A stretch of 64,000 nucleotides of DNA from an uncultured Solirubrobacterales bacterium (GCA_963826005.1 CAWGVJ010000002.1:267385-331384), one strand, 5' to 3'; shown: positions 1 to 64,000, counted from the first letter of the stretch. Made by a program: numbers and translations. Notes: a model not told the origin generated them from the sequence alone.

Positions 1-119
1 CGCGGCTGCTGTGGGTTCGGAGCGATCAGGTCGAGCGGGATGCGGTGCAGCGTCTCGTCGTCACCGGTGCTGGCCGGCAGGATCGCCGCGAGTCCTCGTC
101 CGATACCTCTCTCAACCAC
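1..119 (-). CDS. parB: ParB/Spo0J partition protein, N-terminal fragment (gene runs off the left edge)
   Basis: My own minus-strand translation from the GTG at 119 gives VVERGIGRGLAAILPASTGDDETLHRIPLDLIAPNPQQP. This matches the conserved ParB N-terminus (GLGRGLxALL ... PNPxQPR). The GTG overlaps the parA stop (GTGGTTGA). Confidence 0.8.
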   Translation of the reverse strand, partial: MVERGIGRGLAAILPASTGDDETLHRIPLDLIAPNPQQP

Positions 120-876
120 GACCGACGACCTCCTTGGCAAGCTCGAAGTAAGCATCCGTTCCGGCGCAGTGCGGATCGTGATGGATCACGGGCCGCCCGT
201 AGCTGGGCGCCTCGCTGATGCGCACGTTACGCGGTATGACGGTGCGCAGGACCAGCCCCTGGAAGTGGCGGCGCAGCTCGTTCTCGACGTCCTGGGCGAG
301 TCGCGTACGGCTGTCGTACATCGTCAGCAGCATGCCCGCCACCTCGAGCCGGGGGTTCAGCTCGCGCTGGATCAGACCGAGCGTGTCGAGGAACTGCGCG
401 AGCCCCTCGAGCGCGAGGTACTCGGCCTGCACCGGGACGATCACGCGGTCCGCGGCGACCAGCGCGTTCACCGACAGCGGCCCCAGCGACGGCGGGCAGT
501 CGAGCACGATCTGCTCGTAGCGATCGCGCGCGGGCTGCAGCATCTCGCGCAGCCGCTGCTCGGAGGAATCCATGCGCGGCAACTCGACGGTCGCGCCCGC
601 CAGGTCCGGCGTGGAGGGCACCACGTCGAGCGAGCCGATCGCGGACGGCATGGCGGCCTCCTCGACCGATGTGCCGTCCAGCAGGCAGGTGTACGTATTG
701 ACGTCGCGGTCCTTCGGCAGTCCGAGCGCCACCGTCGCGTTGCACTGCGGGTCGAGGTCGACCAGCAGCGTGCGGCAGCCCGCCTCGGCGACACAGGCCG
801 CGAGATTGACGGCGGTCGTGGTCTTCCCCACGCCGCCCTTCTGATTTGCCACCGCATATACAGTCGCCATCGCCAC
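112..876 (-). CDS. parA: ParA/Soj chromosome-partitioning ATPase
   Basis: Intact 254-aa ORF with the deviant Walker A KGGVGKTT at the N-terminus and a full-length Soj-like sequence (VIPRNVRISEAPSYGRPV). It sits in the classic position upstream of parB. Confidence 0.95.
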   Translation of the reverse strand: MAMATVYAVANQKGGVGKTTTAVNLAACVAEAGCRTLLVDLDPQCNATVALGLPKDRDVNTYTCLLDGTSVEEAAMPSAIGSLDVVPSTPDLAGATVELPRMDSSEQRLREMLQPARDRYEQIVLDCPPSLGPLSVNALVAADRVIVPVQAEYLALEGLAQFLDTLGLIQRELNPRLEVAGMLLTMYDSRTRLAQDVENELRRHFQGLVLRTVIPRNVRISEAPSYGRPVIHHDPHCAGTDAYFELAKEVVGRG

Positions 877-942
877 GAGGCCGAAGATACAGGCGTCCGC
901 GGTCGTAGCGGCCGCCTGCCTGCCCCCGCTCCTGGGCGTTCA

Positions 943-1054
943 GTTCGGCGCCGAACCGTTCGTTCCTGCTGCGATCCTCACGAGCCGGCTGACCGTTCGG
1001 CCCCGAACTTCCGGCCCGCGGTGTTCGCGCGGACTGATGGTTCGGGTCCGAACC
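943..1054. promoter_or_regulatory. Three GTTCGG-N2-CCGAAC palindromes in the rsmG-parA intergenic region (candidate operator or centromere-like sites)
   Basis: GTTCGGCGCCGAAC at 943-956, GTTCGGCCCCGAAC at 995-1008 and GGTTCGGGTCCGAACC at 1039-1054. I did not see this palindrome anywhere else in the window. Confidence 0.45.
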
Positions 1055-1069
1055 ACCTCCCATGGCGCT

Positions 1070-1810
1070 TCAGGCCAAGGGGTGCTTGCGGGCGGCTCCG
1101 GCGCGCCGCGGGAACTCGAGCGGCGTCAGCCTCACCTTCTCGTAGAGGTGGAGATTGTGGGACCGGCTGGCCGGAAACGGGTGGACACGTTCGACGCCGG
1201 CGAGCTCCAGCCCGACGCCGGCGGCGGCCTGCTCCCCGGCCTGCTCCTCCGCCGGGTCACGCTCTCCCTTCCATGCGATCAGCCCGCCGCCGGGCGCCAG
1301 CAGCGGGGCCGCATACTCGACCAGGACGGCCAGCGGCGCGAGCGCCCTGGCCAGCACGCCCTCGTAGCGTTCCCGGGCCTCGCCGCGGGCCCAGTCCTCG
1401 GCGCGGGAGTTGACGACCCTCACGCGGTCGAGGCCCAGGCGCCGCGCCGCGGACTCCATGAACTCGCACTTGCGGCGCACGGATTCGATCAGGTCGAACG
1501 CCACGCCCGGGCGCGCGATCGCCAGCGGCAGGCCGGGAAACCCGGCGCCGCTGCCGATGTCCGCCATCCGCGCAACCCCGTCCCGGCGGGCCGCCAGATC
1601 GTCGAGGTAGGGCAGGGCGCTGAGGCTGTCCGCCACGTGCACGAACGCGGCCGCGTCCGGGTCGCGGACGGAAGTGGCCGCACGCGGGTCATCGCGCACG
1701 AGCGTCAGCAGGGTGGAGAGCCGGGCCTGCGCGTCCGAGTCCAGGGACCATTCACGTGCGACAGCTTCCAGGCGCGGGGCCGCCGCCCCCTCCTCCGCTC
1801 CGCGTTTCAC
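1070..1810 (-). CDS. rsmG: 16S rRNA (guanine527-N7)-methyltransferase RsmG (GidB)
   Basis: Intact 246-aa ORF with a GTG start. It carries the SAM-binding motif DIGSGAGFPGLPLA and lies in the conserved position between jag and parA. Confidence 0.9.
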   Translation of the reverse strand: MKRGAEEGAAAPRLEAVAREWSLDSDAQARLSTLLTLVRDDPRAATSVRDPDAAAFVHVADSLSALPYLDDLAARRDGVARMADIGSGAGFPGLPLAIARPGVAFDLIESVRRKCEFMESAARRLGLDRVRVVNSRAEDWARGEARERYEGVLARALAPLAVLVEYAAPLLAPGGGLIAWKGERDPAEEQAGEQAAAGVGLELAGVERVHPFPASRSHNLHLYEKVRLTPLEFPRRAGAARKHPLA

Positions 1811-1820
1811 GTTTTACGCG

Positions 1821-2528
1821 CTAGCCGCTCGGGCCGGGGCGCAGCGGGGTGATCACGATCCTGCGGAAGGGCTCCTCGCCCTCGGAATGGGTGTCCACCT
1901 CGACGCGATCCTTCAGGTAGTTGTGGACGACCTTGCGCTCCTGCGATCCCATCGTGTCCAGCTCGATCGCGCGTCCATATCGCAGCGCGTCCGAGACCCC
2001 GCGGTCCGCCTGCCGCTTCAGCACTCCGTCGCGGCGCTCGCGATAGCCGGCGGCGTCCACCACGACGGGCCGCCGGTCCTCGCTGCCGCGGAACGCGGCC
2101 TGCGTGCAGACCGACTGGAGCGCGTCGAGCGTCTGCCCGTGCTTGCCGATCAAGAGCCCCAGCTCGGTCCCGCTCACCTCGGCCCAGATCTCGTCGTCGC
2201 GCTCCGTGATGTCGACGCTGGCCCGCAGGCCCAGGGCCGACACGACCCGCCGCAGGATCTCGCGCACGCGCTCGATCGGGTCTTCGGGCCACTCGAACTC
2301 CGCCTCCGCCGCCCGCCACAGCTCCAGGTCAGCCGTCGCCAACACCCGCGTCAGCGGGCCGCCGTCCCGCTCCTCGCGCTCCTCGACCACCTCGAACCGG
2401 ACGTGCTCCACGGAGATGCCCGGATAGCTGTGCTCGAGCTCCTTCATCGCCGCCCACTTCGCGGCGCCCATGCTCGACCCCTCGGCCTCGGCCTGCCCCG
2501 CGCTCGGCTCGTGCGAGTCGTCAGCCAA
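1821..2528 (-). CDS. jag: Jag/KhpB-like RNA-binding protein (KH + R3H domains)
   Basis: 235-aa ORF. It has a KH-like GLLIGKHGQTLDALQ segment and a C-terminal R3H-like segment (MGSQERKVVHNYL). It lies downstream of yidC, as in most bacteria. Confidence 0.85.
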   Translation of the reverse strand: MADDSHEPSAGQAEAEGSSMGAAKWAAMKELEHSYPGISVEHVRFEVVEEREERDGGPLTRVLATADLELWRAAEAEFEWPEDPIERVREILRRVVSALGLRASVDITERDDEIWAEVSGTELGLLIGKHGQTLDALQSVCTQAAFRGSEDRRPVVVDAAGYRERRDGVLKRQADRGVSDALRYGRAIELDTMGSQERKVVHNYLKDRVEVDTHSEGEEPFRRIVITPLRPGPSG

Positions 2529-2537
2529 GTTCCAGCC

Positions 2538-3335
2538 TCAACGCCGGCGGCGCTTCTTCCTGCGGGGAGGGGGTGGTGGTGGGCGTTGCGGAGCTACCGG
2601 CGCGGACCTTCCGCCGCCGTCGACGAGCGCTGCCGCAGGTCGCGGACCCCCGACCGCGACGGCCGGCGGGGGCGAGAACCGGCGCACGACCAGCGACTGC
2701 CCCAGGGTCCAGAAGTTCGTCGTGATCCAGTAGATGAGCAGGCCGGCCGGGAAATTCGGGACCAGCGCCGCAAAGACGAGCGGCAGCAGCAGCATGATGC
2801 GCTGCTGCGTCTTGTCGGCCGTCGCGGACATCACCAGCGTGGACGCCATCTGCGACCCGATGAACAGCACCATCAACACCACGAGCACCGCACCCGTCGC
2901 CGGTTCGGTGATGTTGTCGATGAAGAGGAAACCCTGATCGGGCGAGGCCAGCACCTGCGCCTTGAACTCGGCGCCCTTCAGCAGGTAGAAGAGCGCCAGG
3001 AAGACCGGTAGCTGCAGTAACAGGGGGAGGCACGAGGCGAACGGGTTGACCTTGTTGTCCCGGTAGAACTTCATCATCTCCTGCTGCTGGCGCTGCTTGT
3101 CGTCCTTGTACTTCGCCTGGATCTCCTTGATCTGCGGCTGCAGCACGCGCAGCGCGTTCATCGAGCGGATCTGCTTCATCGTGAGCGGGATCATCAGCGA
3201 CCGCACGATCACGGTCAGCCCGACGATCGACCACCCCCAGGTCAGCCCGACGTCGTCGTGCAGAGACGTGATCAACCAGTCGGCGGCGTCGACCAGGGGC
3301 CCGGTCGTCAAGAAGTTGGCGATAACGAGACTCAT
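2538..3335 (-). CDS. yidC: Membrane protein insertase YidC
   Basis: 265-aa ORF of the short Gram-positive type. It has conserved LPLTMKQ-like [11 protein letters not shown] and [23 protein letters not shown], plus a basic C-terminal tail. Confidence 0.9.
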
Positions 3336-3574
3336 CGGAACAGGCGCTGTGCGCTGACGGGGTCATACCCGCCGTGGCTGAAGGGGTTGCAGCGGAGCAC
3401 CCGCCACACGGCCAGCACGATCCCGCGCAGCGGGCCATACGTGCGAATCGCCTCCGCCGCGTAGGCCGAGCACGTCGGCTCGTACTTGCACCTGCGCGGC
3501 AGCGCAGGTGAGATCACGCGCTGGTACAAGCGGATCGGAGCGGTCAGCGCCCGCGCTGCCGGCGAGGTCGCCAC
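3332..3574 (-). CDS. yidD: Membrane protein insertion efficiency factor YidD
   Basis: The ORF contains [27 protein letters not shown]...[12 protein letters not shown] chose the GTG at 3574, which lies just after the rnpA stop (3576-3578). The ORF-track start at 3667 would overlap rnpA. Confidence 0.8.
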
Positions 3575-3575
3575 C

Positions 3576-3995
3576 TCAGGCCTCGCGCTCCGCGGGGCGG
3601 CTCTCGAGGCGCCCGAGCAACTCCGCCAACTCGTCGCGCACTCCGTCCATCCCCGCATCCGCGACATCGGCGGCGCCGGCGCGCGCGACGATCACGAAGT
3701 CGTGCCCCTCGGGCAGCTGCTGGTCGAGCGCCCAGAAGGCCTCGCGCAACACACGCTTGACGCGGTTGCGATCGACGGCGCCGCCCACCTTGCGGCCCAC
3801 GGAGACGCCCAGCCGCACCGCCGGCTCGGTGTCCGGCCGGTCCTCGTCGTCGACGGCGGCCGACGGGAATGCGTACAGCACGAACGAGCGTGTCGCGGCG
3901 GAACGCCCGCGACGGTACACGCGATCGAAGTCGGCGCTGCGGGTCAGCCGAGGACGCCTGTGTCGCATGCCGCCCCGGCGTTCGTTCATCGCCAC
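3576..3995 (-). CDS. rnpA: Ribonuclease P protein component
   Basis: 139-aa basic ORF with the RNase P protein signature region ([17 protein letters not shown]). It lies directly downstream of rpmH. Confidence 0.85.
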
Positions 3996-4005
3996 GGGTC
4001 GCGCC

Positions 4006-4140
4006 TCAGACCGTCAGGCGCGAACGTCCCTTCCTGCGCCGGCGCTTGATGGTGATGCGGCCGGCGCGCGTGCGCATACGAGCACGGAATCCGTGCGTTC
4101 GCGCGCGCTTGCGCTTCTTGGGCTGGTACGTTCGCTTCAT
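4006..4140 (-). CDS. rpmH: 50S ribosomal protein L34
   Basis: Internal ATG at 4140 in ORF 4006..4227 gives [44 protein letters not shown], the canonical 44-aa L34. Confidence 0.92.
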
Positions 4141-4442
4141 CGGAGAGGCAGAGTGACGGCGCGGATCCGGCGGGAACCGCGCACGGGCGCTCAGTATAAG
4201 GCCTCCCTCGCCCGGTTCCGGCGGCACCGTCGCACCTCCCGTGCGACATGTTCCCGCGAAGCGTTCCGGCGCCCCACAGCGCGGCGCACATCTTTTGGAC
4301 GCGTAATGCGCGAAGGCTCCTTGATGGCTCCCGGGCCCCGGAGGAAGCTCTCCGGAGCGCGGCTAGAATCGCGCGCTCCGCGGGGCAGGACGGTAGCCCT
4401 CCACAACCGCGCGGAGTCCCTTCGAAGTCGTCGCGAGGACGC

Positions 4443-5747
4443 GTGGAAGATCGGGTCGAGGAGATATGGCGCCACGTCGATGACACCCTGCGCGGCGCAC
4501 TCCCGCCCGAGGTGTATCGAGTGTGGATCGAGCCGCTTTCGCCGGCGGGGGTCCAGGACGGCGTCCTCTACCTGAAGGCGTCGGCGACGGCGCGCGAGTG
4601 GGTCCGGCGGCGCTTCGGGGACCTGCTCGACGAGGCCGCCGCCGCACACCCCGCGGTTACCCGCATCGAGCTGATCGCCGGCGACGGTCTGCCCGCGGCC
4701 GATGCCGGACACCTCGACCTCAAGCCGAGCTATACGTTCGACGCGTTCGTGATCGGTGCAGCGAACCGCTTTGCGCATGCTGCCTCGCTGGCGGTCGCCG
4801 AGCTCCCCGGGCAGGTCTACAACCCGCTGTTCATCTGCGGGCCACCCGGGGTGGGCAAGACACACCTGCTCCAGGCGATCGGGAACTACGTATCGCTGTG
4901 CGTGAGCGGGCTGACCGTGCGCTACGCCAACGCCGAGACCTTCACCAGCCAGTTCCTGGCGGCGCTCCAGCACAACCGGATCCCGACCTTCAAGCAGCGC
5001 TATCGCTCCGTGGACGTGCTGCTGCTCGACGACGTCCAGTTCCTCGAGAACAAGGAGCGCACCGCGGAGGAGTTCCTCTACACGATCGAGGCCGCGCTCA
5101 ACGCCGGCGCACAGGTCGTGCTCTCCGCCGACCGGCCGCCGGCCGCCATGCCCCTGCTGCACGCTCCGCTGAAGGGACGGTTCGAGGGCGGGCTCCTGGT
5201 CGAGCTCGCGCCGCCGGGCCAGGCTGTGCGGCGCGCCATCCTCCGGCGGCTGGCCGGTCCCGAGGCGGCCGCGCTGACCGCCAGCGGAGTGCTGGACCTG
5301 CTCGCCCAGCGGGTCGCCGGCAGCGTGCGCTCGCTCGAGAGCGCGCTGGTCCGCGCGCGTGCATACGCATCCTTGACCCAGCAGCCTCTGACCATCGAGC
5401 TGGCCGAGCAGGTGCTGGCCGCGATCGCCCCCCAGATCACCGAGGCATCCGCCGCCACCCTCTCCATCGAGCGGATCCAGGACCGCACCTCACGCGCTCT
5501 GCAGGTCGAGCCGGACTCCCTTGCCTCGGCCAGGCGCAACCGTCAGGTTGTCTATGCTCGCCAGGTCGCCATGTACCTGTGCCGCGAGCTCACCGACCAC
5601 TCCCTGCCTGCGATTGCACTGCGTTTCGGAGGCCGCGACCACACCACGGTCCTCCATGCCCATCGCAAGGTCCAGCGGCAGCTGCTCGTCGACTCATCCA
5701 CAAGGAAGCTTGTGGATGAACTCGTCCGCGAGCTGAAGGACGCCTGA
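4443..5747 (+). CDS. dnaA: Chromosomal replication initiator DnaA
   Basis: ORF 4248..5747 is intact. It has the AAA+ Walker [17 protein letters not shown] and a C-terminal DNA-binding domain ([15 protein letters not shown]...[11 protein letters not shown]). I chose the GTG at 4443 ([12 protein letters not shown]...) behind a GAGGA-like site. The exact start is uncertain. Confidence 0.93.
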
Positions 5748-5841
5748 GACCCGTGTCCCGCACAATCACCTCACAGCCAGCCCCACAGGAGACAACGCCC
5801 CTCTTTGCGTCCTCCCGCAGGGTTCAACCAGAGAATCCACA
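5694..5841. promoter_or_regulatory. DnaA-box cluster (candidate oriC core) at the dnaA 3' end and in the dnaA-dnaN spacer
   Basis: A perfect inverted pair, TCATCCACAAG-gaag-CTTGTGGATGA, lies at 5694-5719, and AATCCACA lies at 5834-5841. All resemble the TTATCCACA consensus. A locally AT-richer stretch at 5844-5870 precedes dnaN. Confidence 0.4.
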
Positions 5842-5877
5842 CCTCTACTCCCTTTCATACCTATAGGGGTCGCCTGA

Positions 5878-6996
5878 ATGAAGTTTTCCGTCGAAAGGCA
5901 ACCGTTCCTCTCCGAGCTCCAGCTCGTGACCCGTGCTGCCGCAACCCGCTCCGCCATCCCCGCCCTCGGCGGTGTGATGCTGAACGCGTCCGGCGAGAGC
6001 CTCGGCCTCTCCGCGACCGACACGGAGCTCGCGCTCCAGTCGAGCATCCCGGCCAAGGTCGAACAGGAAGGCACACTGCTCCTGCCGGCGCGGTTGCTCC
6101 TGGACATCGTGCGCGTCGCGGACGGCGACACCGTCTCGATCGAGGCCGCCTCGGACCAGGGCGTCGTCAAGGTCACGTCCCAGCGCGCCTCGTTCTCGGT
6201 GCGCACGCTGCCCGCGGCCGACTTCCCGAAGCTTCCTTCCACCGCCGGCGAGACCGCGGTGCAACTCGACGCCGGCGCCCTCGCGGCGACCATCGAGCGC
6301 GTCGCGAAAGCCGCCTCACGTGACGAGACGCGACCCGTGCTCACAGGGATCCTGGTTTCGCTCGAGGACGGGACGCTGCGGATGGTCGCGACCGACTCGT
6401 ACCGGCTGAGCGTGAAGGAGTCGACCGTGCCCGGGATGGACGGCAGCGCCTTCGAGGCGAACGTGCCCGCGCGGGCGCTGCAGGAGCTCGGCCGCGTGGT
6501 GGCGGAGACCCAGCCGGAGTCGGTCGCGATCGTCACCAAGGACAACCAGGTCGTGTTCGAGTCCGGCCGCGTGACGCTGTCGTCGCGTCTGATCGATGGT
6601 CAATTCCCGAACTATCGCCAGCTGCTGCCCGAGTCCTATGAGCACGACGTCGTGGTGGAGAAGTCGGAGCTGCTCGGGGTGGTGCGGCGCGTGAGCCTGA
6701 TGGCGCAGCGCAACGCACCGCTGCGGCTGCGCTTCGAGCAGGGCTCGGTGACGCTGTCCGCGCAGACACCCGATGTCGGCGAGGCGTCGGAGTCGGTCCC
6801 CGTCAACTACGAGGGCGACGCGCTCGAGATCGGGTTCAACCCACAGTTCCTGCAAGACGGCCTGGAGAGCGTGGGCGCCAAAGAGGTGCGCCTGCGCCTG
6901 ATCAGCGCGCTCCGCCCAGGTCTGATCGAAGCCGCGGGCGAGGGTGAGGAGGACGAGTTCCTCTACCTCATCATGCCCGTGCGCCTGAACGTGTAG
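5878..6996 (+). CDS. dnaN: DNA polymerase III beta sliding clamp
   Basis: Intact 372-aa ORF with the typical DnaN N-terminus (MKFSVERQPFLSELQLV) and the expected length. It lies directly after dnaA. Confidence 0.95.
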   Translation: MKFSVERQPFLSELQLVTRAAATRSAIPALGGVMLNASGESLGLSATDTELALQSSIPAKVEQEGTLLLPARLLLDIVRVADGDTVSIEAASDQGVVKVTSQRASFSVRTLPAADFPKLPSTAGETAVQLDAGALAATIERVAKAASRDETRPVLTGILVSLEDGTLRMVATDSYRLSVKESTVPGMDGSAFEANVPARALQELGRVVAETQPESVAIVTKDNQVVFESGRVTLSSRLIDGQFPNYRQLLPESYEHDVVVEKSELLGVVRRVSLMAQRNAPLRLRFEQGSVTLSAQTPDVGEASESVPVNYEGDALEIGFNPQFLQDGLESVGAKEVRLRLISALRPGLIEAAGEGEEDEFLYLIMPVRLNV

Positions 6997-7000
6997 GTCC

Positions 7001-8110
7001 TTGCACGTCTCGCGCCTCGAGGTCCGCGACTTCCGCAGCCACGAGCGCGCCGAGCTCGACCTGAGCGACGGCATCACGGTGCTCGAGGGCCCGGTCGGCG
7101 CCGGCAAGACGAATCTCGTGGAGGCGGTGCACGTCGGGTGCATGGGCCGTTCCTTCAGGACGTCGAACGAGCGCGAGCTGATCCGGTTCGGCGCAAAGAC
7201 GGCGCGCGTCCATCTCCACGTGCAGGCCGCCGGCGCGGACCACACCACCGACGTCGTGCTGCAGTCGAGCGGGCCGAAGACGGTGCGCCGGGACGGCACT
7301 CGCGTGACGCACCCGCAGGCCGGCGATCCACCCTTCTTCGCGTGCGTGTTCGCCCCGGACCACCTCGAGCTCGTGAAGGGTCCGGCCGGCGGCCGGCGCG
7401 CGCGCCTGGACGACCTCACCGCCACGGTGTGGCCGGCCCGCCGTGCGACCCGCGCGGCGTACGCCAAGGCGCTGGCCCAGCGCAACGCGTTGCTCGGCCG
7501 CGTGCGCGCCCGCGCCGCGGGGCCCGATTCGCTGCACGTGTGGGACCGCGAGCTGGCCCGCCACGGCCTGGAGTTGATGGAGCACCGGCGCGAGCTGGTC
7601 GAGGCGCTGAGCGGCCCATTCGTGCAGCGTGCGGCAGAGCTGGGCCTGGCGGGCCCCGTCTCGATTGCATACCGGCCGCGCAGCAACGCGCACACGGCCG
7701 CGGAGCTCGAGGACGAGCTGCGTGAGCGCCTCGACGCCGATCTCGACCGCGGCTTCACGATGCACGGCCCGCATCGCGACGATCTCGTCCTGCACGCCGC
7801 GGGCCGCGACCTGCGCCGTTACGGATCGCAGGGACAGCAGCGGCTGGGGCTGCTCTCGCTGCTGCTCGCAGAACGCGACGTGCTCAGGAACGCACGTGAC
7901 ACGAGCCCGGTGATGCTGCTCGACGACGTCTTGAGCGAGCTCGACCCGGAACGACGCGACCGGCTGCTGGCCACGCTCTCCGATCGCGGTCAGACCCTCA
8001 TCTCGACGGCCGACCGGCGCACGGTGCCGGCCGGGGTGGACGTCGCCTGGCTGTCCGTGCGGCCGCCCGCGGTGGACGACGAGCTGGAGCGTGCGGAGGA
8101 GATCGCGTGA
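7001..8110 (+). CDS. recF: DNA replication/repair protein RecF
   Basis: Intact 369-aa ORF with a TTG start. It has Walker A GPVGAGKTNLVEA and an SMC-like signature region (GSQGQQRLGLLSLLLAE). Confidence 0.95.
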   Translation: MHVSRLEVRDFRSHERAELDLSDGITVLEGPVGAGKTNLVEAVHVGCMGRSFRTSNERELIRFGAKTARVHLHVQAAGADHTTDVVLQSSGPKTVRRDGTRVTHPQAGDPPFFACVFAPDHLELVKGPAGGRRARLDDLTATVWPARRATRAAYAKALAQRNALLGRVRARAAGPDSLHVWDRELARHGLELMEHRRELVEALSGPFVQRAAELGLAGPVSIAYRPRSNAHTAAELEDELRERLDADLDRGFTMHGPHRDDLVLHAAGRDLRRYGSQGQQRLGLLSLLLAERDVLRNARDTSPVMLLDDVLSELDPERRDRLLATLSDRGQTLISTADRRTVPAGVDVAWLSVRPPAVDDELERAEEIA

Positions 8111-8400
8111 GCCGGCGCCCCCGCCCGCTCGCCGACGTCCTGCCCGGCGTGAAGCAGAGGCTGGCGCCCGCGACGGTGCTTGCGGGCGTGCAGGACGGGT
8201 GGGTCCAGGCGGCCGGCGCGGAGGTGGCACGGCACTGCGAGCCGGTCTCCGAGCGAGGGGGCGTGGTCACCGTGCGCTGCGAGTCCGGGGTCTGGGCGGC
8301 CGAGCTTTCGATGATGTCCCAGCAGCTGCTGGAGCGCCTCAACCAGGCCCGCGCGGCCGGCAGCCAGGTGCGCGAGATCCGCTTCGTCGTGGGCGCCTGA
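8107..8400 (+). CDS. DUF721 protein (DciA-like; conserved recF-gyrB spacer gene of actinobacteria)
   Basis: 97-aa ORF that overlaps the recF stop. Its size, position and C-terminal half (VVTVRCESGVWAAELSMMSQQLLERLN) fit DUF721. Confidence 0.75.
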   Translation: MSRRPRPLADVLPGVKQRLAPATVLAGVQDGWVQAAGAEVARHCEPVSERGGVVTVRCESGVWAAELSMMSQQLLERLNQARAAGSQVREIRFVVGA

Positions 8401-8545
8401 GGGTCCCGCGCCGAGGCGTCTAGGCGCCCCTCTAGAGTCTCCGATGCGGCTCGCGCGCCCCCGCGGGTTCCGGGTCACCCTGGTGCGCGTTTTTCCGCAT
8501 TACAGAGGGAAATTTCCACGACTAGAGCGCCAGATCTGGCACCTC

Positions 8546-8575
8546 AACCTGCTAAAATTCGGAGCAGGTTTTTAT
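8546..8575 (+). terminator. Candidate intrinsic terminator after the dnaA...DUF721 gene string
   Basis: An 8-bp stem (AACCTGCT at 8546-8553 pairing with AGCAGGTT at 8563-8570) with a 9-nt loop, followed by a T run (GTTTTTAT). Confidence 0.45.
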
Positions 8576-8606
8576 GCGCTCGCCGCCGCGCGCACACCGC
8601 AGCTGA

Positions 8607-11183
<2,577 letters not shown>

Positions 11184-11186
<3 letters not shown>

Positions 11187-11257
11187 CTACCGGTCAGGCT
11201 CGAACGAGCCTGACAAGGACGCAGCGGCGCAGGCAAGCGAGCGTAGCGGTAGCTACG
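11184..11257 (+). other. Structured gyrB-gyrA intercistronic segment (nested and mutually exclusive stems)
   Basis: There is a 10-bp hairpin (GTCAGGCTCG at 11193-11202 with CGAGCCTGAC at 11205-11214). It is enclosed by a 9-bp stem (TAGCTACCG at 11184-11192 with CGGTAGCTA at 11247-11255). That stem competes with a local hairpin, CGTAGC-ggta-GCTACG, at 11242-11257. Confidence 0.35.
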
Positions 11258-11310
11258 TGAGTGCAGCCGAGCACGCGAGGACACAGTCAGGGAAGGTTTG
11301 CAGGTGCCTG

Positions 11311-13870
<2,560 letters not shown>

Positions 13871-13883
13871 GCCGAGCTAGGCG

Positions 13884-14504
13884 CTAGAGCAAATACTGCT
13901 GCCACGCGGTCGGGATGACCGGCGCGGCGACGCGGATGAAGATGGTGGGGCCCGGCGCCCGCGGCGCGTGACGCGGGTGCATCCCGGTCTCTACCGGCGT
14001 GCGGTTGCCCTTGCGCCGGTTGCACGGTGCGCATGACGTGACGATGTTCTCCCAGTCGCTGGGGCCGCCGCGGCTGCGCGGGATGACGTGGTCCACCGTC
14101 AGGTGGGCGTCGGTGCCGCAGTACTGGCACGTCCACGAGTCGCGCGCGAACACGGCGCGGCGGGTGATGCGCCGGCGGCGCTGATCGCGCGGCACGCGCA
14201 CGTAGGTCACGAGGCGGATCACCACCGGGTGCGGCAGCGTGACGCTCTCGGAGCGCACGGCCCGCTCGCTCTTCTCGACGAGCTCCGCCTTCTCCTTCAG
14301 GACGAGCACCACCGCCCTGCGCACGGTGCACACGTTGAGCGGCTCGTACGATGCGTTCAGCACCAGCACCCGGCCGCCGTCCGACCGCCGCGGCGCACCC
14401 GCGGTTACGCCTGCCAGGTTCCCGGCTGGCTCACACTCCCTGTCCGTCTCCCGGCCTTGCCCTCTGGGCCCCGCCGGTGTGACTCTGGCGGTCGCGGCTT
14501 CCAC
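13884..14504 (-). CDS. HNH endonuclease family protein
   Basis: 206-aa ORF with an HNH/zinc motif (CQYCG...LTVDHVIPRSRGGPSDWENIVTSCAPCNRRKGN). The start is uncertain. It is convergent with gyrA. Confidence 0.8.
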   Translation of the reverse strand: MEAATARVTPAGPRGQGRETDRECEPAGNLAGVTAGAPRRSDGGRVLVLNASYEPLNVCTVRRAVVLVLKEKAELVEKSERAVRSESVTLPHPVVIRLVTYVRVPRDQRRRRITRRAVFARDSWTCQYCGTDAHLTVDHVIPRSRGGPSDWENIVTSCAPCNRRKGNRTPVETGMHPRHAPRAPGPTIFIRVAAPVIPTAWQQYLL

Positions 14505-14544
14505 TGCGCTGCGGAAAGTGTAACCGGACCCCTGGAGCCGCCTC

Positions 14545-15411
14545 TCAGGCGCTCGGATAGCAGCCGAGCACGCGCAGCGTCTCGACCGTCGACCCGATCG
14601 CCGCGAGCGCCTCCACGACAGGTGGATCTTCCGCGTGGCCTTCGAGGTCCGCGAAGAACACGTAGCGGCCGAGGCCCTGCTTGCGGGGCCGCGACTCGAT
14701 CTTGCTGAGGTTGATCGCGCGCGTTGCGAACTCCCGCAGGACGTCCACGAGCGCGCCGGGGTGATCGGGCAGTCCCCAGAAGACGATCGACGTCTTGAAC
14801 GAACGCGGCCGATCGAACGAAGGCGGCCGATCTGTAAGCAGATCGGCCGGTTTGTGGCGGGACGATCGTGCCAGCCAGACGAAACGCGTCTCGTTCTCGG
14901 GAGTGTCCTCGACGCTTTCGGCCAGCACCTCGCAGTCGTACAGCTGAGCCGAGATGTGGTTGCCGAGCGCGGCCCACGGCTGATCGCTCTCGGCCACGAT
15001 CCGCACCGCGTCCGCGGTGGACTGGGCGCCCATCACCTCGGCGTGGCTCAGCCGCTCCCGCAGGAACTGCGCGCACTGGGCGCTGGCCTGGGGGTGGGAC
15101 AGCACTCGCTCGATGCGTTCCAGCGGGAGCCGCGTCTTCGCGATCAGGGTGTGTGTGATCGGGTGGACGACCTCGCCGACGATGTGCACCTCGTCGGTCT
15201 CGAACACGAGTGCGTCGAGCGTGGCGTTGACGGATCCCTCCAGCGAGTTCTCGATCGGCACGAGCGCCCGCTCGCACCTGCCGTCGGCGACCGCCATCAC
15301 GCACTCGTAGATGGTCGGCATGGGGACGGGCTCGATCCGCGCCCCATTGCCCGCGGCGAGCAGCGCCTCTTCGGAGAAGGTGCCCTCCGGGCCCAGGAAC
15401 GCGACTCTCAC
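14545..15411 (-). CDS. pheA: Prephenate dehydratase (PDT + ACT domains), carrying an in-frame copy of the hairpin repeat in the interdomain linker
   Basis: Sequence VAFLGPEGTFSEEA...TRFVWL...KTSIVF...INLSKIESRP. I chose the GTG at 15411, 4 nt after the upstream stop. The linker SSRHKPADLLTDRPPSFDRPRSF is encoded by repeat copy A. Confidence 0.9.
   Translation of the reverse strand: MRVAFLGPEGTFSEEALLAAGNGARIEPVPMPTIYECVMAVADGRCERALVPIENSLEGSVNATLDALVFETDEVHIVGEVVHPITHTLIAKTRLPLERIERVLSHPQASAQCAQFLRERLSHAEVMGAQSTADAVRIVAESDQPWAALGNHISAQLYDCEVLAESVEDTPENETRFVWLARSSRHKPADLLTDRPPSFDRPRSFKTSIVFWGLPDHPGALVDVLREFATRAINLSKIESRPRKQGLGRYVFFADLEGHAEDPPVVEALAAIGSTVETLRVLGCYPSA
14822..14868 (+). repeat. 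Hairpin repeat copy A (inside pheA)
   Basis: GGCCGATCTG-taag-CAGATCGGCC followed by GGTTTGTGGCGGGACGATCG. An 18-bp tandem duplication (14797-14814 and 14815-14832, 1 mismatch) precedes and overlaps the left arm. Confidence 0.75.
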
Positions 15412-15415
15412 CGGG

Positions 15416-16039
15416 TCAGCGGTGCGTCTCGGCGACGACGGCCTCGCCGAGCGCTGCACGAATCGCCTCGTCCTCCTCGGGCGAGAGCTCCAGCTCGCCG
15501 CGTCCTTCGCGCACGCCCTTCACGTACATGCGGGCCTGGTCGCGATGCAGGATCGAGGACAGCACGACGCCCGTTCCGGTGTCGTCGAGCAGCGCCATCG
15601 AGCTCGACTGGCGCCCGCTCATCTCGCCGTACGCGTCGTAGCGCACCACCGCGGTCTTGCTGATGCTGCGCTGGATGCGCCCCTCGTCCTGCTCGAGCCG
15701 CTGCTCGACGCGACGGAACGTCTCCTCCACCAGGGACTGCAGCTGCGCGAACCCGATCTCGATGTTCTCGGCGTGCGTGACGAGGTCGCGCTCGCCGCTG
15801 GTCCCGAGCACCGTGGTCTGGGCCGTGCGCACGCGGCGCAGCTTCATCCACAGAACGAGCACCAGCAGGAGCGCCAGCAGGGCGACCCCGCCCGCCACCA
15901 GCGCTGCGATGCCGGCAGCCGTAGTCAGGTCATCTGGCACGCGGGAAGGATAACCCGGCCCTCGGAACCCGCCACCACCCGGATTTCCGGCCGTCCCGTC
16001 GCCACCCGGATTTCCGGCTAAGGAAATCCGGCTGTTCAT
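15416..16039 (-). CDS. DUF4446 family membrane protein
   Basis: The C-terminal part (VVRYDAYGEMSGRQSSSMALLDDTGTGVVLSSILHRDQARMYVKGV) and an N-terminal TM helix fit DUF4446. The start is either the ATG at 16039 (ATGA overlap with the upstream stop) or the GTG at 15940. Confidence 0.7.
   Translation of the reverse strand: MNSRISLAGNPGGDGTAGNPGGGGFRGPGYPSRVPDDLTTAAGIAALVAGGVALLALLLVLVLWMKLRRVRTAQTTVLGTSGERDLVTHAENIEIGFAQLQSLVEETFRRVEQRLEQDEGRIQRSISKTAVVRYDAYGEMSGRQSSSMALLDDTGTGVVLSSILHRDQARMYVKGVREGRGELELSPEEDEAIRAALGEAVVAETHR
15979..16031. repeat. CCGGATTTCCGG repeat cluster at the junction of two minus-strand genes
   Basis: CACCCGGATTTCCGGC occurs twice (15976-15991 and 16003-16018). An inverted GGAAATCCGG lies at 16022-16031. 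Copies 2 and 3 form a 10-bp hairpin with a 6-nt loop just after the upstream stop codon. Confidence 0.4.
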
Positions 16040-17110
16040 TGCGCTGTGAAGGCCACCTGGTACTGGATGCGGTTGTTTTCCTTCGTGCCTTCGCCGGGAA
16101 CGGGCTCGACGGCGACCGTCACGGTGCTGACGGACTCGGTGCTGGGAGCCTCCGGGAGCGGGATGCTGACCGTCTCCTCCGCCCCCGCGGCGATCCGCGG
16201 GATGGTCTGGTCGACGTTGATCCGCTTGCCGTCCGAGATCGGAGACCGAGACCTTCACGTCGGTCTCCTCGGACTCGCCCTGGTTCTGGATCTTGACGTC
16301 GAAGGTGAGCTTGTCGCTGACGGGCACGCGATTGATGCCGCTCTCGTTGAGAGCCACATCCGCCGGCTTGACCGTGACGCCCTGGATGCCGGTGCCGTGC
16401 AGGCCCGGAGTCGCGGCCTTGCTGGAGGTGCTGGAGATCCGGCCGAGCCTCGTCTGGACCGTGTCGGGGTCGAGCCAGCCGAGGTCGGGCAGGAAGCGGT
16501 CGGTCGGGAAGCGCTCGTTGATGTCACGTTTCTTGTACGCGGCGGCGAGCCCGGGAATCGTGCGCTGCAGGTAGATCACGTCGCTGGCGAGCAGCGCCTG
16601 CATCTGGCCTGCGATCGCGTTGATCGCATCGCTCGAGCCGCGGTCGCCGCCGAGCGCCTCCGGCAGCGCGACCGCGATCTTCTCGAGCGCGTCGGCTCTG
16701 AACTGCAGGGCCTCGACCAGCCAGCCGTTCGCCTCGTTGAGGTCGTCGGGGTGATCGGTGTCCTTCGCGCGCTGGACCAGCTGCTCGGCGTCGGCGCGCT
16801 TCGCGTTCACCTGGGTCTGGACGTCGAGCGCGTCGGCGTTCTGCGGGCTCGAGAGCAGGTCGAACAGGCTCTGCGACAGGTCGTCGGAGCCACGCACGAT
16901 CGCCCGCGTGTCGGAGGCGTAGTCCTTGAACGCCCGGTCCTTGCGGCTGTCCAGGCAGCCGTTGATCCCCACGACCAGCAGGATCACGAGCAAGATGGCG
17001 CCGCCCAGTGCGATGGTGCGCCGCACCATCAGCGTCTGGGAATCGGTCGAGCCCGAGTCCCCCCGGGCCCTCCTTGGGCGGGCGGGCCGCCGTCCTTGCG
17101 ATGACGACAA
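16036..17110 (-). pseudogene. Membrane-anchored hypothetical protein with a C-terminal beta-sandwich (CARDB-like) segment; one frameshift near 16240
   Basis: TTG start at 17110 behind GAGGAG, with a TM helix (IALGGAILLVILLVVGI). After ...TFDVKIQNQGESEETDVKVSVS the frame breaks. My own translation of the shifted frame continues ISDGKRINVDQTIPRIAAGAEETVSIPLP...NNRIQYQVAFTAQ and ends at TGA 16036-16038. Confidence 0.6.
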
Positions 17111-17300
17111 GTTGAGCTGCTCTCCTCTTGCGCTGACGCTTTAAGGCCGCTTTCGAGCGAAGAGTATGACGAGCGGAGCGGCCGGTCGGCGCCCCCAACG
17201 GCCTCGTGGCAGGCCCCATGCGGGGGGGTGTCCCGTGGCGCGGGACGTCTTCCGTAGCATTTCCCCGCGCTGCCCACCCCGCGGGCGGTCCGAAAGGCGA

Positions 17301-18062
17301 TTGAGCTTGGGCGTCCTGAGAACAGTGGAATCGAAGCTGGAAGGCCTCGTGGAGGGCGTGTTCAACCGTGCCTTCCGGGCCCGCGTGCAGCCGGTCGAGC
17401 TGGCCCGCCGGCTGGCGAAGGAGATGGAGTCCTACAAGGCGGTGTCGGTCTCGCGCACCTACGTGCCGAACGAGTACATCGTCTTCCTGTCACGGGAGGA
17501 CCGCCGCCAGTTCGAGGGTTACGAGCCCGCGCTGCTGGAGGAGCTGGCCTCCCACCTGCTCGAGCACGCGGCCCGCGAGAGCCTCGCGCTGCTGACGCGG
17601 CCCAAGGTCTCGTTCGAGACCGACAAGCGGCTGCGGATGGGCGAGTTCGGGATCCAGGCACGGCTGGTGAAGCCTCCGCAGTCGGAGGAGGAGGAGGCGT
17701 CGCAGGGCGACCTGGGCTCGACGATGGTGTACTCCGCCACGAAGGTGCGCCAGGCGATCGCGGAGCCGGTCCCGGAGCGCCCGACGGCGCGTGCGCTGAT
17801 CACGCTGAACGGCAAGACCTTCGTCCTCGACCAGTCGCGTGCGGTCGTGGGCCGCAGCCGCCGGTGCGACTTCGTGCTCGAGGACCCCAACGTCTCGCGC
17901 CGGCACTTCGAGCTGCAGCAGCGCGGCGCGGACTGGTACGCCGTCGACCTCGAGTCGACGAACGGCATCGAGGTGAACGGGCGCCGGGTCCCGAGCGCGC
18001 GGCTGGAGCCCGGCGACGAGATCGTGGCCGGGACCTCGCGCATGCGGTTCGACCTGGACTGA
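17301..18062 (+). CDS. fhaA: FhaA-like protein (DUF3662 N-terminal domain + C-terminal FHA domain)
   Basis: TTG at 17301 after AAAGG gives SLGVLRTVESKLEGLVEGVFNRAF, the typical FhaA start. The C-terminal FHA domain is GRSRRCDFVLEDPNVSRRHFEL...STNGIEVNG. Confidence 0.85.
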   Translation: MSLGVLRTVESKLEGLVEGVFNRAFRARVQPVELARRLAKEMESYKAVSVSRTYVPNEYIVFLSREDRRQFEGYEPALLEELASHLLEHAARESLALLTRPKVSFETDKRLRMGEFGIQARLVKPPQSEEEEASQGDLGSTMVYSATKVRQAIAEPVPERPTARALITLNGKTFVLDQSRAVVGRSRRCDFVLEDPNVSRRHFELQQRGADWYAVDLESTNGIEVNGRRVPSARLEPGDEIVAGTSRMRFDLD

Positions 18063-18067
18063 GCCCG

Positions 18068-18520
18068 GTGTCCGATCCCCTCGAGGTCCTGCTCCAATTC
18101 GCCTTCCTCGGCGTGCTCTACTTGTTCCTGCTGTGGGTGGCGCGCAGCGCGCTCCGTGACCTGGGGCGGCCGGCCGCGGACTCGTATGGAGCCGACGAGC
18201 GCGCCGGGGCGAACCACGCCCGGCCGTACTCCGGGCGCTTGGTCGTCGAGCGCGGCGCGGGGCTCGCGAGCGGCGCCGAGTACGGGGTCGGCCCGGCCCT
18301 CGGCATCGGGCGGGCGGCGACCAACGACATCTGCATCGAGGACACGTTCGCCTCGGGCCGCCACGCGCGGCTGTACGACCGGGAGGGCGCCGTCTACATC
18401 GAGGACATGAACTCGACCAACGGCACATATGTGAACGGCCGGCGGCTCGGCGCCCAGCAGGTGCTGCGGCCGAGCGACCGCATCCGCATCGGCGACACGG
18501 AGTTCCGGTTCGAGCAATGA
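18068..18520 (+). CDS. fhaB: FhaB/FipA-like small membrane FHA-domain protein
   Basis: GTG at 18068. It has an N-terminal TM helix (LLQFAFLGVLYLFLLWV) and a C-terminal FHA domain (GRAATNDICIEDTFASGRHARLY...STNGTYVNG). Confidence 0.85.
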   Translation: MSDPLEVLLQFAFLGVLYLFLLWVARSALRDLGRPAADSYGADERAGANHARPYSGRLVVERGAGLASGAEYGVGPALGIGRAATNDICIEDTFASGRHARLYDREGAVYIEDMNSTNGTYVNGRRLGAQQVLRPSDRIRIGDTEFRFEQ

Positions 18521-18530
18521 AGAACGCAAA

Positions 18531-18576
18531 CCCCATCCCTCGGCAAACCGGCCAATCTGCTTACAGATTGGCCGCC
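18531..18576 (-). repeat. Hairpin repeat copy B (fills the fhaB-pstP intergenic gap)
   Basis: On the minus strand: GGCCAATCTG-taag-CAGATTGGCC followed by GGTTTGCCGAGGGATGGGG. The gap between the fhaB stop (18520) and the pstP GTG (18585) is only 64 bp. Confidence 0.7.
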
Positions 18577-18584
18577 CCATATCC

Positions 18585-19755
18585 GTGCTGAGAATCATCG
18601 ACGAGGCGGCGCGGACCGATGCCGGCCGGCAGCGCCGCGCCAACGAGGACTCGTACTACGCGCGCGCACCCGCCTTCGCGATCGCGGACGGGATGGGCGG
18701 CGCGCAGGCGGGAGAGGTCGCGTCGCGCATCGCGGCAGAGGCGTTCGACGAGCGCACCGGCGACGGCAGCGCGGAGCAGCAGCTGGCGCGCGTGGCGAAG
18801 GCGGCGAACCGCCGCATCTTCGACATGGGCGAGGGCGACTCGAGCCTGCGCGGCATGGGCACGACCCTGACCGGCGCGCTCGTCGCGGACGACGAGGTCA
18901 CGATCGTGCACGTCGGCGACAGCCGCGCGTATCTGCTGCGCGAAGGGCAGCTGCGCCAGATCACCCGCGATCACTCGCTCGTCGAGGAGCTGCGCCGCCA
19001 GGGCAGGCTGACCAGCGAGGAGGCGGAGGAGCATCCCCAGCGGTCCGTCGTGACGCGGGCGCTGGGCGTGGAGCCGGACGTGCAGCTCGACGTCCACACG
19101 CACCAGGCGCGCAGCGGCGACCTGTTCCTGCTGTGCAGCGACGGCCTCACCAGCATGGTGCGGCAGGAGCGCGTGCAGGAGATCATCGCCGGGAGCGACT
19201 CCCTCCGCACGGCCGCCGACCGGCTCGTGGCCGAGGCCAACGAGATGGGCGGCCGCGACAACATCACCGTGGTGCTGTTCCGCCTGGGCGGAGACGAGGA
19301 GGACGCCGACGGGCCCGGGGTGGAGGAGACGATGCTGGGCGCTCCGGCCGTGGAGCGGGACACGGACACGCATGAGGTCGAGGTGGCGCCACCGCCACCG
19401 CTGCCGCCACCAGCCGCCGAGCCGGCCGCCGGAGCGCAAGCGCCGGGTCACCTTCAAGCGCGTCGTCGCGACGCTGCTCGTCCTTGCCGTGCTCGCGGGA
19501 TTGAGCGTGGGCGCGTACGTTGGGCTGCGGCAGGTCTACTTCGTCGGCCAGGACGACCGCGGCCTCGTGACGCTGTATCGCGGCGTGCCCTACGAGCTGC
19601 CGTTCGGGATCGACCTCTTCGACCCGGTCTACGTCAGCGCCGTGCCGGCGCGCACGCTCACGGCGCAGCAGCGCCGCCGGATCCTGGACCACCAGCTGCG
19701 CTCGCGCGACGATGCGGCCGACATCGTGCGGCGGCTCGAGAGGGGCAACGAGTGA
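18585..19755 (+). pseudogene. pstP: PP2C-family Ser/Thr phosphatase PstP (frameshift near 19400-19440 as sequenced)
   Basis: The PP2C core is intact (RRANEDSYY...ADGMGGAQAGEVAS...VHVGDSRAYL...LLCSDGL...GGRDNITVV). The TM segment and extracellular tail (RKRRVTFKRVVATLLVLAVLAGL...) continue in ORF 19372..19755. Confidence 0.9.
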
Positions 19756-21065
19756 CCGCCCGCAACCGCGAGCTGATGGGGCTGATCCCCGTCTCGCTGC
19801 TGATCACGGCCGGGTTCACCGCCGTGTTCGCGGCGAGGCAGTCGGAGGTCGGCAACGCGAGCCTCACCTACGGCGCGATCTTCCTCGCGCTGTGCCTCGT
19901 GGTCCACCTGTTCATCCGCGCCACGCTTCCGCACGCGGATCCGTACCTGTTCCCGCTGTGCGCGCTGCTGGCGGCCGTCGGACTGGTGGTCATCTACCGG
20001 ATCGACGAAACGCTCGCGCGCCAGCAGGCCGGCTGGTTCGTGGCGGGAATCGCGCTGTTCGCCCTGACCGTGCTGCTGTTGCGCGACGTGCGGGCGCTGG
20101 AGCGCTACCGCTACATCATCGCGGCGGTCGGCATCGGGATGCTGATGCTGCCCCGCCTGCCGGGCATCGGCGCGCAGGTGAACGGCGCCTACCTCGGCGT
20201 CGACATCGGGCCGCTCAGCTTCCAGCCCACGGAGTTCGCGAAGCTCTGCATCGTCGTCTTCCTCGCGAGCTACCTGAACGAGCGCGGGGAGGCGATGGTG
20301 GCGTCGTCGCGCCGCCTGCTCGGGCTGACGATCCCGCGGCTCAAGCACTTCGGCCCGCTGCTCGTCGTGTGGGGCGCTTCGATGCTGATGCTCGTCGTGA
20401 TCCGCGACCTCGGCAGCTCGCTGATGTTCTTCGGGGCGTTCCTCGCGGTGCTGTACGTGTCGACCGGCCGGGCCTCGTTCGTGTTCGCCGGCCTCGTGCT
20501 GTTCGTCGTGGGCGCCTGGTTCTTCGCGCACACGGTGGGACACGTGCAGGAGCGCATCGACATCTGGCTCGACCCCTGGAAGGACGCGGAGGGATCGGGT
20601 TTCCAGATCGCGCAGTCGCTGTTCTCGCAGGCGGACGGAGGGTTGTTCGGAGAAGGCCTGGGGAAGGCGCTGCTGAACCTCCCGGGCGGGGCGCAGATCC
20701 CGCCGGCGCCCGACACGGACCTGATCTATGCCGTGATCGCCAACGAGCTGGGCCTGTTCGGGGCCACCGGCGTCGTGCTCGCGTACCTCCTGTTCGCCGA
20801 GCGCGGGTTCCGCGTCGCCGTGCTGTCGGAGGACGGCTTCTCGAAGCTGCTGGCCGCCGGGCTCACCGCGGTGTTCGCGCTACAGGCGTTCGTGATCGTG
20901 GGAGGCGTGACGCGGGTGATCCCGCTGACGGGAGTGACCCTGCCGTTCGTGAGCTACGGCGGCAGCTCGATCGTCGCGAACTTCGTGCTGCTCGCGCTGC
21001 TGCTGATGGTGTCCGAGCAGGCGCGCGCGCCGCGTGCGCGGCGCAGCCCGGTGGTGGAGCGATGA
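19752..21065 (+). CDS. rodA: SEDS-family peptidoglycan glycosyltransferase (RodA/FtsW)
   Basis: GTG at 19752 overlaps the pstP stop (GTGA). The protein is polytopic, with FQPTEFAKL and PLTGVTLPFVSYGGSS motifs. Confidence 0.9.
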   Translation: MTARNRELMGLIPVSLLITAGFTAVFAARQSEVGNASLTYGAIFLALCLVVHLFIRATLPHADPYLFPLCALLAAVGLVVIYRIDETLARQQAGWFVAGIALFALTVLLLRDVRALERYRYIIAAVGIGMLMLPRLPGIGAQVNGAYLGVDIGPLSFQPTEFAKLCIVVFLASYLNERGEAMVASSRRLLGLTIPRLKHFGPLLVVWGASMLMLVVIRDLGSSLMFFGAFLAVLYVSTGRASFVFAGLVLFVVGAWFFAHTVGHVQERIDIWLDPWKDAEGSGFQIAQSLFSQADGGLFGEGLGKALLNLPGGAQIPPAPDTDLIYAVIANELGLFGATGVVLAYLLFAERGFRVAVLSEDGFSKLLAAGLTAVFALQAFVIVGGVTRVIPLTGVTLPFVSYGGSSIVANFVLLALLLMVSEQARAPRARRSPVVER

Positions 21066-21075
21066 GGGTCCCGGC

Positions 21076-22506
21076 GTGAACGCGCGCATCCGCAACCTGT
21101 TCGGCCTCGTCACGGGCCTGTTCGCCGTGCTGATCGCCTTCACGACCTACTGGTCGGTGTTCCAGGCGGACGAGCTGGAGGCCAACCGCGCGAACAAGCG
21201 CCCGCTGCTGGAGGAGCAGCAGATCCGGCGCGGCCTGATCGTCGCGCGCGACGGGACGGTGCTGGCGCGCAACCGCGCCGTGGGGAGCTCCCCCGGTTCT
21301 ACGAGCGGCATCTATCCCGAGGGCGGCCTGTTCGGGCACCCCGTGGGTTACAGCTTCGTGGAGCGTGGGCGCGTGGCCTTGGAGCGTGAGTACAACGACG
21401 ACCTGACCGGCAAGACCGACGAGTTCGTGTCGCTGCTCGACGAGGTGCGCGGCCGCGAGCGCGAGGGCGACGACGTCTTCACGAACCTCGACCCGCAGGC
21501 GCAGCAGGTGGCGCGCGCCGGGCTCGCCGGCCGCGCCGGGTCGGTCGTGGCGCTCGACCCGCGCACCGGCCGCGTGCGCGTGCTGGTGAGCATCCCCAGC
21601 TACGACCCGAACGAGATACCGAACCGCTTCGGCGACCTGCGGCAGGCGCCGCGCTCGCCGCTGCTGGACCGCGCGGTCCAGAGCGGGTACCCGCCCGGCT
21701 CCACCTTCAAGGTGGTGACCGCGACGGCCGCGATCGACTCCGGCAAGTACACGCCGACCTCGGTCGTGGACGGGAAGTCGCCGAAGCGCATCGGCGGCGT
21801 CCCGCTGTCGAACTTCGGCGACGAGGACTTCGGCCCCATCACGCTCACCACCGCGCTCACCAACTCCGTCAATACCGTGTGGGCCGAGGTGGGCGAGAAG
21901 CTCGGCAAGGCCACGCTGTACGAGTACATGAGGCGCTACGGGTTCGACCGCAAGCCGCTGATCGACCTGCCCCGCGACGAGATGCGCGCCAGCGGCGTGT
22001 ACGGGCGCAACGGCCGGCTGCTCGGTCCCGCGGACGCGATCGACATCGGGCGCGTCGCGATCGGCCAGGAGCGCCTGCAGGTGACCCCGCTGCAGATGGC
22101 CCTGGTCGCGGCGGCGGTCGCGAACGGCGGGAGCCTGATGCGCCCCCACCTGGTGCGCACGGTGAAGGATCGTGACGGCCGGGTCGTGCGCGAGGTCAAG
22201 CCGAGCGAGCAGAGCGACGTGATGAAGCGCAGCACCTCGGCGCAGCTGGCGCTGATGATGACCAACGTGGTGAAGGAGGGAACCGGCACGGCGGCCGCGC
22301 TCGAAGGCATCGACGTGGCGGGCAAGACCGGTACCGCGGAGCGGGGCGGCCCCATCAACCAGGCGTGGTTCATCGGCTTCGCGCCGGTCAAGAACCCGCG
22401 CGTGGCGATCGCCGTGACGGTGGAGCAGACGACGGGCCAGGGCGGGACGGTGGCGGCGCCGATCGCCAAGCAGGTGATGCAGTCGCTGCTGCGGGAGGGC
22501 CTATGA
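21076..22506 (+). CDS. pbpA: Class B penicillin-binding protein (transpeptidase)
   Basis: GTG at 21076. It has an N-terminal TM helix and the active-site motifs STFK, SVN and KTGTAE. Confidence 0.9.
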   Translation: MNARIRNLFGLVTGLFAVLIAFTTYWSVFQADELEANRANKRPLLEEQQIRRGLIVARDGTVLARNRAVGSSPGSTSGIYPEGGLFGHPVGYSFVERGRVALEREYNDDLTGKTDEFVSLLDEVRGREREGDDVFTNLDPQAQQVARAGLAGRAGSVVALDPRTGRVRVLVSIPSYDPNEIPNRFGDLRQAPRSPLLDRAVQSGYPPGSTFKVVTATAAIDSGKYTPTSVVDGKSPKRIGGVPLSNFGDEDFGPITLTTALTNSVNTVWAEVGEKLGKATLYEYMRRYGFDRKPLIDLPRDEMRASGVYGRNGRLLGPADAIDIGRVAIGQERLQVTPLQMALVAAAVANGGSLMRPHLVRTVKDRDGRVVREVKPSEQSDVMKRSTSAQLALMMTNVVKEGTGTAAALEGIDVAGKTGTAERGGPINQAWFIGFAPVKNPRVAIAVTVEQTTGQGGTVAAPIAKQVMQSLLREGL

Positions 22507-22515
22507 GGGAGATCA

Positions 22516-24416
22516 ATGGCTGAGCTGCAGGCCGACACGATCATCGACTCGCGCTACCGCGTGCTCGAGAAGATCGGCGCGGGCGGGATGGCCGACGTCT
22601 ACTGCGCGGAGGACATGCACCTCGGCCGCAAGGTGGCGGTCAAGCTGCTGCATTCGCGCTTTGCGCAGGACCAGGAGTTCGTCGAGCGCTTCCGGCGCGA
22701 GGCCTCGTCCGCGGCCGGGCTCCAGCATCCGAACGTCGTGGGCGTGTACGACCGCGGCGAGTACGACGACACGTACTACATCGCGATGGAGTACTGCGAG
22801 GGCGAATCGCTCAAGCAGGTGATCACGCGCGAGGCGCCGCTCGACCCGGCGCGCGCGATCGCGATCACGAAGCAGATCCTCGTGGCGACGCGGTTCGCCC
22901 ACCGCCGCAACGTGATCCACCGCGACCTGAAGCCGCACAACGTGATCCTCGACGACGAGGAGAACGTGAAGGTCACCGACTTCGGCATCGCGCGCGCGGG
23001 CGCCTCCGACATCACCGAGGTGGGCGCGATCATGGGCACCGCGCAGTACCTGTCGCCCGAGCAGGCGCAGGGCCGGCCGGTGACCGAGGAGTCCGACCTG
23101 TACTCGGTCGGTGTCGTGCTGTTCGAGCTGCTCACGGGTCGCGCACCCTTCGCCGGCGACAGCCCGGTGGCCGTCGCGCTGCAGCACGTGAACCAGCCCG
23201 CGCCCTCCCCGCGGGAGTTCGAGCCCTCGATCCCACCCGAGCTCGAGGCCGTGGTGCTGAAGGCGCTCTCCAAGGACGCGGCCGAGCGATACCCGGACGC
23301 GGACTCCTTCATCAAGGCGCTCGAGGCGGTCGAGGTGCGCCTGCGCCAGGGACCGGTGGACACCGAGAGCACCGCCGTGTACGCCCCGGTGGGCGTCGTC
23401 CCCGCGCGGCCGGCAAGCGCGCCGCCACCGCCGCCGTCGCGGTCCCACCGCCGCCCGACGACGAGGTGCCGCCGCCCCCGGCGAGCGGTGAGCCACCCGA
23501 CGACGAGCGCGGCCGCAACCCGTGGGTCTGGGCGGGAGTGCTGGCGGCGGTCGCGGCGATCGTCGTGGGAGCCGTTCTGCTCCTCAGCTCGGCCGACAAG
23601 GTCGTGGTGCCGCCGGTCGTCGGGCAGACGCTCGAGCAGGCGTCGCAGCGCCTCGACCGTGCCGGCCTGGGCGTGGAGGTGAAGCGCCGCGCGGACCAGG
23701 CGCCACGCGACTTCGTGTTCGAGCAGTCGCCCAACCCGGGGCAGAAGGTCGACAAGGACTCGATCGTCACCCTGTTCGTCTCCAACGGCCCGTCGACGGT
23801 GAAGGTGCCGGAGGTGGTGGGACTGGACGAGACGGACGCGCGCCGCCGCGTGCGGAACGCGGACCTGCGGCCGACCGTCGAGAAGGAGAGCTCGACCAAG
23901 GTCCCGGAGGGCACGCGTGATCCGGACCGACCCGGGCCCCGGCCGCCTGACCGAGCGCAACTCCTCCGTGACGCTGTTCGTCAGCTCCGGCCCGGGCGAG
24001 GTGGTCGTGCCGAACGTCATCGGCGAGGACCAGGAGAGCGCGGTCGCGCGACTGCGCGAGGAGGGTCTCAGCCCGATCGTCCGCGAGCGCTCCTCGAGCG
24101 AGCCGGCCGACACCGTGGTCGACCAGAGCCGGCGAGCGGCCAGCGCGTGGACGAGGGCTCGTCCGTGACGATCTTCGTGTCCGACGGCAAGGTGCGCGAG
24201 GTGCCCGACGTGACCGGGCTCACGCAGGGCGAGGCCGAGGCGGAGCTGCAGGACGCCGGGTTCAACGTGAGCGTGCGCACGCGGCCGACCGATCAGCCGG
24301 ACGAGGACGGCACGGTGCTCTCGCAGTCCCCAAGCGGCAAGGCGGAGCGGCGCGAGAGCGCGACGGTGACCATCACCGTGGGCGCGCTGACCACGACTAC
24401 GACGCCCACCCCGTGA
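22516..24416 (+). pseudogene. pknB: PASTA-domain Ser/Thr protein kinase PknB (at least 3 frameshifts as sequenced: about 23400-23465, about 23915, about 24130)
   Basis: The kinase domain is intact (GAGGMADVY, VAVK, HRDLKPHN, DFGIA, GTAQYLSPEQ). A TM helix and four PASTA-like units (VVPPVVGQTLEQA, VKVPEVVGLDETDA, VVVPNVIGEDQESA, REVPDVTGLTQGEA) are spread over ORFs 23466..24416 and 23917..24168. Confidence 0.9.
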
Positions 24417-25457
24417 AGGTCGTGGTGCTCGCGGGCGGGCGCTCGAGCGAGCATCCCGTGTCGCTCGACTCCGGCCGCTCGGTGCTGGACGGCCTCGCGC
24501 GCGCGGGCCACGACGCGCGCACGGTGGTGATCGGCCGCGACGGGATATGGCGGGAAACAAATGCCGCCGATCTGCAAGCAGATCGGCGGGTTTCAGGCAG
24601 GACGGTCTCGGTGTCACCCGGCCAGGGGTTGCTCGACGCCGACGTGGTCTTCCCGGTGCTGCACGGGCCGTTCGGCGAGGACGGCACGGTCCAGGGACTG
24701 CTGGACACCGCGGACGTTCCCTACGTGGGCGCGGGCGTGCTCGGCTCCGCGGTGTGCATGCACAAGGTGGTGTTCAAGGACCTGATGGCGCACGCGGGGA
24801 TGCCGCAGGTGCGCTACGAGGCCGTGCGCGAAGCGCGACTGGGAGCAGCCGCCGCGAGGCCGTGCTGGATGCGCTGCGGGGGCTGGGGCTGCCGGTGTTC
24901 GTGAAGCCGGCGCGCCTCGGGTCGAGCGTCGGGATCTCGAAGGTGTCCGAGCCGGCGACGAGCTGGTCGCCGGCGATCGAGGACGCGCTCGCGCACGACC
25001 CCGTCGGCGATCGTCGAGGCCGCCGCGGTCGGCATCGAGGTGGAGTGCTCGGTGATCGGCAACGACGAGCCGGTCGTCTCGGAGCCGGGCCAGGTGATCG
25101 CGCACGGCGAGTGGTACGACTACGAGTCGAAGTACACGGCGGGCGGCATGGAGCTGGTCGTGCCCGCTCCGATCTCGCCGGCGCAGCGCGAACGCGTGCG
25201 CCGCATCGCGCAGGAGGCGTTCCTGCGCTCGTCGTGCGCGGGCCTCGCGCGCGTCGACTTCTTCGTGACCGACGAGGGCCAGGTGCTGCTGAACGAGCTG
25301 AACACGATGCCCGGCTTCACGAACACGAGCGTGTTCGCGCGGCTGTTCGACGCGTCAGGCGTGCCGTACGAGGAGCTGCTGGACCGGTTGCTCGGCTACG
25401 CGATCGAGCGCCAGCGCGAGCGCGCACACTCTGAACATCGGGGCTTCGCCCACCTAA
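24413..25457 (+). pseudogene. ddl: D-alanine--D-alanine ligase (about 4 frameshifts between 24835 and 25010; 3' end uncertain: 25434, 25457 or 25576), with an in-frame hairpin repeat
   Basis: GTG at 24413 overlaps the pknB stop (GTGA). Ddl segments are VVVLAGGRSSEHPVSL, DVVFPVLHGPFGEDGTVQGLL, LGLPVFVKPARLGSSVGISKV, IEVECSVIGND and ELNTMPGFTNTSVFARLF. They lie in three frames. Confidence 0.85.
24563..24610 (+). repeat. Hairpin repeat copy C (inside ddl)
   Basis: CCGCCGATCTG-caag-CAGATCGGCGG followed by GTTTCAGGCAGGACGGTCTCG. It is translated in frame as NAADLQADRRVSGRTVS. Confidence 0.75.
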
Positions 25458-26993
25458 GTCCTGTGCTGCGCCGTTGGCGTCGCAAGAACATCTACCGAGC
25501 AGCTCCACCTCGGAGATGGCTGCGCTCGAGCCGCCCCGTCGCTCCCTCCGTGAGGCTCGTGATCCACACCAGGTAGTAGCGCGCCGGCTTGCCGGCCGTG
25601 TCGAGGCCGGAACGTCTTGCGGCTGGAGTCCATCGTGCCGCCGCCCACGAGGGTCCACCCGGCGAGGTTGTCCGGAACCCGGTCGCGCGCCACGTAGAAG
25701 CGCACGTCCCATCCGTCCTTGGGGGTCACGAGCCTGATGCCGCGCGCGACGATCGGGCGGCCCGCGTCGAGGTACAGGCCCACGCCCTTCTTGATGTTGC
25801 CGAAGTCCGGGGTGTCGTAGCGCTCGGTCTCCCACGCCGTGGTCGGGTCGCCGTCGAGCGCAAGGGGCACCGCCGCGCTGCGCTCGGAGTCGTCGCCCGG
25901 CGGCGGGTCGTAGGCGAACGCGTCGCGCTCGCCGAGCTGGATCGCGCTGAGACTGCCCTGCCCGGGCGGCTCGCTCTGCTGGTCCTCGCCGTTGATCAGC
26001 AGCGCCGCCAAGATGGCGACCGCGGCCGCGATCAGCACGTACGCGACCGCCAGCAGGATCCGCGCGCCGGCGCGTACGCCGTCCGGACACCGCCTCGGGG
26101 AGCTGGCTGAGGATGGCCGTCGCCTCTCCCGTGGCGCCGCCCGAGCGCGCGCTCTCGTAGGACAGCACCTCCTCGAGGTCGCGCACGAAGTCGGCCATCG
26201 ACGCGTAGCGGGCGCGCGGGTCCTTGGCGGTCGCGCGCTCGACCAGCGACGCGAGCGCGGCCGAGACCTCGGGGCGCTTGCCGCGGACGTCGGGCAGCCC
26301 CTCGTGAATGTGCTTCATCGCGACGCTCACGTGGCTGTCGCCCGAGAAGGGGACCGCTCCCGTGAGCATCTCGTACAGCACGATGCCGAGCGAGTAGACG
26401 TCGGACTGGCCCGTGACCTCCTGACCCATCGCCTGCTCGGGCGACACGTAGTCGGTCGTGCCGATCACCTTGCCGGCGCCGGTCAGCTGGTTGCTCTCGA
26501 GCCCGAGCGCGATGCCGAAGTCGGTGACCTTCGCGCGCCCCTCGTCGTCGATCAACACGTTCTGCGGCTTCACGTCGCGGTGCACGAGGCTGCGCTCGTG
26601 GGCCGCCTGCAGCCCGCGCCCGATCTCGATCGCGTACGCGACCGCCTCCGCGACGGGCAGCGGCCCCTCCCGCTTGATGCGGTCCTTGAGCGTCTCGCCG
26701 CGCACGTGCTCGAAGACGATGTAGGGGTGGCCGTCGTCCTCGCCCGCGTCGATCACCATCACGACGTGCGGATGGGAGAGCTGCGCGACGGTGCGCGCCT
26801 CGCGGCGGAATCGCTCGAGCGACGGCTCGTCCTCGGAGATGTGCCCGTGCAGGATCTTGATCGCCACGATCCGCTCGAGGGTCTCGTCGAACGCCCGGTA
26901 GACCGTCGACATCCCTCCGGATCCGATCCGGTCCTCGATCCGGTAGCGGCCGTTGAGGCGGCTGCCGATGACGGTCATTCCGATTGGTGACAT
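25454..26993 (-). pseudogene. Second Ser/Thr protein kinase with a TM helix and an extracellular beta-sandwich-like domain (about 3 or more frameshifts)
   Basis: The kinase domain is intact (GSGGMSTVY, VAIK, HRDVKPQN, DFGIA, GTTDYVSPEQ). The TM helix (ILLAVAYVLIAAAVAILAALL) and ectodomain (GDPTTAWETERY...GLYLDAG...ARYYLVWITSL...ISEVELL) appear only after frame changes near 26080, 25610 and 25520. Confidence 0.8.
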
Positions 26994-27067
26994 AGAGGTT
27001 GACGGTTGGGTAGGTCCATCTCCCTGGCCGCTCGGGGCGATTCGGCCGCCCCGGTATTTTGCGCGCG

Positions 27068-27913
27068 ATGGTCACCGTTAGTTACCACACCGACCCGGCA
27101 TGTCCCTGGTCCTGGGGGGCCGAGCCCGAAATTCGCAAGCTGATGACCGAGTTCGGGGAAGGGCTGCGGTGGATCTTCGTGATGGGTGGCCTGGCGCGGG
27201 ATCTGGCTCGTGACGCCGATGCCCGGCGCCGCAGCGGATCGCGGAGTGGCTGAGGTGTCAGCGAGCAGACCGGGGCGCCCCTGGACCCGCTGCTGTGGAC
27301 GGATGGCCCGCTGCGGATCGACCTATCCGGCCTGCATGGCGGTGAAGGCGGCGCCGGAGCAGGCCCCGGACGGCGGCTACGCGTACTTGCGGCGGTTGCG
27401 GGAGGCGATCCTCTGCGAGCGGCGCCAGCTGGACGACGCCGAGGCCCTGGTCGAGGAGGCGCGCGCCGTCGGCCTCGACGTGGAGCGGTTTCGCCTCTCG
27501 CTGCGCTCGCACGCGATCGTGGAGGCGTTCGGCGCGGACCTCGACGCGACCGCCGGCCTGTGGCCGGCGAGGTGGTGACTCGGAAGGCCGTTCTTCGGTG
27601 GGTACGGGAGCGGGGTGCCACTGCCGACCGCGGTGTTCAAAGGCGCCGGCGAACGGCGGTTGGTGAGCGGCGCGGCGCCGTATGACGCCTACCGCGAGGC
27701 TGCTGTCGCGTGCGGAGCGGAGCCGCTTCGGCCGACCGTCGGCTGAGCGTCGAGCAGGCGCTCGCGCGCTTCGGCCGCCTCACGACCCGCGAGGTCGAGG
27801 TGCTGTGCGAACTGCCCGGCCCGCGCGCCGCGGCCGAGCTGTGGGGCCTGGCGGAGGCCTGGAAGGTGCGCGCGGTGCCGGTGCTGACCGGCCACCTGTG
27901 GGAGGCGGCCTAG
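27068..27913 (+). pseudogene. DsbA-family thioredoxin-fold protein (about 5 or more frameshifts)
   Basis: The ATG at 27068 gives MVTVSYHTDPACPWSWGAEPEIRKLMTEFGEGLRWIFVMGGL. Later pieces in other frames are STYPACMAVKAA, LRRLREAILCERRQLDD, VPLPTAVFKGAGERRLVSGAAPYDAY and the end ...TGHLWEAA. Confidence 0.55.
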
Positions 27914-29038
27914 CCAGGTGGGCCCCGCCGCAGGTGTTCGCGATGCAAGCCGCGGCGGAAGCCGGTCTGTCGCCGACCAGGCCGACGCTCGGCAGGCGCA
28001 CGATCCCGGCGCTGTCGGTGACCTCGCCGATCACGCGCGTGCCCGGGTGGCGGCCGGCCCAGGATCTCAGCGGCCGCGGCCGCGTCGCTGCCGTCCACGA
28101 TGCAGCACAGGCCGGTGCCCATGTTGAACACCTCCCACATCTCCGCGTCGGGCACGTCGCCGCAGCGCTGCGATCAGGCCGAAGATGCGGCTGCGGTTCG
28201 AGCGGCGCGTCGACGTCGAAGCCGACGTCGGGATTCAGGCGCAGCAGGTTCAGCAGGCCGTCGCCGGTGATGTGGGCAAGGCCGTGGACCGGGACCTCGG
28301 AGCGCAGCAGGTCCAGCGCGGCGCGCACGTAGATCGCGCGTGGGCTCGAGCAGCTCGTCGGCGAGCGGGCGGCCCAGCTCCGGCGGCGAGCTCGTCGAGC
28401 GTCAGCCCGCCGCTGCTCGAGCAGCGCCCGGCGCGCGAGCGGAGTAGCCGTTGGAGTGCAGGCCGCTCGACGGGACGCCGATCACCACGTCGCCCGGCGC
28501 GATCCGCTCGCCCGTCGACGATCCGCGTCGCGCTGCACGACGCCGATCGCGGTCCCGACCAGGTCGAGCCCGCGCGGCGAAGGATGGCCGCGGAGCATCT
28601 CGGGCACCTGCGCGAGCTCGCCGCCGGGGATCTCGACGGCCGCCTGCGACGCGCCCTCGCGCAGGCCCTCGCCGAGCGCGGCGAGCATCGCCTCGTCGGC
28701 CTGCTCGACGGCCACGTAGTCGACCAGCGCGATCGGCTCCGCGCCGACGCAGACGAGGTCGTTGACGTTCATCGCGACGCAGTCGATGCCCACCGTGTCG
28801 AAGCGGTTCATCGCCTCGGCGACGATCAGCTTGGTGCCGACGCCGTCGGTGCAGATCGCGACTGCGGTCAGCTCGTCCAGCGCGAGCACGCTCGCGTAGT
28901 GGCCCGACGGGACGATCGAGCGGCTGGGCCGCCCGGTGTCGATGCGCGCCAGCGCGGAGACCAGCGCGCTGCACGCCGCCGCGGGCCTCGCCCGTGTCCA
29001 CGCCGGCGCGCGCGTACGAGTCGCTCATGCGACCGCCT
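27910..29038 (-). pseudogene. purM: Phosphoribosylformylglycinamidine cyclo-ligase (AIR synthetase) PurM (several frameshifts)
   Basis: ATG at 29038 behind GGAGG gives MSDSYARAGVD. Further pieces are [44 protein letters not shown] and [14 protein letters not shown], in different frames. Confidence 0.85.
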
Positions 29039-29812
29039 CCGCGCGAGCGCGACGGCAGCGCGCCCGCGCCGACGGCGGCGCGATAGGCGGCGTACGGGCG
29101 CAGCGACCGGCTGCGCTCGAGCATCGTGATCAGCCGCAGCGAGAGCAGGGTCGAGACGAACGCGGTGGCCGCGCCGGCGACCATGCCGCGGCGCGATCTC
29201 CGGCGGCACTCCGCGGCGCGCCAGCCGCGCACCCTTGAGGGCGGCGGCGCCGAGGATCACCGGCAGCGCGATCTGGCGGGAGATCACGTTCGCGTCCGCG
29301 CGCCGGAAGCGCGCAGCCGCGCGGCGGTCAGCGTCGCCCCGTTGCGCGATATGCCGGGGGCGAGCGCGAAGGCCTGCGCGAATCCGATCGCGAGCGCGTC
29401 GAGCGGGCCCGCCTGGTCGCGCTCGCGCTCCTCGGGCGCGCCGTCCGCGAGCGCCATCGCGGCGGATCCGGCCAGCAGGGCAACGGCCACCGGGGACCGG
29501 ATCGGCTCGAGTCGTTGCTCGATCGGGCGCTCGAACAGGTACGCGGCGGCCGCGGCGGGCGCGAACGACAGCGCCAGCGTCGCGAGCGTTGCGCGGGCCG
29601 AACGAACGCACGTACTCGCGCACCTCGCGCCGCAGGCCGATCAGCAGGGCGAGCGCGCCGCCGGCGTGCAGCGCCACCTCGAACGACTTGCGCAGCTCCG
29701 GATCAAGCTCGCCGTAGCTGCCAGCCGCATCAGCGCCGGCACGAGCACGAGATGGCCGGAGCTGGAGACGGGCAGCAGCTCCGCTGGGCCCCTGGACCGC
29801 TCCGAGCACCAC
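29035..29812 (-). pseudogene. uppP: Undecaprenyl-diphosphate phosphatase UppP/BacA (several frameshifts)
   Basis: Pieces are AELLPVSSSGHLVLVPAL (my own translation), RKSFEVALHAGGALALL, AQAFALAPGISRNGATLTAA and ISRQIALPVILGAAALKG. The probable stop overlaps the purM ATG (ATGA). Confidence 0.78.
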
Positions 29813-29850
29813 CGCCTCGCGCGAGCGGAAGGTTGCTCCCTCGGAGTCGA

Positions 29851-30020
29851 TCAGTGACGGGCGTCTGCGGCGGGATCAGCCTCGGGTCGCGCGCGGCGCC
29901 GCGCCGCCGGCGCCAGAGCAGGTAGACGATCCCGGCGACGATCGCCGCGACGATCGCGTAGTCGACGTAGTGCAGGTTCTTCTGCCACTCGTCCCAGTTG
30001 TCTCCGACCGCGTTACCCAT
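29851..30020 (-). CDS. Small hypothetical membrane protein (3' end uncertain)
   Basis: The ATG at 30020 gives MGNAVGDNWDEWQKNLHYVDYAIVAAIVAGIVYLLWRRRR (one TM helix). As sequenced the ORF runs on to 29730 into uppP. A stop at 29851-29853 exists in a neighbouring frame. Confidence 0.3.
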
Positions 30021-30527
30021 CAGCGCCGAACGCCAGCACCCACGGGATGATCCCGCAGGACGCTCAGCACCGTGAACCGCCAGAACGGCATCCGCGCGAC
30101 CCCGGCCGGCAGCGAGATGAACGTCCGGATCACCGGCATCATCCGCGTGAAGAACACGGTCGGCGCCGCCGTAGCGCTCGAACCAGCGGTCCGCCCAAGC
30201 GAGGTGCTTCGGGGTGATGTGCAGCCACTTGCCGTGGCTTCTCCAGCAGCTCGACGCGGCCGAAGTAGCCGACCCCGTACGCGATCCACGAGCCCACCAG
30301 GTTGCCGGCGACTCCCGCGATCACGATTTCCAACATCGTGAAGCGCCCGTCCGAGACCTCGAAGCCGGCGAACAGCATGATCGCCTCGCTCGAGGTGGGG
30401 ATGCAGGCGCTGTCGAGCAGCATCAGGACGAAGATCCCGGCCAGGCCGAGGTCGCCGATCACGTTCGTCGCGAAGTCGACGATCGGCTGGGTCAGCGAGG
30501 CTGTGTACGAGGAGCGTATCCGGACAT
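30020..30527 (-). pseudogene. DedA-family membrane protein (frameshifted)
   Basis: Pieces are IGDLGLAGIFVLMLLDSACIPTSSEAIMLFAG...GNLVGSWIAYGVGYFG and FFTRMMPVIRTFISLPAGVARMPFWRF. They lie in different frames. Confidence 0.7.
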
Positions 30528-30580
30528 GCGACTGTTACGATCGTCCGTGACTGCTCGTTGACAGGGTAGCGTGAAGGGCC

Positions 30581-31693
30581 GTGGGCATTCCCCTGTTCGA
30601 CACCGCCGAGCTGCTGCGCGAGGTGCGTCCCGAGGCCGAGGCCGCGATTGCGCCGCGTGGTCGAGTCCGGGCGCTTCATCTTCGGGCCGGAGGTGGAAGC
30701 CTTCGAGCGCGAGTTCGCCGAGTACCTCGGGGTGCAGCACGTGGTCGGCGTCGCGAACGGCACCGACGCGCTCACGATCGCGCTCAGCTGCCTGGGCGTC
30801 GGGCCCGGCGACGACGTGGTCGTGCCTTCGTTCACCTTCTACGCGAGCGCCGAGGCGATTCCCCACACCGGCGCGCGGCCCGTGTTCTGCGACATCGATC
30901 CGGAGACGTTCTGCGTCACCCCCGAGACGGTGGAGCGCGGCGCTCACGCCGCACACCCGCGCGGTGATCGCCGTCGACCTGTTCGGCCGCATGGCACCGG
31001 TCGACGCGCTGCGCGAGCGGCTTGCCGGCGCGCGGGATCGCGGTGCTCGAGGACGCGGCACAGGCCGCGGGCGCGCGCCTGCGCGGGAAGCGCGCGGGAT
31101 CGCTCGGCGAACGTCGCGCACCTTCAGCTTCTTCCCCTCCAAGAACCTGTTCTGCTTCGGCGACGGCGGCGCGATCGTGACCGACGACCCGGCGGTCGCG
31201 GAGCGCGCGCGGCTGCTGCGCTTCCACGGGTCGCGCGACAAGTCGAGCTTCGAGGCGGTCGGGTGGAACTCGCGCCTCGACGCGATCCAGGCCGCGGTGC
31301 TGCGCACGGTCCTGACGCGCCTCGACGGCTGGAACGAGCGCCGCCGCGAGCTGGCCGCCGCGTATGCCGACGCCGGGCCTCGGCGGACGTCGTGGCGCTG
31401 CCCGCGCCCCGCGGATGGCGAGGAGCCCGTCCATCACCTGTTCGTGACCGCGCGCGGCGCGAGCCCGACGCAGCTCGCGCGCGCGGCTCGCCGACGCCGG
31501 CATCGCAGTCGCGCTCCAATTACCGGGTGCCGGTCCACCGCCAGCCCGCGATGGCAGCCTGGGCCGCCGGCCTCCGACCTGCCCGGAACGGAGCAGGCGG
31601 CGCGTCACGAACCTCGCCCTGCCGATGGGCCCGACGCTCGGTCCGGGGACGGCCACGGCGGTCGCGGACGCCCTGGCGGCAGTCCGCCGTTAG
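30581..31693 (+). pseudogene. DegT/DnrJ/EryC1/StrS-family sugar aminotransferase (multiple frameshifts)
   Basis: GTG at 30581. Pieces are VESGRFIFGPEVEAFEREFAEYLG, GVANGTDALTIAL, VVVPSFTFYASAEA, SFFPSKNLFCFGDGGAIVTDD and LRFHGS. Confidence 0.8.
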
Positions 31694-31776
31694 CGCAAAC
31701 AGCGCTGCAAACAGGGCGGTCATGCGGGCTCGGCAGCGCGCACGGTACGCCGCTCTCAGCCCGTAAACTGCGGCAG

Positions 31777-33620
31777 ATGCGGAAGGCCGTGAACGACCCC
31801 GTCTACCGGCATCGCCTTTTCCAGCTGCTCGTCGACGCGGGCCTGGTCGCGCTCGCCTACTGGCTCGCGTACGCGCTGCGGTTCGACCACGGGATCCCGC
31901 GAGCGCTACAGCGACCTGCTGTGGAAGACGATCGCGTTCGTCGTCGATCGGCAAGGTGCTGATCTTCGCCGCCTTCGGCCTCTACGAGAAGTGGTGGCGC
32001 TACGTCGGGCCTGCGCGACTTCGAGTCGATCCTGCAAGGCCGTCGTCGTGGCGAGCCTCGTGATGGTCGGCGTGCTGTACGTGTGGTCGCCGACGGACAA
32101 CGACCTGCCGCGCTCGATCGCCGTGATGGACGTGCTGCTTGACGCTCGCCCTGATCGGCGGCGTGCGGCTCGTCGTCCGCAGCTCGTCGAGCGCCCGCCG
32201 CGCGGCGCGATGCTGCCCAAGGGCCAGGAGGTGCTGATCGTCGGCGCCGGCGAGGGCGGCCAGCTGGTCGCGCGCGAGATGCAGCGCACGCCAGTCGCTG
32301 CGCCAGACCCCGATCGGCTTCGTCGACGACGACCCGCGCAAGCGCGGCATGCGCATCCACGAGCTGAAGGTGCTGGGCACCACCACCGAGCTCGAGCGGC
32401 TGCTCGACGAGGTCGAGCCCGACGAGGTGATCATCGCGATCCCCTCGGCGCCCGGGGTCGCTGCGCGAGACGCGTGGTGCGCGCGTGCCGCGACCGCGAC
32501 ATCCCGGTGCGCACGCTGCCCGGCGTGTTCGAGCTGATCGCCGGCTCCGTCGACCTGATGCGCCAGGTGCGCGAGGTGCGGGTCGAGGACGTGCTCGGCC
32601 GCGAGCCGGTGAGCGTCGAGATCGAGGAGGCGGGCGCCTACCTGCGCGACCGCATCGTGCTCGTGACCGGCGCGGGCGGTTCGATCGGCTCGGAGCTGTG
32701 CCGCCAGATCGCGCGCGTGCGCCCGCGGCTGCTCGTGCTGCTCGACCACGCCGAGGACAACCTCTTCGAGATCGAGCGCGAGCTGATCCGGGACCGCCAC
32801 TTCACCGGCGTGCGAGTCGATCCTGGCGGACTGCAAGGAGCCGGACCGGATGCGAGTACGTGATGCAGCGCTTCCGGCCCGACGTCGTGTTCCACGCGGC
32901 CGCCTACAAGCACGTCTCGCTGATCGAGGAGAACCCGCTCGAGGCGGTGCGCAACAACGCGATCGGCACCCGCGTGTGCCGCGACCGCGGCGGCCGCGGT
33001 CGGGACGGCGCGTTCGTGCTGGTCTCGACCGACAAGGCGGTCAATCCCGCAGACCGCGCTCGGGGCCTCCAAGGCGATGGCGGAGTGGGTCATCGAGGCG
33101 CTGGGCCACCGGCATCCCGGCACGGTGTTCTGCTCGCGTGCGGTTCGGCAACGTGCTCGGCTCGAGCGGCAGCGTGGTGCCGCTCTTCCGCAGGCAGATC
33201 GCGCAGGGCGGCCCGGTGACCGTCACCCACCCCGAGATGGAGCGCTACTTCATGACGATCCCCGAGTCGGTGCAGCTCATCATCCGGGCCGGCGACCTCG
33301 CCAGCGGGGGCGAGACCTATCGTGCTCGAGATGGGCGAGCAGGTGAAGATCATCGACCTCGCGCGCAACATGATCAGGCTCTCCGGCCAGGACGCCGGAC
33401 GAGGTATCTCGATCGAGATCGTCGGCCCGCGGCCCGGCGAGAAGCTGCGCGAGGAGCTGTTCCACTCGACGACGAGCGGGCGGTCCCGACCGAGGCCGAC
33501 CGTATCCTGAGGGCCGAGCGCCCGCCGCTCGATCCCGAATGGGTCGAGTCGGTGTTCGAGCGAATCGAGCGGCTGGTGGAGCAGGGCGACGAGCCGTTCC
33601 TCGCCCAGCACGCTCGCTGA
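31777..33620 (+). pseudogene. CapD/PglF/WbpM-type membrane-anchored NDP-sugar 4,6-dehydratase/epimerase (many frameshifts; may extend to 33702)
   Basis: N-terminal TM helices, then [68 protein letters not shown] and [13 protein letters not shown], scattered over all three frames. Confidence 0.8.
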
Positions 33621-33720
33621 GCTCGTGCGCGAGGCGTACGGGAACTCCGGTCGCGAGACCGAGGAGGACGCCGGCACGGACGTGAAGGCACTGACTCCCT
33701 AGTGGTTCTTCGCTGACGCC

Positions 33721-34483
33721 GTGGATCTGCGTCGAGCGCGTAGGCTCGTACGTCGGGCTGGCAGCCTTCCTGGGCCTGGCGGTGCTCGCGCTGCTGTATT
33801 TCTCGCAGGCGCGCGACGTGCGGCGGCTGCGCGACTGGGCCGGCCGCGCGCCCGAGCGCGCCCTGGAGCAGCCGGTGACCGGCGACCGAGGTGGCTCCCG
33901 CGACACCCGCGGCGCAGCACTCGCTGCCCGCCACGCCGTTCGCGCAGGCGAGCCGCGCCCGCGCAAGCGAAAACCGCTGCGCGAGCGCATCCGCAACGTG
34001 CACATCCCGTATGCGCGCTACATCGCCATGCGGCGCGGCGGCGCTGCTCGTCGCCGGTGGAGCGGCCTTCGCCGTGGTCCAGCTGACCGGCGACGACGGC
34101 GGCACGACGGGGGCGAGCACCAGCTCCGACCAGGCGCAGAGCCGCACCGACAAGAAACGCGGGGACAACCAGCGCCGCGCCGATCAACGTCGACCCCTCC
34201 CAGGTGACCGTCGCCGTGCTGAACGGGACGACGGTGCAGGGCCTCGCGGCGCAGGTGGCCGACGAGGCGAACGCGGGCGGCTTCACGCCCGGAACGACCG
34301 GCAACGCGGCACGCGATCGACCAGACCGACTCGGAGGTGCTCTATCGGCCCGGCCAGGCCCGCGCGGCCAGGGCCGTCGCCAACCGGCTCGGCATCGACA
34401 AGACCGGCCCGGTCGATTCGGTCAACCAGGAGATCGCCGGCTCGTTCGACGTGGTCGTGCTTGTCGGCGCCGATCGGCAATAA
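33721..34483 (+). pseudogene. LytR_C-domain membrane protein (frameshifted; start uncertain)
   Basis: TM segment VGLAAFLGLAVLALLYF, then the C-terminal VTVAVLNGTTVQGLAAQVADEANAGGF...VLYRPGQARAARAVANRLGI...FDVVVLVGADRQ (my own translation). It ends at TAA 34481-34483. Confidence 0.5.
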
Positions 34484-34485
34484 AG

Positions 34486-34531
34486 GACGGTCGATCTGCA
34501 GCAGATCGACCGGTTCGTGGCGGGACGGTCG
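34486..34531 (+). repeat. Hairpin repeat copy D (intergenic, between a stop codon and the next GTG)
   Basis: GGTCGATCTG-cag-CAGATCGACC followed by GGTTCGTGGCGGGACGGTCG. The 9-mer GGACGGTCG occurs on both sides (34484-34492 and 34523-34531). Confidence 0.7.
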
Positions 34532-34535
34532 TAGC

Positions 34536-36300
34536 GTGAGCCGGCTGGTGCGGCCGGCAGCGGTGCCGGTGCTCGTCTTCGCGGCGCTCGTGGTCGCGAC
34601 GTTCGCTGCGTTCTTCGTCACGACCCGGCTGAAGCGCGCGGCGCCGGTGGTCGAGCAGGTCACCTTCCGGCGCAGCTTCTCGCCGAACGGCGACGGGCGC
34701 TTCGACGTCGCGCTGTTCTCGTTCCGCCTGCGCCGCTCCGACGACGTGACGGTGTCGGTGGTCACGCGCGACGGCGACGAGGTGCTGACGCTCGCCGAGG
34801 ACGTCCCGCTCGTCCGCGGGCGGCGCCACCGGTTTCGCTGGGACGGGCACAACGCCGCGGGCCGGGTCGCGCCCGACGGCGAGTACTCACCTGCGGGTCG
34901 GGCTGCGCCACCAGGGCCGCACCGTCACCTCGTCGCGCAAGCTCTTCCTCGACACGGTGCCGCCCAAGCCCGTCGTCAAGTCCGTGTCGCCGGACTCGAT
35001 CTCGCCCGACGGCGTCGGCGGGGCAACTCGGCGACGGCGCGGTTCGCGGGCCCGACCCGGCGCGCGCGGCTGCTCGTCTTCCGCACCGATCTCCCGCGCC
35101 CGCGGATCGTGGCCAGGCGCGACATCCCGCGCGGCGAGTCGACCGCTCGCTGGGACGGCCGCGTGACCGGCGGCGGCCCGGCGCCCACCGGCGCGTACCT
35201 GCTCGTCGTGCGCGCCCAGGACGCGGCCGGCAACGTCGGCCCGCGGCGCGTGCCGCCCGCGCCGCGGCGCAGTGCGCGGTCACCCGGGCCTGGCCGTCAG
35301 CTACGTGTCCGCGCGCGGCCCGGCCATCGTGGCCGCCGGCGGCGTCGCGCGGTTCACGGTGTCGGCGGACGGCCGGCGGTATCGCTGGAGCGTGCGCCGG
35401 CTGGGCGTCGGCCGGCCTCTCGCCCGCGGCACCGATCGATGCCGGGACGCTGACGCGTGCGCGCTCCCGCGGGCGCTCCGGCGTCGCGATGCTGACCGTG
35501 CGGGTCGGCACGCATCGCTACGCGACGCCGTTCGCGGTGCGAGAGCCGCCGCCGCGAGCGCGTGCTCGTGCTGCTCCCGCAGACCACCTGGCAGGCGCGC
35601 AACCAGGTCGAGGCCAACGGGGACGGCTATCCCGACGTGCTGCCCGAGGACGCGCGCGTGAGCGTGCGCCGCCCGTATGCGCGCACGGGCCTGCCGTCCG
35701 GGTTCGCCGGGGACGAGTCGGCGTTGCTCGCTTTCTCGACCGCGAGCACCTGCGCTACGACATCACCACGGACCTGGCGCCCGCAGGCGCCGCTCGACCG
35801 CTACACGGGCGTGCTGTTCGCGGGCCCGCCGCGCTTCGTCCCGGCCGGCACCGAGGGCGCTGTTGCGCTCCTACGTGCGAGGCGGCGGCCGGATCGCCTG
35901 GCTCGGCACCGGCGGCTTCGAGGGAGCGTGCGGACGGCCGGCGACGAACTCGTACGGCCGCGCGACAACGCCCGGGCGGCGCTGTTCGGCGAGCGCCTGC
36001 GGCCGGAGCCGGAGGCGGTGCCGGTCGCGGTCCTGAGCGACCACGTCGGGCTTCTTCGCGCGGTGTTCCCGCGCTCGTTCGGCCCGTTCGGCCCGCTCGA
36101 GGAATCGCTGCGCCTGCCGCTGCGGGCGCGCCTGCTGGCGTCGGCCGGCACGGGCGCGGATCGCCAGGCCGTGGTCGTCTATCGGCAAGGACGGCGGAAT
36201 CGTGGCGCGGGTCGGCATCGACGGGTTCGGCCGCGCGCTGCGCACCTCGCCCGCCGCCGAACGGATAATGCGCAGGCTATGGGTCCTGCTCTCGCGGTAG
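34536..36300 (+). pseudogene. Large exported/anchored hypothetical protein with FlgD-Ig-like repeats (many frameshifts)
   Basis: GVG at 34536 is a GTG start. It has an N-terminal TM helix and FSPNGDGRFDV...WDG...APDGEY and ARWDGR...APTGAYLLVVRAQDAAGN repeats. The C-terminal part is LLPQTTWQARNQVEANGDGYPDVLP...YTGVLFAGPPRF...GIDGFGRAL. Confidence 0.45.
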
Positions 36301-37844
36301 GCACCGCCGCGCCCAAGGCCGGAGTCGTGCTCGCGGCGCTTGCGGCGGCGGGCGTCCTGCTCGACCGCGACCCCCGGCGCCGCTCCTGGATGCTGCTGGC
36401 GCTCGTGCTCGCCGCCGTGATCCTGGTCAGCCACATCGCGGACACGGATCAGTTCCGCTCGATCAGCGACAACCGTGCCCGAGTTCGCCGGCCTGATCGC
36501 GGTCGCCGTGCTGACCGTCGGCCTGCTGCGGCGTCTGTCTCGTGCGCCGCCCGGACGCGCTGCCGCTGGTCGTGGTCGCGGTGCTCCCGTTCCGCGTGCC
36601 GATCGAGGCGGCCGGCACGCACCACCAACCTGCTCGTGCCGCTGTACGCTGGTCATCGCCGGGGCTGCGTCGCCTTCGCATGGCGCGGCTGCGCGACCGC
36701 GCCGCGCCCGACGGGGACGGACCCGCGCCAGGGCGCTGTCGCTGCGCGCTCGCCGCGTTGTGGTGCTGTACGCGCTCCAGGCGCTGTACTCGAAGGACTT
36801 CGACACGGCGCTCGAGCAGGTCGTCTTCTTCTTCGTGCCGTTCGCGCTCCTGTTCGCGCTGCTGACGCGAGGTGCGCTGGACCCGCGAGATCGTGCTCGT
36901 CCCTGCCTCGGCGTGGCGGTCGCGCTGTCGCTCGTCTTCGTGCGCGATCGGCTTCTGGGAGTACGGCCGGCGCGAGCTGCTCTGGAATCCGAAGGTGATC
37001 GCCGCGAACCAGTTCGAGTCGTACTTCCGCGTCAACTCGGTCTTCTGGGACCCGAACATCTACGGGCGCTTCCTGGTGCTGGTGATGCTTGGCACCACGG
37101 CGGTTCATGCTCTGGAGCCGCCGCCCCGGCGTCGCGATTCGCGCTCGGCGTCGTGCTGGCCGTGCTGTGGGGCGGGCTCGTGCTGACGTTCTCGCAGTCC
37201 AGCTTCGCGGCCCTCCTGCCGGGCCTGATCGTGCTTGCCGCACTGCGGTGGGACGTGCGCCGCACCGCCGCGGCGGCCGCGATCGGGCTCGCGTCGCGGC
37301 GGTGATCTTCGCGCTCGCATTCCAGAGCACGCTGAAGATCGACCTGGGCAACTCCGCGGGCCTGAACAAGGTCACGAGCGGCCGCTCGGACCTGATCCAG
37401 GGCGGCATCGACCTGTTCGCCAACCGGCCGGTGCAGGGTTACGGCTCGGGCGCGTTCGGGCGGGCCTTCCGGCGCGAGCGGAAGGGCAACCAGCAGCAGG
37501 CCGTATCGGCATCGCACACGATGCCGGTGACGGTGGCAGCGGAGCAGGGGCTGATCGGCCTGGTCGCCTACACGGCGGTCTGGTGGCGCGCGCTTTCACG
37601 CTGTTCGGGAACCGGATGGCAGCGCGGCCGCGCGGCCGGCGCCGGCGGCGTGGTCGCCCGCGCGGCGCTGGCCGCGATGTTCTGTCGCGCTGCGTGCTGC
37701 ACACGATGGTCTACGCGGCGTTCCTCGAGGACCCGTTCACCTGGGTGATACTGGCGGTCGGGCTGGCGCGTTGCCCGCAGCGCCCGGCTGGTCGTCGTGC
37801 GCGCGGCTCGGAGCCCCAGCACCGCGGAGCCGGCTCCAGTCTGA
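36279..37844 (+). pseudogene. O-antigen ligase (Wzy_C/WaaL-like) family membrane protein (many frameshifts)
   Basis: Pieces are YSKDFDTALEQVVFFFVPFALLFALL, RVNSVFWDPNIYGRFLVLVML, LTFSQSSFAALLPG, SGRSDLIQGGIDLFANRPVQGYGSGAF and SHTMPVTVAAEQGLIGL. Confidence 0.7.
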
Positions 37845-39323
37845 GCCACTGGGCGCGTACCTCGAGCGGCTGGTCCGGACCGGCGCGTGCCTACACCGCC
37901 TCGAGCGTCATCTCGAAGCTGTTCGCGGTCGCGCTGCTGCCGATCTACACGCGCCACCTGACCGCGCGGACTACGGCGCCGCAGAGGTGCTGCTGGCATT
38001 CGTGGTCGCTGCCAGCATCGTGCTGCGCCTGGGGATCATCGAGGCGCTGCTGCGCTTCTACTACAGCGGGAGGGAGGAGCGCCGCCGCGACGAGTGGTCG
38101 CTGCACCGCGGCGGCCTTCCTGCTCGTCGACGACCACCGTCGGCGCGCTGGTCGCGCTGCCGTTCGCCGGGCCGCTGTCGGAGCTGCTGCTCGGCCACCG
38201 CGACACGCGAGCTGATGCGGATCGCGATCGGCGGTCTGTGGGTGTTCAGCAACTACGAGCTGCTGATGGCGCTGTTCCGGCTGGACGAGCGCGCGGCGGC
38301 GCTTCTTCACCGCCAGCATCTGCGAACGTCGCTGCTGACGATCGGCCTGACCGTCTGGCTCGTGGTCGGCGCGACGAGGGCGCGCGCGGCCTGCTGCTCG
38401 GCAACTTCGGCGCCTCGCTCGCGGTGATCCTGCCGGTCCTGTTCTACGTGCAGCGCGCGCGCCTGCGCGCCGGTCCCGCTCCGCGACGCCGTGCTGCGGC
38501 CGATGCTGCGCTTCGGGCTGCCGACGATGCCCGCCGAGCTGTCGCTGTACGCGCTCGAACTTCATGGACCGCGTCGTGCTGGCGCGGGTGGCCGGACTGG
38601 CGGCGGCCGGCCTCTACTCGCTCGCGGTCAAGTTCAGCCAGGTGGTGACGGTGCTGGTCCGCGGCTTCAACCTCGCGTGGCCGCCGCTCGCCTACTCGAT
38701 CCGCGACGACGACGACGCGCGCCGCACCTACGTCGCTGATCGTCACCTACTACGTGCTGGTGTCGTTCACGGTCGTGCTGGCGCTGTCGCTGGAGGCGCG
38801 CTGGGTCGTGCGCGCGCTGGCGGCGCCGGAGTTCTTCGATTCCTACCAGGCCATCCCGCTGGTCGCCACCGGCGTCACGCTCTACGCGCTCTACCTCGTG
38901 CTCGTCCGTGGCGGTCGGGCGCATCGGCCGCACGGAATACAACTTCCCGGTCACGGGCGCGGCGCTCGCGGCCAACCTCGGCCTGAACCTGCTGCTGATC
39001 CCGCCGTACGGCATCGTGGGAGCCGGAATCGCGCTGGTCGCCTCGTACGTCGTGATGGTCGGCCTCATGTAGCTCGTCACGCGCCGGGTGTTCCCGCTCG
39101 GCCGTTCGAGTGGGCGCGGATTGCGCGCATCGTCGGGCTGGCCGCCGCGCTGTTCGCCGCGCGGGGAGCTGCTGCTGCCCGACTCGGGCGCGGTCGGGTT
39201 CGTGTCGCGGGCGGCGCTGGTGCCGGTCTTCTGGGCGCTGCTGTACGTGACCGGCTTCTTCCACCCGGCCGAGCTGCGAGCAGCTGCGTGTGATGCCGCG
39301 CCCGCGTGCGCCGACTGCGCTGA
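37771..39323 (+). pseudogene. Polysaccharide flippase (MOP/Wzx family) (many frameshifts plus an in-frame TAG at 39070-39072)
   Basis: Pieces are SSVISKLFAVALLPIYTRHLT, DYGAAEVLLAFVVAASIVLRLGIIEALLRFYY, LRPMLRFGLPTMPAELS, GLYSLAVKFSQVV and LIPPYGIVGAGIALVASYVVMVGLM*LVTRRVFP. Confidence 0.7.
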
Positions 39324-39328
39324 GTCGC

Positions 39329-40226
39329 TCAGCGCAGGCGCCGCAGGACCTCGAAGCCCTGCGCAGCCGCACGGAGCTGATGGACGAGGTGCACGACGCC
39401 GAGTAGGGCGACGAGCACGCTCGCGGCCGGTCACGTGCTGGATCACCGGGTACTCGCCGTCGAGCCCGCCGAGGAGGAGGTCGAGCGCCACGAAGCAGGT
39501 CGAGCAGGTTGACGAAGCCGGGGAACACGAGCACCTGCCCGAGGTTGGTCCAGCGTCGCCACAGGAAGCCGCGTTCCGCCGGCGCCCGGCGCGCCGCTGC
39601 TCGTAGGCGCGCCTCGAGGTCGAGCAGCTCCGGGTCGCCGCCCTGGCGCGCGAGCACGGCGCGCAGGAACTCGGGCGATCCGCGCAGCTCGGGGCGGTCC
39701 CGGTACAGGCCCAGCAGCACGTGGTCGCGCGCCGAGTAGGGCACGCGCACGACGCTCAGGATCGCCATCAGCGCGGCCAGCAGCAGCCAGGCGTCGTGAC
39801 CGCTCTGGGTGTACGCGCCCCACGCGACGCGCCGATCGCGATCGCGGGCACGTAGTAGTGGCCGAGCCAGTCGAGGTAGGCGCCGCCGGCGTTGGTGGGC
39901 GTGCCCTGCACCTGCGCGCGGTAGCGCGCGATCTCGCCGTCGGAGAAGTCGACCACGAACGACAGCTGCAGCAGCACGAGGCCCCCGACACAGCACCCAG
40001 AACTCGGTTCGAGGCGAGCATCAGGGCGCCCGCGACGCCGATCAGGATTCCGATGATCGGTGACCGTGTTGGCGCTCATGCGCGTGTGCAGGAGCAGCCA
40101 GGTGATCCGGATCGACAGCTTGCGGATCACCGCGGCGTAGGCGTTGCGGAAGTCGCGCGCCGCGCCGGGATCCCGCCCCTCGCCGCCGCAGATCGCCTCC
40201 AGCTCTCGAATGGGCGGGACGGGCAT
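39329..40226 (-). pseudogene. CDP-alcohol phosphatidyltransferase family protein (frameshifted)
   Basis: Signature DFSDGEIARYR...GAYLDWLGHY (DGxxAR...G...D type) and TM segments. The C-terminal end, SVLVALLGVVHLVHQLRAAAQGFEVLRRLR with stop at 39329-39331, comes from my own translation. Confidence 0.62.
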
Positions 40227-40247
40227 GCCCGATACTTTGCGCCAGCC

Positions 40248-40963
40248 ATGACGGCTGGTCATTCCCGTTGTCTACCTCGCGGCCGGCGAGGGCCGGCGCC
40301 TGCGCCCGCTCACCGACGCGGCGCCGAAGGCGATGCTCGACGTCGGCGGCGTCTCGCTCGCGGAGCGCGCGCTGTCGAGCCTGCGCGGCGCGGGGGTCGA
40401 GGAGGTGGTGGCCGTCACCGGTCACGCGCGTGAAGCGCTCGACGCCCTCGGCGACCTGATCTCCTCCGAGCGGGTCAACCCGCTGTACGTGGAGCACGGC
40501 AACATCTATTCGCTGTGGTGCGCGCGCGACGTCGTGAGCCGCGGGTGCTACATCGTCAACTGCGACGTGCTGTTCGGCGACGCGATCGCGCGGGCGCTGG
40601 TGAGTGCCACCGGATCATGTGTGCTGTGTGCGGCCGACCACGGCGTCGACGCCGAGTCGATGAAGGCGGTGGCCGGCGACGGCCGGCTCGAGGCGTCTCA
40701 GCAAGGACGCGCCGGTGGGCCCGCATCCCGAGTACATCGGCCTCGCCCGGATCGACCCCGCGCACGGCCCGGCTCTGGCCGACGCGCTCGAGCGCTTCGT
40801 GCGCGAGGGCCCGCTCGACGTGTACTACGAGGACGCGATCCAGGAGCTCGCGCGCAGCGTGCCGGTGGGGCTCGTCCCCGTCGACGGGCTCGCCTGGATC
40901 GAGATCGACGACCACGAGGACCTCGCGCAGGCGCGCGACGAGGTGCTCGCTCGCGTCGCGTGA
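40248..40963 (+). pseudogene. Nucleotidyltransferase (MobA/LicC-like, probable cytidylyltransferase) (frameshifted)
   Basis: VVYLAAGEGRRLRPLTDAAPKAML (GxGxRL NTP-transferase loop). The C-terminal part, EYIGLARIDP...WIEIDDHEDL, lies in ORF 40715..40963. Confidence 0.68.
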
Positions 40964-42081
40964 GGGCCGAGGGGCCGCCCGAGGCCGCGCCGCGCCGTCA
41001 CGGCCTCGCGGTGTGGCGGCGCTACATGGAGCTGCCGCGCTACCTGCGCGCCGTCAGTGGTCAGCAGGAGCTGGCCGCCGCGCTCGAGGAGCTCGCCGCC
41101 GGCCTCGACTTCGACCGGCTCGCGGTGGTCAGCGGGACGACCTTCACCGCCGGGGTCGCGCGCGAGCTGGCCGCCGCGCTGCCGCGGGCCGGCGACGCTC
41201 CCGTCGGCGTCGAGGCCAACACCGAGTCCGAGGTCGCACGGGTCGCCGCGGCGCCCGCGCTGCGCGAGGCCGATGCCGTCGTGGCGGTGGGAGGGGGCAA
41301 GACGATCGACGTCGCCAAGTCCGCGTGCGCGGTGGCCGAGCTGCCGCTGATCGTCGTGCCGACGCAGCTCACGGCGGACGGCATCGCTTCCCCGGTGAGC
41401 GTGATCCGCGACGCCGGCGGGCGCCTGCGCAGCGGGCCCGGGCGGTTGCCGATCGCGGTCGCCGTCGATCTGGCCGTGGTCGCCGCGGCGCCGGCGGCGC
41501 GCACGCGCGCGGGCCTCGGCGACCTGCTCGCCAACCCTGCGCGCTGCACGACTGGCACCTCGCGGCCGCGGCCGGCGGGGAGGAGGTGGACGACTTCGCC
41601 GCGCTGCTGCTCGCAGAGCGCCTTCGACCTGGTCTACGCGCCGGCGCCCGTGGCGCTGGACGACGGCCCGCCCCCGGCCGAGTTCCTGCACCGCCTGCTG
41701 CGCGGCCTCGTGCTGAGCGGCCTCGCGATGGAGATCGCGGGCTCGTCGCGCCCGTGCTCGGGGTCGGAGCACCTGATCAGCCATGCGCTCGACTCGCTGC
41801 ACCCCGGAACGGCGCAGCACGGGGAGCAGGTGGCCTTCGGGGCGCTGCTCGCGACGCGGCTGCAGGGCGGCGACTGGCGCGGCCTGCGCGACTTCATGCG
41901 CGCCGCCGGCCTGGGCGACGCGGCGGCCGGGTTCGGGCTGCCGGCCGAGGAGATCGCCGCCGTGGTGCGCGCCGCTCCCTCGATGCGACCCGAGCGGCAC
42001 ACGGTGCTGAGCGAGCCGGGCATCGCGGAGGTGGCCGTGGGCGAAGCGGTCGGCGACGTGCTTGGCGGACCCGGCGCGTGA
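40960..42081 (+). pseudogene. Fe-ADH/DHQS-superfamily enzyme, closest in motif pattern to sn-glycerol-1-phosphate dehydrogenase or glycerol dehydrogenase (two compensating frameshifts, about 41535-41600)
   Basis: Motifs are AVVAVGGGKTIDVAKS, LIVVPTQLTADGIASP, SGSEHLISHALD and HGEQVAFG. The start is either the GTG at 40960 (GTGA overlap) or the ATG at 41026. Confidence 0.65.
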
Positions 42082-42710
42082 ACATTCACGTGCGGCCCGC
42101 CCGCGCCGGCGAGGCGCCGGCGCTCGCGCCGCTCCTGTATGCGGTCAACCCGCAGCTGCACGACCGCTTCGCGGGCGGCCGCGAGCGCGCGCTGCAGCTG
42201 ATCGCCGAGGCGTTCGACAGCCCGGGCCACAGCGGCAGCGCGGAGGTCGTGCGCGTCGCCGAGGTGGATTCGACGCCCGCGGGAGTGATCGGCTGCTACC
42301 CCAATTGGGAGGGAGCCGCGCGCGGGCGCGCCGACGTGCGGCTGGGCCTGCGCCGGGCGTCGTTGCTGCGCCGCCCGCTGCTGCTCGCGTTCGTCTACCG
42401 CATGCAGCGCGCGATACCGGAGTCGGCGCACGAGGCGCTGTACGTCGACGCGCTCGCCACGGCCCCGGAGTTCAGGCGCCAGGGCGTCGCCCGTGCGCTG
42501 CTCGGCGCGGCCGCGGACGAGGCGCGGCGCCTCGGCCTGATCCGCGTCTGCCTCGAGACCGAGGTGGCGAACGCGCCGGCGCGGCGGCTGTACGAGAGCG
42601 CCGGTTTCCTGGTCGCGGCGCAGGGCCGGCGGGTGCGCGGCGTCCCGCGCTTCGTGAGCTATGTGCGCGAGCTCGGCGCCTTCACGGGCGCTATTCGCCC
42701 AGCACCTTGA
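42078..42710 (+). CDS. GNAT-family N-acetyltransferase
   Basis: GTG at 42078 overlaps the upstream stop (GTGA). The acetyl-CoA-binding segment is [22 protein letters not shown], followed by [13 protein letters not shown]. Confidence 0.75.
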
Positions 42711-43153
42711 TGATCAGGCGCTTGCGCCGGCGCGCCGTCGAACTCCGCGTAGAAGACCTGCTGCCACGGGCCCAGGTCGAGCCGGCCGTCGGTCACCGGC
42801 AGGACGACCTGGTGGTGGACCAGCAGGTTCTTCCAGTGCGCGTCGCCGTTGTCCTCGCCGCCGCGGTGATGGCGGAAGTCGCCGGGGTCCGGCGACAGCT
42901 CGCGCGCGACGTCGTTCGCGGGCGGCTTCCACGACGGGGGTGCGAGCTTGTCGAGCCATTCGAGCGTGTCCTCGAGGATTCCCGGCTCGTCGTCGTTGAC
43001 CCACACGCCCGCGGTGATGTGCATCGCCGACACGAGGGCCATGCCCTCCGCGATGCCGGCCTCGTCGACGGCCTCCTGCACGTCGTCGGTGATCCGCACC
43101 CACTCGCGCCGCTGGGAGGTCTGGAAGGTGCGGTAGACGGTATGAGTTTTCAC
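42691..43153 (-). pseudogene. YjbQ/UPF0047 family protein (secondary thiamine-phosphate synthase-like); one frameshift near 42730
   Basis: [12 protein letters not shown]...[20 protein letters not shown]...[17 protein letters not shown]...[13 protein letters not shown]. The true tail, [12 protein letters not shown], ends at 42691-42693 in the shifted frame. Confidence 0.8.
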
Positions 43154-44122
43154 GGTTCGCCTCCTCGGGCCGCCTTTGCTTGCTCTTCTTGGTTGTACGC
43201 GTCAGCGGCCTCCCTCAATCCCTTGCCACGGGCGGGGAGCAGGGAATGGTAGGCGTGCCACCAGTACCGGCGGGGGCTGTGGCCCGGCAGGATCACGGCG
43301 GCCAGCGCGCGCAGCAGATAGGTGAACGCGGTCAGCACGCGCACGATCGCCGCGGCCGCCGCCGCCGTGGTGCTTTCGCATGTAGCGGTCGCGGTTGCGC
43401 GAGAACTCGACGATCCGCCGGCGCGCGCCCGCGCCGTGCGAGAGCTGCTCGCCGTGGACGATCGTGGACTCGGGCACGTACAGCACGGACCACCCCGCCT
43501 CATGGGCGCGCTGCTGCCAGTCGACCTCGTCCGAGTACACGAAGAAATCGGGGTCCATCGCGCCGACCTGCTCGTACGCGTCGCGCCGGACCATCATGCC
43601 GGCCGACTGCACCCAGCCGACCTCCCGTACCTCATCGCCCGTGCTCTGCACGGTCACGCGGTTGTGCAGGAATAGCGCACCGGCCAGCGCACTGGCGACG
43701 CCCGGCAGGCGCCACGCCGACGGCTGCTGCTCCCCGGCGCGGTTGACGATGCGCGCGCCGGCCACGCCCGCCCGCGGCGCAGCCGAGAGCCTCGCCCGCA
43801 GCGTGTTGGCGGCGCCCGGGGTCAGCTCGGAGTCCTCGTTCAGGAGCAGCAGCCAGCGCCCGCGGCTGCGGGCCATCAGCTCCGAGTCGTTCTCGGCCTT
43901 CCCGCGGCGCCGGTCCAGCGGGATCAGCTCCACCGACTCCCCGAACCGCTCCCGCACGGCCGCGGCGGTGCCGTCGCGCGAGGCGTTGTCGAGCACCAGG
44001 ACCTCGAACGAAACGCCCGGTGGATGGGCGAAAACCGAGTCGAGGCACCGCAGCAGGTCCTCGCGGGCGTCGGTGCTGACGATGCAGATCGAGAGATCCT
44101 CGGGAGCTGCCCTGAAGGGCAT
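43150..44122 (-). pseudogene. Family 2 glycosyltransferase (one frameshift near 43365)
   Basis: The ATG at 44122 gives LSICIVSTDAREDLLRCLDSV...VLVLDNASRDGT...LLLNEDSEL...SAGMMVRRDAYEQVG (GT-A fold, DxD/ED motifs). The tail lies in ORF 43150..43503. Confidence 0.8.
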
Positions 44123-44155
44123 CGCGCCTCGGCGCCGCCAACATAATCCCCGCCG

Positions 44156-45275
44156 ATGCGCGTGACGGTCGCCGACCCGCCCGCCTACACGCCGCCCTAC
44201 GACCACGCGCTGTGCGAGGCGCTCGCGGACCGGGGGCTCGACGTGACCCTCGCCACCGCCCATTTCCGGTTCGGAGCGGTGCCCGCGCCGCGCGGCTACC
44301 GGCGGGCGGAGTGCTTCTACCGGGTCGCGCCGGGCAGCGCCGCGGCCAAGGCGCTGCAGCATCCGCTCGACATGGCGCGGCTCGCGCGCCGGGTGAGGGC
44401 GGAGCGCAGCGACGTCGTCCACTTCCAGTGGCTGCCGATACCGAACCTCGACCGGGTGCTGCTGCGGAGGTTCCCCCGGCCGGTCGTCCTCACCGCCCAC
44501 GACGTGACGCCGCGCGAGGTGCGAACGGGCGCGCGGGGCGGCATGCCGGCCGTGCTGCGTGCGGTCGACGCGGTGGTCGTGCACTCGCAGGCGGGGGCGC
44601 GGCGGGTCGTCGAGGAGGCGCAGGTGCCGGCCGCGCGCGTGCACGTGATCCCGCACGGCGCGTTCGCCCACCTCGCGCGCATGCCCGAGGGACCGCCACC
44701 GCCCGCGCTCGTCGGGCTGGAGGACCGGCGCGTCGTGCTCTTCTTCGGCCTGCGTGCGCCCGTACAAGGGAGTCGACCTGCTGGTGGAAGCGCTGGCCGG
44801 CACGCCCGACGACGTCGTGCTGCTGGTCGTCGGGATGCCGCGCATGTCACTCGCGCCGCTCGAGCGCCGCGCGCGCGAGCTGGGCATCGCCGAGCGCGTG
44901 CGGTTCGTGCCACGGTTCGTGCCCGACGCGGACGTGCCCGCGTACTTCCGGCGCGCGGACGTGGCCGTGCTGCCCTACCGCGAGATCGAGCAGTCGGGAG
45001 TGCTGTACACGGCACTCGCGTTCGGCACGCCGCTGCTGCTGAGCGCGGTCGGCGGCTTCCCCGAGATCGCGGAGCGCGGCGCCGCGCGGCTGGTCGAGCC
45101 CGGCAGCGTGGAGTCGCTGCGCTCTGGACTCACCGGCCTGCTCGACGACGCGCCGGCGCGGCGGGAGCTGTCGCAGGCGGCGCTCGCGCTCGCGGCCGGC
45201 GATCACTCCTGGGAGCGCGCGGCCGCGCTCACCGAGGAGCTGTACCGCAAGCTGCTGGAGGAGCGAGCGGCATGA
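44156..45275 (+). pseudogene. GT4/GT1-family glycosyltransferase (one frameshift near 44755)
   Basis: The N-terminal half is in ORF 44156.. . The C-terminal half, in ORF 44754..45275, has VVLLVVG...RVRFVPRFVPDADVPAYFRRADVAVLPYREIEQSGVLYTALAFGTP (the E-x7-E region). Confidence 0.85.
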
Positions 45276-46405
45276 CGATCACGGCGGTGATCTTCTGGGT
45301 GGCGATCGCGCTGATCGTGTACACGCACGTCGGCTACCCGCTGCTGCTGCGCGCGCTCGCGGCGCTGCGTTCGCGGCAGGCCGAAACCCGAACCGAGTCG
45401 CCGAACCCCGAGCGTCAGCCTGATCGTCGCGGCCCACGACGAGGGCGACGTGATCGAGGAGAAGGTGCGCAACATGCTCGCGCTCGAGTACCCGGGACAG
45501 TTGGAGCTGATCGTCGCGTCGGACGGGTCGACCGACGAAACGGTGGGATCGCAGCCGCGGACGTCGCGACGGTGCTGGACCTGCCGCGCCGGGGCAAGGT
45601 GCCGACCCAGGACGCCGCCGTCGATGAGGCGACCGGCGAGATCCTTGCGTTCTCCGACGCCAACACGTTCTGGGATCCCGATGCGCTGCGTGCGCTGGTG
45701 CGCCCGTTCGCGGACCCGCGCGGTGGGCTACGTGTGCGGCCAGCTTTCGCTATCTCTGCGCCGGACGGGGCGAACCAGGAGGGCGCGTACTGGCGCTACG
45801 AGAACTGGGTGCGCGGGCTCGAGAGCCGCCTCGGCTCGGTGACCGCCGGTAACGGCGCGATCTACGCGGTGCGGCGCGCTGCGTACATGCGGCTCGACCC
45901 GCGCACGAGCCACGACCTCTCGTTTCCCGTTCAACATGGTCAAGAAAGGGTGGAAGGCCGTGTACGAGCCCGCCGCGCGGGCGGTCGAGCGGCCGGTCGC
46001 CGTCGATCGAGGGTGAGTTCCGGCGCAAGCGGCGGATGATGAGCCACGCCTGGCCCACCGTCCTCTGGGGCGGCATGCTGAGCCCGCGCGGCTACGGGCT
46101 CACGTACGCGTTCGAGATCCTCTCGCACCGCGCCGCTGCGCTACGCGACCCCGTTCCTGCACGGGATCGCGCTGGTCGCGAACGTCCTACTGCTCGGCGA
46201 GGGCTGGATCTACACGGTCACGCTCGCGGTCCAGCTCGCGGTGATCGGGGCCGGGGGGCTGGCCCCGCTCAGGCCCCGCTCGCGCATCCTGGCGCTGTGC
46301 CGCTACTACGTGCTGATGACGATGTCGCTGGCGGCCGGCCTGTGGGACGCGCTGCTGCGCGGCACCCCGGCGACCTGGGAACGCGAGCGGGAGCGCCCGT
46401 CGTGA
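45272..46405 (+). pseudogene. Membrane-bound family 2 glycosyltransferase (many frameshifts)
   Basis: The ATG at 45272 overlaps the upstream stop (ATGA). Pieces are SLIVAAHDEGDVIEEKV, ELIVASDGSTDET, ILAFSDANTFWDPDAL, GAYWRYENWVR...GNGAIYAVRR and FRRKRRM, followed by C-terminal TM helices. Confidence 0.78.
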
Positions 46406-47013
46406 GCCGCGTGGTGAAGCGCGTGCTCGACGTGGCGATCGCCGGCCTGCTGCTGCTGCTCGCGGCGCCCTTCCTCGCTGCTCGCCGCCGCCGCGATCAA
46501 GCTCTCGAGCCGCGGGCCCGTGATCTACCGCCAGCGCCGCGTCGGGCAAGGGCGGCGCGGAGTTCGACCTCCTCAAGCTGCGCACGATGGTGACGGGCGC
46601 GGAGCAGATGGGCGCGGGCCTCGCGGTCGACGAGGGCGATCCGCGCATCACGCGCGCCGGCGCGCTGCTGCGGCGCTGGTCGCTGGACGAGCTGCCGAAC
46701 CTCGTGAACGTGCTGAACGGCGACATGAGCATCGTCGGCCCGCGCCCGACCGTGCAGTCGCAGGTGGCGCAGTACACGCCGCGCCAGCGCGGGCGGCTCG
46801 CGGTCGCGCCCGGCATCACCGGGTGGGCGCAGGTGCAGCGGCCGCGCGGCGCTCCCCTGGCACGAGCGCATCGAGCTCGACCTCTGGTACATCGAGCACT
46901 GGTCGCTGCGCCTCGACCTGCGCATCCTCGCGCGCACGGCGCGCATGCTGTTCACCGGGAAGGGCCTCTACCGCGGCGAGACGGGCGGCTGGCGCCCACC
47001 CCCGGACGAGTAG
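46402..47013 (+). pseudogene. Bacterial sugar transferase (polyprenyl-phosphate hexose-1-phosphate transferase, WbaP/EpsL-like) (several frameshifts)
   Basis: GTG at 46402 (GTGA overlap). Pieces are VKRVLDVAIAGLLLLLAAPF, SRGPVIYRQRRVG, KLRTMV, RSWSLDELPNLVNVLNGDMSIVGPRP, GITGWAQV and WYIEHWSLRLDLRIL. Confidence 0.85.
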
Positions 47014-48751
47014 CTACTGCACCCGGAACTCGACCACGTCCGAGCGCGCGGACAGGTTGCGCGCGTCGCTCAGGACCGAGAGCCGCAGGCGGTAGGCCGC
47101 GGGGCGCGTGAGGCGCAGGTTCGTGAGCAGATTGCCTCCATGCAGCTGCACGGTCCGGCGCGACACGCGCACCAGCCGCCCGCTCGACGTGCGCCGCTTC
47201 AGCGTCAGGATCGCGGCGGCCTTCTTCGGCCGCACCGTGCCGGTCACGCGCACGCGCTTGCCGGCGACGTCGGCCGCTGCCGTCACCACCGGCCGCACGC
47301 CGACCTGCAGGCTGGGCGAGCTCGAGGGCAGCAGTCCCGGCTCGCCCTCGAAGCGTGCGCGCACGCGGCGGTTGAGCGACAGCCGCATCCTCGTCTCCGC
47401 CTTGCCCAAGGCGTCGGTCTTCACCGAATGGTTGGTGCGCCAGCCGAGGCGCCCCAGCACCTGGATATCGATGCGCCGCCCGCCGAGCGGCGACACCGGT
47501 GTGCCGGCGGGTACTCCACCGGCGCCCACCGACATGCGCAGGACGGCCTTCGACCCGAAGGTGATGTTGCGGCGCTCGCGCGCGGCGGTCGTCTGCGTGG
47601 CGGCGCGCGGCGGCCCCGGGTCCACCATCGCGCGCAGATCCGGAAGCTGCGCATACAGGCCGTCCCCCGGGCAGGCGGTCGTGTTCCCGTCGCGATGGCC
47701 CGAGATCCGGTTGAAGACGTGCCGCGACCCGGCCGGGAACCGGTTCGTCGAGCCGCCCTGGGAGACGACCTCGACCGTGCCGGTGGGCGGCACGCCGTGC
47801 ACCGCGAGCTTCCAGCTCAGCAGGCGCGCGATCGCAGCCGAGGCCGGCGGGAGTCTGCCCGTCGTTGCTGAACGTGCCGAGGCTCGCGACGCCGGTCGAG
47901 GTGGAGTTGTAGCCCTGCGCCTGCGCGCCGACAACCGCCTCGGCGATGCCGCCCGCGCGTCCCTCGAAGATGGTGCCGTAGCGGTCGACGAGGAAGTTGT
48001 AGCCGATGTCGTTCCACCCGTTGCCGTTGCGGTGGTAGCGGCAGATCGCGAGCACCATCGCGGCGGAGTCCTCCGGGCCGTAGTCGTTGGCGCTGACCGT
48101 GTGATGGATGAACGCGAAGTTCACCTGGCCGTAGACGGGGTCGGCGCGCGGTGGGCACTTGTCGCTCGCCCATTGCTCCCGCGGCACGATCGCCGGTTGG
48201 GAGGTGTCGGCCTGCTTCCGGCTGTGCACGCGCGCCCGTCACGCGTGCGCAGCCGCGCGGCGGGCGTCGCGGTCCCGGTCGTGTTGACGAAATGCAGTCG
48301 CAGGTCACGCACGTGCCGTCCGCCGGTAAGAGCCGAGCTGCACCGCGTCGGCCTGTCCCGCCCACAGCGGGTCCGAGCTGAGCTGCCGCGTGGCGCGCCT
48401 CGGGCGATCCGGCGTCGGGCGCGTCGTCGGAGCCCGCGCTCACCGCGGTCCAGCGGCTCCAGTCCCCGCCGTTGCGGCGCACCCGTAAGCTGAGCGAGTC
48501 GATGCGGCCGCCGTCGCCAGCTCATGCCGACCAGGTTGAAGCGCTTGCCGGGACGCACGACATGCGACACCGACCGCCGCGCCGCGCGCACCGGCGGCGG
48601 ACCTCCCACGTCGACCGGTGCGGGCACGGTCCGCTCGAACTCGACCGGGTCGGGCACGAATCGCGCCGGCCGCGGGCGCGGCCGCGACGGACCACGCGGC
48701 CGCGAGGATCCCCGCGAGTACGGCCAGAGCTGTCGCCTTCTTGCGCCTCAT
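47014..48751 (-). pseudogene. Secreted N-acetylmuramoyl-L-alanine amidase (Amidase_2/PGRP domain) with a C-terminal beta-rich extension (many frameshifts)
   Basis: The signal peptide is MRRKKATALAVLAGILAAAWSVAAA. The amidase core is IVPREQWASD...FIHHTVSANDY...ICRYHRNGNGWNDIGYNFLVDRYGTIFEGR...ISGHRDGNTTACPG. Confidence 0.75.
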
Positions 48752-48822
48752 CCCCTACTGGGTCACGAACACGGCGGTCGCGGGCGGGTTGCGCTCGGCT
48801 GCCCGGGCCGGCACCGGGAGCG

Positions 48823-49536
48823 TTACGGAACCTGCTCGGGGCCCTGGTCGCGGTAGCGGTCGCGGAATGCGCGCAGCGCGTCGAAGGTGGCGTCGGTGAC
48901 CTTCTCGCAGCCGATCAGGTGTCCCCACGCGCGTCGCCCCGATCTCGTAGGGCATCTTGCGGTTCGGGAGCAGCACCATGTGGTACGGGTCCTCGTTGAA
49001 CAGACCGCCCAGCTGGTCCAGCCGGTGCTTGGGGAGCGTGGGGTCGTACTGGAGCTCGATCCGGCCGTGCTCCAGCGTGTGGACGAAGTGCCTCGTCTCG
49101 AGCGCCGACATGGGTTTGCTGTAGACGCCGTCGTCGGCGGGCTGCGGGTCGTGGTTCCCTGATGTCGGCGGGTTGGTCTTGTACGTGACCTTCGTGTCCG
49201 GCGGGATGTGGGTGCGGCCTTCGATCACAGGGTTCTTCAGCACGCAGCCGGCCGCCTTTGCCGCCTGGTCCAGATCGGTCACCTGCTGGGGCGGCGGATC
49301 GATGCCACCCGCGAACTGCTGCTTGGCGGACGGGAGGCCACCGGCCGTGTCCATGCCGCCCGAACCGCCTCCGGCGGCCGCCACCACGACCACGGCCGCG
49401 ATCGCCGCGACGGCCAGCGCGCCGCCCACGACGATCGAGTACATCGCGCCTGCGATGGGCCTGCTCCGGCTCCTCGGCGCTCGCGCGCGAGCCGCTCGGC
49501 GCGACGCGCCTCTTTTTCTTCCTTCCTGCTGGACAC
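48823..49536 (-). pseudogene. DUF3105 domain membrane protein (frameshifted near both ends)
   Basis: YKTNPPTSGNHDPQP...FVHTLEHGRIELQY...HMVLLPNRKMPYEI. The N-terminus, SSRKEEKEARRAERLARE, starts from the GTG at 49536. The tail, TAWGHLIGCEKVTDATFDALRAFRDRYRDQGPEQVP, ends at TAA 48823-48825 (my own translation). Confidence 0.72.
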
Positions 49537-49615
49537 GGGTCAAGATTATCCACGCGCCCTGGAAATCCTGCGCAGTACGCCGTTTGCGCGTCCCAGGAGG
49601 GATAGGGTTCGCCCG

Positions 49616-51014
49616 ATGGCGCGGAACGGCTCGATCGACGTGGACGTGGCGATCGTGGGCGCCGGCATGGCCGGCCTCTCGGCGGCGCTCGAGCTGCAGC
49701 GGGCCGGCCGCTCCTTCGTGGTGCTGGAGGCCCGCGACCGCGCCGGCGGCCGCCTGGAGTCCCGGCAGATCGGCGACGGCGTCTGGATCGACGTCGGCGG
49801 CCAGTGGGTCGGCCCCACGCAGGACCGCGCTCTACGCGCTGGCGCGCGCGAACTGGCGCCGCCACCTTCCCGACGTGGACCGCCGGCGAGAACGTGCGTC
49901 GAGCTGGGCGGCCGGCTGACCCGCTACACCGGCACGATCCCGAAGCTGCGGCCCACACGTGATGGCCGATGTCGGGCAGGCGATGGCGCGGCTCGACCGG
50001 ATGGCGAAGAAGGTGCCGCTCGACGCGCCGTGGAACGCTCCGAAGGCGAAGCAGTGGGACAGCCAGACCGTGTGGTCGTGGATGCGCCACAACATGGCGA
50101 CGCCGGACCGGCCGCGAGATGATGGAGATCGCGGTGAAGGCCGTCTGGGCCGCGATGCCCGCGGACGTGTCGCTGCTGCACCTCCTCTTCTACATCGGGT
50201 CGGCGGGCAACTTCGACCTGCTGCTCGACACCGACGGCGGCGCGCAGCAGGACCGCTTCGTCGAGGGCGCGGGCACGCTCGCCACGCGCGTCGCGGAAGG
50301 CCTCGGAGACCAGGTGGTGCTGGGCGCACCGGTGCGCCGGATCGAGTGGTCGGCGGACGGCGTGCAGCTGACGGCCGACGGCACAAGCGTCCGTGCGCAG
50401 CGCGCGATCGTCGCGGTCCCGGTCACGCTGGCCGGGCGCATCGCGTACGACCCGCCGCTGCCGGGTTACCGCGACCAGCTCACGCAGCGCGTGCCGATGG
50501 GCGCGGTGATCAAGTGCTTCGCGGTCTACGACGAGCCGTTCTGGCGCGCGGAGGGAATGAGCGGCAGCACCGTCAGCGGCTCGGGCCCGCTCAGCCTGAC
50601 GGTCGACAACTCTCCACAGTCGGGCGCGCCGGGCATCCTCGTCGGCTTCCTCGAGGGCGACCACGCGCGGTCGTTCGGCCGCGTGCCCGCGCACGAGCGC
50701 CGCGCCGCGGTGCTCGCCAACCTCGTCCAGCTGCTGGGCCCGCGCGCTGGGCGGCCGGAGGACTTCATCGAGAAGAGCTGGGCCGAGGAGGAATGGAGCC
50801 GCGGCTGCTACGAGGGCTACACGCCGCCCGGGGTGCTGACCGCGTTCGGGCCGGCGCTGCGCGAGCCGATCGGGCCGATCCACTGGGCCGGCACCGAGAC
50901 CGCGACCAAGTGGAACGGCTACATCGACGGCGCCCTCCAGTCAGGCGAGCGCGCCGCGCGCGAGGTGCTGCGCAGGAAGATTCCGGCCGCCGCGCGCCGG
51001 CCGCGGTCAGCTAG
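49616..51014 (+). pseudogene. Flavin-containing amine oxidase family protein (several frameshifts 49830-50120; 3' end uncertain)
   Basis: The ATG at 49616 gives DVAIVGAGMAGLSAALELQRAGRSFVVLEARDRAGGR (FAD dinucleotide fold). The long C-terminal piece in ORF 49969.. ends ...HWAGTETATKWNGYIDGALQSGERAAREVL. Confidence 0.8.
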
Positions 51015-51844
51015 CGGCGCGCCGGCGTCGCTGCTGCCGCGCGCGGGCGCGGCTTCCAGCACTCGTCGAGGAACGCGGCGATCTCGCCGGTCAGACGGCG
51101 CGGCCGCATGCGCAGCTCGTACAGCGAGTTGGCCTCCAGCAGCCGGCCGTTGGGCAGCTCCTCCGCCAGCATCTTCGCGTCGGAGAACGGATGGATCGCA
51201 TCGCGCGGGTGCCCGAGCACGATCGAGGGCGCCTCGAAGGTCTTGCGCTCCTCGCGCGGCGGTGCGGTGCGCCCGAAGAAGATGCCCTGCAGGATCGCGG
51301 ACGAGGGTCTTGGCTCGCGGCTCAGCACGTCGAGGAAGACGTCGGGGTAGTGCCCGAACACGCGTGGCACGCGCCGCATCACCGACGCGACGGGCCCGGC
51401 GATCGGCGCGCCGAACGTGAGCCCGATCAAGAGTGGGGTGAAGGCGATCGCGCACCCGAGCAGCGCGTTGTCGAGCACCGGCATCTCGATCACCATGCCC
51501 CGCAGGCGGGTGGGCGCGAGCGATGCGACCTCGAGTGTGGTGTTGGCACCGAGTGACGTGCCGCCGACCACCGCCTCGTCCAGCTCCATGTGGTCCAGCA
51601 GCGCGACCACCTCGCGGGCGAAGATCGGGATCGAGTAGCGCCACATGTCGCGCGGCTTGTCCGACTCGCCGTGCCCGAGCAGGTCGAGCGTGATCACGCG
51701 GTTGCCGCGGTTCGCGAGGTCGCGCGCCAGCGGCTCGTGCATGCGGCTCGGCAGCAGCAGGCCCGGCAGCAGGACGATGTTGCGGGGGCCCTCTCCGTGC
51801 ACCTCGTAGGCGAGGCGCTGGCCGGCATGGACGAAAGTGGGCAT
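51011..51844 (-). CDS. Alpha/beta-fold hydrolase
   Basis: The ATG at 51844 gives an intact 277-aa product, with HG-type LLPGLLL and the nucleophile elbow GGTSLGA. Confidence 0.85.
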   Translation of the reverse strand: MPTFVHAGQRLAYEVHGEGPRNIVLLPGLLLPSRMHEPLARDLANRGNRVITLDLLGHGESDKPRDMWRYSIPIFAREVVALLDHMELDEAVVGGTSLGANTTLEVASLAPTRLRGMVIEMPVLDNALLGCAIAFTPLLIGLTFGAPIAGPVASVMRRVPRVFGHYPDVFLDVLSREPRPSSAILQGIFFGRTAPPREERKTFEAPSIVLGHPRDAIHPFSDAKMLAEELPNGRLLEANSLYELRMRPRRLTGEIAAFLDECWKPRPRAAAATPARR

Positions 51845-51974
51845 CGGGCTCCGGAGTCTAGTAGCGGTGGACGCCGCCAAGCCGTGGAACTCCCCAACCT
51901 GCGGGCTCTTTGAACGTTCATCGACCAGATGCGGAAGTTCTTCAAGATCCGGCAGCCCGGTCGATGATGACCTC

Positions 51975-53510
51975 ATGGAGGCCATCGGACTCACGCAGCG
52001 GCCCCCGGGCGCGAGCAAACGGCCCCCGGGCGCCGGCAAAAGGGCCCGGGCCGCCAGCAAAAGGCCCCCGGGCGCCAGGCCCAGCACCGGGCCCCCGGCC
52101 TCGCCCGGGCGGCTGCAGCTGGCCTCCGACGAGAGCCTCGTCGCCGGCGTGCGGGACGGCAGCCAGGACGCGTTCACGGCGCTGTGGGAGCGCTACCACC
52201 GGCCGCTCCTCTCCTACTGCCGCCACGTGCTCGGCTCGCATCACGAGGCCGAGGAGGCGGTCCAGCAGGCGTTCGCCAACGCATACCGCGCGCTGGCGCG
52301 CGACGACGAGCGCGAGCTGCACGCGCGCCCGTGGCTCTACCGGATCGCCCGGAACCAGTGTCTCAGCATGCTGCGCACGCGCCGGCCGACGGAGGAGCTG
52401 GGCGGCGAGGAGCCGTCGCTCGTCGGCCTGTCCGACGAGGTCGCCGGCCGCGCGGACCTGCGCGCCATGCTGCAGGACCTGGCGGCGCTGCCGACCGACC
52501 AGCGCGAGGCGCTGGTGCTGGCCGAGCTGCACGACAACTCACACGCGCAGGTAGCCGAGATCCTGGGCTGCGGTCACAACAAGGTGAAGTCGCTCGTGTT
52601 CCAGGCACGCACGTCGCTGATGCTGGGCCGGCAGGCGCGCGAGCTGCAATGCGAAGAGGTGCAGAGCCAGCTGAGCGTGCTGCGCGGCGGCTCGCTGCGC
52701 CGCAGCGTGCTGCGCCGCCACCTCGCCGAGTGCGATGCCTGCCGGCTGTTCGGCGCCGAGGTCAAGCGCCAGCGCGCGGCCCTCGCGGTCGTGTTGCCGG
52801 TCATGCCCACGGGCGTGCTGAAGCTCGGTGCCGCGAGCGCGTTCGCGGCCGCCACGGGAGCGGCGACCGGAGCTACTGCCGGCGCGGGCGTGGCTGCGAG
52901 CACCGGAACCGTGAGCACCGCCGGCGCCGGCGCGGGTCTCGCGGCAAAGCTCGGAGTCCCCGCCACCCTCTTGAAGGGAGCGGCCGCCACCCTCGCGGTG
53001 ACGACCGCGGCCGCCGGTGGCCTGGCCACCACGGCACAGATTGCACACGTGACGCGTGATTCGCGCCCCCCGATCACGCAGCAAGCGGTGCAGAGCGCCC
53101 CACCGGCTCAGCCCGCGCCCGCGGACGCGAACGCCGCGCAGCCGCCCGCGGCCGTTCCGGGAGCCGGCGCCCAGCAGCCCGGCGCCCCGCCGTCAGGCAA
53201 GCGCACTGACCAGCCGCCGTCCGGCACGCGGTTCCCGCCCGGCGTCCGCAAGCCGGCCGACGGCACCGCCCGGCCGCCACAGGTCTATCCGCAGAAGCCA
53301 GGCTCGTATCCGCAGACGCAGGAGCCCGCCAAGCCGGTGCGCCCGCTGCCAGACGCGCGCCCCGCGCGCCCCGTGCCGACGCGCAAGCCGGGCGACGGCC
53401 CTGCGCGCGAGCGCCCCCGGCCGCGCCCCCGGCCCGGCGCCACCCGCGAGCCGATCCAGCCCGTCGGGCCCGTTTCGCCCACCGGCGACGGCTCCACGGA
53501 CGTGCGCTAG
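51975..53510 (+). CDS. ECF-type sigma-70 factor fused in one ORF to an anti-sigma-like zinc-finger (HxxxCxxC), a TM/Ala-Gly-rich segment and a Pro-rich tail
   Basis: Region 2 is AFTALWERYHRPLLSYCRH...PWLYRIARNQCLSMLR. Region 4 is LPTDQREALVLAELHDNSHAQVAEILGCGHNKVKSLVFQAR. RHLAECDACRLF and hydrophobic AG-rich stretches follow. No stop codon or frameshift occurs across 1.5 kb. The start is either the ATG at 51975 or 51837. Confidence 0.8.
   Translation: MEAIGLTQRPPGASKRPPGAGKRARAASKRPPGARPSTGPPASPGRLQLASDESLVAGVRDGSQDAFTALWERYHRPLLSYCRHVLGSHHEAEEAVQQAFANAYRALARDDERELHARPWLYRIARNQCLSMLRTRRPTEELGGEEPSLVGLSDEVAGRADLRAMLQDLAALPTDQREALVLAELHDNSHAQVAEILGCGHNKVKSLVFQARTSLMLGRQARELQCEEVQSQLSVLRGGSLRRSVLRRHLAECDACRLFGAEVKRQRAALAVVLPVMPTGVLKLGAASAFAAATGAATGATAGAGVAASTGTVSTAGAGAGLAAKLGVPATLLKGAAATLAVTTAAAGGLATTAQIAHVTRDSRPPITQQAVQSAPPAQPAPADANAAQPPAAVPGAGAQQPGAPPSGKRTDQPPSGTRFPPGVRKPADGTARPPQVYPQKPGSYPQTQEPAKPVRPLPDARPARPVPTRKPGDGPARERPRPRPRPGATREPIQPVGPVSPTGDGSTDVR
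51999..52082 (+). repeat. Four tandem 21-bp units (CGGCCCCCGGGCGCSRGCAAA) encoding heptads RPPGASK/RPPGAGK/RARAASK/RPPGARP
   Basis: Read directly from the sequence. The units are in frame with the sigma-factor ORF if the ATG at 51975 is used. Confidence 0.6.
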
Positions 53511-53599
53511 CCAAGCTGCGGCGCCAGCACGGCTTCGGCTAGAGTCCAGCGCCCTGAGAGGCGCCTGCCACCTCGCATCGGCGCTTTCTTTCTCTACAC

Positions 53600-54736
53600 G
53601 TGAAAGTCGGCGTACCGAAAGAAACGAAGCCGGGCGAGCGCCGCGTGGCGCTGGTTCCCGACTCCGTGAAGAAGCTCGCCGACGCGGGCTTCGACGTCGT
53701 GGTCGAGCGCGGCGCGGGCAGCGAGGCGAACGTCACCGACTCCGAGTACGAGGAGGCGGGCGCGACGCTCGGCGACGCGAGCGCCGTGGCGGGCGCCGAC
53801 GCGATCCTGCGGGTCGCGGCGCCGGGGCCGGACCAGACGCCCGGTGCGGGCAAGGTCCTGATCGGCTTCCTGTCGCCGCTGAACAGCCCCGATCTGGTGC
53901 GCCGCCTGGCCGACGCGCGCGTCACGAGCTTCGCGATGGAGTCGATCCCGCGCACGACCCGCGCGCAGGCGATGGACGCGCTGTCTTCGCAGGCGGTGGT
54001 CGCCGGCTACCGCGCGACGCTCGCGGGCGCTCGCTCGCTCGGCAAGTTCCTGCCGATGCTGATCACCGCTGCGGGCACGGCCAAGCCCGCCCGCGTGCTG
54101 GTGCTGGGCGCCGGTGTGGCGGGTTTGCAGGCGATCGCCACGTCGAAGCGCCTCGGCGCGGTGGTCGAGGCCTACGACGTGCGGCCCGCGGTCAAGGAAG
54201 AGGTGGAGAGTTTGGGCGCCAAGTTCGTCCAGATCGAGGTGCAGCAGGAAGGTGAGGGCTCGGGCTCCGGCGAGTACGCGAAGGAGGTGTCCGCGGACGT
54301 GCAGCGCCGCCAGCAGGAGTTGCTCGCCGACCGTGTCGCCGCGGCGGACATCCTGATCACGACCGCCGCCGTGCCCGGCCGGCCGGCGCCGAAGCTCGTC
54401 AGCGCGGAGATGGTGCGCGCGATGAAGCCCGGCTCCGTGGTCGTGGACATGGCCGCCGAGACGGGCGGCAACGCCGAGCTGACCGAGCCCGGGCAGGTGG
54501 TCGTGAAGGACGGCGTCACGATCGACGGCACGCTCAACCTCCCCAGTCAGATGCCCTACCACGCGAGCCTGCTGTACGGGAACAACGTCGTGAACCTGCT
54601 CATGCACCTCGCGCCCGAGGGCAACCTCGCGCTCGACTTCGAGGACGAGATCACGGCCGGCGCCGCGATCACGCACGACGGCCAGATCGTCAACGAACGC
54701 GTCAAGGAAGCGATGGGAGCCCCGGCATCGACCTGA
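53600..54736 (+). CDS. pntAA: NAD(P) transhydrogenase subunit alpha part 1
   Basis: Intact 378-aa ORF with MKVGVPKETKPGERRVALVP and the NAD-binding motif VLVLGAGVAGLQAIATSKRLGA. Confidence 0.95.
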   Translation: MKVGVPKETKPGERRVALVPDSVKKLADAGFDVVVERGAGSEANVTDSEYEEAGATLGDASAVAGADAILRVAAPGPDQTPGAGKVLIGFLSPLNSPDLVRRLADARVTSFAMESIPRTTRAQAMDALSSQAVVAGYRATLAGARSLGKFLPMLITAAGTAKPARVLVLGAGVAGLQAIATSKRLGAVVEAYDVRPAVKEEVESLGAKFVQIEVQQEGEGSGSGEYAKEVSADVQRRQQELLADRVAAADILITTAAVPGRPAPKLVSAEMVRAMKPGSVVVDMAAETGGNAELTEPGQVVVKDGVTIDGTLNLPSQMPYHASLLYGNNVVNLLMHLAPEGNLALDFEDEITAGAAITHDGQIVNERVKEAMGAPAST

Positions 54737-54756
54737 TCACCGAAATCACGATCTTC

Positions 54757-55038
54757 GTGCTCGCCGTGTTCGTCGGTTTCGAGGTGATCTCGAAGGTACC
54801 GACGATGCTGCACACGCCGCTGATGTCGGGCACGAACGCGATCCACGGCATCGTGCTGCTCGGCGGCCTGATCGTGGTTGGCGCCGAGGGCGCTGACACG
54901 CTCGTGAAGATCGCCGGCACGGTCGCGGTCGTGTTCGGCACGATCAACATCGTCGGTGGGTTCCTCGTGACCGACCGGATGCTCGAGATGTTCAAGGGCC
55001 GGGGCGAACGTAAGCCGAAGCCGAAGGACGACGGTTGA
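54757..55038 (+). CDS. pntAB: NAD(P) transhydrogenase subunit alpha part 2 (membrane part)
   Basis: FVGFEVISKVPTMLHTPLMSGTNAIHGIVLLG. The true start is probably a few codons upstream (the frame is open from 54733), but no canonical start codon occurs there. Confidence 0.88.
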   Translation: MLAVFVGFEVISKVPTMLHTPLMSGTNAIHGIVLLGGLIVVGAEGADTLVKIAGTVAVVFGTINIVGGFLVTDRMLEMFKGRGERKPKPKDDG

Positions 55039-56449
55039 TCCTCGGCAGCTTCCTCCGCGACCACGACTTCATCAACTCCGCCTATCTGGTGGCGTCCGTG
55101 CTGTTCATCCTCGGCATCCGCGGGCTGAGCCACCCGCGCACCGCGCGCCGGGGCAACATCACCGCCGCGATCGGCATGTTCATCGCGGTCGTCGCGACGC
55201 TGCTCAACCCGGAGATCGAGAACTACGGGCTGATCGTCGTCGGGATCGCGATCGGCGCCGTGATCGGCGTGGTCTCGGCGCGCGCGGTGAAGATGACCGC
55301 GATGCCGCAGATGGTGGCGCTGTTCAACGGCGTCGGCGGCGGCGCGGTCGCGATGGTCGCGCTGTCGGAGTACCACGACCTGATCCCGCTGCCCGGGGAG
55401 ATCCCGCTCGAGACGCTGATCCCGACGCTGCTGTCGTGCGTGATCGGCGCGGTCAGCTTCGCCGGCTCCATGATCGCCTTCGCGAAGCTGCAGGAGCTGA
55501 TGACCGGTCGCCCGATCGTGTTCCCCGGCAACCAGTTCATCAACGGCGGCATCCTGCTCGCCATCGTCGTCCTGGTCGTGTACCTCGCGACCGGGCAGGA
55601 GAGCGAGGGCCTGTTCGTGCTGATGCTGTGCCTGTCGCTGCTGTTCGGAGTCCTGCTGATCATCCCCGTGGGCGGCGCGGACATGCCGGTCGTGATCTCG
55701 ATGCTGAACGCGTTCACCGGCCTGTCGGCGGCGGGCGCCGGCTTCGTGCTCGACAACAGCGCGCTGATCGTCGCGGGCTCGCTGGTGGGCTCCTCGGGAA
55801 CGCTGCTGACGATCCTGATGGGCCGGGCGATGAACCGCTCCCTGTCGAACGTGCTGTTCAGTGCGTTCGGCTCGGCGTGTGGCGGCTGGTCCGGCCGGAG
55901 AGGCCGAGACGCGCCCCGTGAAGGAGGCGACCGCCGACGGACGTGGCCACGATGCTCGCCTACGCCGACAAGGTGATCGTCGTGCCGGGCTACGGGCTCG
56001 CGGTCGCGCAGGCGCAGCACACGCGTGCGCGAGCTGGCCGACGAGCTGGAGAAGCGCGGCGTCGAGGTGCAGCTACGCGATCCACCCGGTGGCGGGCCGG
56101 ATGCCCGGGCACATGAACGTGCTGCTCGCCGAGGCCGACGTGCCCTACGACGGCGCTCAAGGAGATGGACGAGATCAACCCCGAGTTCCCGCCGACGGAC
56201 GTGGCGCTCGTGATCGGCGCGAACGACGTCACGAACCCGGCGGCGCGCGAGGACAAGAGCAGCCCGATCTACGGCATGCCGATCCTCGACGTGGACAAGG
56301 CGCACCAGGTCGTGGTGCTGAAGCGCAGCATGAACCCCGGCTTCGCCGGGATCGAGAACGAGCTCTACTACGGCGACAACACCGTGATGCTGTTCGGCGA
56401 CGCGAAGGACTCGGTCACGAAGCTCGTGCACGAAGTCAAGACCGCTTAG
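55035..56449 (+). pseudogene. pntB: NAD(P) transhydrogenase subunit beta (about 4 frameshifts between 55870 and 56165)
   Basis: The membrane domain is intact to ...SNVLFSAFG. The dIII pieces are [41 protein letters not shown] and [19 protein letters not shown]...GMPILDV...VVVLKRSM, in different frames. Confidence 0.9.
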
Positions 56450-57336
56450 CTCAGGCTGACGCTGTCACCTTTGCGGACCGTGCCCGCCGTTTCCGCGACT
56501 GCGTAGACGCCGGCGCACGGGTACAGCGCGCCTCCGACGTCGAGCCTGTTGTGTTTGGCAAGGGCCTTGAGGATCTGCGGGTCCCGCGGCAGGTCCTCCT
56601 GCGCAAGGCTTGGCATGCAGCAACGAGGATCCGGCAGTGCAACCGCCAGCCTCACCTCGTCCCCGATCGACACCATGCGTCCGACCCACTCGTTCTCGAC
56701 GAAGCCACTCGCTGGGGTGTCGACGATCATGTTCATGCGAAACCGGCGGGCGTCGAAGCGGCTTTGCGGCTCGAGCTCTTCGAGCTGGTCCAGGGTTGAA
56801 GTCGTGAGGACGCTGAACGGGAAGAGGTCGAAGAACGAGCCTTCGGGAACTACCGAGGGCAGTCCTCGTTCGTTGAAGAACGCGGCACCGAGCTGCGCCT
56901 CGACGACCTCGTCGCGGTGTCCCTCGGGGTCGTAGTTCTCCTCGTCAGGGTGGTACTGATCGATCGTGTAGCCGTTCTCCGCGGCTCGCGCGAGTTCCAC
57001 GTCGCGGCCGAAGAAGTCCGACAGGATGGCGTCGACGTCGCCCGCGTCGCTCAGGACCGAGCGGCCGTCGGCGAGTTCGATCCGCACCGGTGGGAGGTCG
57101 TCGTCCGCGCGCGGCGGCTCGACGAACGCGGCCCGGCACGCGAACATGTTCGGCCACAGCTTGGGGTGCTTCGCGCTCGCGACCTTGCCCGTTTCCTTGT
57201 CGACGATCGCATAAGCGCGGTCGCCGGCGACTCCCGTCCTGGGTCAAGTCCGTGGCGTCGAGCTCCTCGCCCAGCATCGACTTCACGGGGAACCGCCACA
57301 GCGCCTGGATCGTTCCAACGGGCTCGCCAGAGTTCA
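56446..57336 (-). pseudogene. MOSC domain-containing protein (one frameshift near 57235)
   Basis: ATG at 57336 behind AGGAGG gives MNSGEPVGTIQALWRFPVKSMLGEEL. The rest is in ORF 56446..57147 (RFRMNMIVD...[14 protein letters not shown]...[16 protein letters not shown]). Confidence 0.8.
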
Positions 57337-57486
57337 TTTCGCCTCCTGTGGTTGGGCCGCTCGGCGCCAGCCTAAAGCGCGGTCGTTTTTCCTCACACTG
57401 TCGGGAAAAGTCACCGCGGCTTCGGTTGCGCTTCCCTGACCGCCGACCGACTACCCTTTTCGGCACCCCCCAATGAGAGGTAGGAC

Positions 57487-58059
57487 ATGTCCATAGCACT
57501 CATCGTGCTCATCGTCTTGGTCGTGCTGCTCGTGCTGTACGCGGTCGTGACGTTCAACCGGCTGATACGGCTGCGCAACCAGGCCGAGGAGGCCTTCTCC
57601 GACATCGACGTGCAGCTCAAGCGCCGGCACGACCTGATTCCCAACCTGGTGGAGACGGTCAAGGGATACGCCGCCCACGAGCGCCAGGTGTTCGAGAACG
57701 TGACCGCCGCGCGCAGCAACGCGGTTTCGGCGCACGGCCCGGAGGCCCAGGCCCAGGCGGAGAACCAGTTGACCGGCGCTTTGCGCCAGTTGTTCGCGGT
57801 AGCCGAGAACTACCCGGACCTGAAGGCCAGCACGAACTTCCTCGAGCTGCAGAACGAGCTCACCGACACCGAGGACAAGATCCAGGCATCGCGGCGCTTC
57901 TACAACATGACCGTGCGCGACCTGAACACGAAGGTCCAGCAGTTCCCCTCGAGCATCATCGCGGGCTTCGCGAACGCCAAGGAGCGCGAGTTCTTCGAGC
58001 TGGAGGACCCGGCGGAGCGCGAGGTCCCGTCGGTCTCGTTCGGCGCCGCGCCGGCGTAG
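57487..58059 (+). CDS. lemA: LemA family protein
   Basis: Intact 190-aa ORF with an N-terminal TM helix and NRLIRLRNQAEEAFSDIDVQLKRRHDLIPNLVETVKGYAAHE...RRFYN. Confidence 0.9.
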   Translation: MSIALIVLIVLVVLLVLYAVVTFNRLIRLRNQAEEAFSDIDVQLKRRHDLIPNLVETVKGYAAHERQVFENVTAARSNAVSAHGPEAQAQAENQLTGALRQLFAVAENYPDLKASTNFLELQNELTDTEDKIQASRRFYNMTVRDLNTKVQQFPSSIIAGFANAKEREFFELEDPAEREVPSVSFGAAPA

Positions 58060-58081
58060 CAGGCGTACGGCGCCGGTTGGG

Positions 58082-59075
58082 ATGTACAAGCAGATCGCAT
58101 CGAACAAGCGGAAGTCGCTGGCGCTGCTGGTCGGCTTCCTGGTCCTCTACGGCGCCCTCGGCTACGTGCTGTCGCTGTGGTTCGGCCCGGCCGCGCTTGG
58201 TGATCGCGGTCGCGATCGCGATCTTCATGCTGATCATCAACCTGTACATGGCGGACGACCTCATCACCCTCGTCACCGGGGCGCGCCGGATCGAGCGCAA
58301 GGAGGAGGCGCCGGAGCTGTGGCGCATCGTCGAGAACCTCGCGATCACCGCGGGGCTGCCGATGCCGCGGGTCTACATCGTGCCGGACGACTCGCCCAAC
58401 GCGTTCGCGGCCGGGCGCACTCCCAAGCAGGCGATCGTGGCCGTCACGACCGGCCTGCTCGAGCGCCTCGACGAGGAGGAGCTGGAGGGCGTGCTCGCGC
58501 ACGAGCTCAGCCACATCCGCAACTACGACGTGCGCCTGATGACCTGGGCCGCGGTGCTCGCCGGGTCCATCGCCATGCTCGCGTGGATCTTCACGCGCGC
58601 GCTGTTCTTCGGCGGCGGCGACCGCGATCGCGGGGGCGGCGCCGCCAACATCATCGTCCTGGTGCTGGTGCTCGTGTCGCTGATCCTCGCGCCGATCGCG
58701 GCGTTCCTGATCCAGGTCGCGATCAGCCGCCGCCGGGAGTACGTCGCGGACGCGTCGGCGGCGGAGCTGACGCGCTACCCGCAGGGCCTCGCGTCCGCGC
58801 TGCGCGTGATCTCGGGCGACACCAAGCCCTCACGGGCCCTGGGCAACCCGGCGATCGCGCACATGATGATCATGGCGCCGCTGGGCGCCAGGGGGCGTAC
58901 CTCCAAGCTCTTCTCCACCCACCCCCCGCCGGAGGAGCGGATCGCCATCCTCGAGAAGCTGGCGGGCGGAGCTGAGCACCGCCACGAGAGCCTCACCGAG
59001 GGCCGCGCGCTGCCGCATCCGGAGGAGCCGAAGCCGCTCCCCCCGGAGGAGCCGATGGCCACGACCGGCCTCTAG
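58082..59075 (+). pseudogene. htpX: Zinc metalloprotease HtpX (M48) (one frameshift near 58190)
   Basis: The ATG at 58082 gives MYKQIASNKRKSLALLVGFLVLYGALGYVLSLWFG, then the frame shifts to ORF 58077..59075. That ORF has PNAFAAG, HELSHIRNYD and FSTHPPPEERI. Confidence 0.9.
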
Positions 59076-62000
59076 TGGCCTAGCCGAAGTCGCGCGCGCT
59101 CAGGACGGTGGCGTCCTGGAGGCTGCCCGTCGCCGCTGCCGGCGGCGATCTGGGCGACCACCAGCGCGACGTCGTCGCGCAGCTCGGTGGTCTGGATGTC
59201 GAGCAGGCTCTGCTCGATGCGCTCGGCCACCTCGGCAGCGGCGCACCCGGCGCAGTCGCGCACCGCCGCCAGCAGCCCGTGGAACCCGATCATGCCGTCC
59301 GGCGTGCGCGCCTCGGTGATGCCGTCGGTGTAGAAGATCACGGTGTCGCCCCGGTGCAGCTCGGTCTCGGTGGAAACGAGGTCGGGCTCCGGCACCACGC
59401 CCAGCAGCGTCCCCGGCTCGCCGAACGCCTCGACCGTGCCGTCCGACCGCAGCACGATCGGGAGCGGGTGGCCGCCGCTCGACACCGACGCCCGCGTCGA
59501 GCCGTCGCCGTCGCCGGCGCTGAAGCTCGCCAGCGCGACGGTGCAGAACTGGTACGCGAGCGGGCCCTCGGCCAGCATCGTGCTGTTCAGCGAGCGCAGC
59601 AGCTCGTCGGGCGGATCGTCGCCCCGCATGGCGGTCGCGCGCAGCGTGTGCCGCGCGAGCGAGGTGACGGCCGCCGCGTCGGCGCCCTTGCCGCACACGT
59701 CACCGATCGTGATGGCCCATTCGTCGTCCCCGCGCACGAAGATGTCGTAGAAGTCTCCGCCGACCTCGTTCGCCTCTCCCGCCGGGCGGAAGCGCGCGGC
59801 GATCTCGACCCCGGGGATCTCCGGGAGGTGCGGCGGCAGCAGGCTCTGCTGCAACTTGGACGCGATGTAGCTGCTCTCACCGAAGAGGCGTGCGTTGTCG
59901 ACCGCGAACGACGCCCGCCGCGCGAGCTCGCGAATCACGCGCACGTCGTCGTCGTCGAACGTGCGCTCGGTGAACGAGGACAGGGCGATGGCTCCCAGCG
60001 TGCGCCCGCGCGCGACCATCGGCGCGACCACGGCGGAGCGCCCCGGCCAGCCCTGCACGGCGTCCAGGTAGGACTGGTCCGAGGTCCACGACTGGTGCAT
60101 GTCGTGGTCGATGTCGTCGACTCGCTGCAGGGTCCCGGCACGGATCGCCGTCGCGATGGGGTGCGCGCTGTCGAGGTCGATGCGCTCCTCCTTCAGGCGC
60201 TCCAGCGCGTGCTTCGCCGCTTCGTCAGACGATGCGCTCGCGACCCGCCGGATCGTCCCGTTCTCCTCGAGCAGGTCGACCATGCAGCCGTCGCCGAGGA
60301 ACGGCACGGTCAGGTCGGCGAGCCGCTGCAGGGTCTCGTCGAGGTCGAGCGTGCGGTCCAGCTCGGCGCTTGCCTCCGCGAGGAACTCGAGCTCGTGGCT
60401 GCGCTCGGTCAGCTCGCTGTGCAGCCGTGCGTTGTCGACCGACAGCGCCGCGCGGCGGACCATCGCGGTGGCGAAGTCGAGGTCGTCCTGGGTGTACAGG
60501 CGCTCGGACTCGGCCGACGCGAGCGTCACCACTCCCAGCGTCTGCCCTCGCGCGCGCAGCGGCACGAGCATCGCCGAGCGCAGCCCGATCCCGCGGATCA
60601 TCGCGAGGTGCTCAGGGTCGCGCGCGTCCTGCTCGGCCATCTCGTCGGTGATCTCGTGGTGCAGCTCCGGCTTGCCGGTGCGCAGCACTTCGGGCACTCC
60701 CTGCGTGTCGTCCGGGTTTGTCGGATAGCGGTCTTCGAGGTCCCAGGCGAAGCGCTCCCGCTTCGGGTCTGCGTGGGCGACGGCGAGGCGCTCGAGCCTG
60801 CCGCCGTCCCCCTCCATGTGGATCACGCACCAGTCGGCCAGGCGCGGCACGGTGATGCGCGCCAGTCGCTTCAGCACCACCTCGTAGTCGAGCGAGCTGT
60901 CGAGCGCGGTGTGGAGCTCGACCAGGAACGAGGCCCGGCGCTCGAGCTCCTCGGCGCGCCGCCGCGCCTTGGTCTCCTGCTCGAGCAGCCGCACGCGCTC
61001 GCGCTCGATCTCGAGCTCCTCGGAGATGTCGCGGATGATCCCCGCCATCCCGATCACCTCGCCGGTGTCGTTGCGGATCGGCGAGAGCGTGAGGGCGACG
61101 TCGACGAGCTCGCCGTCCTTTCGCCGGCGCACGGTGCGATGGTTGGTGATCGCGCGGCCCTCGATGAGCTGGCGCACCAGGTAGTTCGCCTCGTCGGCGC
61201 GGTCGGGTGGAGCGGTGTCCGCGATGGACATGCCGAGCGCCTCCTGGGCCGAGTAGCCGTAGAGGAGCTCGGCACCCGGGTTCCACGCCAGGATCCGGCC
61301 GTCCATCCCGACACCCACGACCGCGTCGCTCGAGTGCTCGACGATCGCCGCCAGCCGGCGCGTGCTCTCCTGGCCGCGCCGCGCCTCGGTGACGTCGCGC
61401 AGATACCCGGCGAACATCGGCGGCTCCTCCGTCGCCGATTCGCACGATCGAGATCTCGACCGGGAACTCCGTGCCGTCCGAGCGCAGCCCGGTCAGCTCC
61501 ATGCGCTTGCCGAGGATCTTGCTCTCGCCGGTCTCGACGTAGCGCGCGAGCCCGTCGCGGTGGTCGCTGCGCAGCCGCTCGGGGAGCAGGGTCTCGCTCA
61601 CCAGCCGGCCGACGACGTCCGCCCGCTGGTAGCCGAAGGTGCGCTCCGCGGCCGGGTTGAACTCCACGATGCGTCCCTCGTGGTTCATGGTGATCACGCA
61701 GTCGAGAGCGGACTCGAGCACGGCTCCGCGCAGTGCCTCCGCGCGGCGCACGGCCTCCTCGATCCGGCGCCGGTAGAGGTGCTGCCCGATGTAGCGGCCG
61801 GCGGTCGCCATCCCCTTCATCAGGCCGGAGTCGGCGGGCTTGCGCCGGCGGGAGAAGAGCACCACCACCGCGCGCGCCCCGCGCTCGCCCATGATCGGGA
61901 ACGCGGTGACCGACCGTACGCCGATTCCACCGGCCGCCTGCGCTTCCGGCAGGCCGGTGTCCTGCCTGATGTCGTCGATCCAGACCGGCTCGCCGCTTGC

Positions 62001-62594
62001 CAGCACCCGCCCCGGAAGCCCGATGCCGGACTCGAGGTGGAGATCGGCGACGAACTCGTCGAACCGGCTCAGCCGCCCGTCCGGGGCCTGCCAGGTGGCG
62101 GTGCAGCGCAGCGTGCCGGTGCTGTCCACCTCCCACAGCGCCGCCGCGTCCCACTCGAGCGCCTCCGCGACGCCCGCCAGCACGCGCGCCCCGGCATTGC
62201 CCGATGTGCTCGTCTCGGCGAGCGCGCGCGCCACCGCGCTGTCCAGCCGCGAGCTCAGCTCCGCCCGCTCCCTGATCGTCGCCACGCGCACGGCCAGCAG
62301 CGAGGCCATCGCCACCAGTCCCGTCCTCAGCAGGTGCTCGAAGGACCCGAAGAAGTCATCGCTCCATCCGGCCAGCAGGGAGAACGCTACGGCCAACGCC
62401 GCTACGGCGGCCGTGGGGCGCCGTCCGACCCCGAACGCCGCGATGAACGGTGGCACCGCGAACAGGCCGATCAGGTCGGCGCGGTCGGCAGCGACGGCAT
62501 CGAGCACGAACAGGGCCACTGCCACCCCGAGCGCGAGGGCCAGCCAGAACGCCTTGGAGCGGCGCTGGGTCATGAGGTCGAGCCTTTCCTCCAC
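59072..62594 (-). pseudogene. Multidomain membrane sensor phosphatase: N-terminal TM helices, GAF, PAS, PAS, GAF, GAF, PP2C/SpoIIE (one frameshift near 61420)
   Basis: ORF 59072..61417 (781 aa) is intact and ends with a SpoIIE/PP2C domain (GGDFYD...ITIGDVCGKG...FYTDGITEA). The upstream ORF (60612..62594) supplies the TM helices, a GAF domain and a PAS domain (ITMNHEGRIVEFNPAAERTFGY). It joins at ...EISIVRIG // MFAGYLRDVTEAR. Confidence 0.85.
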
Positions 62595-62681
62595 TGCGTG
62601 TTGAAAGTACCAGCCGTAGCGGGGTTTTCCTGGTGCGAAGTCACCTTCGCGCGATGGGCTGCTCGCGCGGCCCGGGGGCGG

Positions 62682-63164
62682 TCAGCTCGTGTGAGTGAGG
62701 CGCCCGGGCAGGATCCGCGCCGCAGGAGCACCCTCCGCGCCTTCCTGCAGCGAGCGGGGCATCGTGGTGCGGTCGCCGTAGACGCAGCCCCAGGCGATCT
62801 TGCCGTGCTCCACCCGCCACACCCAGGCGGCCGGGGTGTCCAGCTCGAGGCCGTCGCGGGCACTGGCTCGGACGCGTCCCATCACGACCACGTGGTTGCC
62901 GACCTCCCGGTATCTGGCGGGCTCGATCTCGAGGTGGCTCCAGAGCTGGTCGGCGTCCTGGAAGTAGCGCCGCATTCCGTCGTGACCGCGGTAGCACTTG
63001 CCCTCGTTGAGCACGGTCGCCGTCGGCCCGAAGAACTCGATCTCCGGCGCCATCAACTCGAGCAGCGTGTCCGTGTCGCGCGCGGCAAACGCATCGAACA
63101 GACGCTCAACGAGCGCGACCGGTCCCTGACGGGCGGTCTCCTCCCCCTTCACGCGACCAAGCAT
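62682..63164 (-). CDS. SnoaL-like / NTF2-fold protein
   Basis: 160-aa ORF with VERLFDAFAARDTDTLLELMAPEIEFFGP...VWRVEHGKIAW, typical of the SnoaL/DUF4440 fold. Confidence 0.65.
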   Translation of the reverse strand: MLGRVKGEETARQGPVALVERLFDAFAARDTDTLLELMAPEIEFFGPTATVLNEGKCYRGHDGMRRYFQDADQLWSHLEIEPARYREVGNHVVVMGRVRASARDGLELDTPAAWVWRVEHGKIAWGCVYGDRTTMPRSLQEGAEGAPAARILPGRLTHTS

Positions 63165-63249
63165 GTCACATCCCGGCAGCAGGCCAAGAGACCTGTTCGC
63201 GGGCGGACAGGGGGGTCATGAGCCAGGTGTGACGAATACGCTGCCCTCG

Positions 63250-63741
63250 ATGGCACACGGCGACCGCTACGACCGCGACGAGAGCGAGCACGAGCGCCTC
63301 GACCGCAACCTGCTGGAGCTGCTGAACGAGCTGCGGGTTGCGCTGCCCGGCGTGCAGGTGCTGTTCGCGTTCCTGCTGACGGTGCCGTTCAGCCAGCGCT
63401 TCACAACACTTACCCAAATGCAGGAGAACGTCTACTACGCGGCGCTGCTCGCGACGGCCGCGGCCGCGGTGCTCCTGATCGCGCCGTCGGCACACCACCG
63501 CATCAACTTCCGCCAGCAGGACAAGGCGCACATCGTGTTCCTCGCGAACAAGCTCGCGATCGCCGGCCTCGCGTTCCTCGCGATCGCGATGTCGTGCGTC
63601 GTGTGGCTGATCACCGACCTGCTCTACGGCAGCGCGGCCACGGCGGTGGCGACGGCCGCCACGGCGCTCACCTTCACGCTGCTGTGGTACGTCGTCCCGA
63701 TCGTGCGGCGCATCCGCCGCAGCCGCGGCGGCTCTACGTAA
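63250..63741 (+). CDS. DUF6328 family membrane protein
   Basis: The ATG at 63250 gives ERLDRNLLELLNELRVALPGVQVLFAFLLTVPFSQRF plus further TM helices. The ORF-track start at 63163 is less likely. Confidence 0.7.
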   Translation: MAHGDRYDRDESEHERLDRNLLELLNELRVALPGVQVLFAFLLTVPFSQRFTTLTQMQENVYYAALLATAAAAVLLIAPSAHHRINFRQQDKAHIVFLANKLAIAGLAFLAIAMSCVVWLITDLLYGSAATAVATAATALTFTLLWYVVPIVRRIRRSRGGST

Positions 63742-64000
63742 GCCCGGCGTACCAGGCGCCGAACGAGAGCGCGAACAGGCCAAGCGCCGGGATCAGGACC
63801 GTGCGGTACACGGGCTCGACGATCGGCCGTGTCAGCACCCACGCGAAGAGGCTCGTGCAGAGCGCCATCGAGAGGACCGACATGGGCGCGAACAGCGCGA
63901 GCGCCGCGGCTGCCTCGAGCTGTGTCGGCAGCGCGGCGATCAGCAGCAGTACGACGGCGCCGGTGCCGGCGAGGCCATGCAGTGTTCCGATCGCGAGCGC
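63734..64000 (-). CDS. C-terminal 88 codons of a polytopic membrane protein (gene starts beyond the right edge)
   Basis: My own translation of the minus strand is open from 64000: ALAIGTLHGLAGTGAVVLLLIAALP...LIPALGLFALSFGAWYAGLT, with a stop at 63734-63736. I assign no family. Confidence 0.5.
   Translation of the reverse strand, partial: ALAIGTLHGLAGTGAVVLLLIAALPTQLEAAAALALFAPMSVLSMALCTSLFAWVLTRPIVEPVYRTVLIPALGLFALSFGAWYAGLT

Follow-up and report, generated by a model that had tools for sequence, protein, structure and literature searches.

We found that a G1PDH-family Fe-ADH, a LicC/IPCT-like nucleotidyltransferase and a divergently transcribed membrane protein of the CDP-alcohol phosphotransferase (CDP-AP) fold form the core of a gene cassette. 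The reading that we favour, with a probability of about 0.6, is that this cassette converts dihydroxyacetone phosphate (DHAP) through sn-glycerol-1-phosphate (G1P) to CDP-glycerol and adds glycerophosphate to a wall polysaccharide of the Wzx/Wzy-dependent type while its repeat unit is still lipid-linked. In the uncultured Solirubrobacterales bacterium studied here, the cassette appears to sit within a conserved Wzx/Wzy-dependent cell-wall polysaccharide cluster. We infer each catalytic step from family assignments, fold, motif, synteny and co-occurrence, which were established directly. The G1PDH-family enzyme would convert DHAP to G1P, from which the nucleotidyltransferase would make CDP-glycerol by condensation with CTP. 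The next step would fall to a putative CDP-AP that has extra C-terminal helices and a His where such enzymes usually have the catalytic Asp: working at the cytoplasmic membrane face, it would release CMP from CDP-glycerol and pass the glycerophosphate on to a hydroxyl group of the repeat unit carried on undecaprenyl pyrophosphate. Wzx would then flip the unit, Wzy would polymerize it and the product would be attached to the wall. A previous sequence-only reading of this DNA had proposed the same general logic, in which a polyol phosphate is made, activated as a CDP-alcohol and transferred, and all of the evidence fits that logic.

Organization of the cassette

The window, which is the whole 64,000-nucleotide stretch of DNA that we analysed, carries the following genes.

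36279..37816, plus strand: Wzy_C (O-antigen-ligase/polymerase-like) membrane protein; PF04932 in the L001/L002 orthologues
37889..39403, plus strand: Wzx-type flippase (Polysacc_synt); PF01943 and PF13440 in the L001/L002 orthologue
39329..40226, minus strand: CDP-alcohol-phosphotransferase-like membrane protein; about 295 aa when intact
40248..40963, plus strand: LicC/IPCT-like nucleotidyltransferase; about 237 aa when intact
40960..42081, plus strand: G1PDH-family dehydrogenase of the Fe-ADH/DHQS superfamily; 351-373 aa in intact orthologues
42078..42710, plus strand: GNAT acetyltransferase; Pfam Acetyltransf_1
43153..47007: GT2 (minus strand), GT4, GT2 and a small Bac_transf priming phosphoglycosyl transferase; families assigned by Pfam from the syntenic L001/L002 genes

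The families of the Wzx, Wzy_C, glycosyltransferase and Bac_transf genes were read from their L001 and L002 orthologues and then mapped onto the window. The four genes from the membrane protein to the GNAT lie where the sequence-only reading had placed them, and both of the GTGA overlaps that it had described were confirmed by the start and stop positions. At 40960, the GTG of the dehydrogenase gene (40960-40962) lies over the TGA of the nucleotidyltransferase gene (40961-40963), and at 42078 the GTG of the GNAT gene (42078-42080) lies over the TGA of the dehydrogenase gene (42079-42081); the start of the dehydrogenase is either this GTG at 40960 or an ATG at 41026. The divergent gap, previously put at about 20 bp, measured 21 bp between the start codons of the CDP-AP-like gene (CAT, 40224-40226) and the nucleotidyltransferase gene (ATG, 40248-40250). 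The motifs GEGRRLRPLT, GGGKTIDVAK, SGSEHLISHALD and HGEQVA were all found in the window, and Pfam and NCBIfam agreed with the assigned NTP-transferase, Fe-ADH and GNAT identities, the Fe-ADH_2 protein being closest to G1PDH. The Wzx flippase gene, which is broken into six frame pieces in the window, is convergent with the CDP-AP-like gene, and their 3' ends overlap. The Wzy_C gene provides context for a glycan pathway, and the GT2, GT4, GT2 and Bac_transf genes are the remainder of the repeat-unit assembly line.

A G1PDH-family dehydrogenase

The dehydrogenase scored 232.6 bits against NF002022 (G1PDH), with GldA next at 69.3 bits and aroB at 17.5 bits. Its PDB matches 3ce9, 5fb3 and 4rgq had E values of 1e-38 to 1e-29, whereas GldA entries reached 1e-17 or worse; the best solved relatives thus include the archaeal G1PDHs 5fb3 and 4rgq, with which the enzyme shares the motifs GDLL..DW.LA, SSRP.SGSEHL.SHA and HGE.VA. 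In the A3 alignment, D166, H249, H265, G239-S-S-R-P243 and S245-G-x-E-H249 are invariant and align with 5fb3, and we take D166, H249 and H265 to be the Asp/His/His metal ligands of the family. Intact homologues are up to 90% identical, and an N-terminal extension (..VWRR.MELPRYL) is kept in the A3 consensus. These HMM scores and structural matches agree with the earlier view of the enzyme as G1PDH-like, and the enzyme does not group with the ordinary dehydrogenases for alcohols or glycerol. A tree of 91 sequences put the transferase-linked dehydrogenases on one side of a split with an SH-aLRT support of 97%. Opposite them is a clade drawn mainly from gut and rumen bacteria (Bacillota for the most part), in which the sole annotated locus, that of Ruminococcus flavefaciens Y1, has the gene adjoining a HAD phosphatase in an AraM/AraL-like manner. 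On sequence grounds, the cassette enzyme is most likely a reductase that converts DHAP to sn-glycerol-1-phosphate, and its product is predicted to have sn-1 stereochemistry.

The cassette dehydrogenase belongs to the same family as archaeal EgsA and Bacillus subtilis AraM by HMM and solved-structure matches, and the metal and active-site motifs are conserved. It differs from them in falling below the curated equivalog cut-off for G1PDH (232.6 versus 413 bits), which none of 41 relatives passes with NF002022. Its clade is defined by linkage to the cytidylyltransferase and the CDP-AP-like gene, apart from the AraM/AraL-like gut and rumen clade, and in the loci examined it has no linkage to GGGPS/PcrB-type prenyl transferases. 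Bacterial G1PDH orthologues form a deep clan, mainly in Firmicutes and Actinobacteria, with largely unknown roles (PMC6431249).

Because the score lies below the G1PDH cut-off, the dehydrogenase may have a different substrate. By analogy with the pneumococcal CDP-2-glycerol pathway, the same cassette architecture could then activate another glycerol-phosphate isomer or another short polyol phosphate, with an Fe-ADH that does not make G1P. In that pathway, Gtp1 reduces dihydroxyacetone to glycerol, and the product is reported by Wang and colleagues (2010) to be glycerol-2-phosphate made from free glycerol. Both the Gtp1/Gtp2/Gtp3 and WchX genes of Streptococcus pneumoniae serogroups 15, 23 and 28 and the genes studied here comprise a flippase, a glycerophosphotransferase (putative here) and a dedicated CDP-glycerol supply set, a likeness drawn from gene order: wzx-wchX-gtp1-gtp2-gtp3, which lies in a Wzx/Wzy capsule locus, resembles the order of wzx, transferase and supply genes here (PMC5581491; PMC1391919). 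However, the conserved cassette has just two supply genes, those for the dehydrogenase and the nucleotidyltransferase, and no third, Gtp3-like kinase or phosphotransferase to phosphorylate a free alcohol, and the motifs common to the crystallised archaeal G1PDH are invariant. A Nitrosopumilales archaeon, which already needs G1P, has two copies of the cassette dehydrogenase, as might be expected of a gene with another product; yet no other G1PDH homologue was found in this MAG, so the cassette copy may itself be the lipid enzyme. We therefore consider a substrate other than G1P unlikely.

The nucleotidyltransferase and the membrane transferase

The nucleotidyltransferase matched Pfam NTP_transf_3 (PF12804, 49 bits) and NTP_transferase (PF00483, 34 bits), both above cut-off, and contains AAGEGRRLRPLT as its N-terminal G-x-G-x-R-L-x-P-L-T loop. 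In NCBIfam it matches the IPCT half of IPCT/DIPPS best, and the best PDB matches are LicC (1jyk, 9e-13) and PntC (6pd1, 2e-11), so that the protein is closest to cytidylyltransferases acting on phospho-alcohols (LicC, PntC and IPCT). We propose that it is a putative CTP:glycerol-phosphate cytidylyltransferase; CTP specificity and a glycerol-phosphate substrate are predicted only because the partner enzyme needs a CDP-alcohol.

For the CDP-AP-like gene, tblastn with the intact L002 orthologue spanned residues 1-294 in three frames. The intact L001 orthologue scored 21.2 bits against PF01066, for which the gathering cut-off is 22, and the frame-corrected window protein had no Pfam match at E <= 0.01. 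The profile of the protein matched AF2299 (4o6m) with E = 3e-11 and also IPCT-DIPPS (4mnd). An AF2 model (pLDDT 90.8, pTM 0.89) displayed the six-helix transmembrane core fold of CDP-APs together with a cytosolic insert and extra C-terminal helices, and Foldseek ranks 1-19 were all AF2299, PIPS, PgsA1 or DIPPS, with a probability of 1.0 and a TM-score of approximately 0.45-0.50.

CDP-APs have eight absolutely conserved signature residues, D1xxD2G1xxAR...G2xxxD3xxxD4, and a nucleotide-binding motif, P(D/N)xx(T/S), at the start of TM1; in a PIP synthase, changing D4 from Asp to Asn nearly abolished activity (PMC4634129). The sequence-only reading had held that its proposal would fail if the corrected transferase lacked the full D-x2-D-G-x2-A-R...D-x3-D motif, and after frame correction this full motif is absent. 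The frame-corrected protein and all intact orthologues read D-x2-D-G-x2-A-R-x13-G-x3-D-x3-H, in which seven of the eight signature residues (D92, D95, G96, A99, R100, G114 and D118) are present and invariant and the D4 position is an invariant His122, set opposite D4 by the AF2299 alignment. The nucleotide-binding motif is present as S-A-N53-x-V-T56, with N53 and T56 invariant. The replacement of the catalytic Asp in the transferase counts against the proposed reaction. His occupies D4 in 101 of 111 motif-bearing representatives, and more distant relatives have G, R or D at this position, which suggests that His as general base is not a universal solution. Given that the change from D4 to His is invariant family-wide in a confident CDP-AP fold, the motif and the model argue for a variant CDP-alcohol phosphotransferase rather than a dead enzyme. 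We propose that the protein is a putative glycerophosphotransferase acting on a lipid-linked glycan.

By profile and fold, the nearest solved relatives are Archaeoglobus fulgidus AF2299 and IPCT/DIPPS (PDB 4o6m, 4q7c and 4mnd), CDP-APs with soluble CDP-alcohol donors in which a nucleotidyltransferase accompanies a CDP-AP membrane domain; a crystal structure of AF2299 contains bound CDP-glycerol (PMC8633023). The cassette enzyme differs from these in its His at D4, in a 5-residue loop inserted between R and G2, in the cytosolic insert and additional C-terminal helices, and in a glycan-assembly context instead of solute or phosphoinositide synthesis. The two activities that are fused in IPCT/DIPPS (NF041135) lie here on separate, divergent genes.

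Conservation and genomic context

Several bacterial groups have conserved the cassette. Of 41 Solirubrobacterales genomes, 22 carry the three genes side by side (17 of the 18 genomes of family f1 and each of the 5 of family f5), and the identical gene order in 22 related genomes places the arrangement far beyond chance. Across the 41 genomes, neither the nucleotidyltransferase gene nor the CDP-AP-like gene was found without the other two, and a lone G1PDH-like gene occurred only in the 57%-complete G016 and, with a weaker score, in G023. An orthologous trio (37%, 42% and 29% identity) adjoins Wzx and GT4 in the distant metagenomic operon L012. Further afield, the trio recurs in Thermoactinomycetaceae, Fictibacillus, Acidimicrobiia and the Nitrosopumilales MAG. 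In Marininema, Melghirimyces, Marinithermofilum and Fictibacillus it adjoins an ABC-2 transporter together with a second transferase, and in the MAG it adjoins Wzx. Among Bacilli genomes having the module-type dehydrogenase, 17 of 18 have the trio; among the Bacilli sampled, the small, low-GC genomes yielded no such dehydrogenase. Outside Solirubrobacterales, the trio always lies beside genes for polymer export, either those of an ABC-2 transporter or that of a Wzx flippase. Relatives of the transferase also occur inside capsule-type loci that hold other CDP-polyol supply genes alongside them: with TarI/TarJ-like genes (L100), with IspD and an SDR (L010) and in a streptococcal-type cps locus (L101).

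It is the gene neighbourhood alone that points to a glycan as the acceptor. Three destinations had been suggested for the product, of which glycan decoration is clearly favoured over a phospholipid head group and a compatible solute, given the export genes and glycosyltransferases that always accompany the cassette and its transferase relatives. With a lipid acceptor, glycerophosphate would pass from CDP-glycerol to diacylglycerol or a glycolipid, in a Kennedy-type reaction that would yield either a phosphatidylglycerol-like head group or the anchor or chain of a lipoteichoic-acid-like polymer. All characterised CDP-APs make phospholipids or phosphodiester solutes, and the extra C-terminal helices of the model recall eukaryotic members that take a hydrophobic acceptor (PMC4634129). 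In the Bacilli loci, two transferase paralogues with an ABC-2 exporter would fit a primed poly(glycerophosphate) chain. In the window lineage, by contrast, the transferase gene is embedded in a Wzx/Wzy/GT/Bac_transf cluster and overlaps the flippase gene at the 3' ends of both, and its relatives lie in the middle of capsule loci with glycosyltransferases on both sides. Even taken together, the two lipid routes seem to us quite unlikely.

Frameshifts in the window copy

The ORFs of all three core genes are interrupted in the window. When aligned with three intact relatives, this region showed approximately 13 private single-base indels at 39.4-41.6 kb (2.8 kb counted). The nucleotidyltransferase gene has frameshifts at 40255 and 40696, the Fe-ADH gene has two compensating frameshifts at 41537 and 41610, and the CDP-AP-like gene has at least eight private 1-bp indels. 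This density, with every core gene interrupted in a MAG that is just 67% complete, could mean that the frameshifts are real and that the module is decaying and non-functional in this genome, but we regard such decay as very unlikely. The same defect affects nearly every gene from 30.9 to 48.7 kb, and gap openings number 10-15 per kb against the window versus 4-6 per kb between intact relatives, a two- to threefold difference; the indel load across neighbouring genes and the raised gap rate point to assembly error rather than decay of the module. The protein segments that lie between indels share 85-90% identity with intact orthologues, and compensating shifts occur. Another assembly of the genus (G002) is split in the same manner, and intact syntenic copies of the cassette genes are present in sister genomes. 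From these sequence comparisons, the frameshifts in the window are most likely assembly errors.

Comparison with known pathways

Synthesis of a compatible solute (diglycerol phosphate, glycerophosphoinositol or a similar soluble phosphodiester) by an IPCT/DIPPS-like pair is highly improbable: in NCBIfam the nucleotidyltransferase and the membrane enzyme each match one half of IPCT/DIPPS best, and AF2299 and DIPPS are the nearest solved structures of the latter, but these matches (58.9 and 38.5 bits, without fusion) are far under the family cut-off of 580, the cassette is constantly alongside polymer-export and glycosyltransferase genes, its carriers are mesophilic soil organisms, and no phosphatase is conserved beside it.

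The proposed glycan pathway follows the same logic as teichoic acid and capsule synthesis with TagD (Gct) or TarI/TarJ supply and TagF/TarL or LicD-type transferases, in which a cytoplasmic pair makes a CDP-polyol and a membrane-associated enzyme adds the polyol phosphate to a lipid-linked glycopolymer before Wzx or ABC-2 export. Here, however, the supply enzymes are a G1PDH-family reductase and a LicC-type (Rossmann-like GT-A) nucleotidyltransferase rather than the HxGH-type TagD, the transferase has an integral-membrane CDP-AP fold rather than that of TagF (PF04464) or LicD, and the expected stereochemistry is sn-1 instead of the sn-3 of the teichoic-acid pathway. Canonical TagD (TIGR01518) had no match above cut-off in the 41 genomes; TagF-like PF04464 was not found in the window's genus and occurred only in G014, G016, G030 and G031 among the 41. 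A literature search found nothing on this cassette. We tentatively suggest, at somewhat less than even odds, that it represents a third, undescribed route to glycerophosphate-bearing envelope polymers, independent of TagD/TagF and of LtaS, via cytoplasmic CDP-(sn-1)-glycerol made from the archaeal enantiomer, sn-glycerol-1-phosphate. If so, the cassette would provide a physiological reason for many Bacteria to retain a G1PDH, and it would add glycan modification, by an enzyme whose catalytic residue is not Asp, to the lipid and solute synthesis of the CDP-AP superfamily.

An accessory GNAT acetyltransferase

The four-gene synteny previously proposed was upheld for the trio, in the 22 of 41 genomes and in distant lineages, but not for the GNAT (Pfam Acetyltransf_1, 61 bits), which lies downstream of the dehydrogenase in just 10 of the 22 cassette-bearing genomes. 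L002, 7 of the 17 genomes in the window's family that carry the cassette, G016 and every genome of family f5 lack it, and it occurs without the module in two other genomes. The GNAT is thus a lineage-restricted accessory neighbour outside the cassette core. It may instead N-acetylate the 4-amino sugar that the cluster's PglF/PglE-like genes produce.

A conserved three-gene cassette in Solirubrobacterales

Genes in the window were called by three-frame translation; because the region has a G+C content of approximately 72-75%, mechanical ORF lists were crowded with spurious frames. The four genes proposed by the sequence-only reading are all present where it had placed them, both of its GTGA start/stop overlaps are real, and the divergent gap that it put at about 20 bp corresponds to start codons 21 bp apart.

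Genes of the cassette and the adjoining GNAT in the window
39329-40226, minus strand: CDP-alcohol-phosphotransferase-like (CDP-AP-like) membrane protein, motif DFSDGEIAR
ATG 40248 to stop 40963, plus strand: nucleotidyltransferase (NT), motif AAGEGRRLRPLT
40960-42081, plus strand: Fe-ADH-superfamily protein, motifs GGGKTIDVAK, SGSEHLISHALD and HGEQVA
42078-42710, plus strand: GNAT, adjoining the Fe-ADH gene through a GTGA overlap

In the window each of the three core genes is interrupted and spread over several frames; searches used frame-corrected translations, and intact orthologues where required. The corrected dehydrogenase has intact homologues at up to 90% identity, from Solirubrobacterales where named. 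Two long contigs (L001 and L002) share the neighbourhood of the window with the genes intact, in the order DegT, PglF-like dehydratase, LytR_C, FlgD_ig protein, Wzy_C, Wzx flippase, 295-amino-acid membrane protein (minus strand), NT, Fe-ADH, in some cases the GNAT, YjbQ, GT2, GT4, GT2 and Bac_transf. The convergent Wzx flippase and CDP-AP-like genes overlap at their 3′ ends by approximately 70-78 bp (window 39335-39403; L001 8258-8335), and this overlap is kept in intact relatives.

The sequence-only reading had treated these genes as a single module, and for three of them this held: a strong G1PDH-like gene, the NT and the membrane protein were found together and adjacent in 22 of 41 Solirubrobacterales genomes, made up of 17/18 of the window's family (f1) and 5/5 of a second family (f5). 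All three genes were missing together from the remaining genomes of the order, with two exceptions, a 57%-complete MAG and a genome with a weaker, solitary dehydrogenase match. The cassette is real and conserved, with its families, fold, motif, linkage and phylogenetic distribution directly observed.

The GNAT, counted as a member in the same reading, lies outside this conserved unit. Across the 41-genome survey it directly followed the dehydrogenase in only 10 of the 22 genomes with the trio, was not found in L002 or in genomes of family f5, and occurred without the cassette in two genomes of a third family (f3), and we rejected it as a module member on these grounds. It weakly matches a WecD-type dTDP-4-amino-4,6-dideoxyhexose acyltransferase (E = 3e-5), and the cluster (30943-33699 and beyond) holds a PglF-like dehydratase, a DegT aminotransferase and a small PglC-like Bac_transf protein. 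Because of this match and the PglF/PglE-like genes, the GNAT may serve amino-sugar synthesis, acetylating a bacillosamine-like first sugar, rather than the glycerophosphate module.

Dehydrogenase and nucleotidyltransferase of the cassette

The sequence-only reading had left the dehydrogenase between sn-glycerol-1-phosphate dehydrogenases (G1PDHs) and ordinary glycerol dehydrogenases. The archaeal G1PDH model came out far ahead, with 232.6 bits versus 69.3 for glycerol dehydrogenase and 17.5 for dehydroquinate synthase, a score that falls below the curated G1PDH equivalog cut-off of 413. The closest solved structures are 3ce9 and the archaeal G1PDHs 5fb3 and 4rgq (E = 1e-38 to 1e-29), and glycerol dehydrogenase structures matched at 1e-17 or worse; the separation from GldA and DHQS is drawn from these gaps in HMM and PDB scores. 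Invariant family motifs are GDLL..DW.LA, GSSRP.SGSEHL.SHA and HGE.VA.

Bacterial homologues of G1PDH, an archaeal lipid enzyme, have been on record for 20 years and figure mainly in debates about the 'lipid divide'. A deep bacterial clan, mainly of Firmicutes and Actinobacteria, is recognized, with a role assigned only in B. subtilis; outside B. subtilis AraM/PcrB, the homologues have almost no assigned role (PMC6431249, PMC5059525). We scanned species-representative genomes and found 570 relatives of the dehydrogenase, 91 of which were placed in a tree without outgroup rooting. The NT-linked dehydrogenases, which included those of Solirubrobacterales, Acidimicrobiia, a Chloroflexia MAG, Thermoactinomycetaceae, Fictibacillus and a Nitrosopumilales archaeon, lay on the same side of a split supported at 97% (SH-aLRT). 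Opposite them is a large clade in which most members are bacteria of the gut and rumen, predominantly Bacillota. At the one locus annotated in that clade, in Ruminococcus flavefaciens Y1, the G1PDH-like gene adjoins a HAD phosphatase, an arrangement resembling AraM beside AraL.

The NT carries NTP_transf_3 and NTP_transferase domains, and among NCBIfam models it best matches the cytidylyltransferase part of IPCT/DIPPS. LicC (CTP:phosphocholine) and PntC (CMP-aminoethylphosphonate) are its closest solved structures, and these relatives, like IPCT, all use CTP to activate small phospho-alcohols.

A divergent branch of CDP-alcohol phosphotransferases

The membrane protein scored 21.2 bits, just below the Pfam CDP-OH_P_transf threshold of 22. 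A profile of 28 orthologues matched AF2299 at 3e-11 and also IPCT-DIPPS, and an AlphaFold model built from a 69-sequence alignment was confident (pLDDT 90.8), with CDP-alcohol phosphotransferases making up all of its top 19 Foldseek matches (19/19). AF2299, the nearest solved protein, was crystallized with CDP-glycerol (PMC8633023).

Invariance extends to seven of the eight 'absolutely conserved' residues of the signature D1xxD2G1xxAR...G2xxxD3xxxD4 and to N53 and T56 of the TM1 motif. The full D-x2-D-G-x2-A-R...D-x3-D motif that the sequence-only reading looked to is broken at its last residue (D4), which is replaced by an invariant His122, and five extra residues lengthen the loop from R to G2. 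D4 is regarded as the catalytic base, and in a PIP synthase its D-to-N replacement leaves almost no activity (PMC4634129); His122 could act as the base.

We searched 1.84 billion cluster representatives exhaustively and identified 2,295 relatives (E <= 1e-3). His occupies D4 in 101 of the 111 best motif-bearing relatives; at greater distance the residue is G, R or D (L100, L101, L031 and L025), which weakens the idea that His universally replaces the catalytic base. These searches indicate a large, unannotated CDP-alcohol phosphotransferase branch, most of whose closest members carry His at the catalytic Asp position. Two low-GC capsule loci (L100 7850-8560 and L101 9488-10198) encode proteins with Gly at D4 (DGVDGN.AR...G..[VI]DAM.G), and for this reason the catalytic-base position varies across the glycan-associated branch.

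Genomic contexts of the cassette and transferase family

All readable contexts tie the cassette or transferase family to polymer export. At locus L009, translational coupling joins the transferase gene to that of a Wzx flippase. Between Wzx and Wzy_C, L010 and L011 (3877-7843) encode an IspD-type cytidylyltransferase with a fused DHBP-synthase domain, then a short SDR and two CDP-AP-like paralogues, suggesting that a four-carbon polyol phosphate, activated as its CDP derivative, is a substituent of the glycan. An orthologous operon (L012) runs NT, Fe-ADH, CDP-AP, CDP-AP, methyltransferase, Wzx and GT4, with identities of 37%, 42% and 29% to the window's family.

Marininema halotolerans DSM 45789 (L025 5245-11593) has the order GT2, CDP-AP, NT, G1PDH, ABC-2 permease and ATPase, and a second CDP-AP-like gene that keeps the canonical D4; no TagF-type enzyme was found in this locus. 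This layout is teichoic-acid-like, occurs in cultured strains and could be a poly(glycerophosphate) pathway run on CDP-AP enzymes. We searched 401 genomes of the class Bacilli for the transferase and dehydrogenase. Transferase matches flanking the dehydrogenase recurred in 17/18 sampled genomes with a module-type dehydrogenase, and none of the streptococcal-type cps loci with a CDP-AP-like gene (L100 and L101) had such a dehydrogenase. In L100 the CDP-AP-like gene lies beside TarI/TarJ-like CDP-ribitol genes; L101 reads cpsA-D, Bac_transf, GT8, CDP-AP-like, GT4, GT2, GT2, Wzy, acyltransferase and Wzx.

A Nitrosopumilales MAG (G041) has the order Wzx, G1PDH, NT, CDP-AP in two near-identical arrangements (L031 and L096). 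Because no other G1PDH homologue was found in it at E <= 1e-15, the cassette gene may be this archaeon's lipid G1PDH, or the MAG may mix strains. The common denominator of these contexts is a glycan-type CDP-alcohol phosphotransferase with adjoining CDP-polyol supply genes that differ between loci.

Proposed pathway and alternatives

We propose that DHAP would be reduced to sn-glycerol-1-phosphate, which would be converted to CDP-glycerol. Glycerophosphate would then pass onto an Und-PP-linked repeat unit at the cytoplasmic membrane face, with release of CMP, followed by Wzx, Wzy and wall attachment. The activities, CTP use, stereochemistry and acceptor in this scheme are those that we infer.

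It is fairly unlikely that another alcohol phosphate is activated, as happens in the CDP-2-glycerol pathway of pneumococci. Compared by gene order alone, the pneumococcal locus, which reads wzx-wchX-gtp1-gtp2-gtp3 (PMC5581491, PMC1391919), is a striking parallel to the cassette layout; the cassette has no equivalent of Gtp3. A lipid acceptor for the glycerophosphate, set beside the Wzx and Wzy genes that accompany the family, is unlikely.

True pseudogenization of the cassette in the window's genome is quite improbable. By comparative indel analysis, the frameshifts are most likely assembly errors. Alignment of 39.3-42.1 kb with three intact relatives revealed approximately 13 single-base indels that none of these relatives shares; most are insertions, and two in the dehydrogenase (41537 and 41610) compensate each other. 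tblastn with proteins from an intact syntenic locus showed that nearly every gene in 30.9-48.7 kb is broken into two to six frame pieces, including the PglF-like gene, FlgD_ig protein, Wzy, Wzx, GTs and amidase, and the frameshifts are therefore not specific to the module. The 1-bp indels in 30900-48700 are mostly insertions, also outside homopolymers, and gap openings number 10-15 per kb against the window versus 4-6 per kb between two intact relatives. This pattern is consistent with an unpolished long-read assembly and is probably the reason why the 22-contig MAG has a completeness score of only 67%. The window copy is thus a poor-quality, error-ridden example that adds little itself.

A compatible-solute product, as for IPCT/DIPPS, is hardly credible and was rejected on scores and genomic context.

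Relation to the canonical teichoic-acid route

The proposed CDP-glycerol pathway shares its polyol-phosphate decoration logic with TagD/TagF, TarIJ/TarL and LicD, but differs from them in its supply enzymes and transferase fold. No TagD-type glycerol-3-phosphate cytidylyltransferase scored above cut-off in the 41 Solirubrobacterales genomes, and TagF-like genes occurred in only four of them (0 in the window's genus); the carriers of the cassette in this order thus lack TagD, and most also lack TagF. Two TagF-bearing genomes, G014 and G016, belong to the one genus of f1 (g4) that combines a weak or missing His-type transferase with a persisting G1PDH-like gene. Each has two to three TagF-like genes on other contigs and no TagD; the NT gene is present in G014 and was not found in the 57%-complete G016, where no CDP-AP-like gene was found either. 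In G009 and G014, the CDP-AP-like gene that comes after the NT and G1PDH is far more divergent (58-63 bits). This pattern fits the NT and G1PDH pair being a CDP-glycerol supply; in g4, the same supply may feed a different transferase type.

Full-text literature searches found no description of the cassette. It offers a concrete and testable proposed role for bacterial G1PDH, making opposite-handed CDP-glycerol for cell-wall polymers, and is relevant to the annotation of capsule, O-antigen and teichoic-acid loci and to CDP-alcohol phosphotransferase enzymology. Experiments are feasible because cultured carriers exist: M. halotolerans DSM 45789, Melghirimyces thermohalophilus DSM 45514, Marinithermofilum abyssi and Fictibacillus terranigra.
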